This document shows positions 1 through 64,000 of a stretch of 64,000 nt of DNA, piece after piece; the first letter of the stretch is position 1; every line of letters begins with the position of its first letter. A program made the position numbers and the translations under genes. Source of the stretch: Perkinsela sp. CCAP 1560/9 (taxonomy: Eukaryota > Protista > Euglenozoa: Kinetoplastea); contig CBFFSA010000001.1 of the NCBI GenBank assembly GCA_965644495.1, positions 1,612,001 to 1,676,000 on the forward strand, written 5' to 3'. Below the pieces are notes generated by a model. The model was not told the origin of the DNA. It did no database searches and worked only from the letters and a program-made list of their open reading frames with translations.

Positions 1-449
1 TTGTTTAATTCGTAGTGCTTGTTACAATTCTTGCACCGGAAACGCCCCTCCCCATTCCACCAGGTGTCTGAAACGTTGTCTCTGTGTCTGTGGTGAACGT
101 GATTGTAGAATGCCCTCCATTGACCTCCGTGTGGCTCGGTCTTCCATGTGCAGCCTTCAGCAGGGCATTCCCGTACCTTGTTTTGTATGTGTGACCGTTC
201 TGTCGAGACTGGTTGAGTTGAGGCCCTTCGGGAGCTTTGATCGTGGCGTTTGCGCTTACCTTCCGGGGAGTAGGGGACTTGGCCTACTGCTGTATCTGTG
301 GCTGCCCCATCGCTGCTATCGCTTGCCGAATCGTGTTTCGCTTGAAAGTGGGAGGATTTCTTGGGACTTTTCTTCTTTTTCCGACCTTTATTATGTCCGG
401 ACACAGAGAAGCTAAGCTCTCGAGGCGTAAGATCAGGAAAAAACATCTT

Positions 450-884
450 TTAGGTTTCACAATTGTACGCGTTACGGTTGGACGTCCGAACGTGGCGCTC
501 GAACTTCTCTTTCACAGCCTTGTTTGTGGATTTTTGTTGGCTGGGTGAGAGAGAATCCGCTCCGGAAAATTGAAATTCGGAATGCTCGGATGGTTGCACC
601 CCACAGAAAAGTTCTTCTTCGGTACATGTCTGGTGGTGCCCAGTGTCAGGTGTTTCGCCTTCTATGGATCTTTCGATGATCATCGAGATTTCGTCGGCCT
701 GTCGCAAAGATTCGGGTGAAGGGTCCGTTGGAAGTGGCGTCGTGTATAAGTTCTCATCATAAGTGCTTGCGCCTTCAATGAGGTCTTTGTTCGCAGCGAA
801 TTGATCCCAGGAGCCGAGCTTGTGTGCCTCCGCCTCGCGATCGAAGTTTGAGTCTTTCTTTTCCTTAGAACGTGTCAGTACCAT
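450..884 (-). CDS. LsmAD-domain (ataxin-2/PBP1-like) protein, short; possibly a retrocopy
   Basis: WDQFAANKDLIEGASTYDENLYTT resembles the LsmAD motif (WDQF..N....g..stydE.lYTT). ATG at 884 follows a pyrimidine tract. Confidence 0.65.
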   Translation of the reverse strand: MVLTRSKEKKDSNFDREAEAHKLGSWDQFAANKDLIEGASTYDENLYTTPLPTDPSPESLRQADEISMIIERSIEGETPDTGHHQTCTEEELFCGVQPSEHSEFQFSGADSLSPSQQKSTNKAVKEKFERHVRTSNRNAYNCET

Positions 885-926
885 GAAAAGAAAGAATGGC
901 TTAGGGTAAAGAAAAGGAAAATAATT

Positions 927-960
927 CAACAAGGTACAGAAACTGTATCTTTATCGTTTT
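927..960 (-). other. Spliced-leader (mini-exon) relic
   Basis: Minus strand AAAACGATAAAGATACAGTTTCTGTACCTTGTTG contains GATACAGTTTCTGTAC, the conserved 3' part of the kinetoplastid SL. It ends in TTG and is not followed by a GT donor. Confidence 0.75.
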
Positions 961-1269
961 TTTTTTGCGTGTTTGAAAAAAAATCTCGGAGTCATTTCTC
1001 CTATGAAATCCTATAGGCTCTCGAAGCAGGAAGTCATGTATGATAATGAGAAATGTTCACCTTCCCCCCTTCTCTCAATTTTCGAAGAGAAACTATCCCA
1101 AAAATGGTATTCTATATATTTGATCTTATTCTTTTGAATACTTTATATCCGTAATACAAAATTGTTTATAATAATACAAAAGGTTTCTAAAAACTTATGT
1201 TCTTTCCCTTTATTCTTGTCATTATATAGCACATTCGTTCTCGTGAGCGTCTCTTTTCAGGAATTTGCG

Positions 1270-2050
1270 CAGTTGTGAATAAACGACCGCGCCATTCAAC
1301 TCCTGTAGTATTGATTGAAATTCTGATTTTACGGCCTGACGGGGACGTTCACTTGCGTCTGCAAGTGCTGACAAAAGCGCCTGCGTGTCTGAATGCATAG
1401 AACCTCCTGACAGAATTGGTATGCAACGAAAGGCCTCTTCATTTATTTTTCCGCTTTTGACGTAGGTGTCGTTCTTCCGCTTGATTGCCTCACGAAAAAG
1501 TTGGGGGCATTTCGTCGCAAGATTTGATGGTGCAAGCTCATGAATTACCGTCAGGTCGTAGTAAATTTCACCACTTGCCTAGTAAATCACAAGGTCGGGT
1601 CCTGATCGGCAAAATGATTTTCCTCCGCACGTTTTTTCGTGTGTACGCTTGTGGCTCGGGTCCACTGTTTCACCACATTGCGTGCAGCGGAGAGTGGAAA
1701 AGGAACGTGGTTCCTTCTCACATGGGATACCTGTTTTCGTGCATAATTCGTATAGGTGATTGACGAGTAAGCTGTGTTTTACTGTTGCATTTAGGCCTGC
1801 ACATTTGGAGCATCCAGCAACGTGTCGTATCATGTTGTCGGCATTCAAAAGAGTTTTGCATCCTGGGCACACGGTATGAGACGGAAGGTCGGGGTGCGCA
1901 ATTCCTAATCTCGGCATAATGGCGAGTCGAAACAAATGTGGTGGGATTAGACGTGAGGATTAGACGAAACAAATGTGGTGGGAGAGTACCCATTCATTAT
2001 TACCTTTATTTTCAGTGATTTTTGACATATCCGATGATTCGTTGATGAGC
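1270..2050 (-). mobile_element. CRE/SLACS-like non-LTR retroposon, C-terminal Zn-finger/RLE fragment
   Basis: RLGIAH..CPGC..HVAGC..KH..CEKEPR..GPDLVIY: CCHC motif plus PD-(D/E)xK start. Frame disrupted. Confidence 0.7.
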
Positions 2051-2059
2051 CTGTTCCAA

Positions 2060-5000
2060 GGACAATGCCTGTTCCAAGGCAATGCGACGTGCCCGCGCGC
2101 TACCTGCGTGAACAGGTGCGTAACGGCCCCCCTTTTGATCGAGTGGGTCCCGAAGCCCTGCCCCAAGATTCTCTTTATCTTCCCGTCCATCTCGCGGGCT
2201 GTTGTGCTCGTTAGTTTTTGTCCCAGCCTCAGCTGTTGCACATGTTGGGCGATCTCCGGTGTTCGTGCGCCCTGAATCGTGGTACACATTGATAGTCGGT
2301 AAGGGTTTAGACGTGTCGCTTTCGTGTTTCGACCCCAGTAAACGATGACCTCGCCGACGTATTTTTACGAACCTTTCCATTGTGAGCTCGGCGACTTCTG
2401 TCCATCGAGCCGCTGCCTTCCAGCATATCAAGACGGCTATTGAGTCGCTTGTCGATAGCTTTTGCCTGAGGTTGTTGAGTAGCCGTGGTGTAAGGGGCTG
2501 CATTTGTCTTGTTGGTTCCAGGGCTCCTCTTGCTTGCAAGGCTTTTGCGTAGAGTTTGAGGGGAACTGGATCTTGCTGACTTAACTGAAAGATTTGCAGA
2601 CTTCTGGCGTAACTCAGGGTCGTAGATGGTGCGAGTCCGACTTGATTTAGGAATAAAACTGCTTGTACGGGATCGATTCGGGCCCCAGTTCGAGAGCAGA
2701 ACTGGTCGAGTCGGTTCCACAGGCGCGATCGGGTGTTCCATGTCGCGTTTGTCCACATGGGGCTTATGGCCTGCTGGAGTGGAGCCGCAAACGGGGACGT
2801 CGGATGTATCCTTACGATTGTACATGCCAACTCTTGTTGGTTGGTTGTAGTGCGGTTTTCGCGTTCGGTAAGGTTGGCGCGTGGTTTCTTTAGTGGACAT
2901 AGGTTTGGGCCCTGTCGTTTGGTCGAGAGTTGCTTTGGACGAGGCACCGCTGCAGCTCTCTTGCGGGTTGAGTTTATCGTGGCAACACGGAAAGATGGAA
3001 TACAACGCTGCAACAAAACCCTCGATACACCTGGAGATATGACCCGCCGCTTCTTCAGCGGCTGGGCACGAGCGATATGAGGGGGGGCATTCCCTAGAAG
3101 CCCCTCTTTGCACCAGCAGTGCCGCTCATCACTCCTCCACGAAAACCCGGAGCCGTGCGAGTAGAGGCTTGCTGATTCAGCGGGCAATTAGCACGAAAGT
3201 GCCCCGGCTTGTGACAACGGTAGCACAGCAGCCCCTGGCGACTCGTCGTCGACTTTGAAACCGTCATGATGCGTAATTTCTCTTCTGCCACCGCCTTGGA
3301 ATACGCATCCATGGAGTCATCATTTTTATGAAGCTTCAGTTGGACACGCTCAACTGGAATTCCTACGGCGCTCCAGTAGTTATTCCGCAACTCTTCGATA
3401 GCAGTCCGAACTACTTCGATGAAATGCTCTTCCCGCCAATACGGCACTACTCGCGCAGCCTGGACCCACTCCTGTACAATCTTGAAGAGACGTTCACGGA
3501 TCGGGGTCGAGTTCAAGAGTAATCCGAATTCCGGGGCAGCTCGCAGATCACGAATTAGGTCTCGCACACGCAACTAATCGGCTAATTCTAACCAGGGAAA
3601 TCAACGTCGAGATTCACATTAGATAAAGAATAATAAACCCAAACAATATCCTAAAACACAATCTTTCGTAATGATTTTCCCTTTTATACAGTGGTTTCAG
3701 TTGATCTTGCCCCCCCCTCGGAATTTTGATTTTTTTTATCCATTTTTGCTCATCTTTGCAGCATTGGAGAGATCTCGTTCCCCTAGCGAAGAGCTTTGCC
3801 GCCTTTTTTTCATAGAGACCCCAGGGTACTCCCTGGGTGACCCGAAAGTTGACCAAAATAAAAAATGACATTTTTTTACCATATCAAAAATGGAGCAAAA
3901 AACGGATTTTATGTCCAAAAGTTAACTCTGAAGGAAAAGAACTAGTGTCCGGAATGGCCTCCATTGTTTTGCAACACTTTTTGAAGTCTATTAGGGACTG
4001 AATCAATTGTGTTGCACACTTTACGTTTTTCTTAAGGACGTTTTAGAATCTGAAAAGCTTTTTTAATGGCATCGGCGAGGGTAGCATGATTGTGGGGCTT
4101 AATTTTTTTCTTTATGATACCGTTCATTTGTTTCCAAACATTTTCTATTGGATTTAAATCAGGCGAATTCGCTGGCCAAGACAATTGTTTAATACGATAT
4201 TTTATCAATTCACCTTTTGCCAAGTTATGGGTGGTAGCATTATCCATTTGCACAGTCACATTGTCGACGTGGTCTGTGAGATAATATAAAAACCCATTAG
4301 GCTTCTGAAAGGAGTCAAGGATCACTCCCCCAGTGACCTTGTGCGCATTTTCGTAAGTTGTATTGTCATTGGGTTCAAACACGTGCAAGAAAAATCCGTG
4401 TTCTACACTAATACCCATCCAAGCCATTACCCCCTTCCCCCCATACCACCTACGGTTTCTGCAGCGAAGTTTTCTTTGGCACCCTTTAGGTCCAATGAAA
4501 AACTGAGACCCATGAACCCCACAGGTAAACAATTTTTCATCGATCCAAATGATTTTGTTTAAATCTTCTTTAGGCCATGTAAGCAATTCCTTTGCTAATC
4601 TCAAACGCTGCGACTTGTGTTCCTCAGTTAGGTCACAGTTCGGCGACTTAGCCCATCTACCGTAATCAATATTTTTCAAAATAGTTCTTATTTTGTTTAA
4701 CGAACATTTATACCCCATATTCAGCACTTGCTCGTGTATCCAAGTATAAGTTAAGCAACCATCGTACGTTTCGTTTTCATCATCCATTTTTGTTTGCACC
4801 TCCGTAATGCTCAACTCAAAGTAGTTGATTTTCGGGTGCGGTAATGGATACTTCGTTGTCCGATCATCATCCCACACTGCACAGAGAACGTCAGAGGTAC
4901 GATCGTCTGGAAACCGGAACGACACGCTCCCCACTACCTGATACGTTTCGATTTCATCCCGTTCCCCCCACTTCGCTGTAACCCGCACCTTGTGCCCTTT

Positions 5001-5230
5001 GCGCAACAGAATGCGAATCTTTTTCTCAAACTGGTCCAAATCTTCCTTGGGCATGATCTCATCACCCTCACCGCTCCGAAGCAAGGCTGCAATCTGGTCA
5101 GGATCGAGCGTATGTCTTCGCGCACTAAGTGTCGCCAGGTTGTCGGGTCGTGATGACGGTGATATAGAACGGCGTACGGCGTCGACAATATTTGGCATAA
5201 AATATAAAACTTGTGGTATCGTGTAGGTTG
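2060..5230 (-). mobile_element. VIPER-like YR retroelement copy 1 (gag + tyrosine recombinase), interrupted by Tc1
   Basis: Gag with zinc knuckle CYRCHKPGHFRANC (3094-3573; N-terminus 4800-5198). YR motifs WKAAARWTEV and FGTHSIKRGA. Homologous to 14460-16790. Confidence 0.8.
3689..4800 (-). mobile_element. Tc1/mariner (DD34E-type) transposon, 5'-truncated
   Basis: IWIDEK / QMDNATTH / PANSPDLNPIENVW. Terminus TA|CAGTGGTTTCAGTTG at 3689; the same end recurs inverted at ~61716-61850. Confidence 0.85.
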
Positions 5231-5344
5231 AAAAAAGGAGAATGGCCTATTCATATTAGTATCTCATGTTATTCTGTAGATTACTTTTCAGATTCAAATA
5301 CATGGTTCCCCCCGAAGGAGGCAGCATAAAATAATCTCTCCTAA

Positions 5345-6521
5345 ATTTCGTATCGTAAACTTCTATTACTCTGGACGCTTTTTTGACGCAGCCGTCTAAA
5401 ACAAGACTTGTGGATTTCTTAATTGCGCGATTGTCCTGTTGTACGTTCCGGTTCTCCTCGAAGTCTTGCGACTGAGAGGGCGTTAAGGGGCGTCGTCGGC
5501 GACGTTTAGCACTGACTTTCCGTATCGTCGCAAGTGAATGTTTCATCGTTGACAGAATTTTGCTCCAAATCTTGTTACGTTGCGGGTACAGGCTTTCGGC
5601 GTAATCGCGGAGTATATCCCGGTAAATGGCAACAACGCAGGGAACGAATTGCGGAGAGATTGAACGTAGCGTCGGCATAGGTTCAAGGTCGAGATCAGCT
5701 TCGGTATGATATGTGGGACCCATTTTCATATTGGGGGTGCTGGATCTCTTCTCGCGTAGGTTCTCATTTGCTTTCGTGTCCCATGTTATCTTGAAAATTC
5801 GTACGTTCACGTGTGGTGGAATGTGGCCTGTAAAAATTTTTCCTACCTGGTGGCCTTGAATTCCTTCGTATTCGATTCTGAATTTTCGTTTATGTGCTCG
5901 TCGCTGCACGCTTCGCACCGTTCCGCGTGACACATTCAAGTTGGATGTGCAATCGAAACTCCATGCTATTGTGAATTTGTCTCCAGGTTTTGCATCTTGT
6001 GAAATTTCGCACACTTCATCCGGTGGAATCGGAAACTGGATCGCTGGGTTAATCGCTAACAGCTCGTCGTCAATGGTTGGTGAAGGTTCGTCAATTGTTG
6101 GGTATTGCGCTACCTCATCATAGTTACACTGAGCTTCATCTATTGGCGATTCGCAATCTAGAAACTCGCAGGCAATGGGGTCCGGTGATGATATCGCAGT
6201 CTCTCCTGGACAATTCTCCGGTGTATTCTGGGGTGATATGGAGTGAGTCGCACTTTTGCCTATATTTAACGTGATCGGATCGCCTTGAAGTGGATTTACT
6301 GCAAATATGTCAAAGGCGTGCACGTCGTGGACATATCCTTCGCCATTGAAAGAGCATCCTTTTGAGGGTATTGGTATGTATGTGGCATTGTTTTGTTGAT
6401 GAGAGTTTTCGGTGTTAAAAATTGCTCCTGACATGGCATTTGTTGCCGCTGTGAGTGCCGATGCCGCGACTGCGCACGTTTTCAGTAAGAGTAAAAATAG
6501 AAACAACAAATGAAACAACAA
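5345..6521 (-). mobile_element. CRE-like retroposon N-terminal ORF fragment
   Basis: EPMPTLRSI...RAIKKSTSLVLDGCVKKASRV resembles the pre-RT region of CRE-type elements. Shares a ~120-aa domain with 6922-8300. Confidence 0.5.
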
Positions 6522-6921
6522 ATTAATGCTAAAGTGAAAAATTGAGAGGGCACGAAACGCACATTAGAAAAGATCCAATCGTTATTCCCTTTATAAGCTG
6601 TCTTTTCCAACACCTTCGCTGTGCAAGATGAACTCTTTTTCACTTTTTCTAAAATTTGTGCATGTAGTACTGCAGCCGTCGTTATTTCGTCTTCGGGGGG
6701 GGCCTACAATGCTCGAGATTTTTTGCAGGGGTGACAGTCGCACTGTTTTCAGTCTGAGCTGAATTATCAAAATGGCGCTCTAAAACTGAAAATCGTGACG
6801 AACTGAAAGCCGCCTCGCGCGTCGAAGAACAATCGGTTAACAATCGGTTAAGAGGGCGGCGAAGAGAGTGGCGAAGAGAGGTGTTGCATGTTGATTTTTC
6901 ACTTAACATTTTTCACTTAAC

Positions 6922-8300
6922 ATGGGTATGCTGACGCGTGCCGCGGCGAAACTTCTAGGTGTCAGTCCGGAAGTCGCTCCCCTTCCCCCCACCAGGCGAA
7001 AAAGCAAGAAATCATCGAAAGAGTCATCGAGAGAGCCAAAAGAACTATCGCTTCCAACAGCTCAGCTGTCCACGAACGACCTTTCGCCACAAGCATCATC
7101 TCTTCCACGGCACTCGCGCTCAGCGCCACGTACCCCCTCACCCCACGAAAAGCCCACTCGTCCGAGAATACGCGTCATCATAGGAAAAGATAAGGAGCAC
7201 GGTCAGAAGGAGCGCAGTCTACACGAAACTCCGCATTCCATAAATACCTTTGGTAAAATAAACTCTCCGAACACCTGCGAAAGGGAAAGCTACGCGTCGT
7301 GTTTAGGAACAAAATCACCAGCTAGGACACAAATAAAGAAGACGAGCATAACAAAAGAGTGCAGCCGCCCCGATGGAGAATCAAATATATCAAACGCTAC
7401 CGCAATCAACCGATGCCGTGAGAGCGCAGAAGCACACGAAGGATTGTATTATGACGTTCACCGGGAAAAAATTTTCGACGACGACGTTGAAGGAAATGTT
7501 GAGTTCTTGAGATCTAATCGTATGAAAATGAACATTCCACCTTCAGACGCGAACATGCCGGTTGTTTCTTTGCGCAATTATATACGCCGACCCAAACTCA
7601 ACTTAGTCGCACGCGAGGAGAGTAACTGCTCAATGGAATCAGAACTTCCCGGGACTCAGAGCCAGGAGACGACAGAGTCGAATGACGAGCAGTCACAGCG
7701 GACAGCGACGGCGCAACCCATTACCTCGGAAGACGCGGTAGTTGCGAATGATTATAAGACGGAATCTAATGCGTCGTTTAACGACTGTTCGTCACCACCC
7801 CCGATTCCTGAGCCCATCGAAGCAGAAAGTACACATGCTGAGTATCAACTCCGTGACTCCGCCGCATTTCATGATAATTCGCAGACAAATGACTTAGTTT
7901 ACAAGCTCCTGACCACCATAAGCCCTGATGTCCACTTTCCCGTTCCACCGGACACTATACGGGAGCAATTGCGCATGGCAAAGGTCGGAGATTCATGTAT
8001 TGTAGCGTGGAGCTTTGACCAAACACCACGACTCAATATTTCTAGCGGAGTGGTACAAGCGACCCAAAAAAGAGGCACAAAGCGGAAGCTGGCTATAAAA
8101 TACACCGGCATTCACGGATACAAGGTAGAAGAGAGCTTTTCGGGCCATATTCCTCCGCAAGCTAATGTGCGGATCTACAAATTAATTTGGGATTCTGGCA
8201 ACATTGAATCTTCAACTGCTGCTCCAACGCAAACGATATGCATCTCTACCGACAGCGATCTTGACCATGAGCCAATGCCAACCCTCCGCACAGTAAGCCA
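6922..8300 (+). mobile_element. CRE-like retroposon N-terminal ORF fragment (paralog of 5345-6521)
   Basis: FPVPPD..AKVGD..VAWSFD..LNISSG..GHIPP..NVRIYK..WD..DLDHEPMPTLR aligns with the divergently oriented ORF. Truncated by a YR element. Confidence 0.5.
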
Positions 8301-8344
8301 ATGGAATCAAAGTCGAACCGGGATGTTTGGCTACGGCCGCCTGA

Positions 8345-9950
8345 GACACAGCTAAAGATGTATGCTGTGCAATTCCGGGGGCGAACGAAAAACCCATGGG
8401 CAAAACATTCCAACGAAACGTTTTGAACAGTCCACGTTGATCCCCAACTTTGGAACAAAGTACATTAGCAAATGATTCATGCAGCTCAAACTGATAGAAG
8501 AACGACTTCCCGTCTCGCTGGAACAAGAAACGAGGTTCCAACATTGCAAATAAAACGCGTTCAATCAGCGGTAGCCGCATATCTCCCGGTCGTGGAAGCA
8601 ACTTGTTCAAGGCCCTGCAATCACCAATAAGTCGCGAATTCATGGCTCCCGACTTAGGCACTTTGAATAATGGTACATTTATTCGGGTAGAGTGTTTATC
8701 AACCTCCGAAAATATTCCGTTTTCCACCAACTGTGGCATTTCCCGAAGCAAATGTCTAGATACAAAGTTTTTACCGAGAATTGGGCCCTGAAGATTATCG
8801 ACAATGCGAGCAACCCTGTCCATCATTATCCAAGCCAAAAAGTTTCACAGTTCTAGGGAAGCGTCGATCTGTAATATGTATTTCAAGTCAATCCTCGTGT
8901 GACATACCGATGCAAGAGGTAACTGACACGGAATGGGTTTGCGATTTGGAGCTTTCCAGTCAAACTCAGAATCATAGATCCCAATGCGTGAGGCAAAATC
9001 CGAAGAGAACATCGAAACAGCAAAGTGCACCGGTTCATCATCTTCACACAGGGCTTTTAAAATGTGATTTGGACATTCCCAGAGAGGGTATGGACAAGGT
9101 ATGGGTCGTATCAGAACTGTTTTCTCCGACCTGCAGCAATTGGGTTCCAAATTTTCAGAATCTGTGCTGCCAAACATCGCGACATGCGCCGTTGTAACCT
9201 CCCTTCCTTCTGGGAAGGAGTCGGATCCACGTATCGTCGAGCTCCCCGACCAGCAGTCGTGCCTTGTGGCGTAATGCCCGTCGCAAGCTCTATCTCGTCC
9301 ATACGGAATCCCATTTCGGCCAAGGACTTTGCTGCACCTCTGCGACAAGAATGTGGAGTAAGAAGTCGATTCTCCCGTTTGAGTGCCGCATACGTGCACC
9401 TGTACGTCGCAAAACGACTTCGATTTGGAATCACGTCCCACAATTCCCGTGGAATTTCCGGGTATTGTGTGAAGGCACGATCGCCATAGCGATCGCATTT
9501 CCAGGTCTTCCACTCCAAGGTCAGAAGGCGGGGCGCCTAACTGTATTTCCACAGCCTGTGTAGATCTTGATGCCTCGACGCACTCAGATACATTATCAAT
9601 ATTGTCGACGCAGCCTCCGTACCTGACTGCACAATATTGAGTACACTTTCGGCCGATATGGGCACAGCTCGAGCTAACGCCTTTAGCCCTCCTTCCTTCC
9701 TGACGCATTTTAGAAGAACTTTGTATTGGCCTGGGTAAGAATTGGTAAACATGCTCTGCAGAACTCTGCCGTACATTGCCGCTGTTGAGGGCTTGTAATT
9801 TTCCCTCCAAATCTGAAGGCAAGCAACCGCATTTCTGCCTGATTTTTCGAACATCTGTTTCACTCTCTGCCGAAGCCGTACGTGGCTTTCCGACACATCG
9901 ACTGACTCTTTGCCCTTTCTTTCCTGAAGTACTTGAGTGGGGCTCACGGC
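8345..9950 (-). mobile_element. YR retroelement (DIRS/VIPER-related): recombinase plus RT fragment
   Basis: YR: SASRHQDL, LTPHSCRRGAA, ARRY. RT: LFKVPK..SRLIGDCRALN, DGKSFFYQF, WNVLPMGFSFAP. Confidence 0.8.
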
Positions 9951-11695
9951 TCAAACTTTTCTTTCGAAAGCATTGCCGTGCCTCGGAGCACAGGCAAATT
10001 TATCGACCGAGGGCCTTCTCAAGTTCGTAAGTGCATACGAAGGAGCACGCCCTGACATTTCCCCGGACCAAATTATTTCGAAGCTACCGTGCGCCAAAAA
10101 ATTCCACCTCTCCGAGAAAGGCCTGGCTACCGAAATATGGGAGCTAGTCCACAAGACGGTTTCTGAAAGCGCCTTCTTTGGTATAGCTGTGGACGGAGGG
10201 ATCGACAACGTGAAGCATCAAAACATATTAGTCAGTGTTTTGTACGCAGGAGCCAATTCGTTTGTTCTGCCTCCAATCTATCACAAACGTTTCAAAGCTT
10301 TTAATGGGATTGAGATGGCGAAATCTATCGTTAGTATGCTACGCAGCGGCCTAGGTGACGGAGTTCAAAAGCTTCGTTACTTCATGGTCGATGGGTGCGG
10401 CGTGAATCACGTTGCACGACAGGCCACGGAGCGTGAACTTTGTGATATTTATGATCGAATATCTCCTGTCGGGACTGAGGATGTCACAAACGTGTGTAAT
10501 GGGATTCGCATGGCTGTACCGTGCGTGAAAGAATTATCGTGCTTCGGACACATTCTCAACCTAATTGCCGGAGATACTATTGTACCGTATCAATCATTAC
10601 CCGTTATGTGTCTCAGAGATGCCTTTGCGCATATTTTCTGGTCAGGAGGAAAACCGAGTGCAAAGAAAGGTAAGTATATGGGACGTGCGATCGAAGAAAT
10701 CTTGTGCTCCGTGGATGAAGAAACCCGTGATGCTGTGCAACTGTTCTCTCAATGGTACCAAATTCTGGGGGATATCAATGTGCCCAACGAATTCCGTTCA
10801 TCTCATGTCAATGATCTTTGCAGCGCTCTTGAAATTATTAAAAATGTATGTGTAGAGCCTGTGCAGTCTCTTCTTATGACGTTACGCGGGAATGGTACCT
10901 TTGAGGAAAAGCACTTTGAACTAGTAGAAAAAGGCCCGTTGATCATGGAAGCTGTGGAACGCACGAAGCGAATAAATAAATTACCTGCCCCTAAATTGGG
11001 TGGAGCTACCAGATGGTGTACCGGCCGCTTCGAAAGTTTGCAGTACATTGCAGAAAATCTCCCAACCATTACTCGGTTTGTATATGATGAAGTTACTTCG
11101 GGAAATGCGTCGGATTCTATCAAGAAATGTGCGGAAATTATAAAAGAAAGCGACCCCCAAGATTTGATGGGACAAGCACGCGAAATATTAAAACAGTTAG
11201 AGGTTGTCCATAAGTCGTTGAAATAGTTGTCAGATATGCCTAATGAGCCCATGGCGTTGGTCCCATATCCAATTTTACAGCGATGGAAGTCTGAAAGTGA
11301 GAAGGAAAATGCTAATCCTGAGTTAATAAAATCCCTACAGAAGCATAAACAGCGACTTGAAAATAAAGCATACATGTATTATTGGTGCGCAGTAATGAGT
11401 TTTTCTCCATTGCACATTTTTTTGAGCAGGAAGCATCCGACAGCACAATACCCCGTCATTAGCGTTGGTGTGGCAAACGACGTTTTCCCTGCTTTCCATT
11501 ATGGGATGGAAGTATAACCCGCGTCAAGCCTCCCTTAATAGCGATGTAATCGCCACTCAAATGTTTCTTCGAGGTAATCTAAATAAATTGACTTATCTTT
11601 GTAAAGCTCCAGCCGATACACAGACAAATGAAGACGGATACAAAAGCGAAGGGGAAGATGAAACAGAACCTAGCGGATCGGAGCACAACATATAG
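9937..11695 (+). mobile_element. hAT-like transposase (degenerate)
   Basis: FGIAVDGGID, FMVDGCGVN, CFGHILNL (CxxH), TRW. In-frame stop at 11224-11226. Confidence 0.7.
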
Positions 11696-12340
11696 TTTGA
11701 ATTACATTTTCTTTATAAATTATATCCTAAAAAATCCCTGAATTCTGCAGCACGTGATCTAACCACGTTTAGTTTCTTATTATGCTTGTATTTTTCAAGA
11801 TTAGTTATATTGAAGCATACAGTATAGTTATAAAAAGGTAGTTATATGGAATACAATTGGGGGGTAGGCTTCCGGTGGGCCTAGGGGGTGTACACCAAAA
11901 AATTTTGTTTTGGGGTTTTTTCCATGATTTGTTTGATGCTTCTAGGAAGCATGAGAGCTGTACTTTTCCCCCGCACTAACACTTAATTTGAATTTTGTAA
12001 CGCGCGCTACTTTTCATATTATTCGTACACGCCATTGAGGCTATATTTTTAAACACATCATTAATCGTAATGTTTTTAAATTAATTTATAAACTTTCCCT
12101 ACTTTTCTAAACATGTAGGTATTCTTGTACATGAATTTGATTACCTCCCGGACTCATTTTTCTTGTAACTAGGATCTTCCTCCACGTAAATACTCTGCTC
12201 CGTGGTAAACACTCGCGTTTCTTCGCGATGACGTCCTGTTCGACACGCGATTCTACGCGATGGCGTCCGATAACCCCAGACGATCTGTTACCCACACGTT
12301 ACGTCGACGATTGTGCGTCAAATCTCAGGTAGCTTTTGAA

Positions 12341-12420
12341 TGTGGTAATTGGGTAATTGAAATGTGGTAATTACCACCTATTACCACACATGTGGTAAAT
12401 TACCACATTACCACATCCAG
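12341..12420. repeat. GTGGTAA/TTACCAC direct and inverted repeat cluster (probable transposon subterminus)
   Basis: About eight copies in both orientations within 80 bp. Confidence 0.6.
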
Positions 12421-12429
12421 GGTGTGTCA

Positions 12430-12717
12430 CAAATTGTGACTGCCTTAGCTTCCGCGTGGTTTATCTCATACTTGAATTCAGGGGGCCATGAGTCACCGGT
12501 TATTTGAACCTGGCCGTCATCAAGGTATAACACAGCACCCCATCCCTTACTCGAGGCGTCCGTATACAAGCGGTGCTTATGCGGCACCACATCAGGATGT
12601 GGTGGAGGGTCAATTGGCACGTTCTTCAATACTTCGCGCCATTCCGCTAAAATGCATCGTGTGGGCTTCGGGAGAGGGACAGACGTATCCGCTAAGTGTA
12701 GGTTCCGATTTAGGACA
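12430..12717 (-). mobile_element. RNase H fragment of a VIPER/DIRS-type element
   Basis: LYTDASSKGWGAV...INHAEAKAV. Confidence 0.8.
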
Positions 12718-14090
12718 TTCAAGTTTCAAGTTTTGCCCAGCGCGTGCCCCTTGCAAAGTTCGCATTGCTGCTTGGAATGCAAGGGACACTTCTTCCCTAG
12801 GAAAGGTCACTGCAGGGGAGAAAGCCCCTGATGGGTCGTGCCACTGCTAGGAAAGAAATAATCTTCCCTACACAGGACCTTGCGCGTGGTAGGCATTTCG
12901 CCACTCCGCAGCAGCAAGGTGACTCCTCTCGCTGGGAGACGCCCGAGGACGCGACTTCCTCGTTTGCAGGCGTTGTACCTATCCGGCCACCCGCCACAAC
13001 GGCACAGACCCGCACTCCCTCACGTTAACAAAACTGTCCTCGGAGTGACACCTACCCTAGTTATCTGGTATCTTGTTACATGTATATATTAATACTGTTG
13101 CGGTGGTTGTAAAACTACCGCTCTACACTCGATTATTGAAAAAAAAGTGAACAAAAACAGTGAAAATATAAAGAGGAACACAGTAATATAATAGAAGAAA
13201 AAAATATAAAAGGGGGCTCCGGTGGTCCAAAACTGAAAAAATTTTTTGAAAAAAATGGGGGGTCCATGGGGGGGGGGCCAGGGGGGGGGGTCCAGGGGGG
13301 GGGTCCAGGGGGGGGGTCCAGGGGGGGGGGGGGCATGGTCGATCAAATTTTTTCGAAAAAATTAGTTTTCGAAAAAAAAACGCAGAAAGGGTAGCCGGGG
13401 TCTTGGCGCGCATTTTCCACCCCCCTACCCGGGGGTGACCCCCCCGCGTATCCGCAGGACGGGTCCGCCAAGTTCGGATTTTTTCGGAAAAAAAATTTTG
13501 AAAAAAATTTCAACTTGGCGAAAAAAATGACAAAAAAAATATTTTTCCAAAATCGTTTCCCCTATTGTATTTTGATAGTTTGGGACCTACACTAGCTTTC
13601 TACGCAGTTGTTTTCGCAAGGTATCACTTCTTCTAACTGTGGTGCGCCCCCCAAAATGACCCATTTTTGACTAAAAAAGGTGAAAAAGTATTTTTCGGAC
13701 CTAAAAGGGCATTTTTGTGTCGAAAGAATGGTATGGTTGGAGTCGCATTCTCTACCCAATACGTTCGGTAGGCTTCCATTCATGCCTGCGAGTGATTTCC
13801 CACGCGCAAATGTCGGATTTAGTGTTCTGAGAGCAAAAATATGCGAAAATGACCCCATTTGTACCCGAAATTCGGCTATTTTTGGCTATAATCTTTCCGT
13901 TTTCCAGGCTAAATTTTCTTTTTTAGGCTCTTCGTTAAACGCGGCGGTAGTTTTCAACGCGAAGCGCGCAGCATGAGTGACTTCTAAGTTGAAAGCAACC
14001 ACCGCGTTTAACGAAGAGCCTAAAAAAGAAATATATATAGTTACTGTATATTAATACTGTTTATTAGATACCGGGCGGTGTCACCCATTC
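12718..14090 (-). mobile_element. Structured SINE-like element D, interrupted at 13075-14061
   Basis: CAGGGG-CTTTCT-CCCCTG hairpin, (AACTTGA)2 tail at 12718-12734, and a split copy of the 40-nt repeat seen at 18261-18427. Confidence 0.6.
13075..14061. mobile_element. ~1-kb non-coding insertion with terminal direct repeats, G-run array and long hairpin
   Basis: TATATTAATACTGTT at 13085-13099 and 14047-14061; ~44-bp-arm inverted repeat at 13915-14031; (G7-10 TCCA)n at 13257-13333. Confidence 0.6.
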
Positions 14091-14459
14091 CGGCGAAAAC
14101 GGGGCGCGGCAGAGAGCGAAAGGGCGGCGGAGAGCGCAGCGAAGAGCGCAGCGCAGCGATAGCGATAGCGAAGTGGGGGTGAAGGGTAGGGCGAAGAGGG
14201 CTACTCGGGGGGGGGGGCGAAGGGGAAGACTGCCAGGAGGGCAGTGCTGGGGGTGAAAGGGGGTGCAGCGAAGAGGGGGGAGCGAGGAGGCGAAGGGGGC
14301 GAAAATGTTGGTGCAGAAGGTGGGCAAGGAGGGCGGAGAATTGGGCGGCGAGGAGGGCAGCCAGATGGGCGGCCAGGAGGGCGCGCGTGAGCGGTTCTTC
14401 TCCAAGGAGTGGTGAAAGGGGTCATTGGGAGGGGTCAAAATTAAAAAAAAGAAGGGTCA

Positions 14460-16790
14460 ACAAGGTACGAATTTATCACAGGGATAGACTTTTTCACATG
14501 TAAAGGCAAACTCATATCTTTTGACTTCGCTAGCCTCGAGCTACGTCGTGCACTAACAATGGAATGTCTACGGAGATAGGGTACTTCTTTGAAGCACTGC
14601 GCCACGTGTGATGATGTTAAAGAACCGGCAGGAGCGCTGATACTCGCTGTGTTCCGAGGGCTCGAGCTGTTGTAATGCTGCTCGCATTGTAGCGGAGCAG
14701 TGACTCGATGTTTTGATGTTTCGTGAGATTTTGTACCTCCTCCATACGAAGGTTTCCGCGTGCGATCTCGTGGAAAAGGTGGGTGATGACGCCCCTCTTT
14801 ATCGAGTGTGTCCCGTACCCTTGACCTAGAACGTACCCTTGACCTAGAATGGAATGAATTCGATGATCCATCTCGCGGACTGTCGTATGGCAGAACCTTT
14901 GTCCGTTGGTCATGGCCTGCACGTGTTGTGCGAGTTGCGGTGTCCCTGGGTCGGTTACTATGGCGGAAAGATACGGTCGAAAAGGATTTAGGCGTGTTGT
15001 CTTGGTGCCTCTTCCCCAATAAATTATTATCTCTTGTGTGCTTACACTCACGAATTGTTTCCTTCGTAGATCCGCAGTCTCGGTCCTTCGCCCCGCCACC
15101 TTCCAGCACAAGAGGCAACACATGCTCTCTTTGTGACTCAGTTGGCTTCTTAACTTTTCCAGCAGTATGGGAGTAATCGGTTCCATTTGACGCGTTGGCT
15201 CCAGTCCCCCCTGCGCTTGCAGGGCCTTTATATAGCTTTAACGGGGTTACCTCTTCCCCCATTAGCTGATACAAAGTTTTCAACCCCCTGCATAACCCAT
15301 GCGTGTCGAAGTCGCTAGAGGGAGAATCTCTAGAAAAGGAATTGCGTTTGTGGGTGTCGCCGACACGCCCTTCGCCGCGCAGTATTGCTGCATACGTAGC
15401 CATATTCGTTCCCGTGTGGTCCATGTGGCCGTGGCCCACATTGGTTCGAAAGCTTCGTTTAGTTGTAGCGTTCGTGGGTCGTTGGGGTGGAGGCGGAGGA
15501 TGGCGCTGAGAATGGCGTCCCGACTTTCGGTTGGTTTTGCTGTAGCGCGTGCGTCTGTGGCGGGCGGTCTTCTGGGCTGGTGGTCTGGAAAGGAGGTGGG
15601 AAGAGTCACGTGGGGGAGAAGATCGACTGGAGGAGGAGGGCGAAGGCACCGCAGCGGAGGATTTATTTTGAACGTTTGCTGTTTTGGGGCCGGAACGGTA
15701 GGAGCCCTTTGCCGCCTGAGGCAAAGAGCACGAGTAGTAGGGGTGGGGGGCATTCCCTAGTGGGAACCCCGTGTTACGCCGGTATAACGAACGGCGCCGC
15801 CCGCCACCCCTCCGCGAAAATCCTGATTCGCAGATGGGGTGGAGCGGAAATGGGTTTGGGTAGCATGGCCCATGTTTAGGCAGTCCGCTCGAATATGTCC
15901 CAGTTGGCGACATGAGAAACAGAATGGGCGACGATGGAAAGAACGAACTTGAGTACGAGCTCGGAGCTGCTCGTCCACCACCAGCTGGCCATAACGACCC
16001 TTGGGATCAACGTCACGATGTAGTCGCTGTTGAACTCTCTCAACGGCCACACCCGCAGCAGCCCAATAATGGTTCCGGAGCTCCTCAATTATGAGCTCAG
16101 CTATTGCGAGGTTATGCTTCTCCATCCAATCCTCCGTGTGACGTGCGGCGTAAATCCATTCAATGAGAACCGTGAAAAGACGTTCACGCTGCGGAGGAGG
16201 GTTGAAACGGACTCCAAGCAGCGGCGCCTCACGCAGCTCACGGATAAGTTCCCGAGGTTTGAACATATCATCCGTGTAAATCCACGGTTGCCACGTAACG
16301 GGGTCGTAGGCGGAGAAGCTTTTGGGGTCCGTGATTCGGATACGCTCGAAGGAGGGGAGTAAAGTTTCTGCTGGCTGGTCACCTGGCATATTAGCTCGAA
16401 CGCGGACCACAGTCAAGCTATGATATACGATGTCAGGAAGAGGGAAACGATAGTACGTGTTTACATCCCCATCCCATTCTGCGACCAGTTCCACGGAGGA
16501 TGAATCGTTCGGATACTTTAGGTGCATGTCCCCTACGACCGCCTGTCGTATGTTGTCGCCGGGTCGGGACCACACCGCCTCAACTTTAACTTCATAGTCC
16601 TTGCGCAAAAGTCCAACGACCTTGCTTATAAATTCTTCTTTCGCCGTATTCGTTAAAATACCATGGGCATTTTGATCTGAGCGCATAGCACGGCTTACAT
16701 TATCAAGGTCAAGATTGTCGTAACGCTGGGGCGAGCGGGAAGGCTCAACTTGGTCAGGGTTGAGCGTTCCTTGTCGCCGTGGGGGGGCAT
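14460..16790 (-). mobile_element. VIPER-like YR retroelement copy 2 (gag, YR, start of RT)
   Basis: Gag 15757-16686 with CFSCRQLGHIRADC. YR with YGTHSIKRG and TKH..LLRY. RT start MSLPLHVK. Confidence 0.85.
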
Positions 16791-17005
16791 CAATCTTTGG
16801 CGAGCCAGCGATCCATGCACTTGGTGACGAAAGAAGAATAGGTCATGTAACCCTTGCGACCACCACGTTTAGGGGCCGGTAATACGCACTTTGGTAGCAT
16901 AGCGAGGAGCGTCCAGGCTGCAATTGAATTTTCAACTACAGCTGACCTCAAGGTGTCAGTGAGTATTTCGGCCCACAGTTTACGGCACCGATGGGGCACA
17001 TCCTT
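16790..17005 (-). mobile_element. RLE non-LTR N-terminal fragment
   Basis: KDVPHRCRKLWAEIL..AWTLLAMLPKCVL; homologous to 26570-26700. Confidence 0.65.
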
Positions 17006-17090
17006 ACTTGCAAATAATAGGGGGCATACTTATAATAATAGGGGGCATACTTATAATAATAGGGGGCCATACTTGCAAATAATAGGGGGG
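17004..17090. repeat. ~21-bp tandem repeat
   Basis: Four copies of AATAATAGGGGG(CATACTT). Confidence 0.85.
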
Positions 17091-17449
17091 AGTAGTATTG
17101 AGTCTAACTTTTCTGTATCTACATTTCCAACTTTCCCACTTACTAGCACTTCACCCTTAGTAACCTTTCACCCTACTTACTTCCTGTAACCCTCTCATGC
17201 TATCCCTCCCTCACTCCCTACCCAACTGAACAACACTCTTATTTTTTAAATTAATAGGGGGGGGGAGAAGTATGAAACGCGGCATTGCCTCTATATTACC
17301 CAACACATGAACCATGAAGGTCCATAGGGGGGGTTGTCATGTTCCAACAGATATAATATAACTAGCAATTTGTGAGCCCAAAACTAGCAATTGTATGTAA
17401 ATCATGCCGCTAACATGAAGCAATAAAAATAAAAACAGAGAAAAAAGCA

Positions 17450-19380
17450 ATACAAGCCATTCGCGCAGGTTCCGGACCGGGTCTTTCGACCACTCCTCGG
17501 CCTGACTTGGGAACCCTTTCCTTGTTATACGGGAGGGCGCAGGCGCGGGCCTGTGCCGACAGCGGCACGGTCGCGAAACAGGGTGCTGGCCGACGGGGAG
17601 GAAGTTTTAGTTCCCGACCCATGTCCTACCTCACTTGGGGTACCTAGTCCTAGCGGGCTAGGCGTGAGCATAGACCCTGTCGGCATCGATCAGCATCCGG
17701 GCCGGCAGTTTGTTTTCCCATGGCCTACGTCACTACCATAGGGCCCGTTGGATCCGGCACGCAGATGCATGAAACCATCATTCTTGCTTGAGGACGCATT
17801 AAGGCAACGTTCAGCTCTGTAAGGAGCTCATTTTGCGCTTGACTGGGATAAAAGTTCTTTGGACGCGTTGGCCCGTTGCGTTCCAATATTCCGGAGAACG
17901 GAGAGTGCGCTTTCCCTCCAAGAGCCAAAGGATTCAACGACCATGGCTTCGAAAAGGTGTCCCGCCTCTTCCGCTTCTTGTCGCTGCCGCGCCTTCGTCT
18001 CGGCGTAATGCCCGGCAAAAGATACTGGCGTCACCCAGCTAGCAGTACGGACTGAGTCCAAGTACTTCATGTGCTGTGCATGTGTGACGGCAAAATCTAA
18101 TACCATGCCTTTCGCCAGAACCCCTTTCTCGAGAGAGCCAGTGGGCAGAAAAACATCTGCGGGTCTAGCGAGAGCGCCTCCTGGGCCACGGTTTCCCAGA
18201 ATCTTTTCTCTCTGTGGTTGAAGAAAGGCCTTGCTCGACACTATCGCTCTGAAATTCCAGCACCCGGCGTCAACAAAACGAGACGCTAAATAACTAGGGT
18301 GTTAGGAATCTTTTTGGAAAGAGACTGCCCGGTGCTAACATAACAAGGCACTAAACAACTAGGGTAGCCGTCTTTCTCGTGGTGAGCCACCCGGTGTCAA
18401 GATAACGAGACACTAGGCAACTAGCGTACGGTTCATCGGTGTTCTTAGTGCACGCCAATCAGTCGCTGACTCGATGACTTTTCTCGATTGGACTGAGCAC
18501 AACAGACACCAAAGTAATCTTGGAAGGGGCGCACCAGCCTTCTCTGGTGAGGCCATATCCCTAGTTGGACAAACGGCCTGACAAATAGAAATAGAAATAG
18601 AAAGGAAGTGTGCAGCCTTCTGCTGGACAGGTCCGATCTTCAGGGAAGACGTCCATTCCGAACCACCAACGCGATAGAGTCCGGAACTCGGTTTTTGTAA
18701 ATGCGTAGCCTCTGCTTTTTGAGGGTGTTACAAAGGCCCAGTTTCCGCCCCCCCCCCCCCTTCCCGATTGTGAAGCCCATCGGACCCTAGTTCAAACCAT
18801 CTGACAAACCATCTGACAAAAGCCAGCACATTGCCGTACTAAGGAGAGGGCGACCTGGGGATCTATCAATGTTGTGGCTTCTAATGTATCGCTAGCTGGC
18901 TCGATGGCGTAGGTCCTTAGAAAGTCCGTACAGTGATCCGCGGAGCCAACTGGAGTACCTAAGATGTCAAAATTGCCGTCATATCGTATTTTTTCGCTTG
19001 GTACATCGTGGAATAGGGTCGAGATATGAGGTGACGCTGGTGGGGTGATAATCTCGCACTTGGAGAGATTTAGGAAAAGTTCCCACTTTGGGCCGACCTC
19101 AGCGAGAATGTCAAGGGCTTTTCTGACTTCCAAGGGTTCCCCTACGAGCACCCCGTCATCGAGGTACCAAAGCTGAGTGAGAAGATGGGATCGGGATGCA
19201 ATATCCTTCGTCACCTCTGCCAAAACCAACGAAAATGACAGGGGACCCAAGGGATCTCCTTGCTGTACTCCTTCAGCTGAGGGGATAAAAGCACTGTCGA
19301 ATGTGAGGCAGCTGGGCTTCGCATAACACCACTCGATCCATGGGGAGAGTTCTGGAAAATGCTGGCGTTCAAGGAAGATG
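17450..19380 (-). mobile_element. CRE-like RLE non-LTR retroposon (RT, Zn finger, RLE, structured 3'UTR), internally deleted
   Basis: GVQQGDPLGPL, WYLDDGVL, EFRTLSRWWFG..CP, RPADVFLP..LDFAVTH, VVESFGSW. Confidence 0.85.
18250..18603 (+). mobile_element. Structured SINE-like element C with three tandem hairpin repeats
   Basis: 40-nt repeats at 18261, 18326 and 18388; CACCAG-CCTTCT-CTGGTG hairpin; terminal stem AGGCC..GGCCT; (AAATAG)3 tail. Inserted antisense into the CRE ORF. Confidence 0.7.
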
Positions 19381-19382
19381 AA

Positions 19383-19470
19383 AGTTAAGTTAAGTTAAGA
19401 TATCCCGTTTGGCCAACTAGGGCTAAGGGATCGTAGCAGGAATCTCCGTTACAGAGAAACCTCTACGTCG
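19383..19470 (-). mobile_element. 3' end of structured SINE-like element H
   Basis: ATCCC-TTAGCC-CTAGTT-GGCC-AAAC-GGGAT followed by a (TTAAC)3 tail; same loop and bulge as element C. Confidence 0.6.
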
Positions 19471-21324
19471 GTCTGAGTGGATGTTGAATCCTTTTCTCTT
19501 TTCTACCTCTACTCTCTCTCGCCCCGGCGCAAGCCCATGACCAGACGTCGGCGTGGCCACCGGGGATCCAAGGATTCCGATACTGGGATTAGCACCCCAT
19601 CATCCTCGACCTCAGGGGGACCTGCTACTACCCCTCTCAGGCGAGGCTCCAGCCCCCGCCCCTCTGTTGGGGTCGAGGAGCTGCGCCAGCTCTCTATCGA
19701 GGAGCTGAAGAAGGCGAGGCCGGACTTGGTCGTCCGTGTCAAGGAGCAGCACAAGTCATGTGCCTGCGACTTCTGTGGCCCCCCTTTCGTGCCAACCAGG
19801 CGGGACAACCGCCTGTGTGAGGAGTGCGTTACTCTGCGCTCTCGGCACAGGAACGACGTTAGAGTGCGTGCCTCGACGCAAGCCTCAGGGACCCCTCCAT
19901 CCCGTCCCATGTCTTCCTCTCGATCCTCCCGAGCCAACTCCACAGCCCGCAGGATCCCACGTTCTTCTTCCTCTCGGGGCAGATCCCGGAGCTTTGACCG
20001 TACAAGTACTACGGTCGCCCCGACCCCTATCCTGAGGAAAGCAGTCAACGTTTCCTTCGCTCCTTTCCCCACCCCCGACAGTCGGAGCACGTCATACGCC
20101 CGCATCTCGACGCCTGGCCTGGCGACCGCCCCCCCGATCACGTCGGACGCGATGGATAGCGACGCCCCCGCCCCGACGGAGCGTCCGCTGAAACTCCCCA
20201 CGCTAGCGCAACAATTCAAGGAGATGGACACTGTGCGCTTCAAACTCCTTCCCTCCCCTTCTAGCTCGGGGCTCCCTCTAGCCCAAACTGGAAGATGCTC
20301 TGTCTCTCTGCGTCTCCTCTCGGCCCTACACGCGGAGCACGAGAGGATCTCCCTTGAGGAAATGGAGGCCCGGGCACGCCGTGAGCTGACCCTGGAGGCT
20401 GTCAGTGGTCTGCACGCGGCCCAGAAAGCCATCGAGGATCGCTTTCTTCTGATCAATGCGGGCCATTTGGTCTGCATTGAATGTGGGGTAGCCCAACCCC
20501 ACCATGTAGCCCTACAGGCGCACCTAGTAAAGGTGCACGGTCCCAAGTGGCAAAGGAAAGCATCTATTGCCCTGCTAAAGGAGCATGCCCCGGAAGCCCT
20601 CTGGATCAAAACGGAGCGGTACGCCTCCATGATGGCGTACTATGAGAGGTTCTGCGCTGAGGAAGCCCGCCTGCGCATGGCCCAGGTCACCACTGTGGCT
20701 AAAGGACCTCCATGGCCCGTGCCCTCCTTACGATCCTTCCCTCTCCCCATTCCCAACTCCCCTCCTCCACCCTCTCCTTTCCCCCCATCTCTACCGGCGG
20801 ACAGGTCGGGCGCGTACCCGATACAGGCGAGAACTCCCATTGGGGAAGTCCCGGACAAACCATACGAGCCGGTAGGGGAAGAGGTCCACGAAATCCTCCT
20901 CGACATTGGCCCCGAGCGCCTGGGTCATATAGTCATCCCCTGCCCGCCCGAACGCTCGTTTCAAGCTGCTTTAAGCATTGTGGGCAACACTTTAGGGGTC
21001 CCCAGAGAGAGCCTGCTGCTGAAGGACATTTCCGGCGAAGCCACCCCCATCACCGACTCTGAAGGGCTGGACAGAGCGCAAAGAGTCGCGGTCAGCCTCT
21101 CCCTTCCCCCCTTTCCCCCAGGGCTTAGCGATGGGGCCACAGTCAGGGTGTATGACGGGACACACGACGGCATGGTCTCCGCCCCAGGGGTGAGTGCGGC
21201 GCACGACATCCCCGCCGGTCTGAACGAGGTCTTGGGTATCCCCCGGATCATGACCGGTGCCTGGGAGCCCCGCAAATACGAAGAAGGGCTCCTTTGATGT
21301 TTCCTTCCCACAGAAATCCTGGTA

Positions 21325-23722
21325 CTGTGACCCCCCCCTTTAATATGGACAGGGGGTATCCCCCCCCTTTATTGTGGACAAATCCGACCGTGCGCCGCGC
21401 AGCGGCGCCAATTTTTTTTTTTGACGTACCCTTTTTTTTGTCTCTTTTTTTCTGTTTTTTAGGGTATCTGTAGCTAGGTAATTTTATCAGCTTTCACATA
21501 GTTCGTCATGTTCATATATTTCAGTCATTTTTCAACCTAATGAATTCCGTGGAAGGACCCTTAACCTCTTGGATTAAGGCAACACCCCCAAAGCCACAGG
21601 TAGGTAATCCAACAATGTTGATTACAAATGAGCGCAATGTCCACGCTTCTTTAGATATCCACGTAAAGGAGAAAAGGGGACGAACTGAGCTTAATATATA
21701 CGAGAAGCGCGAAATCTGCCGATCGACTCTCTCGGTAAAAAGAATCCGAGAAAAATACGGAATTTCGCGAAGCGGAGTATATGAAATCCGTAGCCACGGT
21801 ATGAGCTACTTTCAAAAACTCATTGATCGTTCCATGGGGAGCAACCACAGGAATCGTGCTTTTAACGTTCGAGGAGGCGACTACAATGTTCCCGAAGCAG
21901 TTTGCTACAATAAGTCTGAGGCAATGGAACGGGTACACCGCTCCTGCGTTCAAGCCTCCTCGTTATGGTGTCCCTTCACCAGAAATATCGTCATCGACAT
22001 GATACGACAAAATACGGGATTGACTTCAATTAGTGCTTTGGAAGACACTTCTGCGAAGTTCAGACGGTACTATGGTTGGGTGTGGCGGCGGTGGGGCAGA
22101 ATACAGTGCTTAGCCCCCGCTGATGTGAACCTCAGAATTTCTCATTGGGCTGAAAAGCTCTACGTTCAAAACACAGTCCGTTGCTACCGTTTCGCGCTTT
22201 TCGGGGATGAAACCGCCATGTTTGTCAATGGAGAGGTGCAAGGGTACACACTTGCTCCGGTAGGGTGCCCGCAACCTAAGGTAGTGGATACAAACCCAAA
22301 GGAAACAGTAACCGCATTTCTTGCGGGCGTCTATGATTTAGGGGCCGGCGAAGTTTACCCGCTCCACCCGACTGTAATTTTTGAGCACGGAGCGAAGCGC
22401 AGAGAAAGCTCAACAATTTATTCGGAAATGACGAGTTACGCGAATAAATTGAAAGGGATATTTATTGATGTGAGCTCTTCTGGATGGGTGCGAGATGATA
22501 TATATCCCCGCATGATGCACCGATACTTGCCACTTACCCTGGAACAATCTTCAACGGCCATCGTTACTGACGACTTCACGGGGCATCGCACTGATGATAT
22601 TCCCGTCAACTGTGACCCGCACACAATTCCTGGCGGGTGCACGAAAACGATCCAAATTCACGACCGAGTATTCAATCGCCTATTTAAGAGGGCGTACAAT
22701 GAGTTGCTCAGTGCATGGCGAATACAGAACTCTTCGTGTAAGGTAACTCGTTATTTGGTGCTGGAGTGGATAAAAGAGGCCCATTCGAGAGTATGGGTAA
22801 AGCATCACAACACTATTCTTAACGCCGCCCGCAGGTACATCAAGCAACCAGCTACAGAGTATCCATGGAGCGAGAAGGATCCCGAAAGTGAACCAACCAG
22901 AAAAGCGAAAGCTGAGATAAAAGTCCGTGAGGAAATTTCACCACAAATAGAGTCTTCACGAAATGAGCCGATTGTTGTGCCGGAAACAGAGGAGACTCCT
23001 CCCACCCTGGTTGATACGTGGAAAAAATGAAGAGCTTCATGAGGAAATAATTGACACTCAAGATTGTTTAGGGCAACTAATGCTTCATCCAGACAATGAC
23101 CGCGGGGACATGGACACAGAGGGGTGGGATCAGTCAGTAGCGTGTGATGATACTTTTGAATTGTAAAAGGGCTGTTATTTTGTTGTGATAAGTTTACGTG
23201 GGTTCTTTTACGTGAGCTCTTAACGTTGGTCTTGTTTTTTCCCGTCGTGAACGTAAGTTCTTTCTTTCCACCTTTAGTTCATTTGTGTGAAACTTTGTAT
23301 GAGTAGGAAGTTTGGGCTCGATTTTTACGTTAGAACATCTACAATTTAACTGAATGGAACCTTTATAGCTACACGGAATATAGAGCTGAATGTGAGCATG
23401 CATGATTTTTTGCTTGTTGTTAATTTTTTATTCCTAATTATAGTGTACATCAATAATGTATATCCTCCATGTACCCTTCACCCTTATGAAGAAGTGCCCC
23501 TTCACCCCTCATTGACGCCCTCCTCCCCCGCCCTCTTCCTCTGCTCTCCTCGCCCTCTCTCCTGGACATGGATTTTACAAATTTGATTTTTTGTCGTATT
23601 ATAAGTAAAAAAGGTGCCGCGAAGCGGCGCCGAATTTTTTTTCACACCCCTTTCATCGCCCCCCCCCCCTTTATTATGGACAAAAGCCGAAAAAGTGTCC
23701 ATATTAAAGGGGGGGGTCACAG
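21325..23722 (+). mobile_element. Complete pogo/Tigger-like DNA transposon
   Basis: TIR CTGTGACCCCCCCCTTTAATATGGACA at both ends; TA target duplication at 21323-24 and 23723-24. Confidence 0.92.
21540..23030 (+). CDS. pogo-family transposase (intact 496-aa ORF)
   Basis: N-terminal HTH; GDETAMF, SSGWV, TDDFTGH, IPGGCTKTIQIHD. Confidence 0.85.
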   Translation: MNSVEGPLTSWIKATPPKPQVGNPTMLITNERNVHASLDIHVKEKRGRTELNIYEKREICRSTLSVKRIREKYGISRSGVYEIRSHGMSYFQKLIDRSMGSNHRNRAFNVRGGDYNVPEAVCYNKSEAMERVHRSCVQASSLWCPFTRNIVIDMIRQNTGLTSISALEDTSAKFRRYYGWVWRRWGRIQCLAPADVNLRISHWAEKLYVQNTVRCYRFALFGDETAMFVNGEVQGYTLAPVGCPQPKVVDTNPKETVTAFLAGVYDLGAGEVYPLHPTVIFEHGAKRRESSTIYSEMTSYANKLKGIFIDVSSSGWVRDDIYPRMMHRYLPLTLEQSSTAIVTDDFTGHRTDDIPVNCDPHTIPGGCTKTIQIHDRVFNRLFKRAYNELLSAWRIQNSSCKVTRYLVLEWIKEAHSRVWVKHHNTILNAARRYIKQPATEYPWSEKDPESEPTRKAKAEIKVREEISPQIESSRNEPIVVPETEETPPTLVDTWKK

Positions 23723-26569
23723 TAAGCGAAACGGGCTGGACCACCCGTGTTGTTCAATGCAACCTCCGCAGAGGCTGTATCGAGGCAAACCCAGGTCCAC
23801 GTTCTAAGACGAGGAGGGCCCGGAGGGAGACCCAAACTGTCCTTACCCCCGGCGCTACAACCCCTACCCCGGGTGGGGAAGGTACTATTATGGAGGGAAT
23901 CGCGGCCTCTACATCTCCTCGTAGCCCCTCCCGTCAGGAATGCGAGTGCCCCACCTCTCCTCCGCCGCCTTACCCCCATCTAGCTGGGACGGACCCCCCC
24001 TACAAGGCCCCCAGTGTCACGCCCCCCAATACCCAAGGCGCGGTGACGGAGCGGGGTGACATCACGCCCTCCCCGGACAGCCTGGCACAGCTCCTTGAAA
24101 GGGGCTCGCTGCGTACCCTATACGCAGTTCAATGCCCTGCCTGGAAGGATTACACTAAGTCTGTGTGTAGCAACTTCCTGGGGAAGTCGTATGAAGGCAA
24201 AATTAAGATCGCCTGGGATCTACTCCTCGGGGTTAAACGGTTTCTGTTTTTCCCCGAGGACAAACTGTCCCAGAGGCAGCTGGCTAGGGAGCTTCGCAAA
24301 CGGGCTCACCTCGAGGGGTCGGAAACCATAGCTCCGATCCCCCTCCCCACCAACAGCTTCCCCCGATCCGTCATCAAACGGGTAATAGAGCTGATTCGGG
24401 CGGGGGCTTTCTCCAGGGCGGCCAAAATTTTGGAAGCCCCCCTCGATCCGCCGGCAAATCCGGCGACGGCGGGGGAACAGGCGAAACGCCTCCACCCAGC
24501 GGGAGGTCCATGTAACACCCCCAAATTTGTCTATGACAAAGTCATACATTGACCCCTCCCGTCGGCGGCGGATGTTGCCCGGCAACAAGCCTGGCGCCGC
24601 TTAGAGCGCCAGGCCCGTCCGGATGGACAAAGGAACTCCTGGTCCCCATCCTTCAGGAGGACGACCCGAGGGACGTGGTCACTTGGATCATCCAAAGGGT
24701 CCTAACCAACTCCCTCCCCCCCACGATGAGGGATTTTCTCACCGGAGCAAACCTCAAACTTTTTCAATAAGCCTGGGGCCCCGGTGGGACATCACTCATC
24801 CTACAGGCCCATAGCCATGGGGGAGGTCCTACTGAAGCTCGCGGGGCTACTGGCCCTCGAGCAGGTCAGGGACCATCTCACAGCAGTGTTTCAGGGCCTT
24901 CAATTTGGAGCCCAATACACCCAAGGCTGTGAGCATGTCATATACGAGGTGAGAGATCACTTTCCTGACAGGCCTGACGAGGTGGTCGTGGCGGCCGACT
25001 TGGAAAATGCTTTCAACAGCATTTCACGCGCGGCCATTTTCCGCGCCCTAAAAAGGTACCCTAACCTATCCCCAATGATAGGGATCTCCCTTTTCGGGTT
25101 GCCTTAAGCTATGGGCATATCTCGACGATATAACCATAGCCGCGGAACCCGAGGTGTGCGTTAAGGCCCTTGGCTCCTTGGAAAAGGAGACCAAGTTTAT
25201 GGGTTTAAAGCTCAACATGGCCAAGTGCAAGGTGGCTACCCGCCACCCAGGCCTGTACTCGGCTTTCTCGGGGAGCCGGATGCAACACGGTCCGGGGGGA
25301 CTGAAACTTCTGGGGGCGTACATTGGCGCCTCGGAAGCGCGGGAAGAGGAATGGGTCCTCTCCAAGGTCCCCAAGGTCACTAATTTCTTGGGTAAACTCA
25401 AGGATTTACCCAGACAGTGCGCCCTCCCTCTCCTCCGCATTTGCGGGAGCCCCCGGTGGAACTACATAGTTCGCACGCACGAACCGGGGGTGACCAAAAA
25501 GGCAAACCTTCAGGTGGACGCGGCCATCACCGCATGCTCCGAAGCTCTTATCGGGGGGATGGGTGCAATGGGAACGACGCCGTTCGTAAATAAACTTTTT
25601 ACGGCGGACTTCCTGGGCACCATCCCCTTCGAAGACAAAGCGGAGGACATGCAGGCAATAGCAGTCAATGCCTTACAAGGCCAGCCCCCCGGCACCCCCG
25701 CCAGGGAGCAGAGACACGCCTATCGGGCGGCGGCTATGGACAAGGCACCGTCGGCCACGCATCTGGTCTGCATGCGCCAGATCCAGAACACCCACTCCAC
25801 CAAGTGGATGAACGCGTGGCCGAACAGGCCGGAGTACTACATGCGGGATCCCGAATGGGAGACCGCCGCTAGACTCCGGTACATGGTGGCACCCACCTCC
25901 GAACCAGAAATCCAATGTGTGTGTGGCGCGGCCCTCAAAAATGAGGAGTTCTGCGTCCACACCATGGATTGTAAAAAGGTTCGGGGGAAACACAAGCCTC
26001 TCGCCACAAGGGGGTCAAGGAAACTTTCCGCCTACCTACTAATCCAGTACGGATTCTCCCCAGACCTAGTCGAACCTAGATTCGATAACGGTCGGGGACC
26101 GGACATTTGTTTCCTTTTGGGGCGGAAACTAGTCCTAGTGGACGTGACGGTGGTAAACCCACTGGCCCCGTCCTACGTGGATAAGGAGGCAGCTGAGCCC
26201 TCCTTCACCGTGAGACAGGCTGAGCGCCTCAAAAGGCGCACTCACGAGGAAATGGCGGGGGCCAGGGAGATGGATTTCTTCCCGCTGGCCTTCACCACGT
26301 ACGGTGTCCCCGGCCCCGAGACCCTCCAGTTTCTAAATCTGGTCGCTCGGAAGGCCACCGGCGAGAAGAATGGTTGCCTCAGCCATTTTATCATGGCTAT
26401 CGGGGTAGCCATCCAAAAGGGGAACGCCCAGATAGCGCATACCGCGGTACAAAACTGGTACCGTAGGGGCGTGCGCTAATGGGCTCGGGGGACGACAAAA
26501 AAACAAAAAAAAAAAAGAAGATTGGATCCGCCGAACGAACGCGATCGTAGGTGGCAAGAAGCATGGCAA

Positions 26570-27480
26570 GAAGCCACCACGTAGGAGAGAGCCGTTGTCA
26601 ATATTTTGACCCACAACTGTCGGCATCGGTGCGGGACGTCCTTGCATGTGCTTATTGGGTTCGTACAAACTGTCTCCAGTGGTGGTAGGCTGTCTGTGCC
26701 CTGTACGTCATAGATGGCCTCGCCAAGGCACTCTAATGGCTGTGAGGGTGGGGGTGCTTTCACAACTTGCCCTTTGCAGTGCTTCGAATGTGAAGTTAAT
26801 TTGTTGACGTCGCAATGCCGACCGCATGCGTTGCAGTGAAATCGCCCCTCTTTTGCCCACCATTCGCTAGATATATTGTTCCCATGCCGATAAGCGACGT
26901 GGTTGTAGTAAGATTGCCATTGGCCTCCATGAACCGGGGTTGTCCAGATGCAGTTTTCTGCAGGGCACTCTCTTTGTCCAGGATGATATTGGGAGAAAAT
27001 AATCGCCGGAGCCCTCGTCTCCTGTATAATTTCAGGGGCTGAAACTTGTGTCCTCATGTCCGAGGGGTAGTCGTGGTATGATAGGTGTGGAGTGTTAGGT
27101 TCCGTAGGTTCCCCTTTTCTGGGTGTGGTTTTCTCTCGCCCTTTTTGATGGGATTTAGTGATTCCTCGAATGTGCCCTTTAGCGCTTGGAGGTACGGTAG
27201 ATGATTTGCGTCGAGCGAACTTTTTTATTACGGAGTCACCTTCAGACTGCGTCTCTTGGGTGCCATGGTCTGCTCTGGTGAGGACGCGTGAAGGATTGGT
27301 TTCCTCGTCGCCACCATCTTCATGTCCTGTGTCAGGTGTTTGTTTCTCGGTTGAAATCAGGGCAGCATTTTTGCACCATCCGTCTGGAATATTCGCAAGA
27401 ATGGGTGTTGTATAGATCAACTCGTTATACTTACTGTTTCCCTGAGCAAGGGAGTGGAACCAAGAGATGTACGCAAAGGA
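26570..27480 (-). mobile_element. RLE non-LTR N-terminal region with Zn fingers (likely 5' part of the 17450-19380 element)
   Basis: CPAENC..H....H, CNACG..H..HC, LPPLETVC..KDVPHRCR. Confidence 0.65.
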
Positions 27481-27489
27481 ATGGGACAT

Positions 27490-27700
27490 CCCCAGTCGCC
27501 GCATGGCGCTCAACCCATCGCTTTACAGTGCCTTCGTGCACTCCAAAGTTCTGAGCTGTTCGGGAGAAAGACTGTGTTTGCTCATAGTCTGCTACTAAAA
27601 GCATTCTATGACTCTCCTTGAGCTTTGCAGGAGAAGAATAGGATCGAGCAGAGAGTGCACCGCGCGATGTCCTCGAGCGAACTCGCTTTTGTGGCATAAA
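27490..27700 (-). mobile_element. Tc1/IS630-type HTH fragment
   Basis: TAQNFGVHEGTVKRWVERHAATGDV. Confidence 0.55.
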
Positions 27701-27942
27701 AAGGGGAAAAAAGAAAAACTGCAGAATTTTCACACAAAAAAAACAATGTTTTTTTCCACAGGATTAAATCGTTTAACTTGAGCGGTCCGAATAAGCCAAA
27801 GACATACAACTCTGAGAGAGCTCTCGAATGCGCTATTATTTTACAAAATTGAGCAAATTTTACAAATTTTAGACCCCCCAGGTTCAAGTACCACCCACTG
27901 TATGTACAAAAATATTGTGCTTCACTCGTCATGCATAGCATG

Positions 27943-28273
27943 TAGATTGTAGATTGTCCAGGCTTTTATCCTACGAAGGATCTAGCCTCCCCTGAGAAAG
28001 CAGGGGAACTTGGGGGAAGGTGCCTCGTCGCATGACTACCTAAACTCTTTCGAATTTGGTAATGGTATGCAAATCGCCGTGAAGCGACTACACACTTAGG
28101 TCCGCAGAGCGTAGGGCAACCTTCCCCGGGCACGTGGAGAGCTGAGCCCTCGCCATTCGGGACGAACTGGGTGTTACACCGGTTTGTCCCGAACGCCCCA
28201 CGTTTCCCAAAGAGAAAAGGAACCGGCTTGCTGGCACAGTTCGGGAGTGTCGAGTATTAGCTTCAACGGTTAG
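27943..28273 (-). mobile_element. Structured SINE-like element A
   Basis: 15-bp TSD GTCATGCATAGCATG (27928-42, 28274-88); (ACAATCT)2 tail; homologous to 31039-31383. Confidence 0.8.
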
Positions 28274-28625
28274 GTCATGCATAGCATGACCTTCAGACTC
28301 ACTCGAAACGAAATCATCACCGCTGGTATAGTCTGAGGGACAGCTGCTTGAACTCACACTGTCGTCGAAGTCATCTACGTCCGAGCCGTAGTACTCAAAA
28401 AAACACCCCAAGAGGTTGGAAAGCCGAGTTTGCCAAGCAATCTCTCGCCCGTTGAACGTCCCCCACGTGAACGTCCCCCAACTTCACACACTGAAGGGCC
28501 ACATTTCGCATCAATTCCAAGGAAGAAGCCCCAAAGTTGTAATGCTGCTTCCTCGCCCAGTCTTTGATGATGCGATGCGACCGTTCAGGGGTGTTAGTGT
28601 GAGAGTTCACAAACTCCACGCTATG

Positions 28626-29784
28626 GAGTCTGTGCAAGTCTTGGCTGTCACGAAACGCCACGAACTGTCACGAAACGTCACGCGCCGTCACGAAACGTCA
28701 CGCGTAGCCACATTATCTTGCTTTTTCAAGCTTTTTTAACAGATTTTTTGGAAACAAACTTGATTTGGAAACAAACATGTACTTATTTCAATGTCACTAC
28801 AATCGCCTATTCATCGGCAGCAGTGCCACGGAAAGTGTCCCGTTTCGAATCCTTGCAACAAAAATCCTTACTAGACGCTTGTTGATGAAAAAATACGATA
28901 GATCTTTCTCTCAACTCATCAATCGTTTTTCAAATGCGGTGTACCTTAGTGGGCAATTATATAGTGTCGTTCGTAAATTTTTTACAGGAGACTTGCGACA
29001 AAAATTGGGTTCTAAAATTACCTCCCGCCCAACATTTTGACTCAAAAACAAATTGAAAAATCTTAAAACTGTTTCAATAAACTAACTTTGCACTAAAGTC
29101 CTGACCCTAGATGATGCGTTTCCACCACTTATTTCACCTGAGGACATTTCCTAAGAGCGAAATGTTTGTTGCAATATGGCTGGAACGGCACTAAGAGCTT
29201 GACTCCCTTCACAATCGCACGGCCTAATCGTCCAGCTTTTCGCGTGGGCAAAGTCAGGTTGTGGAATCTTTCCATTCCCAGATGCTGCAAAGTCTTCGAG
29301 AGGCGGGATTGGATATCGAAGCATGCATGCTTCGGAAGGCAATGGAAATTTCGCTTTTCCCGGGAGCCCCGTCTTACTAGAGGACGGTAGGTTTCTGAAG
29401 CCCTTATTTGGTGACCCACAAGGCGCGCTCGATCAATACGATGGATTGTATTGTTATGTAGCGCATTATGGTACAGAGATTCAAGAGGATAACAGAGCCC
29501 GTCCTCATCAATTACTGCGGGGTCGCACGTTTCTCATCTTCGCTGCCGATATCACCATGGATGACGTACATCACCATGGACGACAGTCACTGGGTTGTTG
29601 TGTCGCCGCAAATCAGAGAAATGTATTTTGATTGATTGAGGCGCTCGGCACTGACAAGTGTCAAGTAAACCTCGATCTTGACAGGCGCCAAGTAAACCTC
29701 GATCTTGGTTGTCACGAAACGTCACGAGCCGTCACGCGCCGTCACGAAGCGTCACGAAACGTCACGCGCCGACTGCACAGACTC
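28626..29784. mobile_element. Non-autonomous TIR element with subterminal GTCACGNNNC 10-mers
   Basis: TIR (G)GAGTCTGTGCA; TSD CTATG (or TAT); six 10-mers at each end. Confidence 0.8.
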
Positions 29785-31038
29785 CTATGATTCACAGCGT
29801 GGTGGCGACAAAAGTCCCCCAGAGTGGAATACGCCCCCCAACGGTCACTGACAACCACAGCCCGTGCACTCGTCAAGTGCGGCAGGATGAAGTTATGCAG
29901 CGTTTCCGTGTCTCGGCGCTTGACCAACTTCCAATGGGTTCTTCCCATTTCTTGTCCACGGATCTCCGTGACGGTGGCAAACCACCATCCCCTTTTCCGC
30001 TGCCGCCTCCCACGCTGATACTTTCTCTTTCCAATGAACGTTTCGTCCACTTGGATGCGAGAAAACTCGTGTTGCTCGGACTGCTCTTGGGAAAGCGCAG
30101 CATTGGCCGCGGAGTGTAACACTTCCTGGACAATTTTTCTACCCACCCCTCGGCTGTGGCAGATTTGGTCAGTACAAAGCTGATTCGCAATGTCTGCCCA
30201 AAGAAGTAAAAGGATGGTGGGAGTTAGATGGCTTCGCAAAGAAGCCCCATGTTTATTTGACAGGGGTTCCGCATTCCAGGATCCTTAAACATACAAATCA
30301 TATAATTCTTCCCCGGTACGGACGCCATCTTTTCCGTTCCATGCTTTCGGCACGATGGCGGAGTCAAAAAACCATGGCAGTTTATCCAGCTTTCGTCATC
30401 CGCGCCAAGAGGAATGTCTTGCATACTGCGCCAACGCTTGACACAGTTAAAAGCAGGGCGTCCGTTACAAAGCGGGCGCAACGGCACATCACGCCATAAA
30501 GTTGGGTTGAGGTAACGTGGGTCAGGAGGTACTGCCGGGCCATCTCCTAGAGGTCCTCGCCGGTGTTCTCGGTACGAGAACACCTCGAGAAGAGAAATGA
30601 AACTTCAGAAAAGAGCGTCAGGATCCTGCTGATTGTTGTTGTTATTGTTCATGATGAAAAGCAGAACTGAATAAAAAGGAAGCACTGAGACTAAAAAGAA
30701 TGGGGTTGATCGCATGTTCGTTGAGTCTTTCGCAACATAGGAAAACAATCCTTTCCTGCGAAAGTACAAAATGGGGATCACCAGTCCCACACCTTATAAT
30801 TTCGAGCACTAACGAACAACCGAAGGAGCACAAGACAAGTTACAATTTAATGGAGCTATTTTTCTTTTTGAAAAAACATCGGAAACGGACATCCGAACTT
30901 TCTACCAAACCCCGTTCCGGGTTAATGTACCTGTAGCTCGATATTGTACCGGGGGGGTACAATAAGTGGGAACGCTTGGTTTTATTGTACCCCCCCCTGC
31001 GCAAAATTTAATTGGGTCGGCAGGATTATTTTTCGTTG

Positions 31039-31383
31039 AGATATGGTAGATGATATGGTATAAGGCTTTGTATCCCGTAAAGGGGTGTTGCCTCCCCGGA
31101 GTAAGCCGAGGTAGCTTGGGGGGAGGTCGCTACTCAAAGGTGAGTTTTCACTCGCCTCGGCCGCTGAACAATCCTAATCCTTTTGGGCTAGGACTTCGCA
31201 TTGTAATCATACAATTACGTACGAGTGTTCCACACGTCCTAGTGTCGCCTCCTCCGGGCACGTGGAGAGCTAAGCCCTCGCGATTCGGCAAACTGGGTGC
31301 CAGCCCTGGTTCATTCCGAACGCCCCACGTCTCCCGAAGGAGAGATTAGCTCGAACGGCTTGCTGGCATAGTTCGGGAGTCTC
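31039..31383 (-). mobile_element. Structured SINE-like element B
   Basis: Aligns to element A with compensatory stem changes; UUCG and GAAA tetraloops on the minus strand; TACCATATC tandem tail. Confidence 0.75.
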
Positions 31384-31389
31384 AAAAAA

Positions 31390-31725
31390 AAATATCAGAA
31401 TATATTGCATCGCCGCAGGATGGATCACCCGAACACACATCTGCTGTGTATGGAGGTGGGTGTAAGAGGATTGCCGGCTTCCTCTCTTCGGCAGGTAGCC
31501 CGCCTTTTTGGGAGTGACAAAGGGCTGTCCACGGAATGCCAACTTGAAGCCATACGCGAAGCAATTCGTAGTAGCTTTGTTATTTGGCTAAACCGGGAAT
31601 CACCCGACTGGAAAGGGGGCGGCTAGGCTAGTAAAACAGCCTATGCGGGGTCGTCGTATGCGACCGTAGCATAGGTAGAAATTTACCTCTGCAGATCTAA
31701 ATATGATTCTGTATTGAATAAACAC
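31390..31725 (+). mobile_element. HERO/NeSL-like RLE LINE 3' end
   Basis: MEVGVRG...AIRSSFVIWLNRESPDW, then a hairpin-rich 3'UTR and AATAAA. Confidence 0.65.
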
Positions 31726-32075
31726 CTTAGCTTCAACGGACCAAGTCTTCTAGGGGATTATACCCTCGAGCGGACTGGCTCCTCAGCTTCAAAGGGATTC
31801 AAAGGCAGCTTCAAAGGGCTCCTCAGCTTCAACGAGCTCGTAGCTCTCCGAATTCTGACCCTAACCCCGTTATCATGGGCTAGTTGCAAGCCGCACCAAA
31901 GGATGAAGAAAAAAAACACTCCAAAGTTTAGCGTGGATGGCGCATAAGTCGTTTTATGCGTTTTTATAGTTTAATTTTCGTCTACCTTTTGTCTTTTTAC
32001 GAGGGGCCGTTTTTAGTCTATAATCATCGATTAGTATCTATCAGCATCGATTAGTATCTATCAGCCTTAGTATCT

Positions 32076-32785
32076 ATCCCACCTGTGTTTTGGTTTTCTT
32101 TGTGTTGATCGTTATTCCCCATCGGTTAATTGTTTGTAGTGTATCATTTATCGTGCTTTGCAAATCGTTGTGATCATCTGACCAAAGGACAAGGTCATCT
32201 GCGTACGCAAGCAGTCCAAAGACATCGATTCCCGTTACTCTGTCGCCTCGATTGATCATTCCTCTGGGTAACCGCCGCTGAATCTTTATTCCTGGGTTAT
32301 TAAACTGTGTGGCCTTTCCTAATGACTGATTCAAAAATTGCATTGAATATAATAATATAATCTAATATGTTCTACAACATACAATCTAATATGAAGCTCT
32401 ATGTTATGATATGAACATCCTGAATCATTGAATCATTGATATGAACAACACTATCAATGTTCTACAACATACAATCTAATATGAAGCTCATGGGACATGC
32501 CTGTTTGAGCCCATCGGCTATCTCTATTTTTTCACTCCTAGTACCGTCGCTCATCACGACGCTTGCAGTGGTTCTAAAGCATGTTGCTTTTATGAGTTCC
32601 AATAGGTGTCCCCCTATTTGAAGTTTCTTGAGAACCGCCCAGGCTGCTTCACACGGCATTGTATCGTAGGCTTTTCAAGGTCTAAGTAAGCGAGATACAA
32701 CGGCAGGTTGTGCTTTCTTACTTCCTCGGTGACTCTTCTGAGAGTAAAGACGGCATCGTCTATACCTCTCTTTTTTGGGCGAAGG
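32076..32785 (-). mobile_element. RTE-like (APE-class) LINE RT fragment
   Basis: DAVFTLRR, YLDL-KAYD, GLKQACPMS, LAYADDLVL, INTKKTK. Confidence 0.8.
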
Positions 32786-34108
32786 TCTAGATGAATGTAC
32801 TGCCCAAGGTACCATTGAGTGTGGTAGCCTGACAGTGCTGCACATCACTCAATGGTGCGAGTAAGAATGCCCTGCTTCAAGGGACCACGAATACTGAACC
32901 GTTCGTTTATTTTTCATACGCTTATAGGTGAAGAATAAAGCCTCACAATGCCCTTAGCCACTCAAAATGGGTGGATTACATGGGGGTCTGAATTCGCCAG
33001 GGATGAACGGGGGAGGAGACCTCGCGTCGTAAGTTGACAAATATCCCCTCTGTTAATGAGATTTTCACGATTTTAGAATGTACAGCCCATTAGGCGCACC
33101 TCGGAGCTCCCGAACACATACAAAGAACATCTAAAAAGAACGATTGCGAGTCGCGCAACTCGATTCACAGGTGTTATGTAGCTCTAAAGTCAGGCAAATA
33201 GGAATGAGCAAGCATACCACAAGGTTAAGTCATTCTTCGGTCGACAACATGCGTAGGCGCATATAGACATCAATCAAGGCGCAAGAAAGAATTCCGCTTG
33301 TACTAATTTAAAGGTACATACTTCGTTTTTATGCATAAGTAAGAGGATTGAAACCTGTCAGGTTTTGCCTGGACACCTATTTTGGGGGGGTCACTTTGGG
33401 AGGCGTGCCCCGGCTTCAATAAGGGGCATTTTGTGAAAAACATGATCATTGCTATCCTCATAGCATGATAAATGCTGCCCATGAAATATATGCATTATCA
33501 TATATGATATTATATTATAATATAATAATATATTAATATTATATTATAATATATATATTTATAAATGAATGATACATGCCCATGAAATGCTATCAGGCAC
33601 GATATCATGCTACATCATGATATGCACATGATGCATATCTTTGGTATTTTCAGTGCAGCAGTCCGTATAATAATTGAATTACCCTTAGCCTATAATTGAG
33701 CTACCGTTAGCATGATAAGTCGGAAGGACATATGGGGGTACGCAATACTCAGGGGTACGTAGTTTGAGTTGGCAGTGCGCGGTGTACCAGTGTATTGTTC
33801 AGATTTGTTTAGTCTGTTTCGGTTATCCTGACACATACAGTATATTTGGTTATTAGTCAACTCAAGATAAACTTTATGTACCAAAAAAACAAGAGTCGAA
33901 CACTTTTTAAGTCGACTAATATAGTTCGGGTGACAAGTACTGAAGGGTACAGTGAATTAGTGGAAAGTTCAGTGCGATGCTCTACATCTTGGAAATATCA
34001 TTCGTGCGCAAACACATTGAGAATTTTTGCTCACATACCGTAACCTTCCGGATACCGCGCCAGTCGATATTACAAGCTTCGAAGAAAGTGAGTTTGTAGC
34101 ATTTCTAG

Positions 34109-34497
34109 GAGCGGAGGTGGCGGAGTGGCAAGAATTCAAAGTTTGAAGCACATGGTGCTCAGACGGCGAGTTCAAACCCGCTCATCGCAATATTCCTGGC
34201 GGCCTCACTCCAAGAGGCTGGGCTGATAACCGACTAGGCCCAGTACTCGGAGGACCGTCCCGGACCCTCCCCTCAGGGAACCAGCTCCCTTACCCGGCTT
34301 ACACCTCTTGGGTAAGCCGTGTTGACGTACAGTTCGTCGACGCAGCGTGTTGGTAACAACACGTTCGTGCCGCCTTGGACAAGTGGAAACTGGTAGAGGA
34401 CGTCGGCCTCGGAACTTCCAAATCTGTCTGTGAAGGGTCTGGCTTGCCAGTGACCATCCGGAGCGATCCGGAATGATTTGGATTTTTTGGATTTTTT
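34109..34497 (+). mobile_element. tRNA-headed SINE (element E)
   Basis: A box TGGCGGAGTGG, B box GAGTTCAAACCC, hairpin-rich body, GATTTTTTG-type tail, 12-bp TSD TAGCATTTCTAG. Confidence 0.8.
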
Positions 34498-34708
34498 TAG
34501 CATTTCTAGTAAATTGGAAGCGACAAGGTTTGGCTTCGCCACGCTTGTATCATGCCGCCTTGGCTCACTGCAAGCTTCAAGCGGCTAAGCACGAAGCTTG
34601 GCTACACGCACGAGAAAGTCAAAAGTTAGTTAAGGGAGCCGGTGTGAATGACGAAAAAAATGAAAAAGGCGTTCTTACATGTGAAATGCTTTGTGAATTA
34701 TGTAACTA

Positions 34709-34887
34709 CTGTCCCCCCCCTTTAAGCGCACCCGGTCAGACCCCCCCGTTTAAGCACACATAGAGTTGAAGGAAAGAGCCCGGCGCCGCGAAGCGGCGCC
34801 AATTCTTTTTTTATGTAGTGATTCAGACCCCCCCCGTTTAAGCGCACTTTTCGCGGAAAACGAGGTGCGCTTAAACGGGGGGGACAG
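34709..34887. mobile_element. pogo-type MITE
   Basis: TIR CTGTCCCCCCC.TTTAAGCGCAC; TA TSD; excision restores the YR frame. Confidence 0.9.
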
Positions 34888-37363
34888 TATATTGAAAATA
34901 GATTTGTTCTCCCCACAACGTTTATGAGTTGTAACCAAAAAGGGATTTGTCAGAAACAGGGTCTGCGGGATATTCTTACAACAGCAATAATGCTTTTCAT
35001 TGATTGCCCTATTCGGCCTGAGAATTTGCGAAATATTAAGTGGGATCATATCCAGCTATCAGATTCAGAATTTTACTTGCCACGCACAAAAACAAAGAAC
35101 GGTGGTAGCACAATTAAGTGTGGGAGAATTGTGCTTGATCGGATGAAAAATTTGCCAAAATATGACGAGTGTTTTGTTTTTCCGAAGTGTACACGGATGC
35201 ACTTGTCCAAAGTGTTAGCCGGGGCGAAAAAGCATTTTAGCTGGCCTGAATCACTTACGCTTTCTGTACATTGCATGCGCCACACTGGGCATAGCGCTCG
35301 AAAAAATCAGGTAAGTGATCTGATAGGAGCGTTTGTGTCTGATACTACGGTTTCGACTTTTCGGCATTATACGCGCTCTAATGCCGCCAGATTAAACTGA
35401 ACGGAAATGTAAGCTTGTAGCAGAATTTGACACACAGTATAGGAGATACATACATGTACTTTGTATGTTACTGTACTATACGTGCTATGTATGGTACACT
35501 TGTATTCGATTTAGTGCGGCTCTGATATAACTGATAAGTATAAGAGTATTCGGAAAATACGTGTACAAGGATAGAACTTTCACCATGCGACTCAGTCTCG
35601 CATGAAAAGCGACACAACTGTACTTTGACATTAGTTTTAGGCACTACCTTTTTAACACAATATACAGAACCAGACTTCGCGCAGTTCTTACAGCACTGCT
35701 GATTTAAACGGATGGATATTCATGCTACGTATACAGTTTTCTTTAGTAAGTGCAGGAACACTGATCTCACTCCTTCGAGAGCTCTTAGTCACAAGGTAAA
35801 GGTTACGAATAGTACACTGCGATATTAAGAACGCGTACTACCAGTTCCCGATCGAAAATGATCTAAGACAGCAATGCTGTGTATACATGCATGGAACTAC
35901 CTATAGACTCAGAGTCTTGCCCATGGGGTGGAAGTATGCGTGTGGCGTATGCCAAGCGCTTGTTTGGGGGATGATACTCTACGAACAGAAAACTGTGCTC
36001 AGAGATCTTGGAATTCCAGACTGCTTGTCTGATAGTCACATCGCTCCAGGTTTCTTGCACCTTACAAACGGTGGTATCATATTCTTAGTATACGACTCGG
36101 TATTAGTTCCCCTCCTTCAACAGTGATTGATATGTGGCGTGCCCACTTGTATTGTGTGTTTAAGAAAGCGAAAATTACACTCAAGTATCTGACACTGGAA
36201 CCCAAGAGTTGTACCTTTACCTTTTGTGGGGTGTCGATAAGAAGGGATCCGTGCGGTATATCTTGGTCGATCGATACGGCTTCCATTGAATATTAGAAAC
36301 ATCGGATGCAAAAACGTCCCTCGAACTCCCCTAGAAGCTTTTTCAGCATATTAGGGTTCTTACGCTTTGCGCTACCTGTTTTGAACATTCACCGGCGACA
36401 CTTAGGACGTCTGACTAAAATTCAAAGTGAACTCGGAGTCGTTGAGAACTGGGACAAATGCCTCAGTTGTCTTGAGGAACCTCTGACTGACGCGATAAAA
36501 ATTTTATTCCAATTAATCCCACGGTATTCACATCGAAAAACACATTTGTCGGCTGCGCAGCAAGAACCTATCTTCTTTGCCGTGGATGCCACACCAAAGC
36601 GGGTGGCAGCGTGGCAAATAGAAGTTGCACGTCCAAATGTTATAAAGAAGGTGGAATACACAATATGGAAAGATCACGGGATCGACGTCGCTGAGGCGTT
36701 GGCTTTGCAACTTGGAGTAAACAACGCGATGGAGTTAAAGCCTACCTTAATTATCATAGCGTGTGATAATACTGTGGTAAGCCGCAGTTTAGACAAAGGT
36801 TTTAGCTCGTCTTGTGGCGTTGATATTATTATAATTAGTTGAACGAATTATTGTTGAGGGAACTGAAGTAGTACTGGCAGACGTAGCATCACGAGAGAAT
36901 GTTGCGGACATAGGTACGCGACCGGAAAATACACATCAGACGACATTGATTCGCGACTTATAAGCACTTGGAAGGCAATGCACCGCGCGTTGCTTTTATT
37001 CAAGAAGAATGCAGTAACCTATGCAAGTAGGTACTATGAAAAAGATGTCATTGACCCCATTTATGGGCTTGAATAGGTTTCTCCATCACGATATAATTTC
37101 TTTTAGCCCTGGATACTGTTTCTTTTGCGGGATATTGTCAAGGGCCTTGACTCTGTGGGAAGGAACACGTGTCCCCCCAATCGGATAAAGGAATCCTGCC
37201 TTATCTCTCCGTTTTAGCCGGAACCGGCTTCGTTTTAGCCGGAACGGGGAGTGCTGGGCCCAGCTGCCACCTGGGCCTCCCAACCAACCCCAAACACTCG
37301 TACTACACGGCGCTCGACCAGTCAGCAAACCTCCGTTTAACGGCCGAGCCGTCAAACGCCGAT

Positions 37364-38245
37364 TTAATACGCGGGATGCGCCGGTGGAACGAACGGCTCG
37401 TATTCTTTTAGGAAGATATTATCCGCCCTATTCCATGCGATGAAGCGACGCCGCTCCGTCGTTCTATCATTTGTTCGTTCTACTACGGAGAATGGAATTA
37501 CCTCCTGCATTGTCGGACGCTTATCCAACTCTTTACCATTTACACGGTTAATAACGCCTTGATCCAGTAGTAATCTAACGTCAGAACTCGGTAAATCTCC
37601 TTGCAAATTTTAGATCTCGATAGTTGTTGCGGTAGGCTTGTTAACATACGCCATACTTCGTCGAAACCATGTAGAGTCGATTGATCCAGGAACGAACTTT
37701 TTCTTGATCGATACGAGGAATATCCGGTTTAATGTGTAACGGTATATTTATGTCTTCCGAACCAGCCAACCTTGAAGCGCGTCTGGGACGTACAATAGTG
37801 TGTCGTCTTTTCAATGGATAATCTTCCAGGTACGAGTTAAAATCCTTTTGAGTAATTATATTGGTATGTGTTTCATCGCATTTTGTGTCCCCAAAAGCCA
37901 ACGCAGTTGTGACCGGATTCTCGTTGTAGCGGAAGAGTGACTCTGCCTCCTGGTGTTTGGCTAGCCGTTGTACGTCGTCCAAGGTCAAATGTCCCCTCGC
38001 CACCTCCTCGAATAGAAGAGTTATCGCTCCCCACTTCATGGAGTGCGTTCTGTACCCTTCCCCGAGAGTCGAACGTATTAAGGCGTCCATCTGGCGGACC
38101 GTTGTCCTGCACAGAGGAAAACCCTTCCTCATGATCTTCACGTGATTTCGCGATCTCCGCCGTTCCTTCTCCCTCCAACACCGCGTACATTAACGCCCGA
38201 TATGGATTTAGTCGGGTCGTTTTTGTATTTCTACCCCACCAAATA
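37364..38245 (-). mobile_element. VIPER-like copy 3 fragment (YR C-terminus, RT N-terminus)
   Basis: THSMKWGA, AKH..FRY, NIPLHIK, PFSVVE..RRRFIAW. Confidence 0.8.
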
Positions 38246-38568
38246 CCGAAAAAGATAATTCGAAGATAAATATAAAATGCTAGTATGTATGACCGAGTAA
38301 CTAAAAAAAGTTTTCAAATGTTTCAACAATTTTTAGTGTTTTTATTTTTTACAAAAGGGAATCAGAGGATAACGCAGTAGTATAATACTAGTGTAGGCTG
38401 GAGTAGTGCTTGTATTCCAATGTACTTGAACTTCATCAATGACCTTACAATAAAAAACCAAGAAAGATATAATGTCAGTCCAACACTTTTTTCACTTTTT
38501 TGGGGATAACATTTTTCATATAAAAACTTTCTCTTACTTCCTTCTTAACAGCCCAAAATGCCGTAAAC

Positions 38569-39400
38569 TTAGTACTTTGTAAGCCCTCCCTTCGCTTTAA
38601 TCACTGCCCTCAACCGGCGAGGCATGCTCTGAACAAGAGGAAGGCATCCACTCGGAGGAACGTTCGCCCACGCTTTTTGGACGCGTTTCCACAACTCCAG
38701 CATTCCTGTTGAAGGGTCTGGATGGTCCGCTGTCCCCTTTATCAACTCAGCCCTAAGGTTTCTATGGGATTTAAGTCTGGAGACTGAGGGGCCAGTCAAG
38801 CATACACAGCTTTTGTGAATTTAGGAAATCACGAGCCATCTTACTCGTGTGCTTCGGATCGTTATCTTGTTGAAAGATGATAGTATCTTTCGCGACACCC
38901 AGCTTCTGAAGAGAAGGGGGTAAATTCTGTCGCAGAATTATAGAATACTGTTCAGCGTTCTTGTTACCATGAACTAACTCAACAGAGCCCACACCATGGG
39001 CCATCATACAACCCCATATCATGATGGACCCCCTCCATCTTTGTCGGTGCTTTGTGTGTTTCTCTCTGACAGCGCCTCCCCAAAACTCACCCAGACCCAC
39101 CGGCTGCCATTGGATTCAAATCGGCAGATCTTTGTTTCGTCCGTAAATTTTACGCGGACTGGGGTCCTTTTTACTAAAAAGGGCACGACCCCAGTCCGCG
39201 TGAGTCCAATGCTCATACTTTTTCGCAAAGTCAAGACGTAGAGCCTTGTAACGCTTCGTCAGGTGTGGTTTTTTGATCTTCTTTGCCCTCATCCCACGCT
39301 TGCGAAGGCAAACCCGAATGGTTTGAGGATAGACATCAGCAATACCTTCGTCTTTTAGCCTTTTGCTGGCAACAACTTCGTCTTTCGTTGCACCGCTAGT
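38569..39400 (-). mobile_element. Tc1 transposase (frameshifted)
   Basis: FTDETK, IMIWGCM, FQQDNDPKHTS, SMPRRLRAVIKAKGGLTKY. Confidence 0.9.
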
Positions 39401-40014
39401 CTTTCGTTGCACCGATAGTAAGCTATGAAGTAGCTTATTTCCTTGCCAATTAGAGTCAAAGGTGTAAAGAGCGTGCTCCACTGCTAGCATCTCAGGTACG
39501 CCGCGAAGCGGCGCTTAATTTTTCTTCCAAAACTATTTTTTCTTATCTTTGCTTATTTTTTGTGATTGTTTACCGATTTCTACTGATTTACTTTGATGAT
39601 ACAGGGTGATACTTGCAATCAACAAAAAGTAAGACTCGTAGCTCTATAAACGTTGGTCCCAGTTTTGGTGATCGGGGTTGTATTCACTATTCGCTTGTTT
39701 GTTTCTCCTTTATACTTTACTTGTCAGACCTAGCCTTCATAGCTGTATCCCCCTTTACAAGCTGTCCCCCCACATGCCTTTATACGAATGCCCCACAGCG
39801 TTCATCAATCTGTATCCCCAACCGAGTGAAAAAATACTACAATCATGGTTTTCAAAACAATACGCCGCGAAGCGACGCGCTTTTTCTTGAGAGGAGGAGA
39901 TTTTCTCCCCCCCTAATTAGTGTTGAATTTTGCCGAATTTCACTCAACACTAAATAGGGACAGTATATATTTTTGTAAGGTTCCATTGTTTTCTTCACCT
40001 CTTTTTTAGAATCC

Positions 40015-41955
40015 TAAAAAATCATAAACAAACGAAAGACACACAAAATTAAAAGAAAATCCTTTCCCTTCTTTCTTCTCCATCCCCCCCCCCAATGCCC
40101 CTCCTCTTCTTCAAAGACTTTGAAAAAGACGTCACCGACTTCTTCACCTCCCCCCACGGCTTCTCCCTCCTCACCCGTACCCCCGGCGCCGACCGCTCCC
40201 CCTACCTTAACCACGCTATCACCCCCGACCCCCATAACAATACAAACAGCACAGGGAGTGGGGGGAGTAAACATAAGGTAAAGATGGGGGTTTGTGATGA
40301 GCAGAATATGGCAGAATACTGGAACATTAGTGGTCATGTACTCTCTTTGTACACCTACCGTAGTGTTTCTGTAGATGTATATTTTTGTAAGCTTCACCCA
40401 TTTTTTCTTCCCTTTTTTTACAACTTAAAAAAACCATAAACAATCATAAACAACAAAAAAGACACACAAAAAACAAGAAAATCTCTGCACATTTTTCTTC
40501 TCTCTCTTTTCTCCCACCACCCCCTCAATGCCCCTCCTCTTCTTCAAAGACTTTGAAAAAGACGTCACCGACTTCTTCACCTCCCCCCACGGCTTCTCCC
40601 TCCTCACCCGTACCCCCGGTGCCGACCGCTCCCCCTACCTTAACCACGCTATCACCCCCGACCCCCATAACAATACAAACAGCACAGGGAGTGGGGGGAG
40701 TAAACATAAGGTAAAGATGGGGGTTTGTGATGAGCAGAATATGGCAGAATACTGGAACATTAGTGGTCATGTACTCTCTTTGTACACCTACCGTAGTGTT
40801 TCTGTAGATGTATATTTTTGTAAGCTTCACCCATTTTTTCTTCCCTTTTTTTACAACTTAAAAAAACCATAAACAATCATAAACAACAAAAAAGACACAC
40901 AAAAAACAAGAAAATCTCTGCACATTTTTCTTCTCTCTCTTTTCTCCCACCACCCCCTCAATGCCCCTCCTCTTCTTCAAAGACTTTGAAAAAGACGTCA
41001 CCGACTTCTTCACCTCCCCCCACGGCTTCTCCCTCCTCACCCGTACCCCCGGTGCCGACCGCTCCCCCTACCTTAACCACGCTATCACCCCCGACCCCCA
41101 TAACAATACAAACAGCACAGGGAGTGGGGGGAGTAAACATAAGGTAAAGATGGGGGTTTGTGATGAGCAGAATATGGCAGAATACTGGAACATTAGTGGT
41201 CATGTACTCTCTTTGTACACCTACCGTAGTGTTTCTGTAGATGTATATTTTTGTAAGCTTCACCCATTTTTTCTTCCCTTTTTTTACAACTTAAAAAAAC
41301 CATAAACAATCATAAACAACAAAAAAGACACACAAAAAACAAGAAAATCTCTGCACATTTTTCTTCTCTCTCTTTTCTCCCACCACCCCCTCAATGCCCC
41401 TCCTCTTCTTCAAAGACTTTGAAAAAGACGTCACCGACTTCTTCACCTCCCCCCACGGCTTCTCCCTCCTCACCCGTACCCCCGGTGCCGACCGCTCCCC
41501 CTACCTTAACCACGCTATCACCCCCGACCCCCATAACAATACAAACAGCACAGGGAGTGGGGGGAGTAAACATAAGGTAAAGATGGGGGTTTGTGATGAG
41601 CAGAATATGGCAGAATACTGGAACATTAGTGGTCATGTACTCTCTTTGTACACCTACCGTAGTGTTTCTGTAGATGTATATTTTTGTAAGCTTCACCCAT
41701 TTTTTCTTCCCTTTTTTTCCAATTTAAAAAAACCACAAACAATCATAAACAACAAAAAAGACACACAAAAAACAAGAAAATCTCTGCACTTTTTTCTTCT
41801 CTCTCTTTTCTCCCACCCCCCTCAATGCCCCTCCTCTTCTTCAAAGACTTTGAAAAAGACGTCACCGACTTCTTCACCTCCCCCCACGGCTTCTCCCTCC
41901 TCACCCGTACCCCCGGCGCCGACCGCTCCCCCTACCTTAACCACGCTATCACCCC
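40015..41955 (+). repeat. 433-bp tandem array: four truncated copies of the porin 5' region, plus the gene's own start
   Basis: Identical ORF starts at 40095, 40528, 40961, 41394 and 41825. Confidence 0.95.
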
Positions 41956-42883
41956 TGACCCCATTAATAATAATAATAACAACAACAACAACAACAACAC
42001 GCTCTCCCTCAACCTCCACTACGACTGTGCAGTCCGCGGGCTCCAGTCCGTCCTGGGACTCACCAACAAGGGGACCGCGAGTGGGAGGGTCACGTGGAAG
42101 AGTGGTGGGAGTAGTGGGAGTAGTGGTAGTGGCAGTGGGAGTGCTACGGCTACTACGGCTACTACGGGGAGTAGCAGTGGATTCCTTCGTGGGTTCACGC
42201 AGGGCTCTCACCACACGGTGACCCTCGGGGACAGCGTGGGGCTGTCGGGGCCGTACCCGTGGAGCGGGTGGGTGAGTCAGGAGAGTGTGTGGGGGGAGGG
42301 GGAGGGGGGGGTGACGCTGGGGTCGTGGCACGGGTTCGGGGAGAACGGGGGGGGGAGGGGGGGGAGTAAAACCCAATGTGGGCTCTACGGCCCCCGAAGT
42401 CAGTTCGGGGTCTCGTTTGGGGTGCCGTCGGTGCCGGAGCTGACGCTGGGGATGGGGTCGCATTTCTGTGCGTGGAAACGGGAGTTTGCGGCATGGAAGG
42501 TGGGGGCGCGGTTGGATACCCCCGCGGGGCATTTGGTGACCGCGACGGCGGACCAGGAGGGGAATGTCGCGGTGCGGGGGATGGCGAAGACGAGGGGGTG
42601 TGGGTGTCTGGGGGTGGGGAAGGAGGCGGAGGTGAAGTATTGGGTCTCGATGGCACAGAAAGCGGACGGGGGGCGTCCGGAGGTGCTGCTGGGGGCCTCG
42701 ATGGCGTGCCCGGCGACGTTGTCCGTGCTCAGTGTGAAGAGTGACCTTAAGGGGGTGTATGGGGTTCGGGCCACCCGCGCGCTGCAGAATGCGACCACGG
42801 TGAGTATTGGGGTGGAGGGAACGGTGAAGGAGTTGACGACTGACCCCGCCGCGAAGTTGAGTGTGCATGTGGTGAAGGACTGA
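41825..42883 (+). CDS. Mitochondrial porin (VDAC/Tom40 superfamily)-like protein
   Basis: N-terminal helix PLLFFKDFEKDVTDFFT resembles the VDAC start; alternating beta-strand pattern; C-terminal KLSVHV beta-signal-like end. Contains poly-N and G/S/T inserts. Confidence 0.55.
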   Translation: MPLLFFKDFEKDVTDFFTSPHGFSLLTRTPGADRSPYLNHAITPDPINNNNNNNNNNNTLSLNLHYDCAVRGLQSVLGLTNKGTASGRVTWKSGGSSGSSGSGSGSATATTATTGSSSGFLRGFTQGSHHTVTLGDSVGLSGPYPWSGWVSQESVWGEGEGGVTLGSWHGFGENGGGRGGSKTQCGLYGPRSQFGVSFGVPSVPELTLGMGSHFCAWKREFAAWKVGARLDTPAGHLVTATADQEGNVAVRGMAKTRGCGCLGVGKEAEVKYWVSMAQKADGGRPEVLLGASMACPATLSVLSVKSDLKGVYGVRATRALQNATTVSIGVEGTVKELTTDPAAKLSVHVVKD

Positions 42884-43477
42884 GGAAGGGGGAGAGAGGG
42901 TGTTGGTAGGAAGGAAGACTGTGGATATGAAAGGGGTTTTGTTTTGGAGAAAAATGGAGTTGGAGTGGATAGCTTGTTTTTCTGAGTTGAATCTTTTTGT
43001 GTTGCGCAGAGCGTGGAGACAAGGTTATATTTTTTGAAAAGCATTTGTGTATAGTTTGTGTGTACAGACGGTTCGTTTTTTTGATTGGATTTTACCGAAA
43101 GTTTGTGTGCATAGGAGATCTGAGTGATGAAAATACGTGTTATACAGCGTAGGAGACGTCGTTTTTGATGTATTTATTTGGCTGCTCCAAAATTTTGTTT
43201 TAAAGCGATCAATAGAAACCGCACATTTTCTTATTCATAGAGAATACTAGTCGCGTAGCATGTAAATTGTTTTACGAAACATGTGTAACTGTCTCATCAA
43301 CTTTTAGTTTTCTACAGATCTACTATTGCACTGATATTCTTTGTAGCATCAATGTTGTTTATGGAATTAGTTCTATACAGAAGTTTCCGCCTTCGATTTT
43401 TTTTATTTTTCTTACCTGAAGCACTTTATCTGATTTATCATTCATTACTTTTCCACGTTTCACATTATTTAAAGTTG

Positions 43478-43729
43478 ATGAGCGATTCTTCTCGATTTCC
43501 CGAGTTAAAATCCTTTCTAGGTAAGAACGTGTATGTCCGCGTTACGGGAAAGCGTGGGGTGCAAGGAGTCCTGCGTGGGTTTGACGAACGTATGAATATT
43601 GTGCTGGACAGTTGTATTTCGGTGAACGAAAAAAACGATCAGCAGACACCGCTACACAGTGAGGCAAATATTCCGGCCGTGCTTCGTGGCTCTTTTATTG
43701 AAAATATTGAACTCGTAACTGTGTCCTGA
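43478..43729 (+). CDS. SmG: Sm protein G (SmG/Lsm7 family)
   Basis: PELKSFLGK..VQGVLRGFDERMNIVLD (Sm1) and VLRGSFI (Sm2). Confidence 0.8.
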   Translation: MSDSSRFPELKSFLGKNVYVRVTGKRGVQGVLRGFDERMNIVLDSCISVNEKNDQQTPLHSEANIPAVLRGSFIENIELVTVS

Positions 43730-44106
43730 GAGAAATGGTCGTATTAGAGTTGTATTAGAGATGTGACTTCTGTTACAATACGAGTCGTAGCACAATGTTT
43801 GAAATGAGACCAAGCGTTGTATTCAAGCTCTGTAAATTTGGTAATGGATTCCTCGTAGAATGAATATCTCATATGTAGTTCCTATAGTTTTCTGACCGGT
43901 TTTCTTACACGGTTCCTTTTATGATTCAGCATTTATGACTCTTTTGTTTCCGTAGGCGACAAGCGATTTTTCATGGATATCTAACCGAGAAACCTAACCA
44001 TTGTCGTAAACTCGCTCTGTACATATCAATGCTCTCTTGCTCTTCATAGTCTTTCCTCCGATTCATAGTCTCTTCATATATTTTTCATTTTTTTTTACCT
44101 TCACAC

Positions 44107-45218
44107 ATGACTCTGCTAAGACTACTTTTTCTTCTACTCAGCGCATTTCCACCCAACGTGGAGAATTACGTTGGACTTCACTTTTTCAAAGGGTACACCT
44201 TTTCTGCAGTGAACACAGCAGATGATTCTGCACCTAAAGTGATATGTCAGCGACTTGGCGACATTCGAGAGTTTGTTCGCAAGGCTGCTTCCTATTCTGA
44301 AGCCTTATTGGAAGATGCGACTTCAGCAAGGTATGTACATAAGGACACTTTTGGTCGCATAACAGCTGTGAAATGGAAAGGATACAAACACGGCACCGAA
44401 CAGTACATATCTTGGAAGGCATCTACGAAAACACGAGTACGCACTCTTTCCGAGAAGATTCATTGGAACCTTCTTCCGTGTACTGTACACGAAATCGATT
44501 TGTCTTTCAATTCCCTGAGTTCTGTTTCTAATCAAACTTTGCCTACGACTTCAGACTTCCCTTTCCTCAGTGCACTCAACGTTGAAAGCAATCAATTGAG
44601 TGGAAATGTTTCGTGGTCAGAATTGCCGTCTACTCTTCGTGTGCTGAATATACGAAAGAATAATTGAGCGGCTCTGTAGAGTGGAGCTCCTTGCCTTCTT
44701 GTCTAATGATATTAGACATATCAGAGAATAAATTTGCCGGTAGTTGTGAATTTCATGCATTGCCACCTGGTCTACGAGAGCTGAACGCTGCGGGTAATAA
44801 TTTTGGTGGAGAATTGCGCCTGGTCCGAATTCCGTTTACGTTACTCGTCTTGAATCTTTCAAACAACAACCTCTCTGGAAACATCGATTTCTCTAGTCTC
44901 CGAGATGAGTGCCATCTGTCATTTCACAAAAAACGGGATTCATCAAAGACTCAGTCATCCGTTTCAAACGTAACAAGTCGTTCCCTTCAGATTGAGGAGA
45001 TCGATCTCAGTAGCAATCGATTCAGTGGAAATGTCAAGCTCGATGTCTTTCTTCCTTTTTTGCTGAAGATGAATTTGGGGAACAACACACTAGGACAGAG
45101 CTGCGAGATTCGCAACATTGCGCCTTGCACCCATGTGGATATGAGACAGAATTGGTTTCGACATGTAGGTTTTCTGGACTGCGCGCATCAAGTTCTTCTT
45201 GCTCCTCAAAAGGTCTAG
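44107..45218 (+). pseudogene. Secreted LRR protein, 1-bp frameshift at ~44664
   Basis: Signal peptide; LxLxxNxLSGxV repeats. AAGAATAATTGAGC here versus AAGAATAAGTTGAGC in paralogs. Confidence 0.8.
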
Positions 45219-45812
45219 CGCTTTGTTTTAATGATGGTTTTGGCATTTGTGTTGACAAATAATTTCTCAGTTGGACGGTTTCGTTTTGTTTATGCTGGTT
45301 TAGGCTTGCCCGAGTACCACCTGTGTGGACAGAGCTTTTAAAATGTTTTATGGATCAGATGATAAGAGATATTTTTGTTTGAATTATAAAATACCAAGAA
45401 AGTATTTCAATCAGATGCTTGCCAAACTTCTTGACAAATCCAGCTTTCAAATGTTTTTACATTTTCTTGCCTGTGTTGGTTTCGTTTTATAGATATTTGT
45501 TCAGTGAATGCTGCAGAGTTTTTGAGTGGATTTGGCTATGCTTCTTGCGTGTAAATACACGAACATTTACCCATAAAAACCCTCTTGCCCGACCAGTTTA
45601 AATCTTGGTTCTCCTCCAAAGTAAGGATTCTTTTATTTTTTGCCACGTAGAATCCACCGTACAACATTACAGTGGTGGAAACTTCTGCTCTGCATATTTC
45701 GTTTTGATGAATGTAAATAATGTAACACCGAAAAAATGTACCAAGACAGCATACCAATAATATGCAATTGTTTCCTTCTTAGCCTACTTGAATACCTTTT
45801 TCTCTTTTCCTT

Positions 45813-46877
45813 ATGACTCTGTCCGGTCTACTTTTTCTTCTGCTCAGTGCACTTCCAGTGCTGTCCGAATCTTTCGTGGGACTTCACTTATTCAAAGTGA
45901 ATACAGCAGATGATTCTGTGCCTAATGTGCTCTGTGAGCGACAGGGTGACATTCGAGAGTTTGTTCATAACGCATACAATATTTACGTCATCCCTTCCCA
46001 GTGCCTTTGGGAGAATGCGCACCACGTACAAAAGGACACATTTGGTCGAGTAACAGACGTGAAATGGAGGAAATACATATCCGGAGTATATGGCTTTTCG
46101 AATAGGATTCACTGGAGCCTTCTGCCGTGTACTGTACGCAAAATCGATTTGTCTTTCAATTCCCTAAAGTCTGTTCCGAATCAAACTTTGCCTACGGCTT
46201 CAGACTTTCCTTTCCTCACTGAACTCAACGTTGAAAGTAATCAATTAAGTGGAAACGTTTCCTGGTCAGAATTGCCGTCTGCTCTTCGTGTGCTGAATAT
46301 ACGACAGAATAAGTTGAGCGGCTCTGTAGAGTGGAGCTCCTTGCCTTCTTGTCTAATGATATTAGACATATCAAAGAATAAATTTACCGGTAGGTGTGAA
46401 CTTCACGCATTACCTCCTGCCCTTCGAGAACTAAACGCAAGTCAGAATTCTTTTGATGGGGAACTGCGTCTGACGAATATTCCGTTTGCTCTGGTGACCT
46501 TAAATCTTTGTAATAACAAGCTTTCAGGTACGGTGGATTTCTCCGGCCTCCGTCGTGAGTGTCACTTATCAAGTAGTGAACTGGAAGAGGACAAGAAATC
46601 CAACGAACGGAGGTTCGTTTCGTGTCCTGTTATGCTTCAGGATGTGAATTTGTGTGAGAATCTGTTTAGCGGAAATTTCACTCTTCATCTTGTTCTTCCG
46701 TACCTTGTAAAGGTTGATATGAGCGGCAATTCGATTGGTCCTAATATCGAGGTTGAAAACCTGTCGCCTTCTACTTTGGTTGATTTGAGACGAAATCAGA
46801 TTTCTACTGCGATGATAAAATGCGCTAAGCAGGTGATGCTGTTTCCTCAAAACCAACATCCGTTGGGCATCCTCTGA
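45813..46877 (+). CDS. Secreted LRR protein
   Basis: Signal peptide plus plant-type LRRs. Confidence 0.9.
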   Translation: MTLSGLLFLLLSALPVLSESFVGLHLFKVNTADDSVPNVLCERQGDIREFVHNAYNIYVIPSQCLWENAHHVQKDTFGRVTDVKWRKYISGVYGFSNRIHWSLLPCTVRKIDLSFNSLKSVPNQTLPTASDFPFLTELNVESNQLSGNVSWSELPSALRVLNIRQNKLSGSVEWSSLPSCLMILDISKNKFTGRCELHALPPALRELNASQNSFDGELRLTNIPFALVTLNLCNNKLSGTVDFSGLRRECHLSSSELEEDKKSNERRFVSCPVMLQDVNLCENLFSGNFTLHLVLPYLVKVDMSGNSIGPNIEVENLSPSTLVDLRRNQISTAMIKCAKQVMLFPQNQHPLGIL

Positions 46878-47507
46878 AACGCATTTGCATCAAAGACATT
46901 AGTTCCCCCCCTTTATCTATTTTTGAAATGTTCTACTGCAGGATATGTACCAAACTCTTGGTAGCGTTTGATCTGTATTTTCTTGCCATCATCTAGATTT
47001 TGTTACCAATGTGTACAATTTTAATATTTTGCTACAAATATTGTACATCTTGCCCGACATAGCTTTATTAAATCCACAAAATATGTGGATATTTCATATC
47101 CACATATTAATAATAATAATAATAATAACAATAATAATAAAAAGGTAATATTATTACCTTTGGAACTCTTCATAATAATAAGTGCAGAGAATTTATTGTC
47201 GCAGAATAGCATTACGTATGAAAATGCTCTATCTATGAAATTTTCTTTCATCTTGCCTTTTTGTTTACGCACAACCTTTGGGAATGCCAACTTTAGTGTT
47301 GAATTTTGTTGTCGTTATGCTCATTCATGTTACTTTACTATTTTATCTTGCCATAACAATTTTCCTAGAAATGCAATGAACGTGAGTACAACATTATATT
47401 TATATGCGATATTGTATCTCAACAGCATTGCAATATTCTTCTTCCATTACATCCTTTGCATTATTCGATTTCAGATTTCTTGATTCTTATATGAGAATCT
47501 CTTTTCT

Positions 47508-47971
47508 CATGCCCTCTCCCACCCACCTCCCCCACGCGCTTGCCCGAACCCGTCCCTACACCTCTCTCCTCGTCTGCATGACTTCCCTTTACGTTACTCC
47601 TCTTGAATCTTTCGAACAACAACATTTCTGGAAACATCGATTTCTCCTGTCTGCAAGATGAGTGTCACCTGTCGTTTCGCAAAAAACGGGATTCACCAAA
47701 GACTCAGTCATCCGTTTCAAAAGTATTGAGTTGTTCCCTTCAGATTGAGGAAATCGAACTCAGTAGCAATCGATTCACTGGAAATTTCGTGCTCGATGTC
47801 TTTCTTCCTTCATTGCTGAAGATGAATTTGGGGAACAACACATTAGGACCGAGTTGCGAGATTCGCAACATTGCGCCTTGCACCCATGTGGATATGAGAC
47901 AGAATTGGTTTCGACATGTAAGTTTTCTGGACTGCGCGCATCAAGTGCTTCTTGCTCCTCAAAAGGTCTAG
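47508..47971 (+). pseudogene. Chimeric remnant: 5' end of the 52273 gene joined to an LRR 3' half
   Basis: MPSPTHLPHALARTRP matches MLSPTQSLHALTRTRP; from ~47588 it duplicates 44837-45218. Confidence 0.8.
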
Positions 47972-48569
47972 CGCTTGTTTTAATGATGGTTTTGGCATTT
48001 GTGTTGACAAATAAATTTTCAGTTGGAATTTTTTTGGTTTCGTTTTGTTTATGCTGGTTTAGGCTTGCCCGAGTACTACCTGTGTGAACAGAGTTTTTAA
48101 AATGTTTTATGGATCAGATGATACGAGATATTTTTGATTGAATTACAAAATACCAGGAAAATATTTCAATCAGATGCTTACCAAACTTCTTGACAAATCC
48201 AGCTTTCAAATGTTTTTACATTTTCTTGCCTGTGTTGGTTTCGTTTTATAGATATCTGTTCAGTGAATGCTGCAGAGTTTTTGAGTGGATTTGGCTATGC
48301 TTCTTGCGTGTAAATACACGAACATTTACCCATAAAAACCCTCTTGCCCGACCAGTTTAAAACTTGGTTCTCCTCCAAAGTAAGGATTCTTTTATTTTTT
48401 GCCACGTAGAATCCACCGTACAACATTACATGGTGGAAACTTCTGCTCTGCATATTTTGTTTTGATGAATATAATAATGTAACACCGAAAAAATGTACCA
48501 AGACAGCATAATAATAATATGCAATTGTTTCCTTCTTAGCCTACTTGAATACCTTTTTCTCTTTTCCTT

Positions 48570-49628
48570 ATGACTCTGTCCGGTCTACTTTTTCTTCTGC
48601 TCAGTGCACTTCCAGTGCACTCCGAATCCTTCGTGGGACTTCACTTATTGAAAGGACAGATTTATTATGCAGTGAATACCGCGGATGATTATGTGCCCCG
48701 TGTGCTGTGTGAGCGACAGGGTGACATTCGAGAGTTTGTTCATAACGCATACAATATTTACGTCATCCCTTCCCAGTGCCTTTGGGAGAATGCGCACCAC
48801 GTACAAAAGGACGCATTTGGTCGAGTAACAGACGTGAAATGGAGGAAATACATATCCGGAGGATGTGGCTTTTCGAATAGGATTCTCTGGAGCCTTCTGC
48901 CGTGTACTGTACGCAAAATCGATTTGTCTTTCAATTCCCTAAAGTCCGTTTCCAATCAAACTTTGCCTACGGCTTCAGACTTTCCTTTCCTCACTGAACT
49001 CAACGTTGAAAGTAATCAATTAAGTGGAAACGTTTCCTGGTCAGAATTGCCGTCTGCTCTTCGTGTGCTGAATGTACGAAAGAATAAGTTGAGCGGCTCT
49101 GTAGAGTGGAACTCCTTGCCTTCTTGTCTAATGATATTAGACATATCAGAGAATAAATTTACCGGTAGTTGTGAACTTGACTCTTTGCCTCCTGCCCTGC
49201 GAGAACTAAACGCAAGTCAGAATTCGTTTGATGGAGAACTGCGTCTGGAGAATATTCCATTTGCACTTGTGACCTTAAACCTTTCTAGTAACAAGCTCGC
49301 AGGTGAGGTGAATTTCTCTGGAATTCGCCGTGAGTGCCATTCTTTCAGCGTTAGCGTGAAGACGAGCGGTGAATCGGAGGCTGTAAAGTGTCCTGTGATG
49401 TTGCAGGAATTGGATCTTAGCAAGAATTGCTTTCACGGAAATTTCACGTTCGATTTATTCCTTTCGCATCTTTTAAAGCTTGACATGAGCAGCAATTCAA
49501 TTGGACCGAGTGTTGTGGTTGAAAATCTAGCGCCCTCCATGGTGATTGATTTGAGACTGAATCGGATTTCTGCCGCAAGTTTGGTGAATTGCATCAACGG
49601 AATACAATTGTTTCCACAACGTTCCTAA
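48570..49628 (+). CDS. Secreted LRR protein
   Basis: Paralog of 45813-46877. Confidence 0.9.
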   Translation: MTLSGLLFLLLSALPVHSESFVGLHLLKGQIYYAVNTADDYVPRVLCERQGDIREFVHNAYNIYVIPSQCLWENAHHVQKDAFGRVTDVKWRKYISGGCGFSNRILWSLLPCTVRKIDLSFNSLKSVSNQTLPTASDFPFLTELNVESNQLSGNVSWSELPSALRVLNVRKNKLSGSVEWNSLPSCLMILDISENKFTGSCELDSLPPALRELNASQNSFDGELRLENIPFALVTLNLSSNKLAGEVNFSGIRRECHSFSVSVKTSGESEAVKCPVMLQELDLSKNCFHGNFTFDLFLSHLLKLDMSSNSIGPSVVVENLAPSMVIDLRLNRISAASLVNCINGIQLFPQRS

Positions 49629-50253
49629 GCCACTTTATATTGTTTATTAGCCACTTTCCTATTGTATTCTGTTCGATTTTTGACATATTCATACATGTAC
49701 TTGCCCATTATGGACGGTGACTTTGATACAGAAATCTATTAGTATGATGGCTGCGACCTTTGTGTTGACAAATAATTTTTCAGTTGGACGGTTTCGTTTT
49801 GTTCATGTTGGTTTAGGCTTGCCCGAGTACTACCTGTGTGAACAGAGTTTTTTAAATGTTTTATCGATCAGATGATACAAGATATTTTTGGTTGAATTAC
49901 GCAATACTAAGACGCTTGCCAAGCTTCTTGACAAATATAGTTTCCAATTGGTTTTTGCCTGTGTTGGAATCGTTTTAAACATGTTTTTTTAGTGAAGCAG
50001 AGTATTCAGCGTATAATACATGAAATGTTTTCCATGGGTATATTCTTTCCCCCCCACATTAAGAATTCTATTGTATTTTTACGTGTATTTTTGTAGAATC
50101 CACCGTACAACATTGCATTGGTGGAAACTTCCGCTGTGCATATTTATTTTTGATAAATGTAAACAATGCAACACCGAAAAAATGTACCCGAATAAAAATA
50201 ATATGCAATTGTTTCTTTCTTTGCCTACTTGAATACGTTTTTCTCATTTCCTT

Positions 50254-51345
50254 ATGATTCTGTCCGGTCTACTTTTTCTTCTGCTCAGTGCACTTCCAGT
50301 GCTCTCCGAATCTTTCGTGGGACTTCACTTATTCAAAGGACAGATTTATTATGCAGTGAATACAGCAGATTCCTCTGTGCCTAATGTGATGTGTGAGCGA
50401 GAGGGTGATATTCGAGAGTTTATTCGTCATTCATACAGTCCTTGTTTCTACCCTTCCCAAGACTTTTTAGACAACGCGACTTCATCGCGTCATGTAAAAA
50501 AGGACACATTTGGTCGAGTAACAGCTGTGGAATGGAACAAATACAGCCATAAAGCATATGGGTTTCGCGATAGAATTCATTGGAACCTTCTGCCGTGTAC
50601 TGTACGCGAAATCAATTTGTCTTTCAATTCCCTGAGCTCTGTTTCAAATCAAACTTTGCCTACAGCTTCAGACTTTCCTTTCCTCACTGCACTCAACGTT
50701 GAAAGTAATCGATTGAGTGGAAATGTTTCCTGGTCAGAATTGCCCTCTACTCTTCGTGTGCTAAATGTACGAAAGAATAAGTTGAGTGGATCGGTAGAGT
50801 GGGATGCGTTGCCTGCTCGTCTAATGGTATTAGGCATATCGGATAACAAATTTACCGGTACGTGTGAACTTCACGCATTGCCTCTTGGTCTGCGAGAACT
50901 GAACGCGAGCCATAATTCTTTTGATGGTGAATTGTCCCTGGAGAATTTCCCATTTGCACTTGTTTCCCTGAACCTTTCTAGTAACAAGCTTTCAGGTACG
51001 GTGGATTTCTCCGGACTACAGCGTGAGCGTCTTTTATCGAGTAATCAAGTGGGACAGAGCAAGACATCCAATGAACAGAGATTCGTATCGTGCCCTGTAA
51101 TGCTTCAGGAAGTGAATTTGAGCAAAAATGTGTTCAACGGGGATGTCGTTTTTGACGTGATTCTACCCGTTCTTGCAAAGCTTGATATGAGCTGTAACTC
51201 GCTGGGTCCGAATGCAAGAATCCGAAATTTGTCTCCTTCAACTGTGGTTGATTTAAGACTGAATCTGATTTCTGACGCTGTGTTGAAAAATTGCGTCAAT
51301 CGTGTGTTGTTGAATCCTCAAACCGATAGCCCATTGAACTTCTGA
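50254..51345 (+). CDS. Secreted LRR protein
   Basis: Paralog of 45813-46877. Confidence 0.9.
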   Translation: MILSGLLFLLLSALPVLSESFVGLHLFKGQIYYAVNTADSSVPNVMCEREGDIREFIRHSYSPCFYPSQDFLDNATSSRHVKKDTFGRVTAVEWNKYSHKAYGFRDRIHWNLLPCTVREINLSFNSLSSVSNQTLPTASDFPFLTALNVESNRLSGNVSWSELPSTLRVLNVRKNKLSGSVEWDALPARLMVLGISDNKFTGTCELHALPLGLRELNASHNSFDGELSLENFPFALVSLNLSSNKLSGTVDFSGLQRERLLSSNQVGQSKTSNEQRFVSCPVMLQEVNLSKNVFNGDVVFDVILPVLAKLDMSCNSLGPNARIRNLSPSTVVDLRLNLISDAVLKNCVNRVLLNPQTDSPLNF

Positions 51346-51865
51346 ACACTATAAACGTATATTCTTCTATGCTTTTTTAATATTTCATGCATTAAGTCTT
51401 GCCATAATAATCATGTTTTATTAATCAATCGACGAAATAAGGCCACAGAACGTTTTGTTGAAGCATATTTTCCTTTTTGAGATTGTCGCTAGACTTGCCA
51501 AAGGTGGTTTTGATATTTTAACTTACCATTAGTGAGTAATTTATTCAGCGTTTGCAATGATTAATAAGTAGTATTTGGAAACAGCAGACAAAAAATTCAA
51601 GTTACGAAAATGTCTTAATCTTGCCCTAAATCTCTCGAATGCGAAGTATAAACTTATGCTCCTAAAATTTTATGCTCCTAATATTATGCTCCTAAAAGAG
51701 CATAAACTAGTCCTATGAATCTCAGTCTTTAGATTTTTCCTGATTGAAACAATAAAAAGTTTTTAAAAAATCAAGGTAGTTTGTTATACCCAAGTTTATG
51801 TTGTTTTATCCTCAAGCAAAACGTTACGCATTTTTTTATACAAATCCTTTTAGTTAAAAGGAATA

Positions 51866-52148
51866 CCGTATACCCCCCCAGTAACAGAGATTTGACCATT
51901 TTTGGGTTGACCCCCAGTAACAGAGATTTGGTTCGGGAGGGTGGTTGGAGGGGGGAGGGGGTGTTTGAGCGGGTGGGGGTCGCTGGGCTGGGTGAGGGCG
52001 GTTGCGCGGGAGCGAATGGCGTAGTTGCGGGGTTGTCTGAACAGAAAATCAACGCACCTGTGAACAAAAAAGGTATTTTCCCACCAAAAAAGCATACCCC
52101 CCCAGTAACAGAGATTTGAACGACTCTATTACTGGGGGGTGTATACGG
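51866..52148. mobile_element. pogo-type MITE
   Basis: TIR CCGTATAC.CCCCCCAGTAA; TA TSD; internal direct repeats CCCCCAGTAACAGAGATTTG. Confidence 0.9.
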
Positions 52149-52272
52149 TAGCATTGAATTACTTTTATACAGGTACTCCTTACTGCAGGTAATACTCTCT
52201 TTTTTCTTTATCTTTTCCCAGCTCTCTAGAAATTCTTCTTCCCTACCTCTTCTCTTCCCTATTCAACTTCTC

Positions 52273-55200
52273 ATGCTCTCTCCCACTCAATCCCTCCACG
52301 CGCTTACCCGAACTCGGCCCTTTCACCTCTCTGCTCGTCTCTCACGTAAACCACAGAGTATTTCGGCCACCCCCATCACTCCTCCATGGTCCACGTTAGC
52401 CTACCCAACCCAATGGAACCACATAAGACAAAAACTAAAAGCAATACTACAAAAATCAAAATTGCGATCGGATGAAGGGAAAGAATGCGTTCAAGATACT
52501 TTAAAAATTGTTTCCGAAAAGAATTCAAACGATGATTTCACTCTTTCACAACATTTGAGACGGATTTGTGATCTCCCTTATGCGCCTCATCCCTATCACA
52601 CGCTTTGTGAACTTTCGAAAGTTGTAGACCCCAATGGAAACAAACAAACGACGTTTTCGAGATTGATCGTCTCGTATCCGATTCTTCATCGATGGGTTAC
52701 ATGCTCCTTAGCTCGGCTGCGAGAAGCATTGCTGCAAAACTCGCTGGAAGACCAAGTCGGAGGGAATAACGCAATCGCCTATGATATGGATGGAGTGCAG
52801 CTAAGTGAGGAGAGGACGTGCAGTTATAGCTTTTGTGTGTGGTTTAGGGATTATCTAGAACAGGAGATTATTTTGCAAGAAAAGAAGATGAGAAGGACAG
52901 AGAGAGCGAATTCGAATGGCGACATAAAGGAGAATGCAAATGTTGAGGAGACGGGAGGTGATCAGGATAGGCGGGAATGCATTTTAGGCTTCATTGAACT
53001 TGCGTCAGTGCTGCGAGAGCCTGGAATGGTGGAGAATATGGTACAGCAAATTTTTGAACTGAATAAAAGTGAGCCAATCTCAGAGGGGGGGCATCAGTCT
53101 GAGTTTAAAAAACAGTTATACGATCCCAATCACCCGCAGATGATTTTTGAAAAGGGCGAGACGGACAACCCTCACCGTGACACGTACCCAAAATATTACC
53201 GGCGCCTACCGCCCGAGGACACTTTTCAAAAGCTTACACTATGGAGGCTACACGCGTATTGCGATATGGCACGAGACAATGTTAATGAAGAGGAGGCTAT
53301 TTCATCTCTATCATTGTCTCTTTCATCTCCCTTGTCGCTCCCCTGTCCTCCAGTACGTCGTATCTTTGAACAGTCCCACAACCCCTCCTTTCGTACTTAT
53401 CTCTCTCCCAACTCGACTCCATTTTTCTCTTCCCAAAATCCGAATATAGGGGTATGCTGGCCCGTGGTCTCTGCCTTTGCCAATGCAGTCCACCTGACGG
53501 ATGATTTAGAGTACCTGTATCATTTTCTGGTATCCCAACCCGATGCAAGTCGCATTCCGAACACCGTATTTGTGGCCTCCATGGGGGCGTGTGCCCGACT
53601 TACGGAGTCCACTGGAATAAAAAGGAGTGAAGGAGTTGGGCAACCTAACAGTGCAACTCACGAATGGGATTCGCATACAGAAGCTCACGTTTCGACCACT
53701 TTATCACATACGGAATCGACTACAGACAATCGACCTCAAATTGATGACCACGACGCTAACACCCCGAATTCTTCATCCCCTTCCCCCCTCACCCACCCCT
53801 GTTCCTATTCCTGCGGGATGGCCTACGTCCTTTTTAAAATGGCACTCGATCGACCCACAACATCTTCCTCTCCCTCCCCTGCTAGTCTGGACCTCCTCAT
53901 CGCTCTCGCCTACGTTACTGCGGCCCATGGTCTCACCCTGGAGACCGCTCTAACCTACCACCACTGCCTCCGTCTCCTCTCAAGTAAACCTTCGAAACCT
54001 CCAAAATCCAGTGACCCCAACTCCAATCCCAACCTAACCTCTAACTTACCTTCTCACTCCTCTAACTCTTCTTCCCCCATCTCCCCCCTCCTCCGCCTCA
54101 CCACACGTGTCACGCTCCGCTCCCTCCACCTCTGGTCCCTTCTGCTTTCCGGTTCCTTCACCGCTGCCCTCCGTGCCCTCCGTACCGCCGCCCTACGCCA
54201 CCATCCCATCGAACCCACAACCCACTGGATATTCCTCTATGAAGTAACAAAGAGACAAACACAGCAACAACAAGAACAACAAGAACAACAGCAACAGCAA
54301 CAACAACAAGAACAAGAACAACAGCAACAACAACAGCAACAGGAACAACAACACCTAGTACCTGGCACTAGACATAATCCGCTCTGTACTACAGATACAG
54401 TTCAACAGCACCCAGCATCTGACAAGAGAGACACTACGCTCTCTACTACAGATCCAGTACAACCACAAGTCGTAGTTCACACGGGAGAGCCTACACAAGA
54501 ACTCTCTACTACAGATACAGTACAACCACGAGTCGTAGTTCACACGGGAGAGCATGCACAAGAACTCTCTACTACAGATAGAGTTCAACAACAAGCAGTA
54601 GTTGACAACACAGACAACACACTCTGTAGCACTCCTTCACTACAACAACCACAAATAGTAGTTGACATGGGACACAATCCACTCTCTACTACAGATAGAG
54701 TACAACCACAAGCAGTCGTTCACAAGACAGACACTACACTCTCTCCTACAGATCCAGTACAACCACACGTAGTACTGAACAACACAGACCACACACTCCC
54801 CAGTACGTGTCCCGTACAACCACTGCAACAAGCCGTAGTGGATAAGACAGACACTACGCTCTGTACTCCTACTGCTACTCATCCAGTAGAACGAGTACAA
54901 GTACAAGGGGTACAGCCTGAGTACAGTCGAAGTACAACCCATACGAGTAGTACAGATCGTACGAGTAGCAATAGTACGAGTAGTGCTGGTAGCTGCAGTA
55001 CAGATAGTACGGGTAGCTGCAGTACAGATAGTACGGGTAGCTGCAGTACAGATAGTACTAGTAGTACTGGTAGCTGCAGTACAGATAGTACGGGTAGTAC
55101 TGGTAGCTGCAGTACAGGTAGTACGGGTAGCTGCAGTACAGATAGTACTAGTAGTACTGGTAGCTGCAGTACAGATAGTACGGGTAGTACTGGTAGCTGC

Positions 55201-57531
55201 AGTACAGGTAGTACGGGTAGCTGCAGTACAGATAGTACTAGTAGTACTGGTAGCTGCAGTACAGATAGTACGGGTAGCTGCAGTACAGATAGTACGGGTA
55301 GTACGGTTGCTAGTAGTACAAGTAGTACTGGTGGCTGTAGTAGAAGGAGTACGGGTAGTACGAGTCGTACAAGTAGTACGAGTAGCTGCATTGGTAGCCC
55401 TACAAGTAGTATAGGTAGTACAGAAACTACTGGTAGTACTGGTAGCTATAGTACAGGTACTACGGGCAGTACGAGTAGCAATAGTACGAGTAGTACTGGT
55501 AGCTGTGGTGCAAGTAGTACGAGTAGCCGTAGTACAAGTCGTACAGATCGTACGAGTCCTACAAGCGGTACGAACAGCTGTAGTGCGGGTCGTGTAAGTA
55601 GCTCTAACGGTAGTCATGCTACTATGGCGGCTACTCCTACGGCTGCTACGCCTAGCACGGGTCGCCGCAGTACACGCCCTGTGGGTTGGGTGTTCGTACT
55701 GCTGTGGTGGAACGTGGTGTGGAAGATGGGGCTACGGGTGGGGGAGAGGACACGGGCCATGGGACTATCCGGGTGTAGGGGGAACCCGTGGGTGGTGGTG
55801 CGGGTGTTGCAGCGGGAGATGGAGAGAACATGCAGAGCGGGGGGGAGGGGGAAGGGGGAGGTAGAGAGGGCGGGGGTGGAGACGGTACCGGTGGGTGGGG
55901 GGGAGATGGGGAGAAGGGACAGTGGGAGGGAGGGGGGAGAGGGAGGAAACGGCCAAAAAGAAGGTGAAATCGGGGGAAAACACCGAGGCGGGAGAACACA
56001 GTCCCTGAGTGGGTATAATGGGTTGAACGGCCCCCCATACGTGCCTGGGGTGCTGTATGACATGATTCTTCAAGGGGATATGGCTCCGTCGCATGTGACT
56101 TATGACCCGATTGTTGATTTTTTGTCTGTGTTTGTGTTTCGTGCGCTTGGGGGGTTGCAGTGCGCGCATTTTCCGATTCGAAAGGTTGCCGATGTGAAGG
56201 TGTGGGTCGAGGACACGAAACGATTGCTTTTCGTCGGTCCGCCGTATGATTCCAATTGGGGGTCGATGAACCAAAAGGACGTAGTCCCCCTTCATGATTT
56301 CTGGACTCAACTACGAGCGGATTATGGTCTCGATGACGGGGATAAAGTCATTGTCCCGTTCGAGACGTTGTTTGCGATTTTCGCTGCCATTGCAGCGTGT
56401 CACGTACAGTCGACGGTGGGACATGCTTGGCTATCCGCCCTGGCGACAGCACCCGTCAATGTTCACTTTTTGCCGTTATCGGAGATGACACACGTGCGTG
56501 AATGTATCCAAAAGGATTGGCAGTCCTGTGATAGAAGGCAACAAAGCAGCCAATTTCCTTCAACACCTGTGGTTCTTTGCCAAAGCGCAAATCTAGGAAA
56601 GGAGTTGGATGCTCTGTCGGACAAGGATCCTTCGAATACGGAGATACACCGCAACGAATCATTCCCTTGTGAAGCTCGGTTCGACACAACTCGCCGTCCT
56701 TGCTTCCAACTTGAGACTTTCTGGGACTTAGCCCCTCAAGTCGCGCTGTATCCACCGAGCGCCTGCGGATCTCGCAGCGTGCTCTTTGGTCTCCCCAGAA
56801 ACTTGCTTGGGACAAACGTGGATAAGGATTCCTCGTTTTCCTCCCCCTCTTCGACATTTTCTGGTTTTTCGACAACCATGGCACCTTCCCCTCCTGGTCC
56901 TTTTATGAATGTTTTCGACCCTTTCGCGCTTACCTTTCAAGATCGTATCCCTTGTACGGCACTCAGCGCTCATGTCCTGCGCACCCAACAGCTCACCAGA
57001 CTACGTGTCGGGGTAGTTCCCCCTCTGAAAAACACGAAAACCAAAAGAACCGTAACAAGACAAACCAATCAGAGCTTGGCTATATCTAAAGTGTCTTCTC
57101 CTTCTGCAAATGACGTGGTGAAGAATCCCTTATCCTTGCAATATCATAAATCAGTAATCACGCGCCCCAAACGGCTTCGTTTTCGGCGCAAAGGCTTTTC
57201 AAACAGTGTCGCTCGAGAAGCTAAAGCGGGTAAGGCTTTTGCGCTTTCTCTAGGCGAGTTAGAAAGCTGTCGATCTCAGCCCTCGTTATATGCCCGGCAC
57301 GTCCAGTGTAGGTCACATTACCTACAAAGTGAGTATGAACGTTGTAGAGTTGAAAGAATCCAAAGGGAAGAACATAAAGGGCGGAACGAAAAAGAGAACG
57401 AGAAAAAATGCATTTTAACAGGCGCAAATGGACAAGCCTCCTGGGGTGAAACCACACCTTCCTACCGATTTTCGTTTCCCGTTGAAGAATTGCGTAAATT
57501 AATAAAAGATATTCGAGAATGGGAGAAGTAG
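52273..57531 (+). CDS. Large hypothetical protein (possible mitochondrial presequence, helical/PPR-like repeats, degenerate PIN-like segment) with ~600 aa low-complexity expansion
   Basis: Intact 1752-codon ORF; Arg/Ser-rich N-terminus; polyQ, ~23-aa STTDxVQ repeats and STGSC repeats. Confidence 0.7.
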   Translation: MLSPTQSLHALTRTRPFHLSARLSRKPQSISATPITPPWSTLAYPTQWNHIRQKLKAILQKSKLRSDEGKECVQDTLKIVSEKNSNDDFTLSQHLRRICDLPYAPHPYHTLCELSKVVDPNGNKQTTFSRLIVSYPILHRWVTCSLARLREALLQNSLEDQVGGNNAIAYDMDGVQLSEERTCSYSFCVWFRDYLEQEIILQEKKMRRTERANSNGDIKENANVEETGGDQDRRECILGFIELASVLREPGMVENMVQQIFELNKSEPISEGGHQSEFKKQLYDPNHPQMIFEKGETDNPHRDTYPKYYRRLPPEDTFQKLTLWRLHAYCDMARDNVNEEEAISSLSLSLSSPLSLPCPPVRRIFEQSHNPSFRTYLSPNSTPFFSSQNPNIGVCWPVVSAFANAVHLTDDLEYLYHFLVSQPDASRIPNTVFVASMGACARLTESTGIKRSEGVGQPNSATHEWDSHTEAHVSTTLSHTESTTDNRPQIDDHDANTPNSSSPSPLTHPCSYSCGMAYVLFKMALDRPTTSSSPSPASLDLLIALAYVTAAHGLTLETALTYHHCLRLLSSKPSKPPKSSDPNSNPNLTSNLPSHSSNSSSPISPLLRLTTRVTLRSLHLWSLLLSGSFTAALRALRTAALRHHPIEPTTHWIFLYEVTKRQTQQQQEQQEQQQQQQQQEQEQQQQQQQQEQQHLVPGTRHNPLCTTDTVQQHPASDKRDTTLSTTDPVQPQVVVHTGEPTQELSTTDTVQPRVVVHTGEHAQELSTTDRVQQQAVVDNTDNTLCSTPSLQQPQIVVDMGHNPLSTTDRVQPQAVVHKTDTTLSPTDPVQPHVVLNNTDHTLPSTCPVQPLQQAVVDKTDTTLCTPTATHPVERVQVQGVQPEYSRSTTHTSSTDRTSSNSTSSAGSCSTDSTGSCSTDSTGSCSTDSTSSTGSCSTDSTGSTGSCSTGSTGSCSTDSTSSTGSCSTDSTGSTGSCSTGSTGSCSTDSTSSTGSCSTDSTGSCSTDSTGSTVASSTSSTGGCSRRSTGSTSRTSSTSSCIGSPTSSIGSTETTGSTGSYSTGTTGSTSSNSTSSTGSCGASSTSSRSTSRTDRTSPTSGTNSCSAGRVSSSNGSHATMAATPTAATPSTGRRSTRPVGWVFVLLWWNVVWKMGLRVGERTRAMGLSGCRGNPWVVVRVLQREMERTCRAGGRGKGEVERAGVETVPVGGGEMGRRDSGREGGEGGNGQKEGEIGGKHRGGRTQSLSGYNGLNGPPYVPGVLYDMILQGDMAPSHVTYDPIVDFLSVFVFRALGGLQCAHFPIRKVADVKVWVEDTKRLLFVGPPYDSNWGSMNQKDVVPLHDFWTQLRADYGLDDGDKVIVPFETLFAIFAAIAACHVQSTVGHAWLSALATAPVNVHFLPLSEMTHVRECIQKDWQSCDRRQQSSQFPSTPVVLCQSANLGKELDALSDKDPSNTEIHRNESFPCEARFDTTRRPCFQLETFWDLAPQVALYPPSACGSRSVLFGLPRNLLGTNVDKDSSFSSPSSTFSGFSTTMAPSPPGPFMNVFDPFALTFQDRIPCTALSAHVLRTQQLTRLRVGVVPPLKNTKTKRTVTRQTNQSLAISKVSSPSANDVVKNPLSLQYHKSVITRPKRLRFRRKGFSNSVAREAKAGKAFALSLGELESCRSQPSLYARHVQCRSHYLQSEYERCRVERIQREEHKGRNEKENEKKCILTGANGQASWGETTPSYRFSFPVEELRKLIKDIREWEK

Positions 57532-57850
57532 AGAAGAACACGGAATACAAGTCAAAACATACAAGGCAAAGATGCGAAAACTATTATATTTCCCCCTATT
57601 TATCGCAAGAAGCTTTTTTCTCTAGCAGAGAGGCTCTGTTTAGAAATGAGTTCCATGACCATTCTCCTCATTCCACGTAGGAAACAAATGAAGACCATGA
57701 ACCAAAGTGCCTCAAGCACATTTTTTTCTTGTTTTTGATATATTCTTGACCAGCGTGGAGATTTAAAGAGGATCTCTTCCAGGCATATAAACTTTTTGAA
57801 ACATTTTCAAGTAGTAGTCGCAATGTTTTTCAACGAGTGAAAATATACAC

Positions 57851-58612
57851 ATGGATGATACGTTATTCCCACGCAACCGCGTAGGCAAAGCGCGCGCAAA
57901 ACTTCCAGAGGAATATCAGTTGGCCCAATTCTTGAGGGACACACAGAACAAGCATCCCTCTTGGAATACAGATACTCCTGCGTGCGAATGGCATTGTGTA
58001 GACTGCATTGAAAAGGCTGAAATTTACAGAATTCGATTCTCAGACTCTTCTCTCATCGGGACTCTGTATTGGTCACATTTATCAAGCATAAATTGCTCTC
58101 ATTTATTTCTCGATCACAATGAGTTAATGGGGGAAGTCGAGCTACAAGTTTTACCGTTTAATATTGAGAGTTTTAATGGCCGCAATAATGAATTCGATGG
58201 CACTCTGAATTTGGAGGACATGCCGCCGTCCTTGCACACTCTCGACCTTTCTTATTGCAAGATGCATGGGCCCATCTCGCTAGGCCTGCTGTCCCCCCAG
58301 GTGAGGGGCATATACTTAAGTCGAAACATGTTCTCAGGGAGTCTATTTTTAGGGACAATACCGAGCCGCATGACTTCGTTGTGGTTATCCCACAATAATT
58401 TCTCCGGGCCAGTTGATTTGCGGCATCTACCCTACCGCATCTGGTTAGGGTTGGACCACAATCAAAACCTAAGCGGTGAATATGATCCAATATGGTTTTC
58501 ACGTACAATTTATGTAGGCGGAACTCAAATTAAGATACTGCCCAAGCGTGGGTCGTATCGGTGCCTTTTGCCCTTACGATATGTGATTGATTCCGACGTA
58601 TGGCAGTTTTAG
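57851..58612 (+). CDS. LRR protein (second family, LRRNT-like cap)
   Basis: SWNTDTPACEWHCVDC cap followed by LRRs. Confidence 0.85.
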   Translation: MDDTLFPRNRVGKARAKLPEEYQLAQFLRDTQNKHPSWNTDTPACEWHCVDCIEKAEIYRIRFSDSSLIGTLYWSHLSSINCSHLFLDHNELMGEVELQVLPFNIESFNGRNNEFDGTLNLEDMPPSLHTLDLSYCKMHGPISLGLLSPQVRGIYLSRNMFSGSLFLGTIPSRMTSLWLSHNNFSGPVDLRHLPYRIWLGLDHNQNLSGEYDPIWFSRTIYVGGTQIKILPKRGSYRCLLPLRYVIDSDVWQF

Positions 58613-58696
58613 TGGCACTTTTAATAGGCATGTGACCCCTCCTTTTTTAATTTTGAATTGCCGGAGTCCCCTTTCAAATCTTTTTCTTCCATTATA

Positions 58697-59100
58697 CAGT
58701 GGTGACCTAAATGCTCCGCCCCCCGGCGATTATCCCTTTTTGTATCCGTTTTTGCTCATTTTTGTTGCATTCGAGAGATCTCGTTCCCATAGCACGTTGA
58801 CATTTTTTCTTTCTGAAGGGTACCCCCCTGTCCCTTCCCGAGGACCAAAGATTAAGATTTTTCTAATAAAAAATCGAAATTCAGATAAGAACGTTTTCAT
58901 CCAATTTTGAAAAATGTATTTTTTTCCTCCGTTTCAGCTGATTTTTGTTGCATCCGGGAGATCACATTGTCGTTGGGTGGCAAGCACAATTTTTTCTCAT
59001 AAGGAGGCCTTCATGACCCTGTGCGAAATCCCAAAAAAAAACATAAAAAATGAAAAAAAGGAGCAATATCCGGAATGTTCCCCCCACGTTCCTTAACAAT
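58697..59100. mobile_element. Tc1-type terminal fragment
   Basis: TA|CAGTGGTG start; similar to the 3689 terminus (TTTTGCTCAT..GAGAGATCTCGTTCCC). Confidence 0.6.
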
Positions 59101-59108
59101 ACGGAGTA

Positions 59109-60104
59109 CCGTCCGATCCATAATTAAGGAATAACTTCAATTAGTGCAGGGGATTTTAAGAGAATAATTACTGCACTAATTGAATGTGCACTAATTAAAA
59201 GCGGAACTGTATCTCTTGGAAAACTAGAAAAAGGCAGAAAATAATTCGCACAAAATAATTCGGAAGATTAATGGTTAACAAATATCTAGTCAAAAAAGTA
59301 ATTTGCGCACAAGGATTCTGAAGGTGTCCATTCGCGGTTTGTTTCATCCAGCTTACAGAAAAATTCATCCATGTTAAATACGAGTTCTGGGAGAATGTGG
59401 GAATATTTTTTTAGCTCATCATAAAAGAATAAACCAGCCTTCTTCACTTCAGGAGGGGAAACCGTGCGATCGGATGTAGCGGCTCGGACAGTAAATCCGT
59501 TGTCGTGCAAGAATCTGCGTGCCCAAGAGCAGCTTATGACGTAGGGGCCTCCATTCTCAGAAAGAAGTTCAGACCGATCTCTACCCAATATCCCTCGAGC
59601 CATGCTTGCAACCAAGGATGCATCAACAGGTTTGTTTAACACATTGTACATCTTAATGCCATCTAAAACATCATTCTTTTCTGCATCCGTAAGCATATCT
59701 TTTCGGCCACGCTTACCGAAAGGAGCATGGTCTTTCAAAGCATAGGCACTTCGTTCAGACATTTTCTTACCGTGCGTTTGATTCCAAATCTGCATGCTAG
59801 TCAAAACGGAACGACTCTCACAAAGTGCTTGGAATTCACGTACTTCTTCATCACTCCACGTATTTCTCTTTGCTTTGCGCGATGAGCGTTTAGCCTCAAG
59901 TTCCTCCACAAGATCTGCCACATGCCGTGATACGCAAAAATTGTTTGAGGCAAGCGTCGACTGCGACGGGGCCATAGCAGGAAAAAGTAATAAAAAATGA
60001 AGAGTTTCTCCACAAAAAATAAAAAAATTAATTATTGCACTAATTAAATGTGCACTAATTAAATGTGCAATGATTTTTCACCGCAGTAATTATGGATCGG
60101 ACGG
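59109..60104 (-). mobile_element. Internally deleted pogo element
   Basis: TIR CCGTCCGATCCATAATTA; TA TSD; ORF 59286-59975 with CENP-B-like HTH and VFNMDE. Confidence 0.88.
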
Positions 60105-60567
60105 TAGCTTGGGAACCGAATTAATACGCTTTAAAACAGTGCGCTTATAGCGCCCTTTCCTCAACATTTTCATGCCCTTTTCAATTGCCTTTCGCAATTC
60201 ACGTTCATTACTAGGCTTAATAATTTTTGCCTTGATGTTATCTATTAATAGCAAAGGCTTCTCAAACAGTGTCGCTCGAGAAGCTAAAGCGGGTAAGGCT
60301 TTTGCGCTTTCTCTAGGCGAGTTAGAAAGCTGTCGATCTCAGCCCTCGTTATATGCCCGGCACGTCCAGTGTAGGTCACATTACCTACAAAGTGAGTATG
60401 AACGTTGTAGAATTGAAAGAATCGAAAGGGAAGAACATAAAGGGCGGAACGAAACCGAGAACGAGAAAAAATGCTTTTTAGCAGACGCAAATAGAAAATC
60501 CGCCGATGGTGAATCCACACCTCCTTCCTACCGATTTCCATTTCCCGTCGAAGAGTTGCGCAAATTA

Positions 60568-60857
60568 AATCATGTTCCAGTATAGTATACCCATGCCCAC
60601 TTAGTATACCTACCCCCCCCCCCCTCCCAGCAACAGGAGTGGGAGACATCCCATTTTTAGAAGCGACAGAGCAACTTTTCTTGCAATCACACGGTAAAAA
60701 ATCGCATTTTAAGGTCAAGGCACCATTTTTCTAGCAACTACAGATAAGGAACGCGCCGCGAAGCGGCGCGATTTTTTTTGTTTTGCTTTTTAGACAAAAT
60801 TTAGTATACCGTACCCACTTAGTATACCTACTAGGTATACTATCCTGGAACATGATT
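60568..60857. mobile_element. MITE
   Basis: TIR AATCATGTTCCAG.ATAGTATACC; TA TSD; empty site present in the paralog at ~57500. Confidence 0.92.
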
Positions 60858-61212
60858 TAGTAAAAGATATTCGACAATGGGAGAAGTAATACCCAGCATA
60901 CTCAGACCATACAAGCCAAAGATGCGGAAACCGTGATACTATCCCCTAGTTATCCCCTAGTTATCGCAGTACGCTTTTTTCAGCCTCTCTAGCAGAGAGT
61001 ATCTGCTTAGAAATGAATTCCAAAACGATTCTCTCCTCATCTCACGTAAACAACAAACGACGACCACGAACCGAAGCACCCACATTTTTTTTATGTTTCT
61101 TTTATGTTCTTGTAGTATAGAGATTTAGAGAGGACCTTTTCTCGAAGCATTTTAGCGGTAGTTGTAACAATATTTGTCAACGAGTGAAAATCTTCATACT
61201 ACACTAATTCAC

Positions 61213-61715
61213 ATGGAAGATGTGTTTTTTCCACGCAACCGCATAGGCAAAGCGCGCGCAAAACTTCCAGAGGAATATCATTTGGCCCAAGTCTTGAGAG
61301 AAACACAGAACCATCATCCCTCTTGGAATACGGATACTCCCGCTTGCAAATGGGATAAGGTTGAGTGTAAGGAAACAGGCGAAATTTATGCAATTCAATG
61401 GTCTCACCTTTCTCTCATCGGAACTCTTCATTGGATCCACTTATCAAGTTTAAATTGCTCTCATTTATTTCTCCACGACAATGAGCTAATGGGGGAAGTC
61501 GAGCCACAATGTTTACAGTTTAATATTGAGAGTTTTAATGGCCACAATAACGAATTTGACGGTACTCTAAATTTGGAGTATATGCCGCCGTCCTTATACA
61601 CTCTCGATCTTTCTCATTGCAAGATGCACGGGCCCGTCTCGCTAAGTTATCTGTCCCCTGCGGTACAAGCGATATATTTACATGGCAACATGTTCTCGGG
61701 AAGTCTGTATTTAGA
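61213..61715 (+). pseudogene. LRR paralog truncated by a Tc1 end
   Basis: Homolog of 57851-58612; the sequence switches to the Tc1 terminus at ~61716. Confidence 0.85.
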
Positions 61716-61850
61716 GGGGGTCTCTATGAAAAAAAGTCGGCAAAGCTCTTCGCTAGGGGAACGAGATCTCTCCAATGCTGCAAAGATGAGCAAAAACGGA
61801 TCAAAAGAATCAAAATTCCGAGGGGGGGGCAAGATCAACTGAAACCACTG
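61716..61850. mobile_element. Tc1 terminal fragment
   Basis: Reverse complement of 3689-3822, ending CACTG|TA. Confidence 0.9.
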
Positions 61851-62045
61851 TATCTCCTTTTCATTCACTTATCTTACAAATACATTTTTGTGTGTGCCTC
61901 ATAACTTGCGCGCTCTGTGACTTGGGTGCTACACTTGTAGTTCTTTTGTCCCATTCCAAAGGTACTTGTATGACCCCACCCCCATATTGTCCCTTTAATA
62001 CCCGTCCTGAAATTAACCCGTCCCGTAATAACACCACGCACTGTA

Positions 62046-63760
62046 CCGTCACCCCCCCCTCACATATCCTCGCAAGAGTGGAAAAAAACGGCCAAAAGCG
62101 GATATGTCACCTAGGAGGACAAGTCACCTAGTAACGACTTAGAGTGTGAATGTTTTTTCTATTGCGGTTACCCTCGGCCTGCTATACTAGAGAATGAGTT
62201 AACTAAATTTGAGCAATGAAATGAATGTAAATATTGGAAAAACAAACAGTTCTGTGGATGGTATATCTTTGTATCGTCAATGCCCCTGCTTTGTCCCCAC
62301 TTTCGTAGACCCGAATAAACTAATGCTTTACACAGAGATTATCATAATCTTCTCCATGTGCTTCAATTGTACACATATGATGAAACGTTGTTACGCAGCC
62401 CTCCATAGAGCAAACATGTATTGTTGAATTCTGAAGTGATCTTTGTGACCCGTTGTTTGGGATCTTTGATATATGTTATTTGGGGTTTTTGTGACCCATT
62501 GTTCAGGAGCTTTTTGATCGGTTGTTGAGGATTGGTTGTATGGGGATCTTTGTGATCTGTTTTTTTTTGTGATCTTTTCGACCCCTTACTTAGGATATTT
62601 GTGATCGTTTGTTTGGTATCTATGAAGTCCTTATGATTCATTGCACGGGATCTTTTGTAATCGGATGTGAATATTACCTGATTGGTTTGTTTGTTTGTTT
62701 TTTTGTTATCTTTGTGATCGGTTCACTTGAAATTTTAATGACCCATTATTTGTTATCTCGTGTTTGGGATCTTTGTGACCCACCGTTTGTGGCCTTCGTG
62801 ATCTTTGTGATCAGTGCACAAAAAAAAGAAGAAATCCGTAAAAAATAAATAAAAAAGAGCTTATTAAACGTGCGGGTACAGCACGTACTTGCACACCCTG
62901 GTTCCGTATCCCAGCCTTCTTGACGCACGTCGAAAGACGTGTTGCCGGGGAGATCACTCGGATACGGAAACGGGCCCCTTAAGTGGGAAGCATTCTGGGC
63001 TGTGAAATGACTCGGGAGAATTTTTTTTTCTTTCTCTCTCGGCGATCACAGTGCCAGTCAAGCCAAGGCGTGTTTGCTACGCCGAGATAATGGGGAGTTG
63101 CTGTGTCCCTGGGCAGCATACTGTCCAGGGATTAGTAACACCCTCAGTTTCTGCTCCTTGCTCGTATAATTCTCGATTCTTTGTTGGTGGATGATATTGG
63201 TATTTTCTTCCGTACCCCAACCGGACGAATTGCTTCTTTTTGAACAGTTTTCGTACGGTACTGACTTCCAGCTTGTACTCCTTCGCAATGACGTGTTGCA
63301 TCTTACCATTGTCGATGGCGGCACACACATTCAATTTCTGTTGAATGGTTAATTCGACTCTTGATTTTCGCGATGTTTTGGTGCTAGCCACCACAACTTG
63401 GGTTTCATTTATTACACTCGTGGGGACGTCTTCCATGTGAGGCATTACAACAATACCTTCCCCATGCGCACGAACCGGAACCTGTATTTGACTTGCATTA
63501 AAAGGTTTGTGATTCGCTTTCTTGTTAAGTAACATGTTGATTAGAAGGCTGAAAATTTAAGAAACGTGAATATTTTGATTATTTATTGACCTAAGCATGT
63601 GTTGTCAAAACTATTGAGAATAAAATACGTGTGCTAAAATCGTTTAGCACAAAAACATTATTTAAGAACTTCATATCTTGGTACTAGATGACATATCCTC
63701 TCATCGATTGTAAAAAGAGGATATGTCACCTAGGAGGACAAGTGAGGGGGGGGGTGACGG
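62046..63760 (-). mobile_element. Defective pogo/Tigger element
   Basis: TIR CCGTCACCCCCCCCTCAC; TA TSD; HTH LTIQQKLNVC..IAKEYKLEVSTVRK; internal degenerate GATCTTTGTGA repeats at 62430-62815. Confidence 0.85.
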
Positions 63761-63762
63761 TA

Positions 63763-64000
63763 GGATGTGTTCAGCGACCAGTGCCGTTTCTTGCATGTGC
63801 GCTTCTTTAGGATTTCGAACCGACTCTTTCGCTTAACCAAGGTGAGGAAGAATCCGTTGTGTCTCGTACCTTTCTATAAGGTCACATTCCCAATCGCCGT
63901 ATCGCTCCCGATTGGTAACAACATTCGGTCGCTCCTCAATATCGGTGCGATTAGGAATACCTGTACGATTGGCTCCCCGACGGCGACGTTGACCACGTCT
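63763..64000 (-). mobile_element. IS30-family-like transposase fragment
   Basis: Manual translation: GIPNRTDIEERPNVVTNRERYGDWECDLIE-GTRHNGFFLTLVKRKSRF (one frameshift). Confidence 0.8.

Follow-up and report, generated by a model that had tools for sequence, protein, structure and literature searches.

Five inserts in the Perkinsela window

A 64,000-nucleotide stretch of DNA (the window) from the kinetoplastid Perkinsela sp. CCAP 1560/9 carries five dispersed inserts with hairpins and short tandem tails, here called A, B, C, D and H, which raises the question of what they are and how they spread. A sequence-only reading of the window had taken them for one family of five structured RNAs. Our analysis shows that all five are broken LINE and SINE copies: A and B have lost their 5' part and retain nothing but the 3'UTR of a LINE superfamily encoding APE and RT, and C, H and D come, likewise 5'-truncated, from a single SINE superfamily, so the idea of one RNA family was given up. 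Their retroposed nature was confirmed, as target site duplications (TSDs), 5' truncation and microsatellite tails are all present, the hairpin and C/H terminal-stem strings quoted in that reading were each found once in their place, and the 15-bp TSD of A was verified. The five reported tandem tails are clear in D, C, H and A, but the tail of B is imperfect and was missed by Tandem Repeats Finder. Rfam at the gathering threshold and ARAGORN gave no match in the entire window, and the inserts are therefore not known RNA genes. We also considered a spliced-leader (SL) headed origin; the SL, ending ...CAGTTTCTGTACCTTGTTG, was recognised from SL RNA gene copies, and this origin was rejected because none of A, B, C, D and H begins with it.

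The common denominator of these elements is a module of about 54 nt, the last sequence before the tail, composed of two abutting hairpins. In the first (HP1), a stem of 5-6 bp is capped by a pyrimidine-rich hexaloop; the second (HP2) combines a closing and an inner stem with an A-rich 3' bulge. The tail, a microsatellite specific to the family, starts 2-4 nt past the module, and each variant has its own short tandem repeat.

A and B derive from LINE 3'UTRs

Element A is a 331-bp copy (27943-28273, minus strand) with HP1 at 27989-28006, where the string CCCCTG-CTTTCT-CAGGGG is unique, HP2 at 27960-27988 and an (ACAATCT)n tail at 27943-27957, reported by Tandem Repeats Finder as (TGTAGAT) x2.4 at 27941-27957. 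It is flanked on the same strand by an exact 15-mer, CATGCTATGCATGAC, as 3' TSD copy (27928-27942) and 5' TSD copy (28274-28288); this 15-mer is present in two places in the window, one at either end of A, and no such repeat is expected by chance. Element B (31039-31383, minus strand) belongs to a sister subfamily; its 5' end matches A over 139 nt (80% identity) and its 3' end over 65 nt (75%). Its HP1 lies at 31094-31111 (the quoted CTCGG-CTTACT-CCGGG at 31095-31110) and its HP2 at 31063-31093, followed by a tail of about 1.7 copies of an imperfect 12-nt unit.

A could be aligned over about 300 nt with 3'UTRs in the loci L010, L011 and L077, and 3'UTRs of the A/B type lie downstream of RT ORFs. 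It had been asked whether longer copies would extend into an RT ORF or a tRNA head; the former was seen for the A/B type, but no tRNA was found in SINE loci (see below). An ORF of 958 aa in L077 is open and encodes RT (RVT_1, E 2e-32), and its N-terminus is 34% identical to the APE region of L078, which itself matches Exo_endo_phos (E 7.6e-6) and RVT_1 (E 2.7e-31) and is bordered by a 13-bp TSD. These LINEs are about 3.4-3.8 kb long, with a single ORF of about 950-1050 aa encoding APE and RT and a short repeat tail; no Pfam match to RNase H was found in the ORFs. Varied 5' ends, as left by 5' truncation, were seen among LINE and SINE copies. The earlier label "RTE-like" is consistent with this architecture and is not a clade placement. 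The best outside homologues share only 28% identity, and the nearest named matches are annotated like RTE-derived genes, a hint at 24-28% identity.

The same reading had suggested that the inserts were mobilised by the LINE at 32076-32785. When the L077 ORF was compared with the window by tblastn, this region (32080-32775, minus strand) matched only aa 512-700, in three pieces with 51-71% identity, and nothing was found there for aa 700-958 or the 3'UTR. It is thus an interrupted, 3'-truncated piece of RT from the LINE superfamily to which the relatives of A belong, and we rejected it as the source element because the C-terminus and the 3'UTR are missing. That a single structured-RNA family was mobilised by this copy is highly unlikely: the fragment is kin to a LINE whose 3'UTR resembles A and B, but the inserts represent no fewer than two LINE subfamilies and three types of SINE tail. 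B and the fragment were also considered as parts of one LINE copy, and this was rejected since the upstream flank of B leaves the LINE alignment and tblastn finds no aa 700-958 in between.

C, H and D are members of a SINE superfamily

The SINEs consist of a fixed head of about 100 nt starting GTCAGGGC, one to four hairpin-repeat units of about 65 nt and a LINE-derived tail. The head was seen at 40 or more places, and seven copies have 7-14-bp TSDs and, between them, five tail types. Element C (18238-18603, plus strand) is 96% identical to L023, a copy that bears the SINE head. In C the hairpin-repeat body spans about 18254-18437 and the LINE-derived tail starts at about 18428, with HP1 at 18532-18549 (CACCAG-CCTTCT-CTGGTG, unique there), HP2 at 18550-18579 (terminal-stem string at 18558-18579) and (AAATAG)n at 18583-18603 (x3.5 by Tandem Repeats Finder). 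Over their last 173-178 nt, C and L023 match the LINE of L046 and L078 at its 3' end with 94-96% identity (178 nt at 94% for L078), and the full-length LINE matching this end begins with an SL copy.

Element H (19383-19478, minus strand) is a 96-bp 5'-truncated copy of a SINE family of about 340 bp, whose full-length members (L062-L067) are 94-96% identical to it and have TSDs and a (TTATC)n tail. It has a long hairpin at 19432-19467, HP2 at 19402-19431 (terminal-stem string at 19402-19423) and a (TTAAC)n tail at 19383-19399, given by Tandem Repeats Finder as (AAGTT) x3.6 at 19382-19399; the z-score of its fold is -3.97. Element D (12718-13062, minus strand) is the 3' part of a copy whose body (12827-13062) is 91% identical to L074, which differs at the 3' end. 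Its HP1 lies at 12813-12830 (CAGGGG-CTTTCT-CCCCTG, unique there), followed by a branched second domain (12738-12812), much larger than in the module proper, and an (AAACTTG)n tail at 12718-12733, which Tandem Repeats Finder reads as (TTCAAGT) x2.3 at the same positions. A search with the 3' module of D returned one further fragment and nothing else, namely its final 57 nt, standing alone in L075. The hairpin repeat of D probably lies in two halves, parted by about 1 kb of inserted DNA (13063-14070): the 3' half (about 13040-13075) aligns to a repeat unit, and the probable 5' half lies at 14071-14091 (minus strand), where 20 of 21 nt equal positions 193-214 of an L117-type SINE.

The proposal of a modular system was upheld by two of the SINEs, L117 and L120, which are 92% identical for 389 nt of head and body and thereafter unrelated. 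Such a shared head and body on two unrelated ends points to tail exchange. ARAGORN found no tRNA in L062, L023, L063 and L064, and Rfam at E<=1 gave only spurious miRNA matches elsewhere in the full-length SINE loci; the head is non-tRNA and matches no Rfam family. Heads of classical SINEs come from Pol III transcripts (tRNA, 5S, 7SL) and hold an internal promoter. An origin of the SINEs as bipartite internal-deletion derivatives of LINEs was rejected, as head and body are unmatched in L077, L078 and L113, 5'UTRs included. In the sequence examined, no LINE with an H-type, A-type or D-type tail was found.

Covariation in the two-hairpin module

The exact terminal motif shared by C and H occurs 12 times genome-wide, and with one mismatch allowed the count equals that of a reversed-pattern control. 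The plain pattern is thus too narrow and a covariance model was required. Model R1, built from 17 modules, was searched against the 21-Mb assembly, and among the 150 of 5031 candidates that were scored at least 85 sites had E<=1. These sites comprise at least 12 sequence variants with compensatory stem changes. The covariance-model check proposed in the sequence-only reading was passed by A (64.9 bits), B (60 bits) and C (64.9 bits), but H and D were unmatched by R1, and H is linked only through the architecture of its HP2.

In an alignment of 42 distinct rows (A2) pairing was retained in 85% of the cells and both sides had changed in 10 of the 16 pairs, counts that are biased towards structure because A2 was fitted to the model. 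HP1 was paired in 98% of its cells, and one of its positions shows GC, AU and UA. The covariation score of the real alignment was reached by none of 500 shuffles, a control that kin sequences can beat without any structure, and all slid registers scored far lower. Unfitted MAFFT/RNAalifold recovered HP1 and the inner stem of HP2 independently; the outer stem of HP2 was absent from that result. When the 42 variants were folded singly, about 35 took on this two-hairpin shape. The minimum-energy folds of A, B and C are two adjacent hairpins, and those of D and H have a related shape with two domains. Within the window, five hairpins combine a stem of at least 6 bp with a C[CT]T[AT][AC]T loop, four of which are those quoted earlier, compared to a mean of 0.78 in block shuffles (0/200 reach 5).

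The LINE/SINE 3' module thus has real compensatory changes, as had been suggested. The accompanying claim of conservation in structure rather than sequence did not hold as worded: much of the module, including its loops and the outer stem AGGC...GCCT, is kept in sequence as well, and part of the signal is therefore common descent. This sequence conservation, the alignment of A/B-type 3'UTRs over about 300 nt and the leniency of shuffle controls towards kin sequences would suit passive hairpins, alike by LINE ancestry, with the protein reading the tail repeat or another feature. We regard this as unlikely, as it fits poorly with the pairing-preserving changes and the low scores of slid registers. 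Moreover, SINEs with unrelated bodies retain precisely the terminal segment, and unrelated stems (AAACC/GGTTT, ATCCC/GGGAT and AGGCC/GGCCT) close an identical loop and bulge.

A putative recognition tag

Taking A and B as LINE 3'UTRs and C, H and D as SINEs, we find it probable that the module serves as a recognition tag for the LINE protein and that the tails are exchangeable. The LINE protein would bind the module on its own RNA, and also SINE RNA carrying the borrowed module. Reverse transcription would then begin on the terminal repeat of the tail, where slippage may give the variable copy number. A, B, C, D and H are best explained as dead-on-arrival copies made by target-primed reverse transcription. 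The differing stems and loops may serve as partner codes that match SINEs to LINE lineages. We deduce the module's role from covariation and position, and we infer recognition of 3' stem-loops by the RT and priming on the tail repeat by analogy with stringent-type LINEs.

Kinetoplastid transcripts are processed out of polycistrons, and an element-encoded end signal could be useful in such a setting. The module, which lies at a constant 2-4 nt from the tail, might then function in RNA 3'-end formation or stability, e.g. as a transcript end without poly(A), and not in RT recognition. This appears distinctly improbable, because the SINEs take the module together with the matching tail repeat from LINEs, as a recognition tag would predict, and stem-loops of stringent-type LINEs have been shown to bind protein (PMC4176376). 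The two roles are not mutually exclusive.

Comparison with known LINE/SINE pairs

CR1 LINEs, which are heavily 5'-truncated, have a hairpin plus an octamer microsatellite at their 3' terminus. The Perkinsela elements resemble them in the hairpin with a short terminal tandem repeat and in the heavy 5' truncation; clade and hosts differ. Among kinetoplastid elements, ingi and L1Tc carry both RNase H and a poly(A) tail, and RIME and NARTc are derived by internal deletion. In contrast, the Perkinsela LINEs show microsatellite tails, a stem-loop module and no RNase H match, and the SINEs have a foreign head. The host group is the same as for ingi/RIME, L1Tc/NARTc, SIDER and CRE/SLACS; these, too, are LINEs, of the APE type (ingi) or site-specific, together with their non-autonomous derivatives (PMC12278014).

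In stringent-type LINEs, the encoded protein binds a 3' stem-loop present both in its own RNA and in that of the partner SINE (PMC4176376, PMC1636434), and SINE tails come from LINE 3' ends and are exchangeable (PMC5786205). Recognition through a 3' hairpin and a repeat tail is hence an already known manner for such elements. As in stringent LINE/SINE pairs, we found homologous 3' ends, an APE+RT partner, TSDs with 5' truncation and a compensated stem-loop. In UnaL2/UnaSINE1 of eel and ZfL2-1/2 of zebrafish (PMC1636434, PMC4176376) the 3' end of the LINE likewise recurs almost unchanged as the SINE tail, a conserved stem-loop with lineage-specific stem and loop lies just 5' of short tandem repeats, and TSDs and 5' truncation occur. 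Unlike their single stem-loop, Perkinsela has two abutting predicted hairpins, and its single-ORF APE+RT LINE resides in a kinetoplastid-type protist. RTE LINEs and their SINEs (Bov-B/Bov-tA; PMC5786205) share the length of about 3.4-3.8 kb, one APE+RT ORF, no RNase H, a microsatellite tail, SINE partners and tail exchange. This likeness is by architecture, with the Ingi-related Vingi of similar size as an alternative clade (PMC5786205), and unlike RTE/SINE pairs, the SINE head and body have no match in the two LINE loci compared, 5'UTRs included.

In the literature we found no report of a two-hairpin 3' tag next to a repeat tail in the kinetoplastid group, and a review of kinetoplastid retrotransposons names only CRE, INGI, TATE and VIPER (PMC12278014). 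Tentatively, the data could reflect one LINE superfamily with at least 12 partner-code tags and a non-tRNA-headed SINE superfamily that repeatedly swaps tails to match the active LINE, in which case both the LINE clade and a true SINE class would be unrecorded in kinetoplastids. In annotation, the five "structured RNAs" are to be masked as LINE/SINE fragments instead of being called RNA genes. With the present elements, a mobilome described with only four retrotransposon clades (PMC12278014) gains LINEs tailed by a stem-loop and a microsatellite, as well as SINEs built of head and tail. A single genome here offers many variants of one small RNA module, SINEs swapped among these variants and apparently intact LINE ORFs, a comparative data set on template choice by a LINE reverse transcriptase. 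If the tentative reading is true, this would be a natural stem-swap series within the Perkinsela genome.

The inserts are LINE 3'UTR copies and SINEs

The assembly holding the window (21 Mb, 110 contigs; the window is G000:C1:1612001-1676000) gave more than 1000 reverse transcriptase (RT) candidates in a six-frame search with PF00078, and the genome is therefore packed with retroelements. Five inserts, A (27943-28273, minus strand), B (31039-31383, minus), C (18238-18603, plus), D (12718-13062, minus) and H (19383-19478, minus), had been described as one family of structured RNAs. The motif strings quoted in that sequence-only reading were each found exactly once and in place, and the two flanking copies of A's 15-nt target-site duplication (TSD), 27928-27942 and 28274-28288, match exactly. 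The window contains five hairpins of the described loop class with stems of 6 bp or more, compared to a mean of 0.78 in block shuffles, none of which (of 200) reached five. Tandem tails were detected by Tandem Repeats Finder in D, C, H and A, but B has only an imperfect 12-nt unit in about 1.7 copies. The elements spread by retroposition; the single family had to be given up, since A and B are copies of a LINE 3'UTR and C, H and D belong to a SINE superfamily.

In the assembly 21 relatives of A occur; when aligned they make up a single family, about 300-330 nt long and divided into subfamilies. At three loci elsewhere (L010, L011 and L077) A/B-type sequence lies about 165 nt 3' of the stop of an RVT_1 ORF, therefore A and B are 5'-truncated LINE copies retaining the 3'UTR alone. 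Relative to the landmark 'ACTCCCGAAC', A starts about 35 nt upstream, L002 (a 90% relative of A) about 10 nt and B about 3 nt. It had been asked whether the longest copies extend into an RT ORF or a tRNA head; an RT ORF lies upstream of the A/B-type sequence, and head and body of the SINEs match no tRNA and no Rfam family. The ORF of L077 is open over 958 aa, and a protein 99% identical to its product is present in another public assembly. The LINE at 32076-32785, earlier named as possible mobiliser, is related to the partner LINEs but was rejected as source element, because the piece (32080-32775) covers aa 512-700 of the L077 ORF, with 51-71% identity, and lacks everything downstream of aa 700. 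Directly at its broken end is a 20-nt tandem repeat (TCTATCAGCATCGATTAGTA x2.5, 32017-32078).

A two-hairpin module is conserved in structure

We built a covariance model (R1) from 17 aligned modules of A-, B- and C-type elements, consisting of a 6-bp hairpin abutting a second hairpin with outer and inner stems. Searched genome-wide, as had been proposed, R1 matched at least 85 sites in the whole assembly at E<=1 (150 of 5031 candidates scored), most of them new families at 20-52 bits, but neither H nor D. In the model-based alignment (52 sites, 42 distinct) 85% of the cells pair, and both sides have changed in 10 of the 16 pairs. The covariation score was 0.296 versus 0.152 in shuffles (0 of 500 reached 0.296), and no slid register scored above 0.127. 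The module is conserved in structure with compensatory change.

As this alignment was fitted to R1, two independent structure checks were made. Folded singly at minimum energy, about 35 of the 42 variants formed these two hairpins, and RNAalifold on an unfitted MAFFT alignment recovered the first hairpin together with the second hairpin's inner stem; the outer stem was not recovered there. Outer stems include AGGCT/AGCCT, AGGCG/CGCCT, AGGCC/GGCCT, AAACC/GGTTT, AGACC/GGTCT and AGGGTA/TGCCCT, with ATCCC/GGGAT in H. Each variant has its own repeat 2-4 nt downstream, among them (TTCA)n, (ATCACT)n, (TCTA)n, (AAATAG)n, (ACAATCT)n, (CAT)n, (AATC)n, (TAACAA)n, (ACATA)n and (CAA)n. H shares the loop and bulge of the second hairpin with C, on different stems, and the two are bridged by the L074/L117 type, which R1 matches at 30-31 bits. 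In D the first hairpin is present with each of its six base pairs inverted compared to A, and a larger, branched domain comes after it.

SINEs have captured and exchanged LINE tails

The SINE tails are of LINE origin. C is limited to 18238-18603, the sequence upstream being a different, abundant repeat, and over its last 173-178 nt it shares 94-96% identity with the LINE end in L046/L078, a LINE with Exo_endo_phos and RVT_1 domains. The part of C before this shared tail is made of hairpin repeats of about 65 nt, and L023 is a fuller copy with a head. The partner LINE is full-length at L078:1743-5540 (contig G000:C29), with the endonuclease and RT ORFs in different frames, a 13-bp TSD (AGCGTCTGTTGAG) and a 5' end in which most of the spliced leader is copied (CTTTAACGATAAAGATACAGTTTCTGTACCTTGTTG), with a T run after it.

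The SINE head, found in at least 40 places of the assembly, was together with the body absent from the LINE loci compared. At ten further loci the SINEs start precisely at GTCAGGGC, followed by one to four hairpin-repeat units. Five tail types occur (H type, C type, CTCGTT/(TAACAA)n, CCCGG-CTATCT/(AATC)n and (CAT)n), and TSDs are 7-14 bp. L117 and L120 share 92% identity over 389 nt but are unrelated beyond that, a case of tail exchange; the SINEs have captured and exchanged the module. In the window H is reduced to 96 bp, whereas its full copies (L062-L067) are about 340 bp long and 94-96% identical, starting GGTCAGGGCGTCCGATT... and ending (TTATC)n.

The body of D is 91% identical to a copy at L074 with another 3' end, and upstream it stops at half of a hairpin repeat, whose missing half probably lies on the far side of an insertion of about 1 kb; D is therefore a member of the same SINE superfamily as C and H, with a rare tail. 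The final 57 nt of D are found by themselves in L075. The insertion (13063-14070) carries a 13-nt G-rich array (GGGGGGTCCAGGG x5.5, 13257-13329) and A/T-rich runs. L074 (G000:C1, about 2.50 Mb) is a stack of elements, including two oppositely oriented SINE copies that share head and body but differ in their tails. A D-like body begins exactly where one SINE's (TAACAA)n tail ends, which suggests insertion into existing tails.

Spliced leader and other mobile elements

The leader, read from the spliced-leader RNA gene array at L021/L076 (G000:C1, about 661-664 kb, copies spaced 297 bp), is kinetoplastid-type, ending ...CAGTTTCTGTACCTTGTTG followed by GTATGAG. Also at this locus are the 3' end of an L006-type LINE, which R1 scores at 65 bits, and a piece resembling D at 72% over 140 nt. 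The leader heads none of the five inserts, and the SINE superfamily, unlike C's partner LINE, is not leader-headed. A leader relic at about 927-945 (minus; CGATAAAGATACAGTTTCTGTACCTTGTTG, then AATTATTTTCC) probably heads a further leader-capped element, since the junction recurs in L037, L045 and L049. Adjoining the truncated end of H, an element from 19479 onward (plus) carries a 606-aa ORF (19477-21297); its relatives L060 and L061 have the leader 3' end directly before the common sequence, and the window copy is without it.

Across the whole window there was no Rfam match at gathering threshold and no ARAGORN match. A separate SINE (34109-34497, plus) has a tRNA-like head with A- and B-box-like motifs, for which ARAGORN makes no call, a 12-bp TSD (TAGCATTTCTAG) and a 3' end of two small hairpins of another type with a (TTGGATTTT)n tail. 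This kinetoplastid-type genome also has DNA transposases, represented by ORFs at 4032-5198 (minus; DDE_3 and HTH_Tnp_Tc3_2, Tc1/mariner-like) and 21540-23030 (plus; DDE_1, pogo-like); the title of a paper from 2021 puts forward Merlin as the first DNA transposons reported for kinetoplastids (PMC8101967).

Comparison with known systems

Judged by architecture the LINEs are RTE-like, with Vingi as a possible alternative clade, and outside homologues reach at most 28% identity. A recent survey of kinetoplastids, Bodo saltans among them, names CRE, INGI, TATE and VIPER and no others (PMC12278014), and none of the papers listed by our full-text literature search on kinetoplastid non-LTR/RTE elements and SINEs mentions kinetoplastids. 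By analogy with stringent-type LINEs (PMC4176376, PMC1636434), the LINE protein would bind the module and would prime on the terminal repeat. The LINE/SINE system of Perkinsela is of a well-known kind in animals, where SINEs take their tail from a LINE, with a stem-loop, a repeat tail and tail exchange (PMC5786205).

Follow-up and report, generated by a model that had tools for sequence, protein, structure and literature searches.

The window, by which the whole analysed stretch of 64,000 nucleotides is meant, contains two copies of a retrotransposon, both of them decayed and both read on the minus strand. In copy 2, the gag ORF (15757-16686; 309 aa, with a CCHC zinc knuckle) ends at the stop TAG 15759-15757, and the tyrosine recombinase gene (14617-15753) follows in the gag frame immediately after it, the junction reading TAG GGA ATG. 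Around 15186-15280 this recombinase gene is broken, by frame changes that compensate each other and by stop codons. The third ORF (ORF3; 14441-15913, 490 aa, the frame being open from about 16006) lies in the -1 frame, overprints the recombinase gene and extends to where the RT region has its conserved beginning (…EVPYLRRHS…LPLHVKKSIPVI), past which it is truncated at the interruption of the element; a remnant of RNase H (12408-12722) is found past an inserted or degenerate stretch.

Near the gag end of copy 2 there is the slippery heptamer G_GAT_TTT (15817-15823), lying in gag phase in the context …CAG GAT TTT CGC GGA GGG…, i.e. QDFRGG. A spacer of 6 nt, CGCGGA (15811-15816), separates it from a predicted three-way-junction RNA (15740-15810), the closing stem of which pairs GGGGTGG (15810-15804) with CCACCCC (15746-15740), encloses the gag stop and is part of the minimum-free-energy fold. 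The stem is extended by pairing of 15802-15799 with 15751-15748, and the junction holds two hairpins—H2 (15797-15792 with 15781-15776) and H3 (15767-15762 with 15757-15752)—the loop of the latter containing the U and the A of the gag stop UAG. Two occurrences of the 19-nt motif GGNTTTTCGNNNNGGNGTG are found in the window, where shuffles give an expectation of 0.00.

Copy 1 is a decayed member of the lineages designated D/E, with its gag end and recombinase remnants (2080-3573) in scrambled frames. Its heptamer, G_GGT_TTT (3142-3148, PGFRGG), is again in gag phase, and the -1 frame is open over 2012-3187. The RNA element (3081-3135, with the gag stop TAG at 3096-3094) has decayed: the 5' arm is GGAGTGA (3135-3129), thus GGAGTG where the conserved form has GGGGTG, and a 4-nt deletion in the CCACCCC arm has left a C7 run (3087-3081) as the 3' arm. 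The sequence-only reading had proposed both in-phase heptamers, the stem around the gag stop of copy 2 and a -1 frame open in both copies, all of which held. It had also proposed that this frame leads to the RT start in copy 2, which held as well, but only after the whole recombinase gene has been overprinted. The equivalent stem it suggested for copy 1, GAGTGATGAG/CTCATATCGCTC, failed as a conserved element; the complementarity is genuine but imperfect, the fold of this copy fares no better than those of shuffled sequences (z -0.54), and the stem is to be considered incidental and distinct from the conserved element.

Concerning the identity of the elements, they are designated here VIPER/TATE-like tyrosine-recombinase retrotransposons by the gene order in the ORF maps—gag with a CCHC knuckle, tyrosine recombinase, RT/RNase H—the recombinase fold and the split repeats, with no phylogenetic grouping behind the label. 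Pfam matches for RT/RH were weak (RVT_1, RT_RNaseH) and the recombinase ORF gave no Pfam match, its identity being therefore settled by fold comparison: the AlphaFold model (pLDDT 73, core above 90) corresponds to Cre recombinase with a Foldseek E of 1.4e-8 and a TM of 0.62, and no variation is seen at the R, K, HxxR, H and RY positions. Split direct repeats were delimited in the element L038 (A1 365-467, B1 5393-5609, A2 5610-5712 and B2 5812-6028), and L031 exhibits the same A1 … B1-A2-B2 pattern. The nearest named relatives are hypothetical proteins from Diplonema papillatum rather than from trypanosomes; no gag end can be read there, since a microsatellite precedes the ORF3 homologue at that locus.

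The gag end across lineages and distant relatives

The layout seen in copy 2—gag, one stop, the in-frame recombinase and ORF3 at -1—is shared by eight lineages with gag identities of 42-78%, and the signal itself is kept in at least eight diverged lineages of the 21-Mb genome, the heptamer being in gag phase in every one examined. Exact matches to the motif number 79 in the genome, compared with 1 for the reversed control. Only four forms of the heptamer occur, namely G_GAU_UUU, G_GUU_UUU (that of lineages C and C'), G_GGU_UUU and G_GUU_UUC, with A, U or G as the middle base; three of the four are non-canonical, their XXX not being identical. The codon ending in the first G of the heptamer varies (CAG, CCG, ACG, TCG and AAG). 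It should be pointed out that many copies are recent, so that copy counts inflate the independent support, the effective sample being about eight lineages plus five outside relatives; more divergent gag families of the genome (34-41% identity) were left out of the lineage survey. An exact-pattern scan of metagenome contigs returned 67 cassette hits, which were judged to be chance matches because none of the 67 unites the GGN prefix, a correctly placed stop and a long -1 frame.

The spacer is constant at 6 nt across the lineages, save for 7 nt in lineage H, with its last four bases differing among them. The closing stem shows no variation, and the two inner hairpins differ in sequence but remain paired; as the invariant stem lies inside a doubly translated region, its conservation could partly be of protein-level origin. 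In the alignment, 85% of the cells are paired, compared with 43-52% for slid partners, and double changes are seen at 7 pairs versus 3.5 in shuffles (0/500). The three-way junction, with energies from -17 to -48 kcal/mol, either has the minimum free energy or departs from that minimum by no more than about 5 kcal/mol, in most cases by no more than 1.2. Free-energy z-scores against dinucleotide shuffles are weak and not significant (-2.0 to +1.5) since the region is GC-rich, and covariation was therefore used as the evidence instead. A pseudoknot between the junction loops and an invariant downstream CUCGUG is not claimed, the pairings moving or breaking between lineages when inspected by eye.

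ORF3 is 920-1040 codons long and opens 70-250 nt upstream of the gag stop. Within gag, upstream of the heptamer, the -1 frame contains 13-30 stops, followed by none over 822-968 codons, in which it first crosses the entire recombinase gene of ~375-395 codons and only later enters RT; the overprinted part of ORF3 is a basic segment of ~400 residues, predicted to be disordered. Across the recombinase gene no ORF3 stop is observed versus 10-12 in synonymous-codon shuffles, a stop-free -1 frame having been found in none of 20,000 shuffles for each of nine elements from six lineages (P<5e-5 per lineage), and the +1 frame of the same gene has 18-25 stops. The openness of the -1 frame is thus under selection. 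No Met/ATG is positionally conserved in ORF3 across the lineages: lineage B has no ORF3-frame ATG between -220 and about +740, and lineage C', in which the -1 frame opens merely 15 nt upstream of the heptamer, has none over 387 codons. In lineages C, C' and D an ORF3-frame ATG is found exactly at the recombinase stop, which may represent a second route to RT. Two fused elements are uninformative on the mechanism, each being a single mutated copy: the gag-ORF3 fusion of L041 goes back to the random insertion of 1 nt at a distance of 45 nt from the heptamer, the gag-YR fusion of L040 to a TAG-to-TGG change.

The layout is also kept in five distant relatives from other samples, the RT of which is about 30-35% identical. 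Their in-phase heptamers are G_GGA_AAC in three (-31, -22 and -25), G_GAU_UUU in one (-61) and A_AAA_AAU in one (-31), and each of the five has a stem enclosing the stop downstream of the heptamer. In L061 the -1 frame opens precisely at the heptamer. No A/U-type heptamer is present in the distant relative L053/L054, which exhibits instead an ATG overlapping the gag stop. A stop-free -1 frame was obtained in 0/5,000 shuffles for each of L053, L055 and L056.

The frameshift reading and its rivals

What the above results show is the phase, conservation and spacing of the heptamer, a fold that covaries, a -1 frame kept open by selection and the absence of a conserved start codon. It appears likely, with a probability of about 0.83, that they mark a programmed -1 frameshift site of the gag-pol type at the gag end. 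The evidence is purely computational, without expression or experimental data, none of the sequencing runs that contain the element being on record as RNA and neither a transframe product nor a rate having been measured, and both the shifting and its rate are inferred. Most ribosomes translating gag would terminate at UAG and yield Gag, while some, with G_GNU_UUY occupying the P and A sites, would pause 6 nt before the GC-rich closing stem, slip one base back and proceed in the -1 frame for about 400 codons over the recombinase gene and then into RT/RNase H. The predicted product would be Gag followed by the basic disordered linker and RT/RH, and the frameshift would, as in retroviruses, determine how much Pol is made relative to Gag and keep the polymerase attached to Gag. 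The production of Gag-RT/RH by -1 frameshifting, inferred already in the sequence-only reading, is thus supported by computation, the in-frame recombinase adding a likely readthrough. Every refuting condition named in that reading that could be tried in silico—stops in the -1 frame, of which there were none over the 822-968 codons past the heptamer, or loss of the heptamer from other copies, where it was in phase in at least eight lineages and at 79 sites—was favourable, and the frameshift reading is therefore well supported. The remark that such a mechanism had not been described for these elements also stands, as far as no paper reporting frameshifting at this site was found in the searchable literature.

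Among the alternatives, the one deserving most attention, albeit unlikely, is that ORF3 is translated independently—from an internal AUG on a separate (e.g. trans-spliced) mRNA or by internal initiation—with the heptamer and fold kept for other reasons, such as double coding. The annotations of VIPER from Trypanosoma cruzi, in which ORF3 begins at an ATG of its own and alternative starts are mentioned (PMC5146736), the ATG that lineages C, C' and D have at the recombinase stop, and gene calls beginning near the RT domain in some relatives all speak for it. No Met position is, however, common to the lineages, with B and C' lacking an ATG for hundreds of codons; a start near RT would leave about 400 stop-free upstream codons unexplained (P<5e-5 in each lineage), and it would remain unclear why the open frame always starts just upstream of an in-phase slippery heptamer. 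Termination-reinitiation at an overlapping stop/start of the AUGA type, after gag or after the recombinase, seems very unlikely. An ATG does overlap the gag stop in L053/L054 and L061, and lineages C, C' and D have ATGA where the recombinase stops; yet in the lineages of this genome a -1-frame ATG is absent from the gag stop and its vicinity, in lineages A, B and E it is absent from the recombinase stop as well, and reinitiation at the latter would not require the overprinted frame to be open.

A change of frame in the RNA by polymerase slippage on the U run is very unlikely as well. The site does carry a run of 4-5 U and there are no RNA data that would rule out edited transcripts, but runs of this length are short for transcriptional slippage, and the G_GGA_AAC of three distant relatives contains no such run. 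Moreover, changes in the U run would pass to new copies, the sole frame-fusing indel (that of L041) being 45 nt off, and a fixed 6-nt spacer with a downstream structure is a hallmark of ribosomal -1 slippage. Just as improbable is the view that the motif and fold are inherited relics without a present role, for instance a signal that served packaging or dimerisation rather than recoding, or a product of chance. In its favour, many copies are near-identical recent insertions and the function of none has been assayed; against it, the signal was kept while the flanking codons diverged freely between lineages, the fold shows compensatory changes, the genomic matches stand at 79 to 1 in the control, and the distant relatives place different slippery heptamers at the same spot.

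The gag stop and possible readthrough

Besides the preferred -1 frameshift, the recombinase following gag in frame behind a single stop makes readthrough likely too: some ribosomes probably read through the gag stop to give Gag-recombinase, which is less certain than the frameshift and is inferred, not shown. The gag stop is single throughout, with the context UAG-G in this genome and UGA-CU in five of the seven elements with a UGA stop. In lineages C, D and E the recombinase ORF has its first Met at residue 34, 81 or 95, whereas in A, B and C' residue 2 is a Met. Downstream of the stop the consensus folds only weakly (-2.8 kcal/mol), and a hairpin about 36 nt past the stop seems to covary, judged only by eye. 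Re-pairing of CCCACCCC with a downstream GGGUG, considered as a readthrough stimulator, was rejected, as it is missing in lineages A, G and H.

According to a bolder reading, a single RNA cassette on one mRNA would give Gag by termination, Gag-recombinase by readthrough and Gag-linker-RT/RH by -1 frameshifting, this dual recoding being ancestral to the whole VIPER/TATE-like clade, to which the elements from Trypanosoma cruzi and Leishmania belong; as a joint claim it is tentative, with the odds leaning slightly against it. On this view the stop to be read through is held in the loop of a cassette hairpin, and the polymerase frame would pass through the entire recombinase gene as a disordered bridge of ~400 residues.

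Comparison with known systems and biological meaning

The gag-pol junctions of HIV-1, RSV, MMTV and SRV-1 likewise have an in-phase heptamer near the gag stop, a spacer of 5-9 nt and a stable structure (PMC5009743, together with general background), and in retroviruses and retrotransposons the pol frame is also -1, overlaps the gag end, lacks its own start and likely ends up in a Gag-Pol fusion. The heptamer of the gag-pro site of SRV-1/MPMV, G_GGA_AAC, is that of three distant relatives. In contrast to the retroviral systems, the present elements have neither a protease nor a DDE integrase, their -1 frame crosses a complete, separately functional recombinase gene before RT, the stimulator is a three-way junction enclosing the gag stop, and the hosts are euglenozoan-like protists. 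The claim that G_GAU_UUU is a functional slippery heptamer in a plant virus held, this being the documented shift site of pea enation mosaic virus 2 (PMC5009743). The shift site of red clover necrotic mosaic virus is likewise G_GAU_UUU and that of barley yellow dwarf virus G_GGU_UUU. The plant-virus sites share with those described here the identical heptamers and a zero-frame stop shortly downstream; they are, however, stimulated by long-distance pairing to the 3' end, whereas the structure here is local, and the elements are unrelated. Cardioviruses and arteriviruses shift at G_GUU_UUU, stimulated by viral proteins bound downstream; lineages C and C' share this heptamer, but there is no hint of a protein trans-activator here.

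In organization, the elements resemble VIPER from Trypanosoma cruzi and TATE from Leishmania, with the same order of gag, recombinase and RT/RH and the split repeats A1…B1-A2-B2 (PMC5146736, PMC6681497, PMC12278014). Their recombinase and RT/RH ORFs have been described as overlapped, and in the same papers each ORF is regarded as a gene with its own start, without mention of frameshifting. The coordinates of the T. cruzi VIPER consensus (ORF1 169-1509, YR 1510-2517 and RT/RH 1386-4214; PMC5146736) imply the same frames, with the recombinase in the gag frame right past the stop and RT/RH at -1, beginning 124 nt before the stop, although this rests on coordinates only, not on sequence. With regard to readthrough, the gag-pol of murine leukaemia virus is made in this way. 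A single stop, in a context that may be leaky, between gag and an in-frame gene is common to both, with no nearby AUG in lineages C, D and E; unlike in that virus, no conserved structure was found at the canonical distance of ~8 nt, and the stop here lies in a hairpin loop within the frameshift stimulator.

To our knowledge, no reason has been stated for the recombinase-RT/RH overlap, drawn in every VIPER/TATE diagram since 2006. A gag-to-pol frameshift requires the pol frame to be open from the gag end, and would thereby explain it. If true, this would apparently be the first recoding signal described for tyrosine-recombinase (DIRS-order) retroelements, as far as could be found, and a clear case of -1 frameshifting in euglenozoan nuclear elements. 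It would offer a testable account of Gag:Pol stoichiometry in elements without a protease, as well as a natural instance of sustained dual coding over about 1.2 kb, in which one frame apparently serves as a bridge only. For the annotation of these elements, it would mean that ORF3 is not to be called from its first ATG, and for the elements of medically important trypanosomatids it would provide a prediction of what to search for.

Gene plan and the two window copies

The cassette at the gag end of these VIPER/TATE-like elements—a slippery heptamer, a 6-nt spacer and a three-way-junction RNA around the gag stop—is very likely (probability about 0.83) a -1 ribosomal frameshift site; the evidence is comparative, the frameshifting itself being inferred and experimentally untested. 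The genome (21 Mb, 110 contigs) contains at least 128 gag matches belonging to several lineages, and 30 loci were read in it over 3.9 kb and 20 over lengths reaching 8 kb. The lineages compared were A, B, C, C', D and E, with gag 78-42% identical to that of copy 2, as well as G and H from contigs of the sample ERZ24900291. All of them share the same plan, i.e. gag, a single stop, an in-frame recombinase and ORF3, the RT/RNase H frame, in -1. The gag has approximately 285-310 codons (more in lineages G and H), and its stop is TAG except in lineage H, where it is TGA. The recombinase, of 360-395 codons, begins in the gag frame at the codon right after that stop, and ORF3 (920-1040 codons) opens 70-250 nt upstream of it; RT and RNase H are encoded in the second half of ORF3 (Pfam hits weak, homologues strong). 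This gene plan, together with the split direct repeats A1…B1-A2-B2 around the genes, is the VIPER/TATE arrangement. The ORF following gag, not recognized by Pfam, is a tyrosine recombinase, as shown by the match of its predicted fold (11 homologues, core pLDDT >90) to Cre recombinase (Foldseek E 1.4e-8, TM 0.62) and by the invariant positions R, K, HxxR, H and RY.

As separate observations, an A-rich imperfect repeat of 8-13-nt units lies directly 3' of the ORF3 stop, before the split direct repeats, in one lineage B locus (L038:4833-4970), and whole elements are arranged head to tail with a period of 4,524 nt in the ERZ24900291 contig ctg3424c (ENA; 14,954 nt; L056:1660-9779). The name of this contig flags it as circular, and it may represent either a tandem array or a circle; circular or concatemeric intermediates are presumed for elements of this kind, hence the interest of the contig.

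Both window copies lie on the minus strand, diverged from each other and decayed. The gag ORF of copy 2 (15757-16686, minus; 309 aa, with a CCHC knuckle) contains the codons …CAG GAT TTT CGC GGA GGG GTG…, which place G_GAT_TTT at 15823-15817, 63 nt upstream of the stop TAG (15759-15757); the sequence proceeds as TAG GGA ATG CCC CCC ACC CC, the continuing gag frame being the recombinase. The -1-frame ORF (14441-15913, minus) overlies the entire recombinase gene and terminates within the conserved start of the RT region, where the copy is interrupted, an RNase H remnant being left beyond (12408-12722, minus). The cassette is intact (15740-15823); in the recombinase, compensating frame changes and stops occur near 15186-15280, and the RT is lost. 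In copy 1, a member of the D/E lineages with scrambled reading frames, the heptamer is G_GGT_TTT (3148-3142), likewise in gag phase and upstream of TAG 3096-3094; the RNA element of this copy reads GGAGTG for GGGGTG, and 4 nt have been deleted from its 3' arm. A 19-nt motif occurs twice in the window versus 0.00 expected from shuffles. The sequence-only reading had given the coordinates, gag phase and amino-acid contexts of both heptamers, all of which held; its claim that the -1 frame of copy 2 leads to RT held partly, the recombinase gene being crossed first, in a different frame, and its copy 1 stem failed, representing imperfect complementarity in a dead copy, without conservation.

A third fragment of the family (37370-38244, minus) covers the recombinase C-terminus and the RT N-terminus, without a gag end. 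The window also contains an ORF with a DDE_3/Tc1-type transposase domain (4032-5198, minus; Pfam E 1.9e-10), with a gag-like fragment (4785-5036) within its 5' part. Kinetoplastid-like genomes seldom contain DNA transposons.

The heptamer and the RNA around the gag stop

An in-phase heptamer is found at the homologous place in every lineage: A, B, G and H have G_GAU_UUU, C and C' have G_GUU_UUU, D and E have G_GGU_UUU, and G' has G_GUU_UUC. The first of these is the site of pea enation mosaic virus 2 in the 2016 frameshifting review (PMC5009743). Since the first heptamer G falls at the third position of codons varying by lineage (CAG, CCG, ACG, TCG, AAG), it is held at the nucleotide and not the protein level, and the middle base alters the gag residue (Asp, Val, Gly) with the slippery pattern retained. 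The genome census with GGNTTTTCGNNNNGGGGTG yielded 79 sites versus 1 for the reversed control; at their middle base A, T and G occur but not C, and their spacers comprise 13 different sequences, every one of 6 nt.

After the spacer, the invariant GGGGUG(G) pairs with the invariant (C)CACCCC past the stop, closing the three-way junction. Of its inner hairpins, H2 is formed by GCGCC/GGCGC in some lineages and GCAC/GUGC in others, and H3, with the stop codon in or beside its loop, has a stem differing per lineage (UUCCC/GGGAA, UUUCC/GGAAA, CACAA/UUGUG, GGGGCC/GGCCCC, ACUU/AAGU). The junction is the minimum-free-energy structure or near it, being at most 1.2 kcal/mol off in most lineages and 4.7 at maximum. 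Across the 13-lineage alignment, 85% of the cells are paired (43-52% with slid partners), both-sided changes occur in 7 pairs (3.5 in shuffles; 0/500), and the covariation score is 0.174 (≤0.076 for slid controls). The free-energy z-scores against dinucleotide shuffles were not significant, as expected for a stretch so GC-rich. The presence of a pseudoknot in the fold was not confirmed.

It may be added that a second hairpin, preceded by the invariant CUCGUGCC, is located about 36 nt 3' of the gag stop at 15700-15725 (minus) and at the homologous place in six loci or contigs (L031, L038, L042, L048, L050, L055), its pairing being kept while the arms vary by lineage, e.g. CCGUCGUC/GACGACGG vs GUCCGCU/AGCGG. 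Fused frames were seen in one single copy each: gag with ORF3 (1267 codons) through a 1-nt insertion 15 nt upstream of the gag stop (L041:1837-1925), and gag with recombinase (933 codons) through TAG-to-TGG (L040:1858-1925).

The open -1 frame and its relatives

When synonymous codons were shuffled within each recombinase gene, protein and codon usage remaining unchanged, the -1 frame acquired 10-12 stops versus 0 observed; for each of the nine elements used, which represent six lineages, 0/20,000 shuffles reached 0. The +1 frame had 18-25 stops, as expected. Three further contigs (L055, L056, L053) likewise gave 0/5,000, with weaker support from L052, which is GC-rich (P=0.046). The gag -1 frame serves as an internal control, having 13-30 stops per lineage upstream of the heptamer and then none over 822-968 codons. 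The sequence-only reading had proposed -1 frameshifting with Gag-RT/RH as the product, to be checked by conservation of the heptamer and stem in other genomic copies and by the absence of stops in the -1 frame; all three held, the closing stem being invariant, and sequence comparison lends the interpretation strong support, without experimental data.

No Met of ORF3 is positionally conserved across the lineages: in its frame, ATG is absent from lineage B between -220 and about +740 and from lineage C' for 387 codons, the -1 frame of the latter opening just 15 nt upstream of the heptamer. With the -1 frame stop-free and no conserved Met, ribosomes must therefore enter ORF3 from upstream. The overprinted part of ORF3, with a pairwise identity of 23-33% compared with 50-70% in the recombinase core and in RT, contains much Arg, Ser, Pro and Gly, has a pI of 10.8 and is predicted to be unstructured (mean pLDDT 41.5, from an alignment of 7 sequences only); judging from sequence and structure prediction, it probably resembles a bridge whose sole need is to be free of stops. 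Separately, at the recombinase stop of lineages C, C' and D (L042, L044, L048; e.g. L044:2947-2953), exactly at the start of the conserved RT region, TGA overlaps an ORF3-frame ATG as ATGA, the site being Leu, Val or Ile in lineages A, B and E; this may be a second, lineage-specific way to RT via reinitiation.

The RT/RH profile retrieved over 1,100 cluster representatives with E≤1e-30, many of them 830-990 aa long with RT homology from residue 300-440, i.e. with the same long N-terminal extension; the closest named relatives are hypothetical proteins of Diplonema papillatum. For one of these, an ORF3 homologue of 961 aa, the N-terminus given in the annotation is unlikely to be a true protein start; a long TAC/ACT microsatellite precedes the homologue in JAPJBO010000103.1 (L059:2560-3450), all three frames being open there. 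In each of seven outside contigs with a gag end, from six other samples, a single stop separates gag from a recombinase in its frame, which ORF3 overlies in -1. G_GGA_AAC is in phase at -31 from the gag stop in L052 (10-bp G/C stem around the stop), at -22 in L060 and at -25 in L061 (12-bp stem around the stop), where the -1 frame begins exactly at the heptamer; L129 has G_GAU_UUU at -61, again with a multi-branched fold around the stop, and L130 has A_AAA_AAU at -31 with a G-rich/C-rich stem there, both in phase. The near-identical L053 and L054 are without an A/U heptamer, an ATG overlapping the stop being present instead.

Alternative routes and novelty

An RNA-level slippage on the U run could also be considered; it is, however, opposed by the heptamers differing among relatives while sharing position and topology, which is likely, on sequence comparison only, to be the pattern of a functionally conserved frameshift site. 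Beside -1 frameshifting towards ORF3, Gag-recombinase is probably made via readthrough of the gag stop, an inference from sequence that is not established. It is suggested by the recombinase frame invariably beginning at the codon after a single stop, by the contexts UAG-G (throughout this genome) and UGA-CU (5/7 UGA-stop elements, i.e. lineage H and six outside contigs), and by the first recombinase Met lying 34-95 codons in, in lineages C, D and E. No convincing conserved structure was found at the usual distance 3' of the gag stop. Reinitiation or independent initiation of the recombinase remains possible, because an ATG lies two codons 3' of the stop in lineages A, B and C'.

The published coordinates of the T. 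cruzi VIPER consensus (ORF1 169-1509, YR 1510-2517, RT/RH 1386-4214; PMC5146736) give frame relations exactly as in the present elements. The VIPER and TATE papers (PMC6681497, PMC5146736, PMC12278014) report overlapping recombinase and RT/RH ORFs, assign a separate start to ORF3 and are silent on frameshifting, although a remark in the original VIPER paper (Lorenzi 2006) cannot be excluded. Reviews of DIRS-like elements note ORF overlaps with the mechanism unnamed (PMC3266345, PMC3783388), frameshifting is unmentioned in the DIRS-1 mobilisation paper (PMC7192593), and roughly the first two-thirds of the 2016 frameshifting review (PMC5009743) mention neither DIRS, VIPER nor tyrosine recombinase. 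The kind of mechanism, -1 frameshifting, is already well known; what would be new is its occurrence in tyrosine-recombinase retroelements, the pol frame threaded across an entire other gene, and the probable coupling of the frameshift with readthrough.
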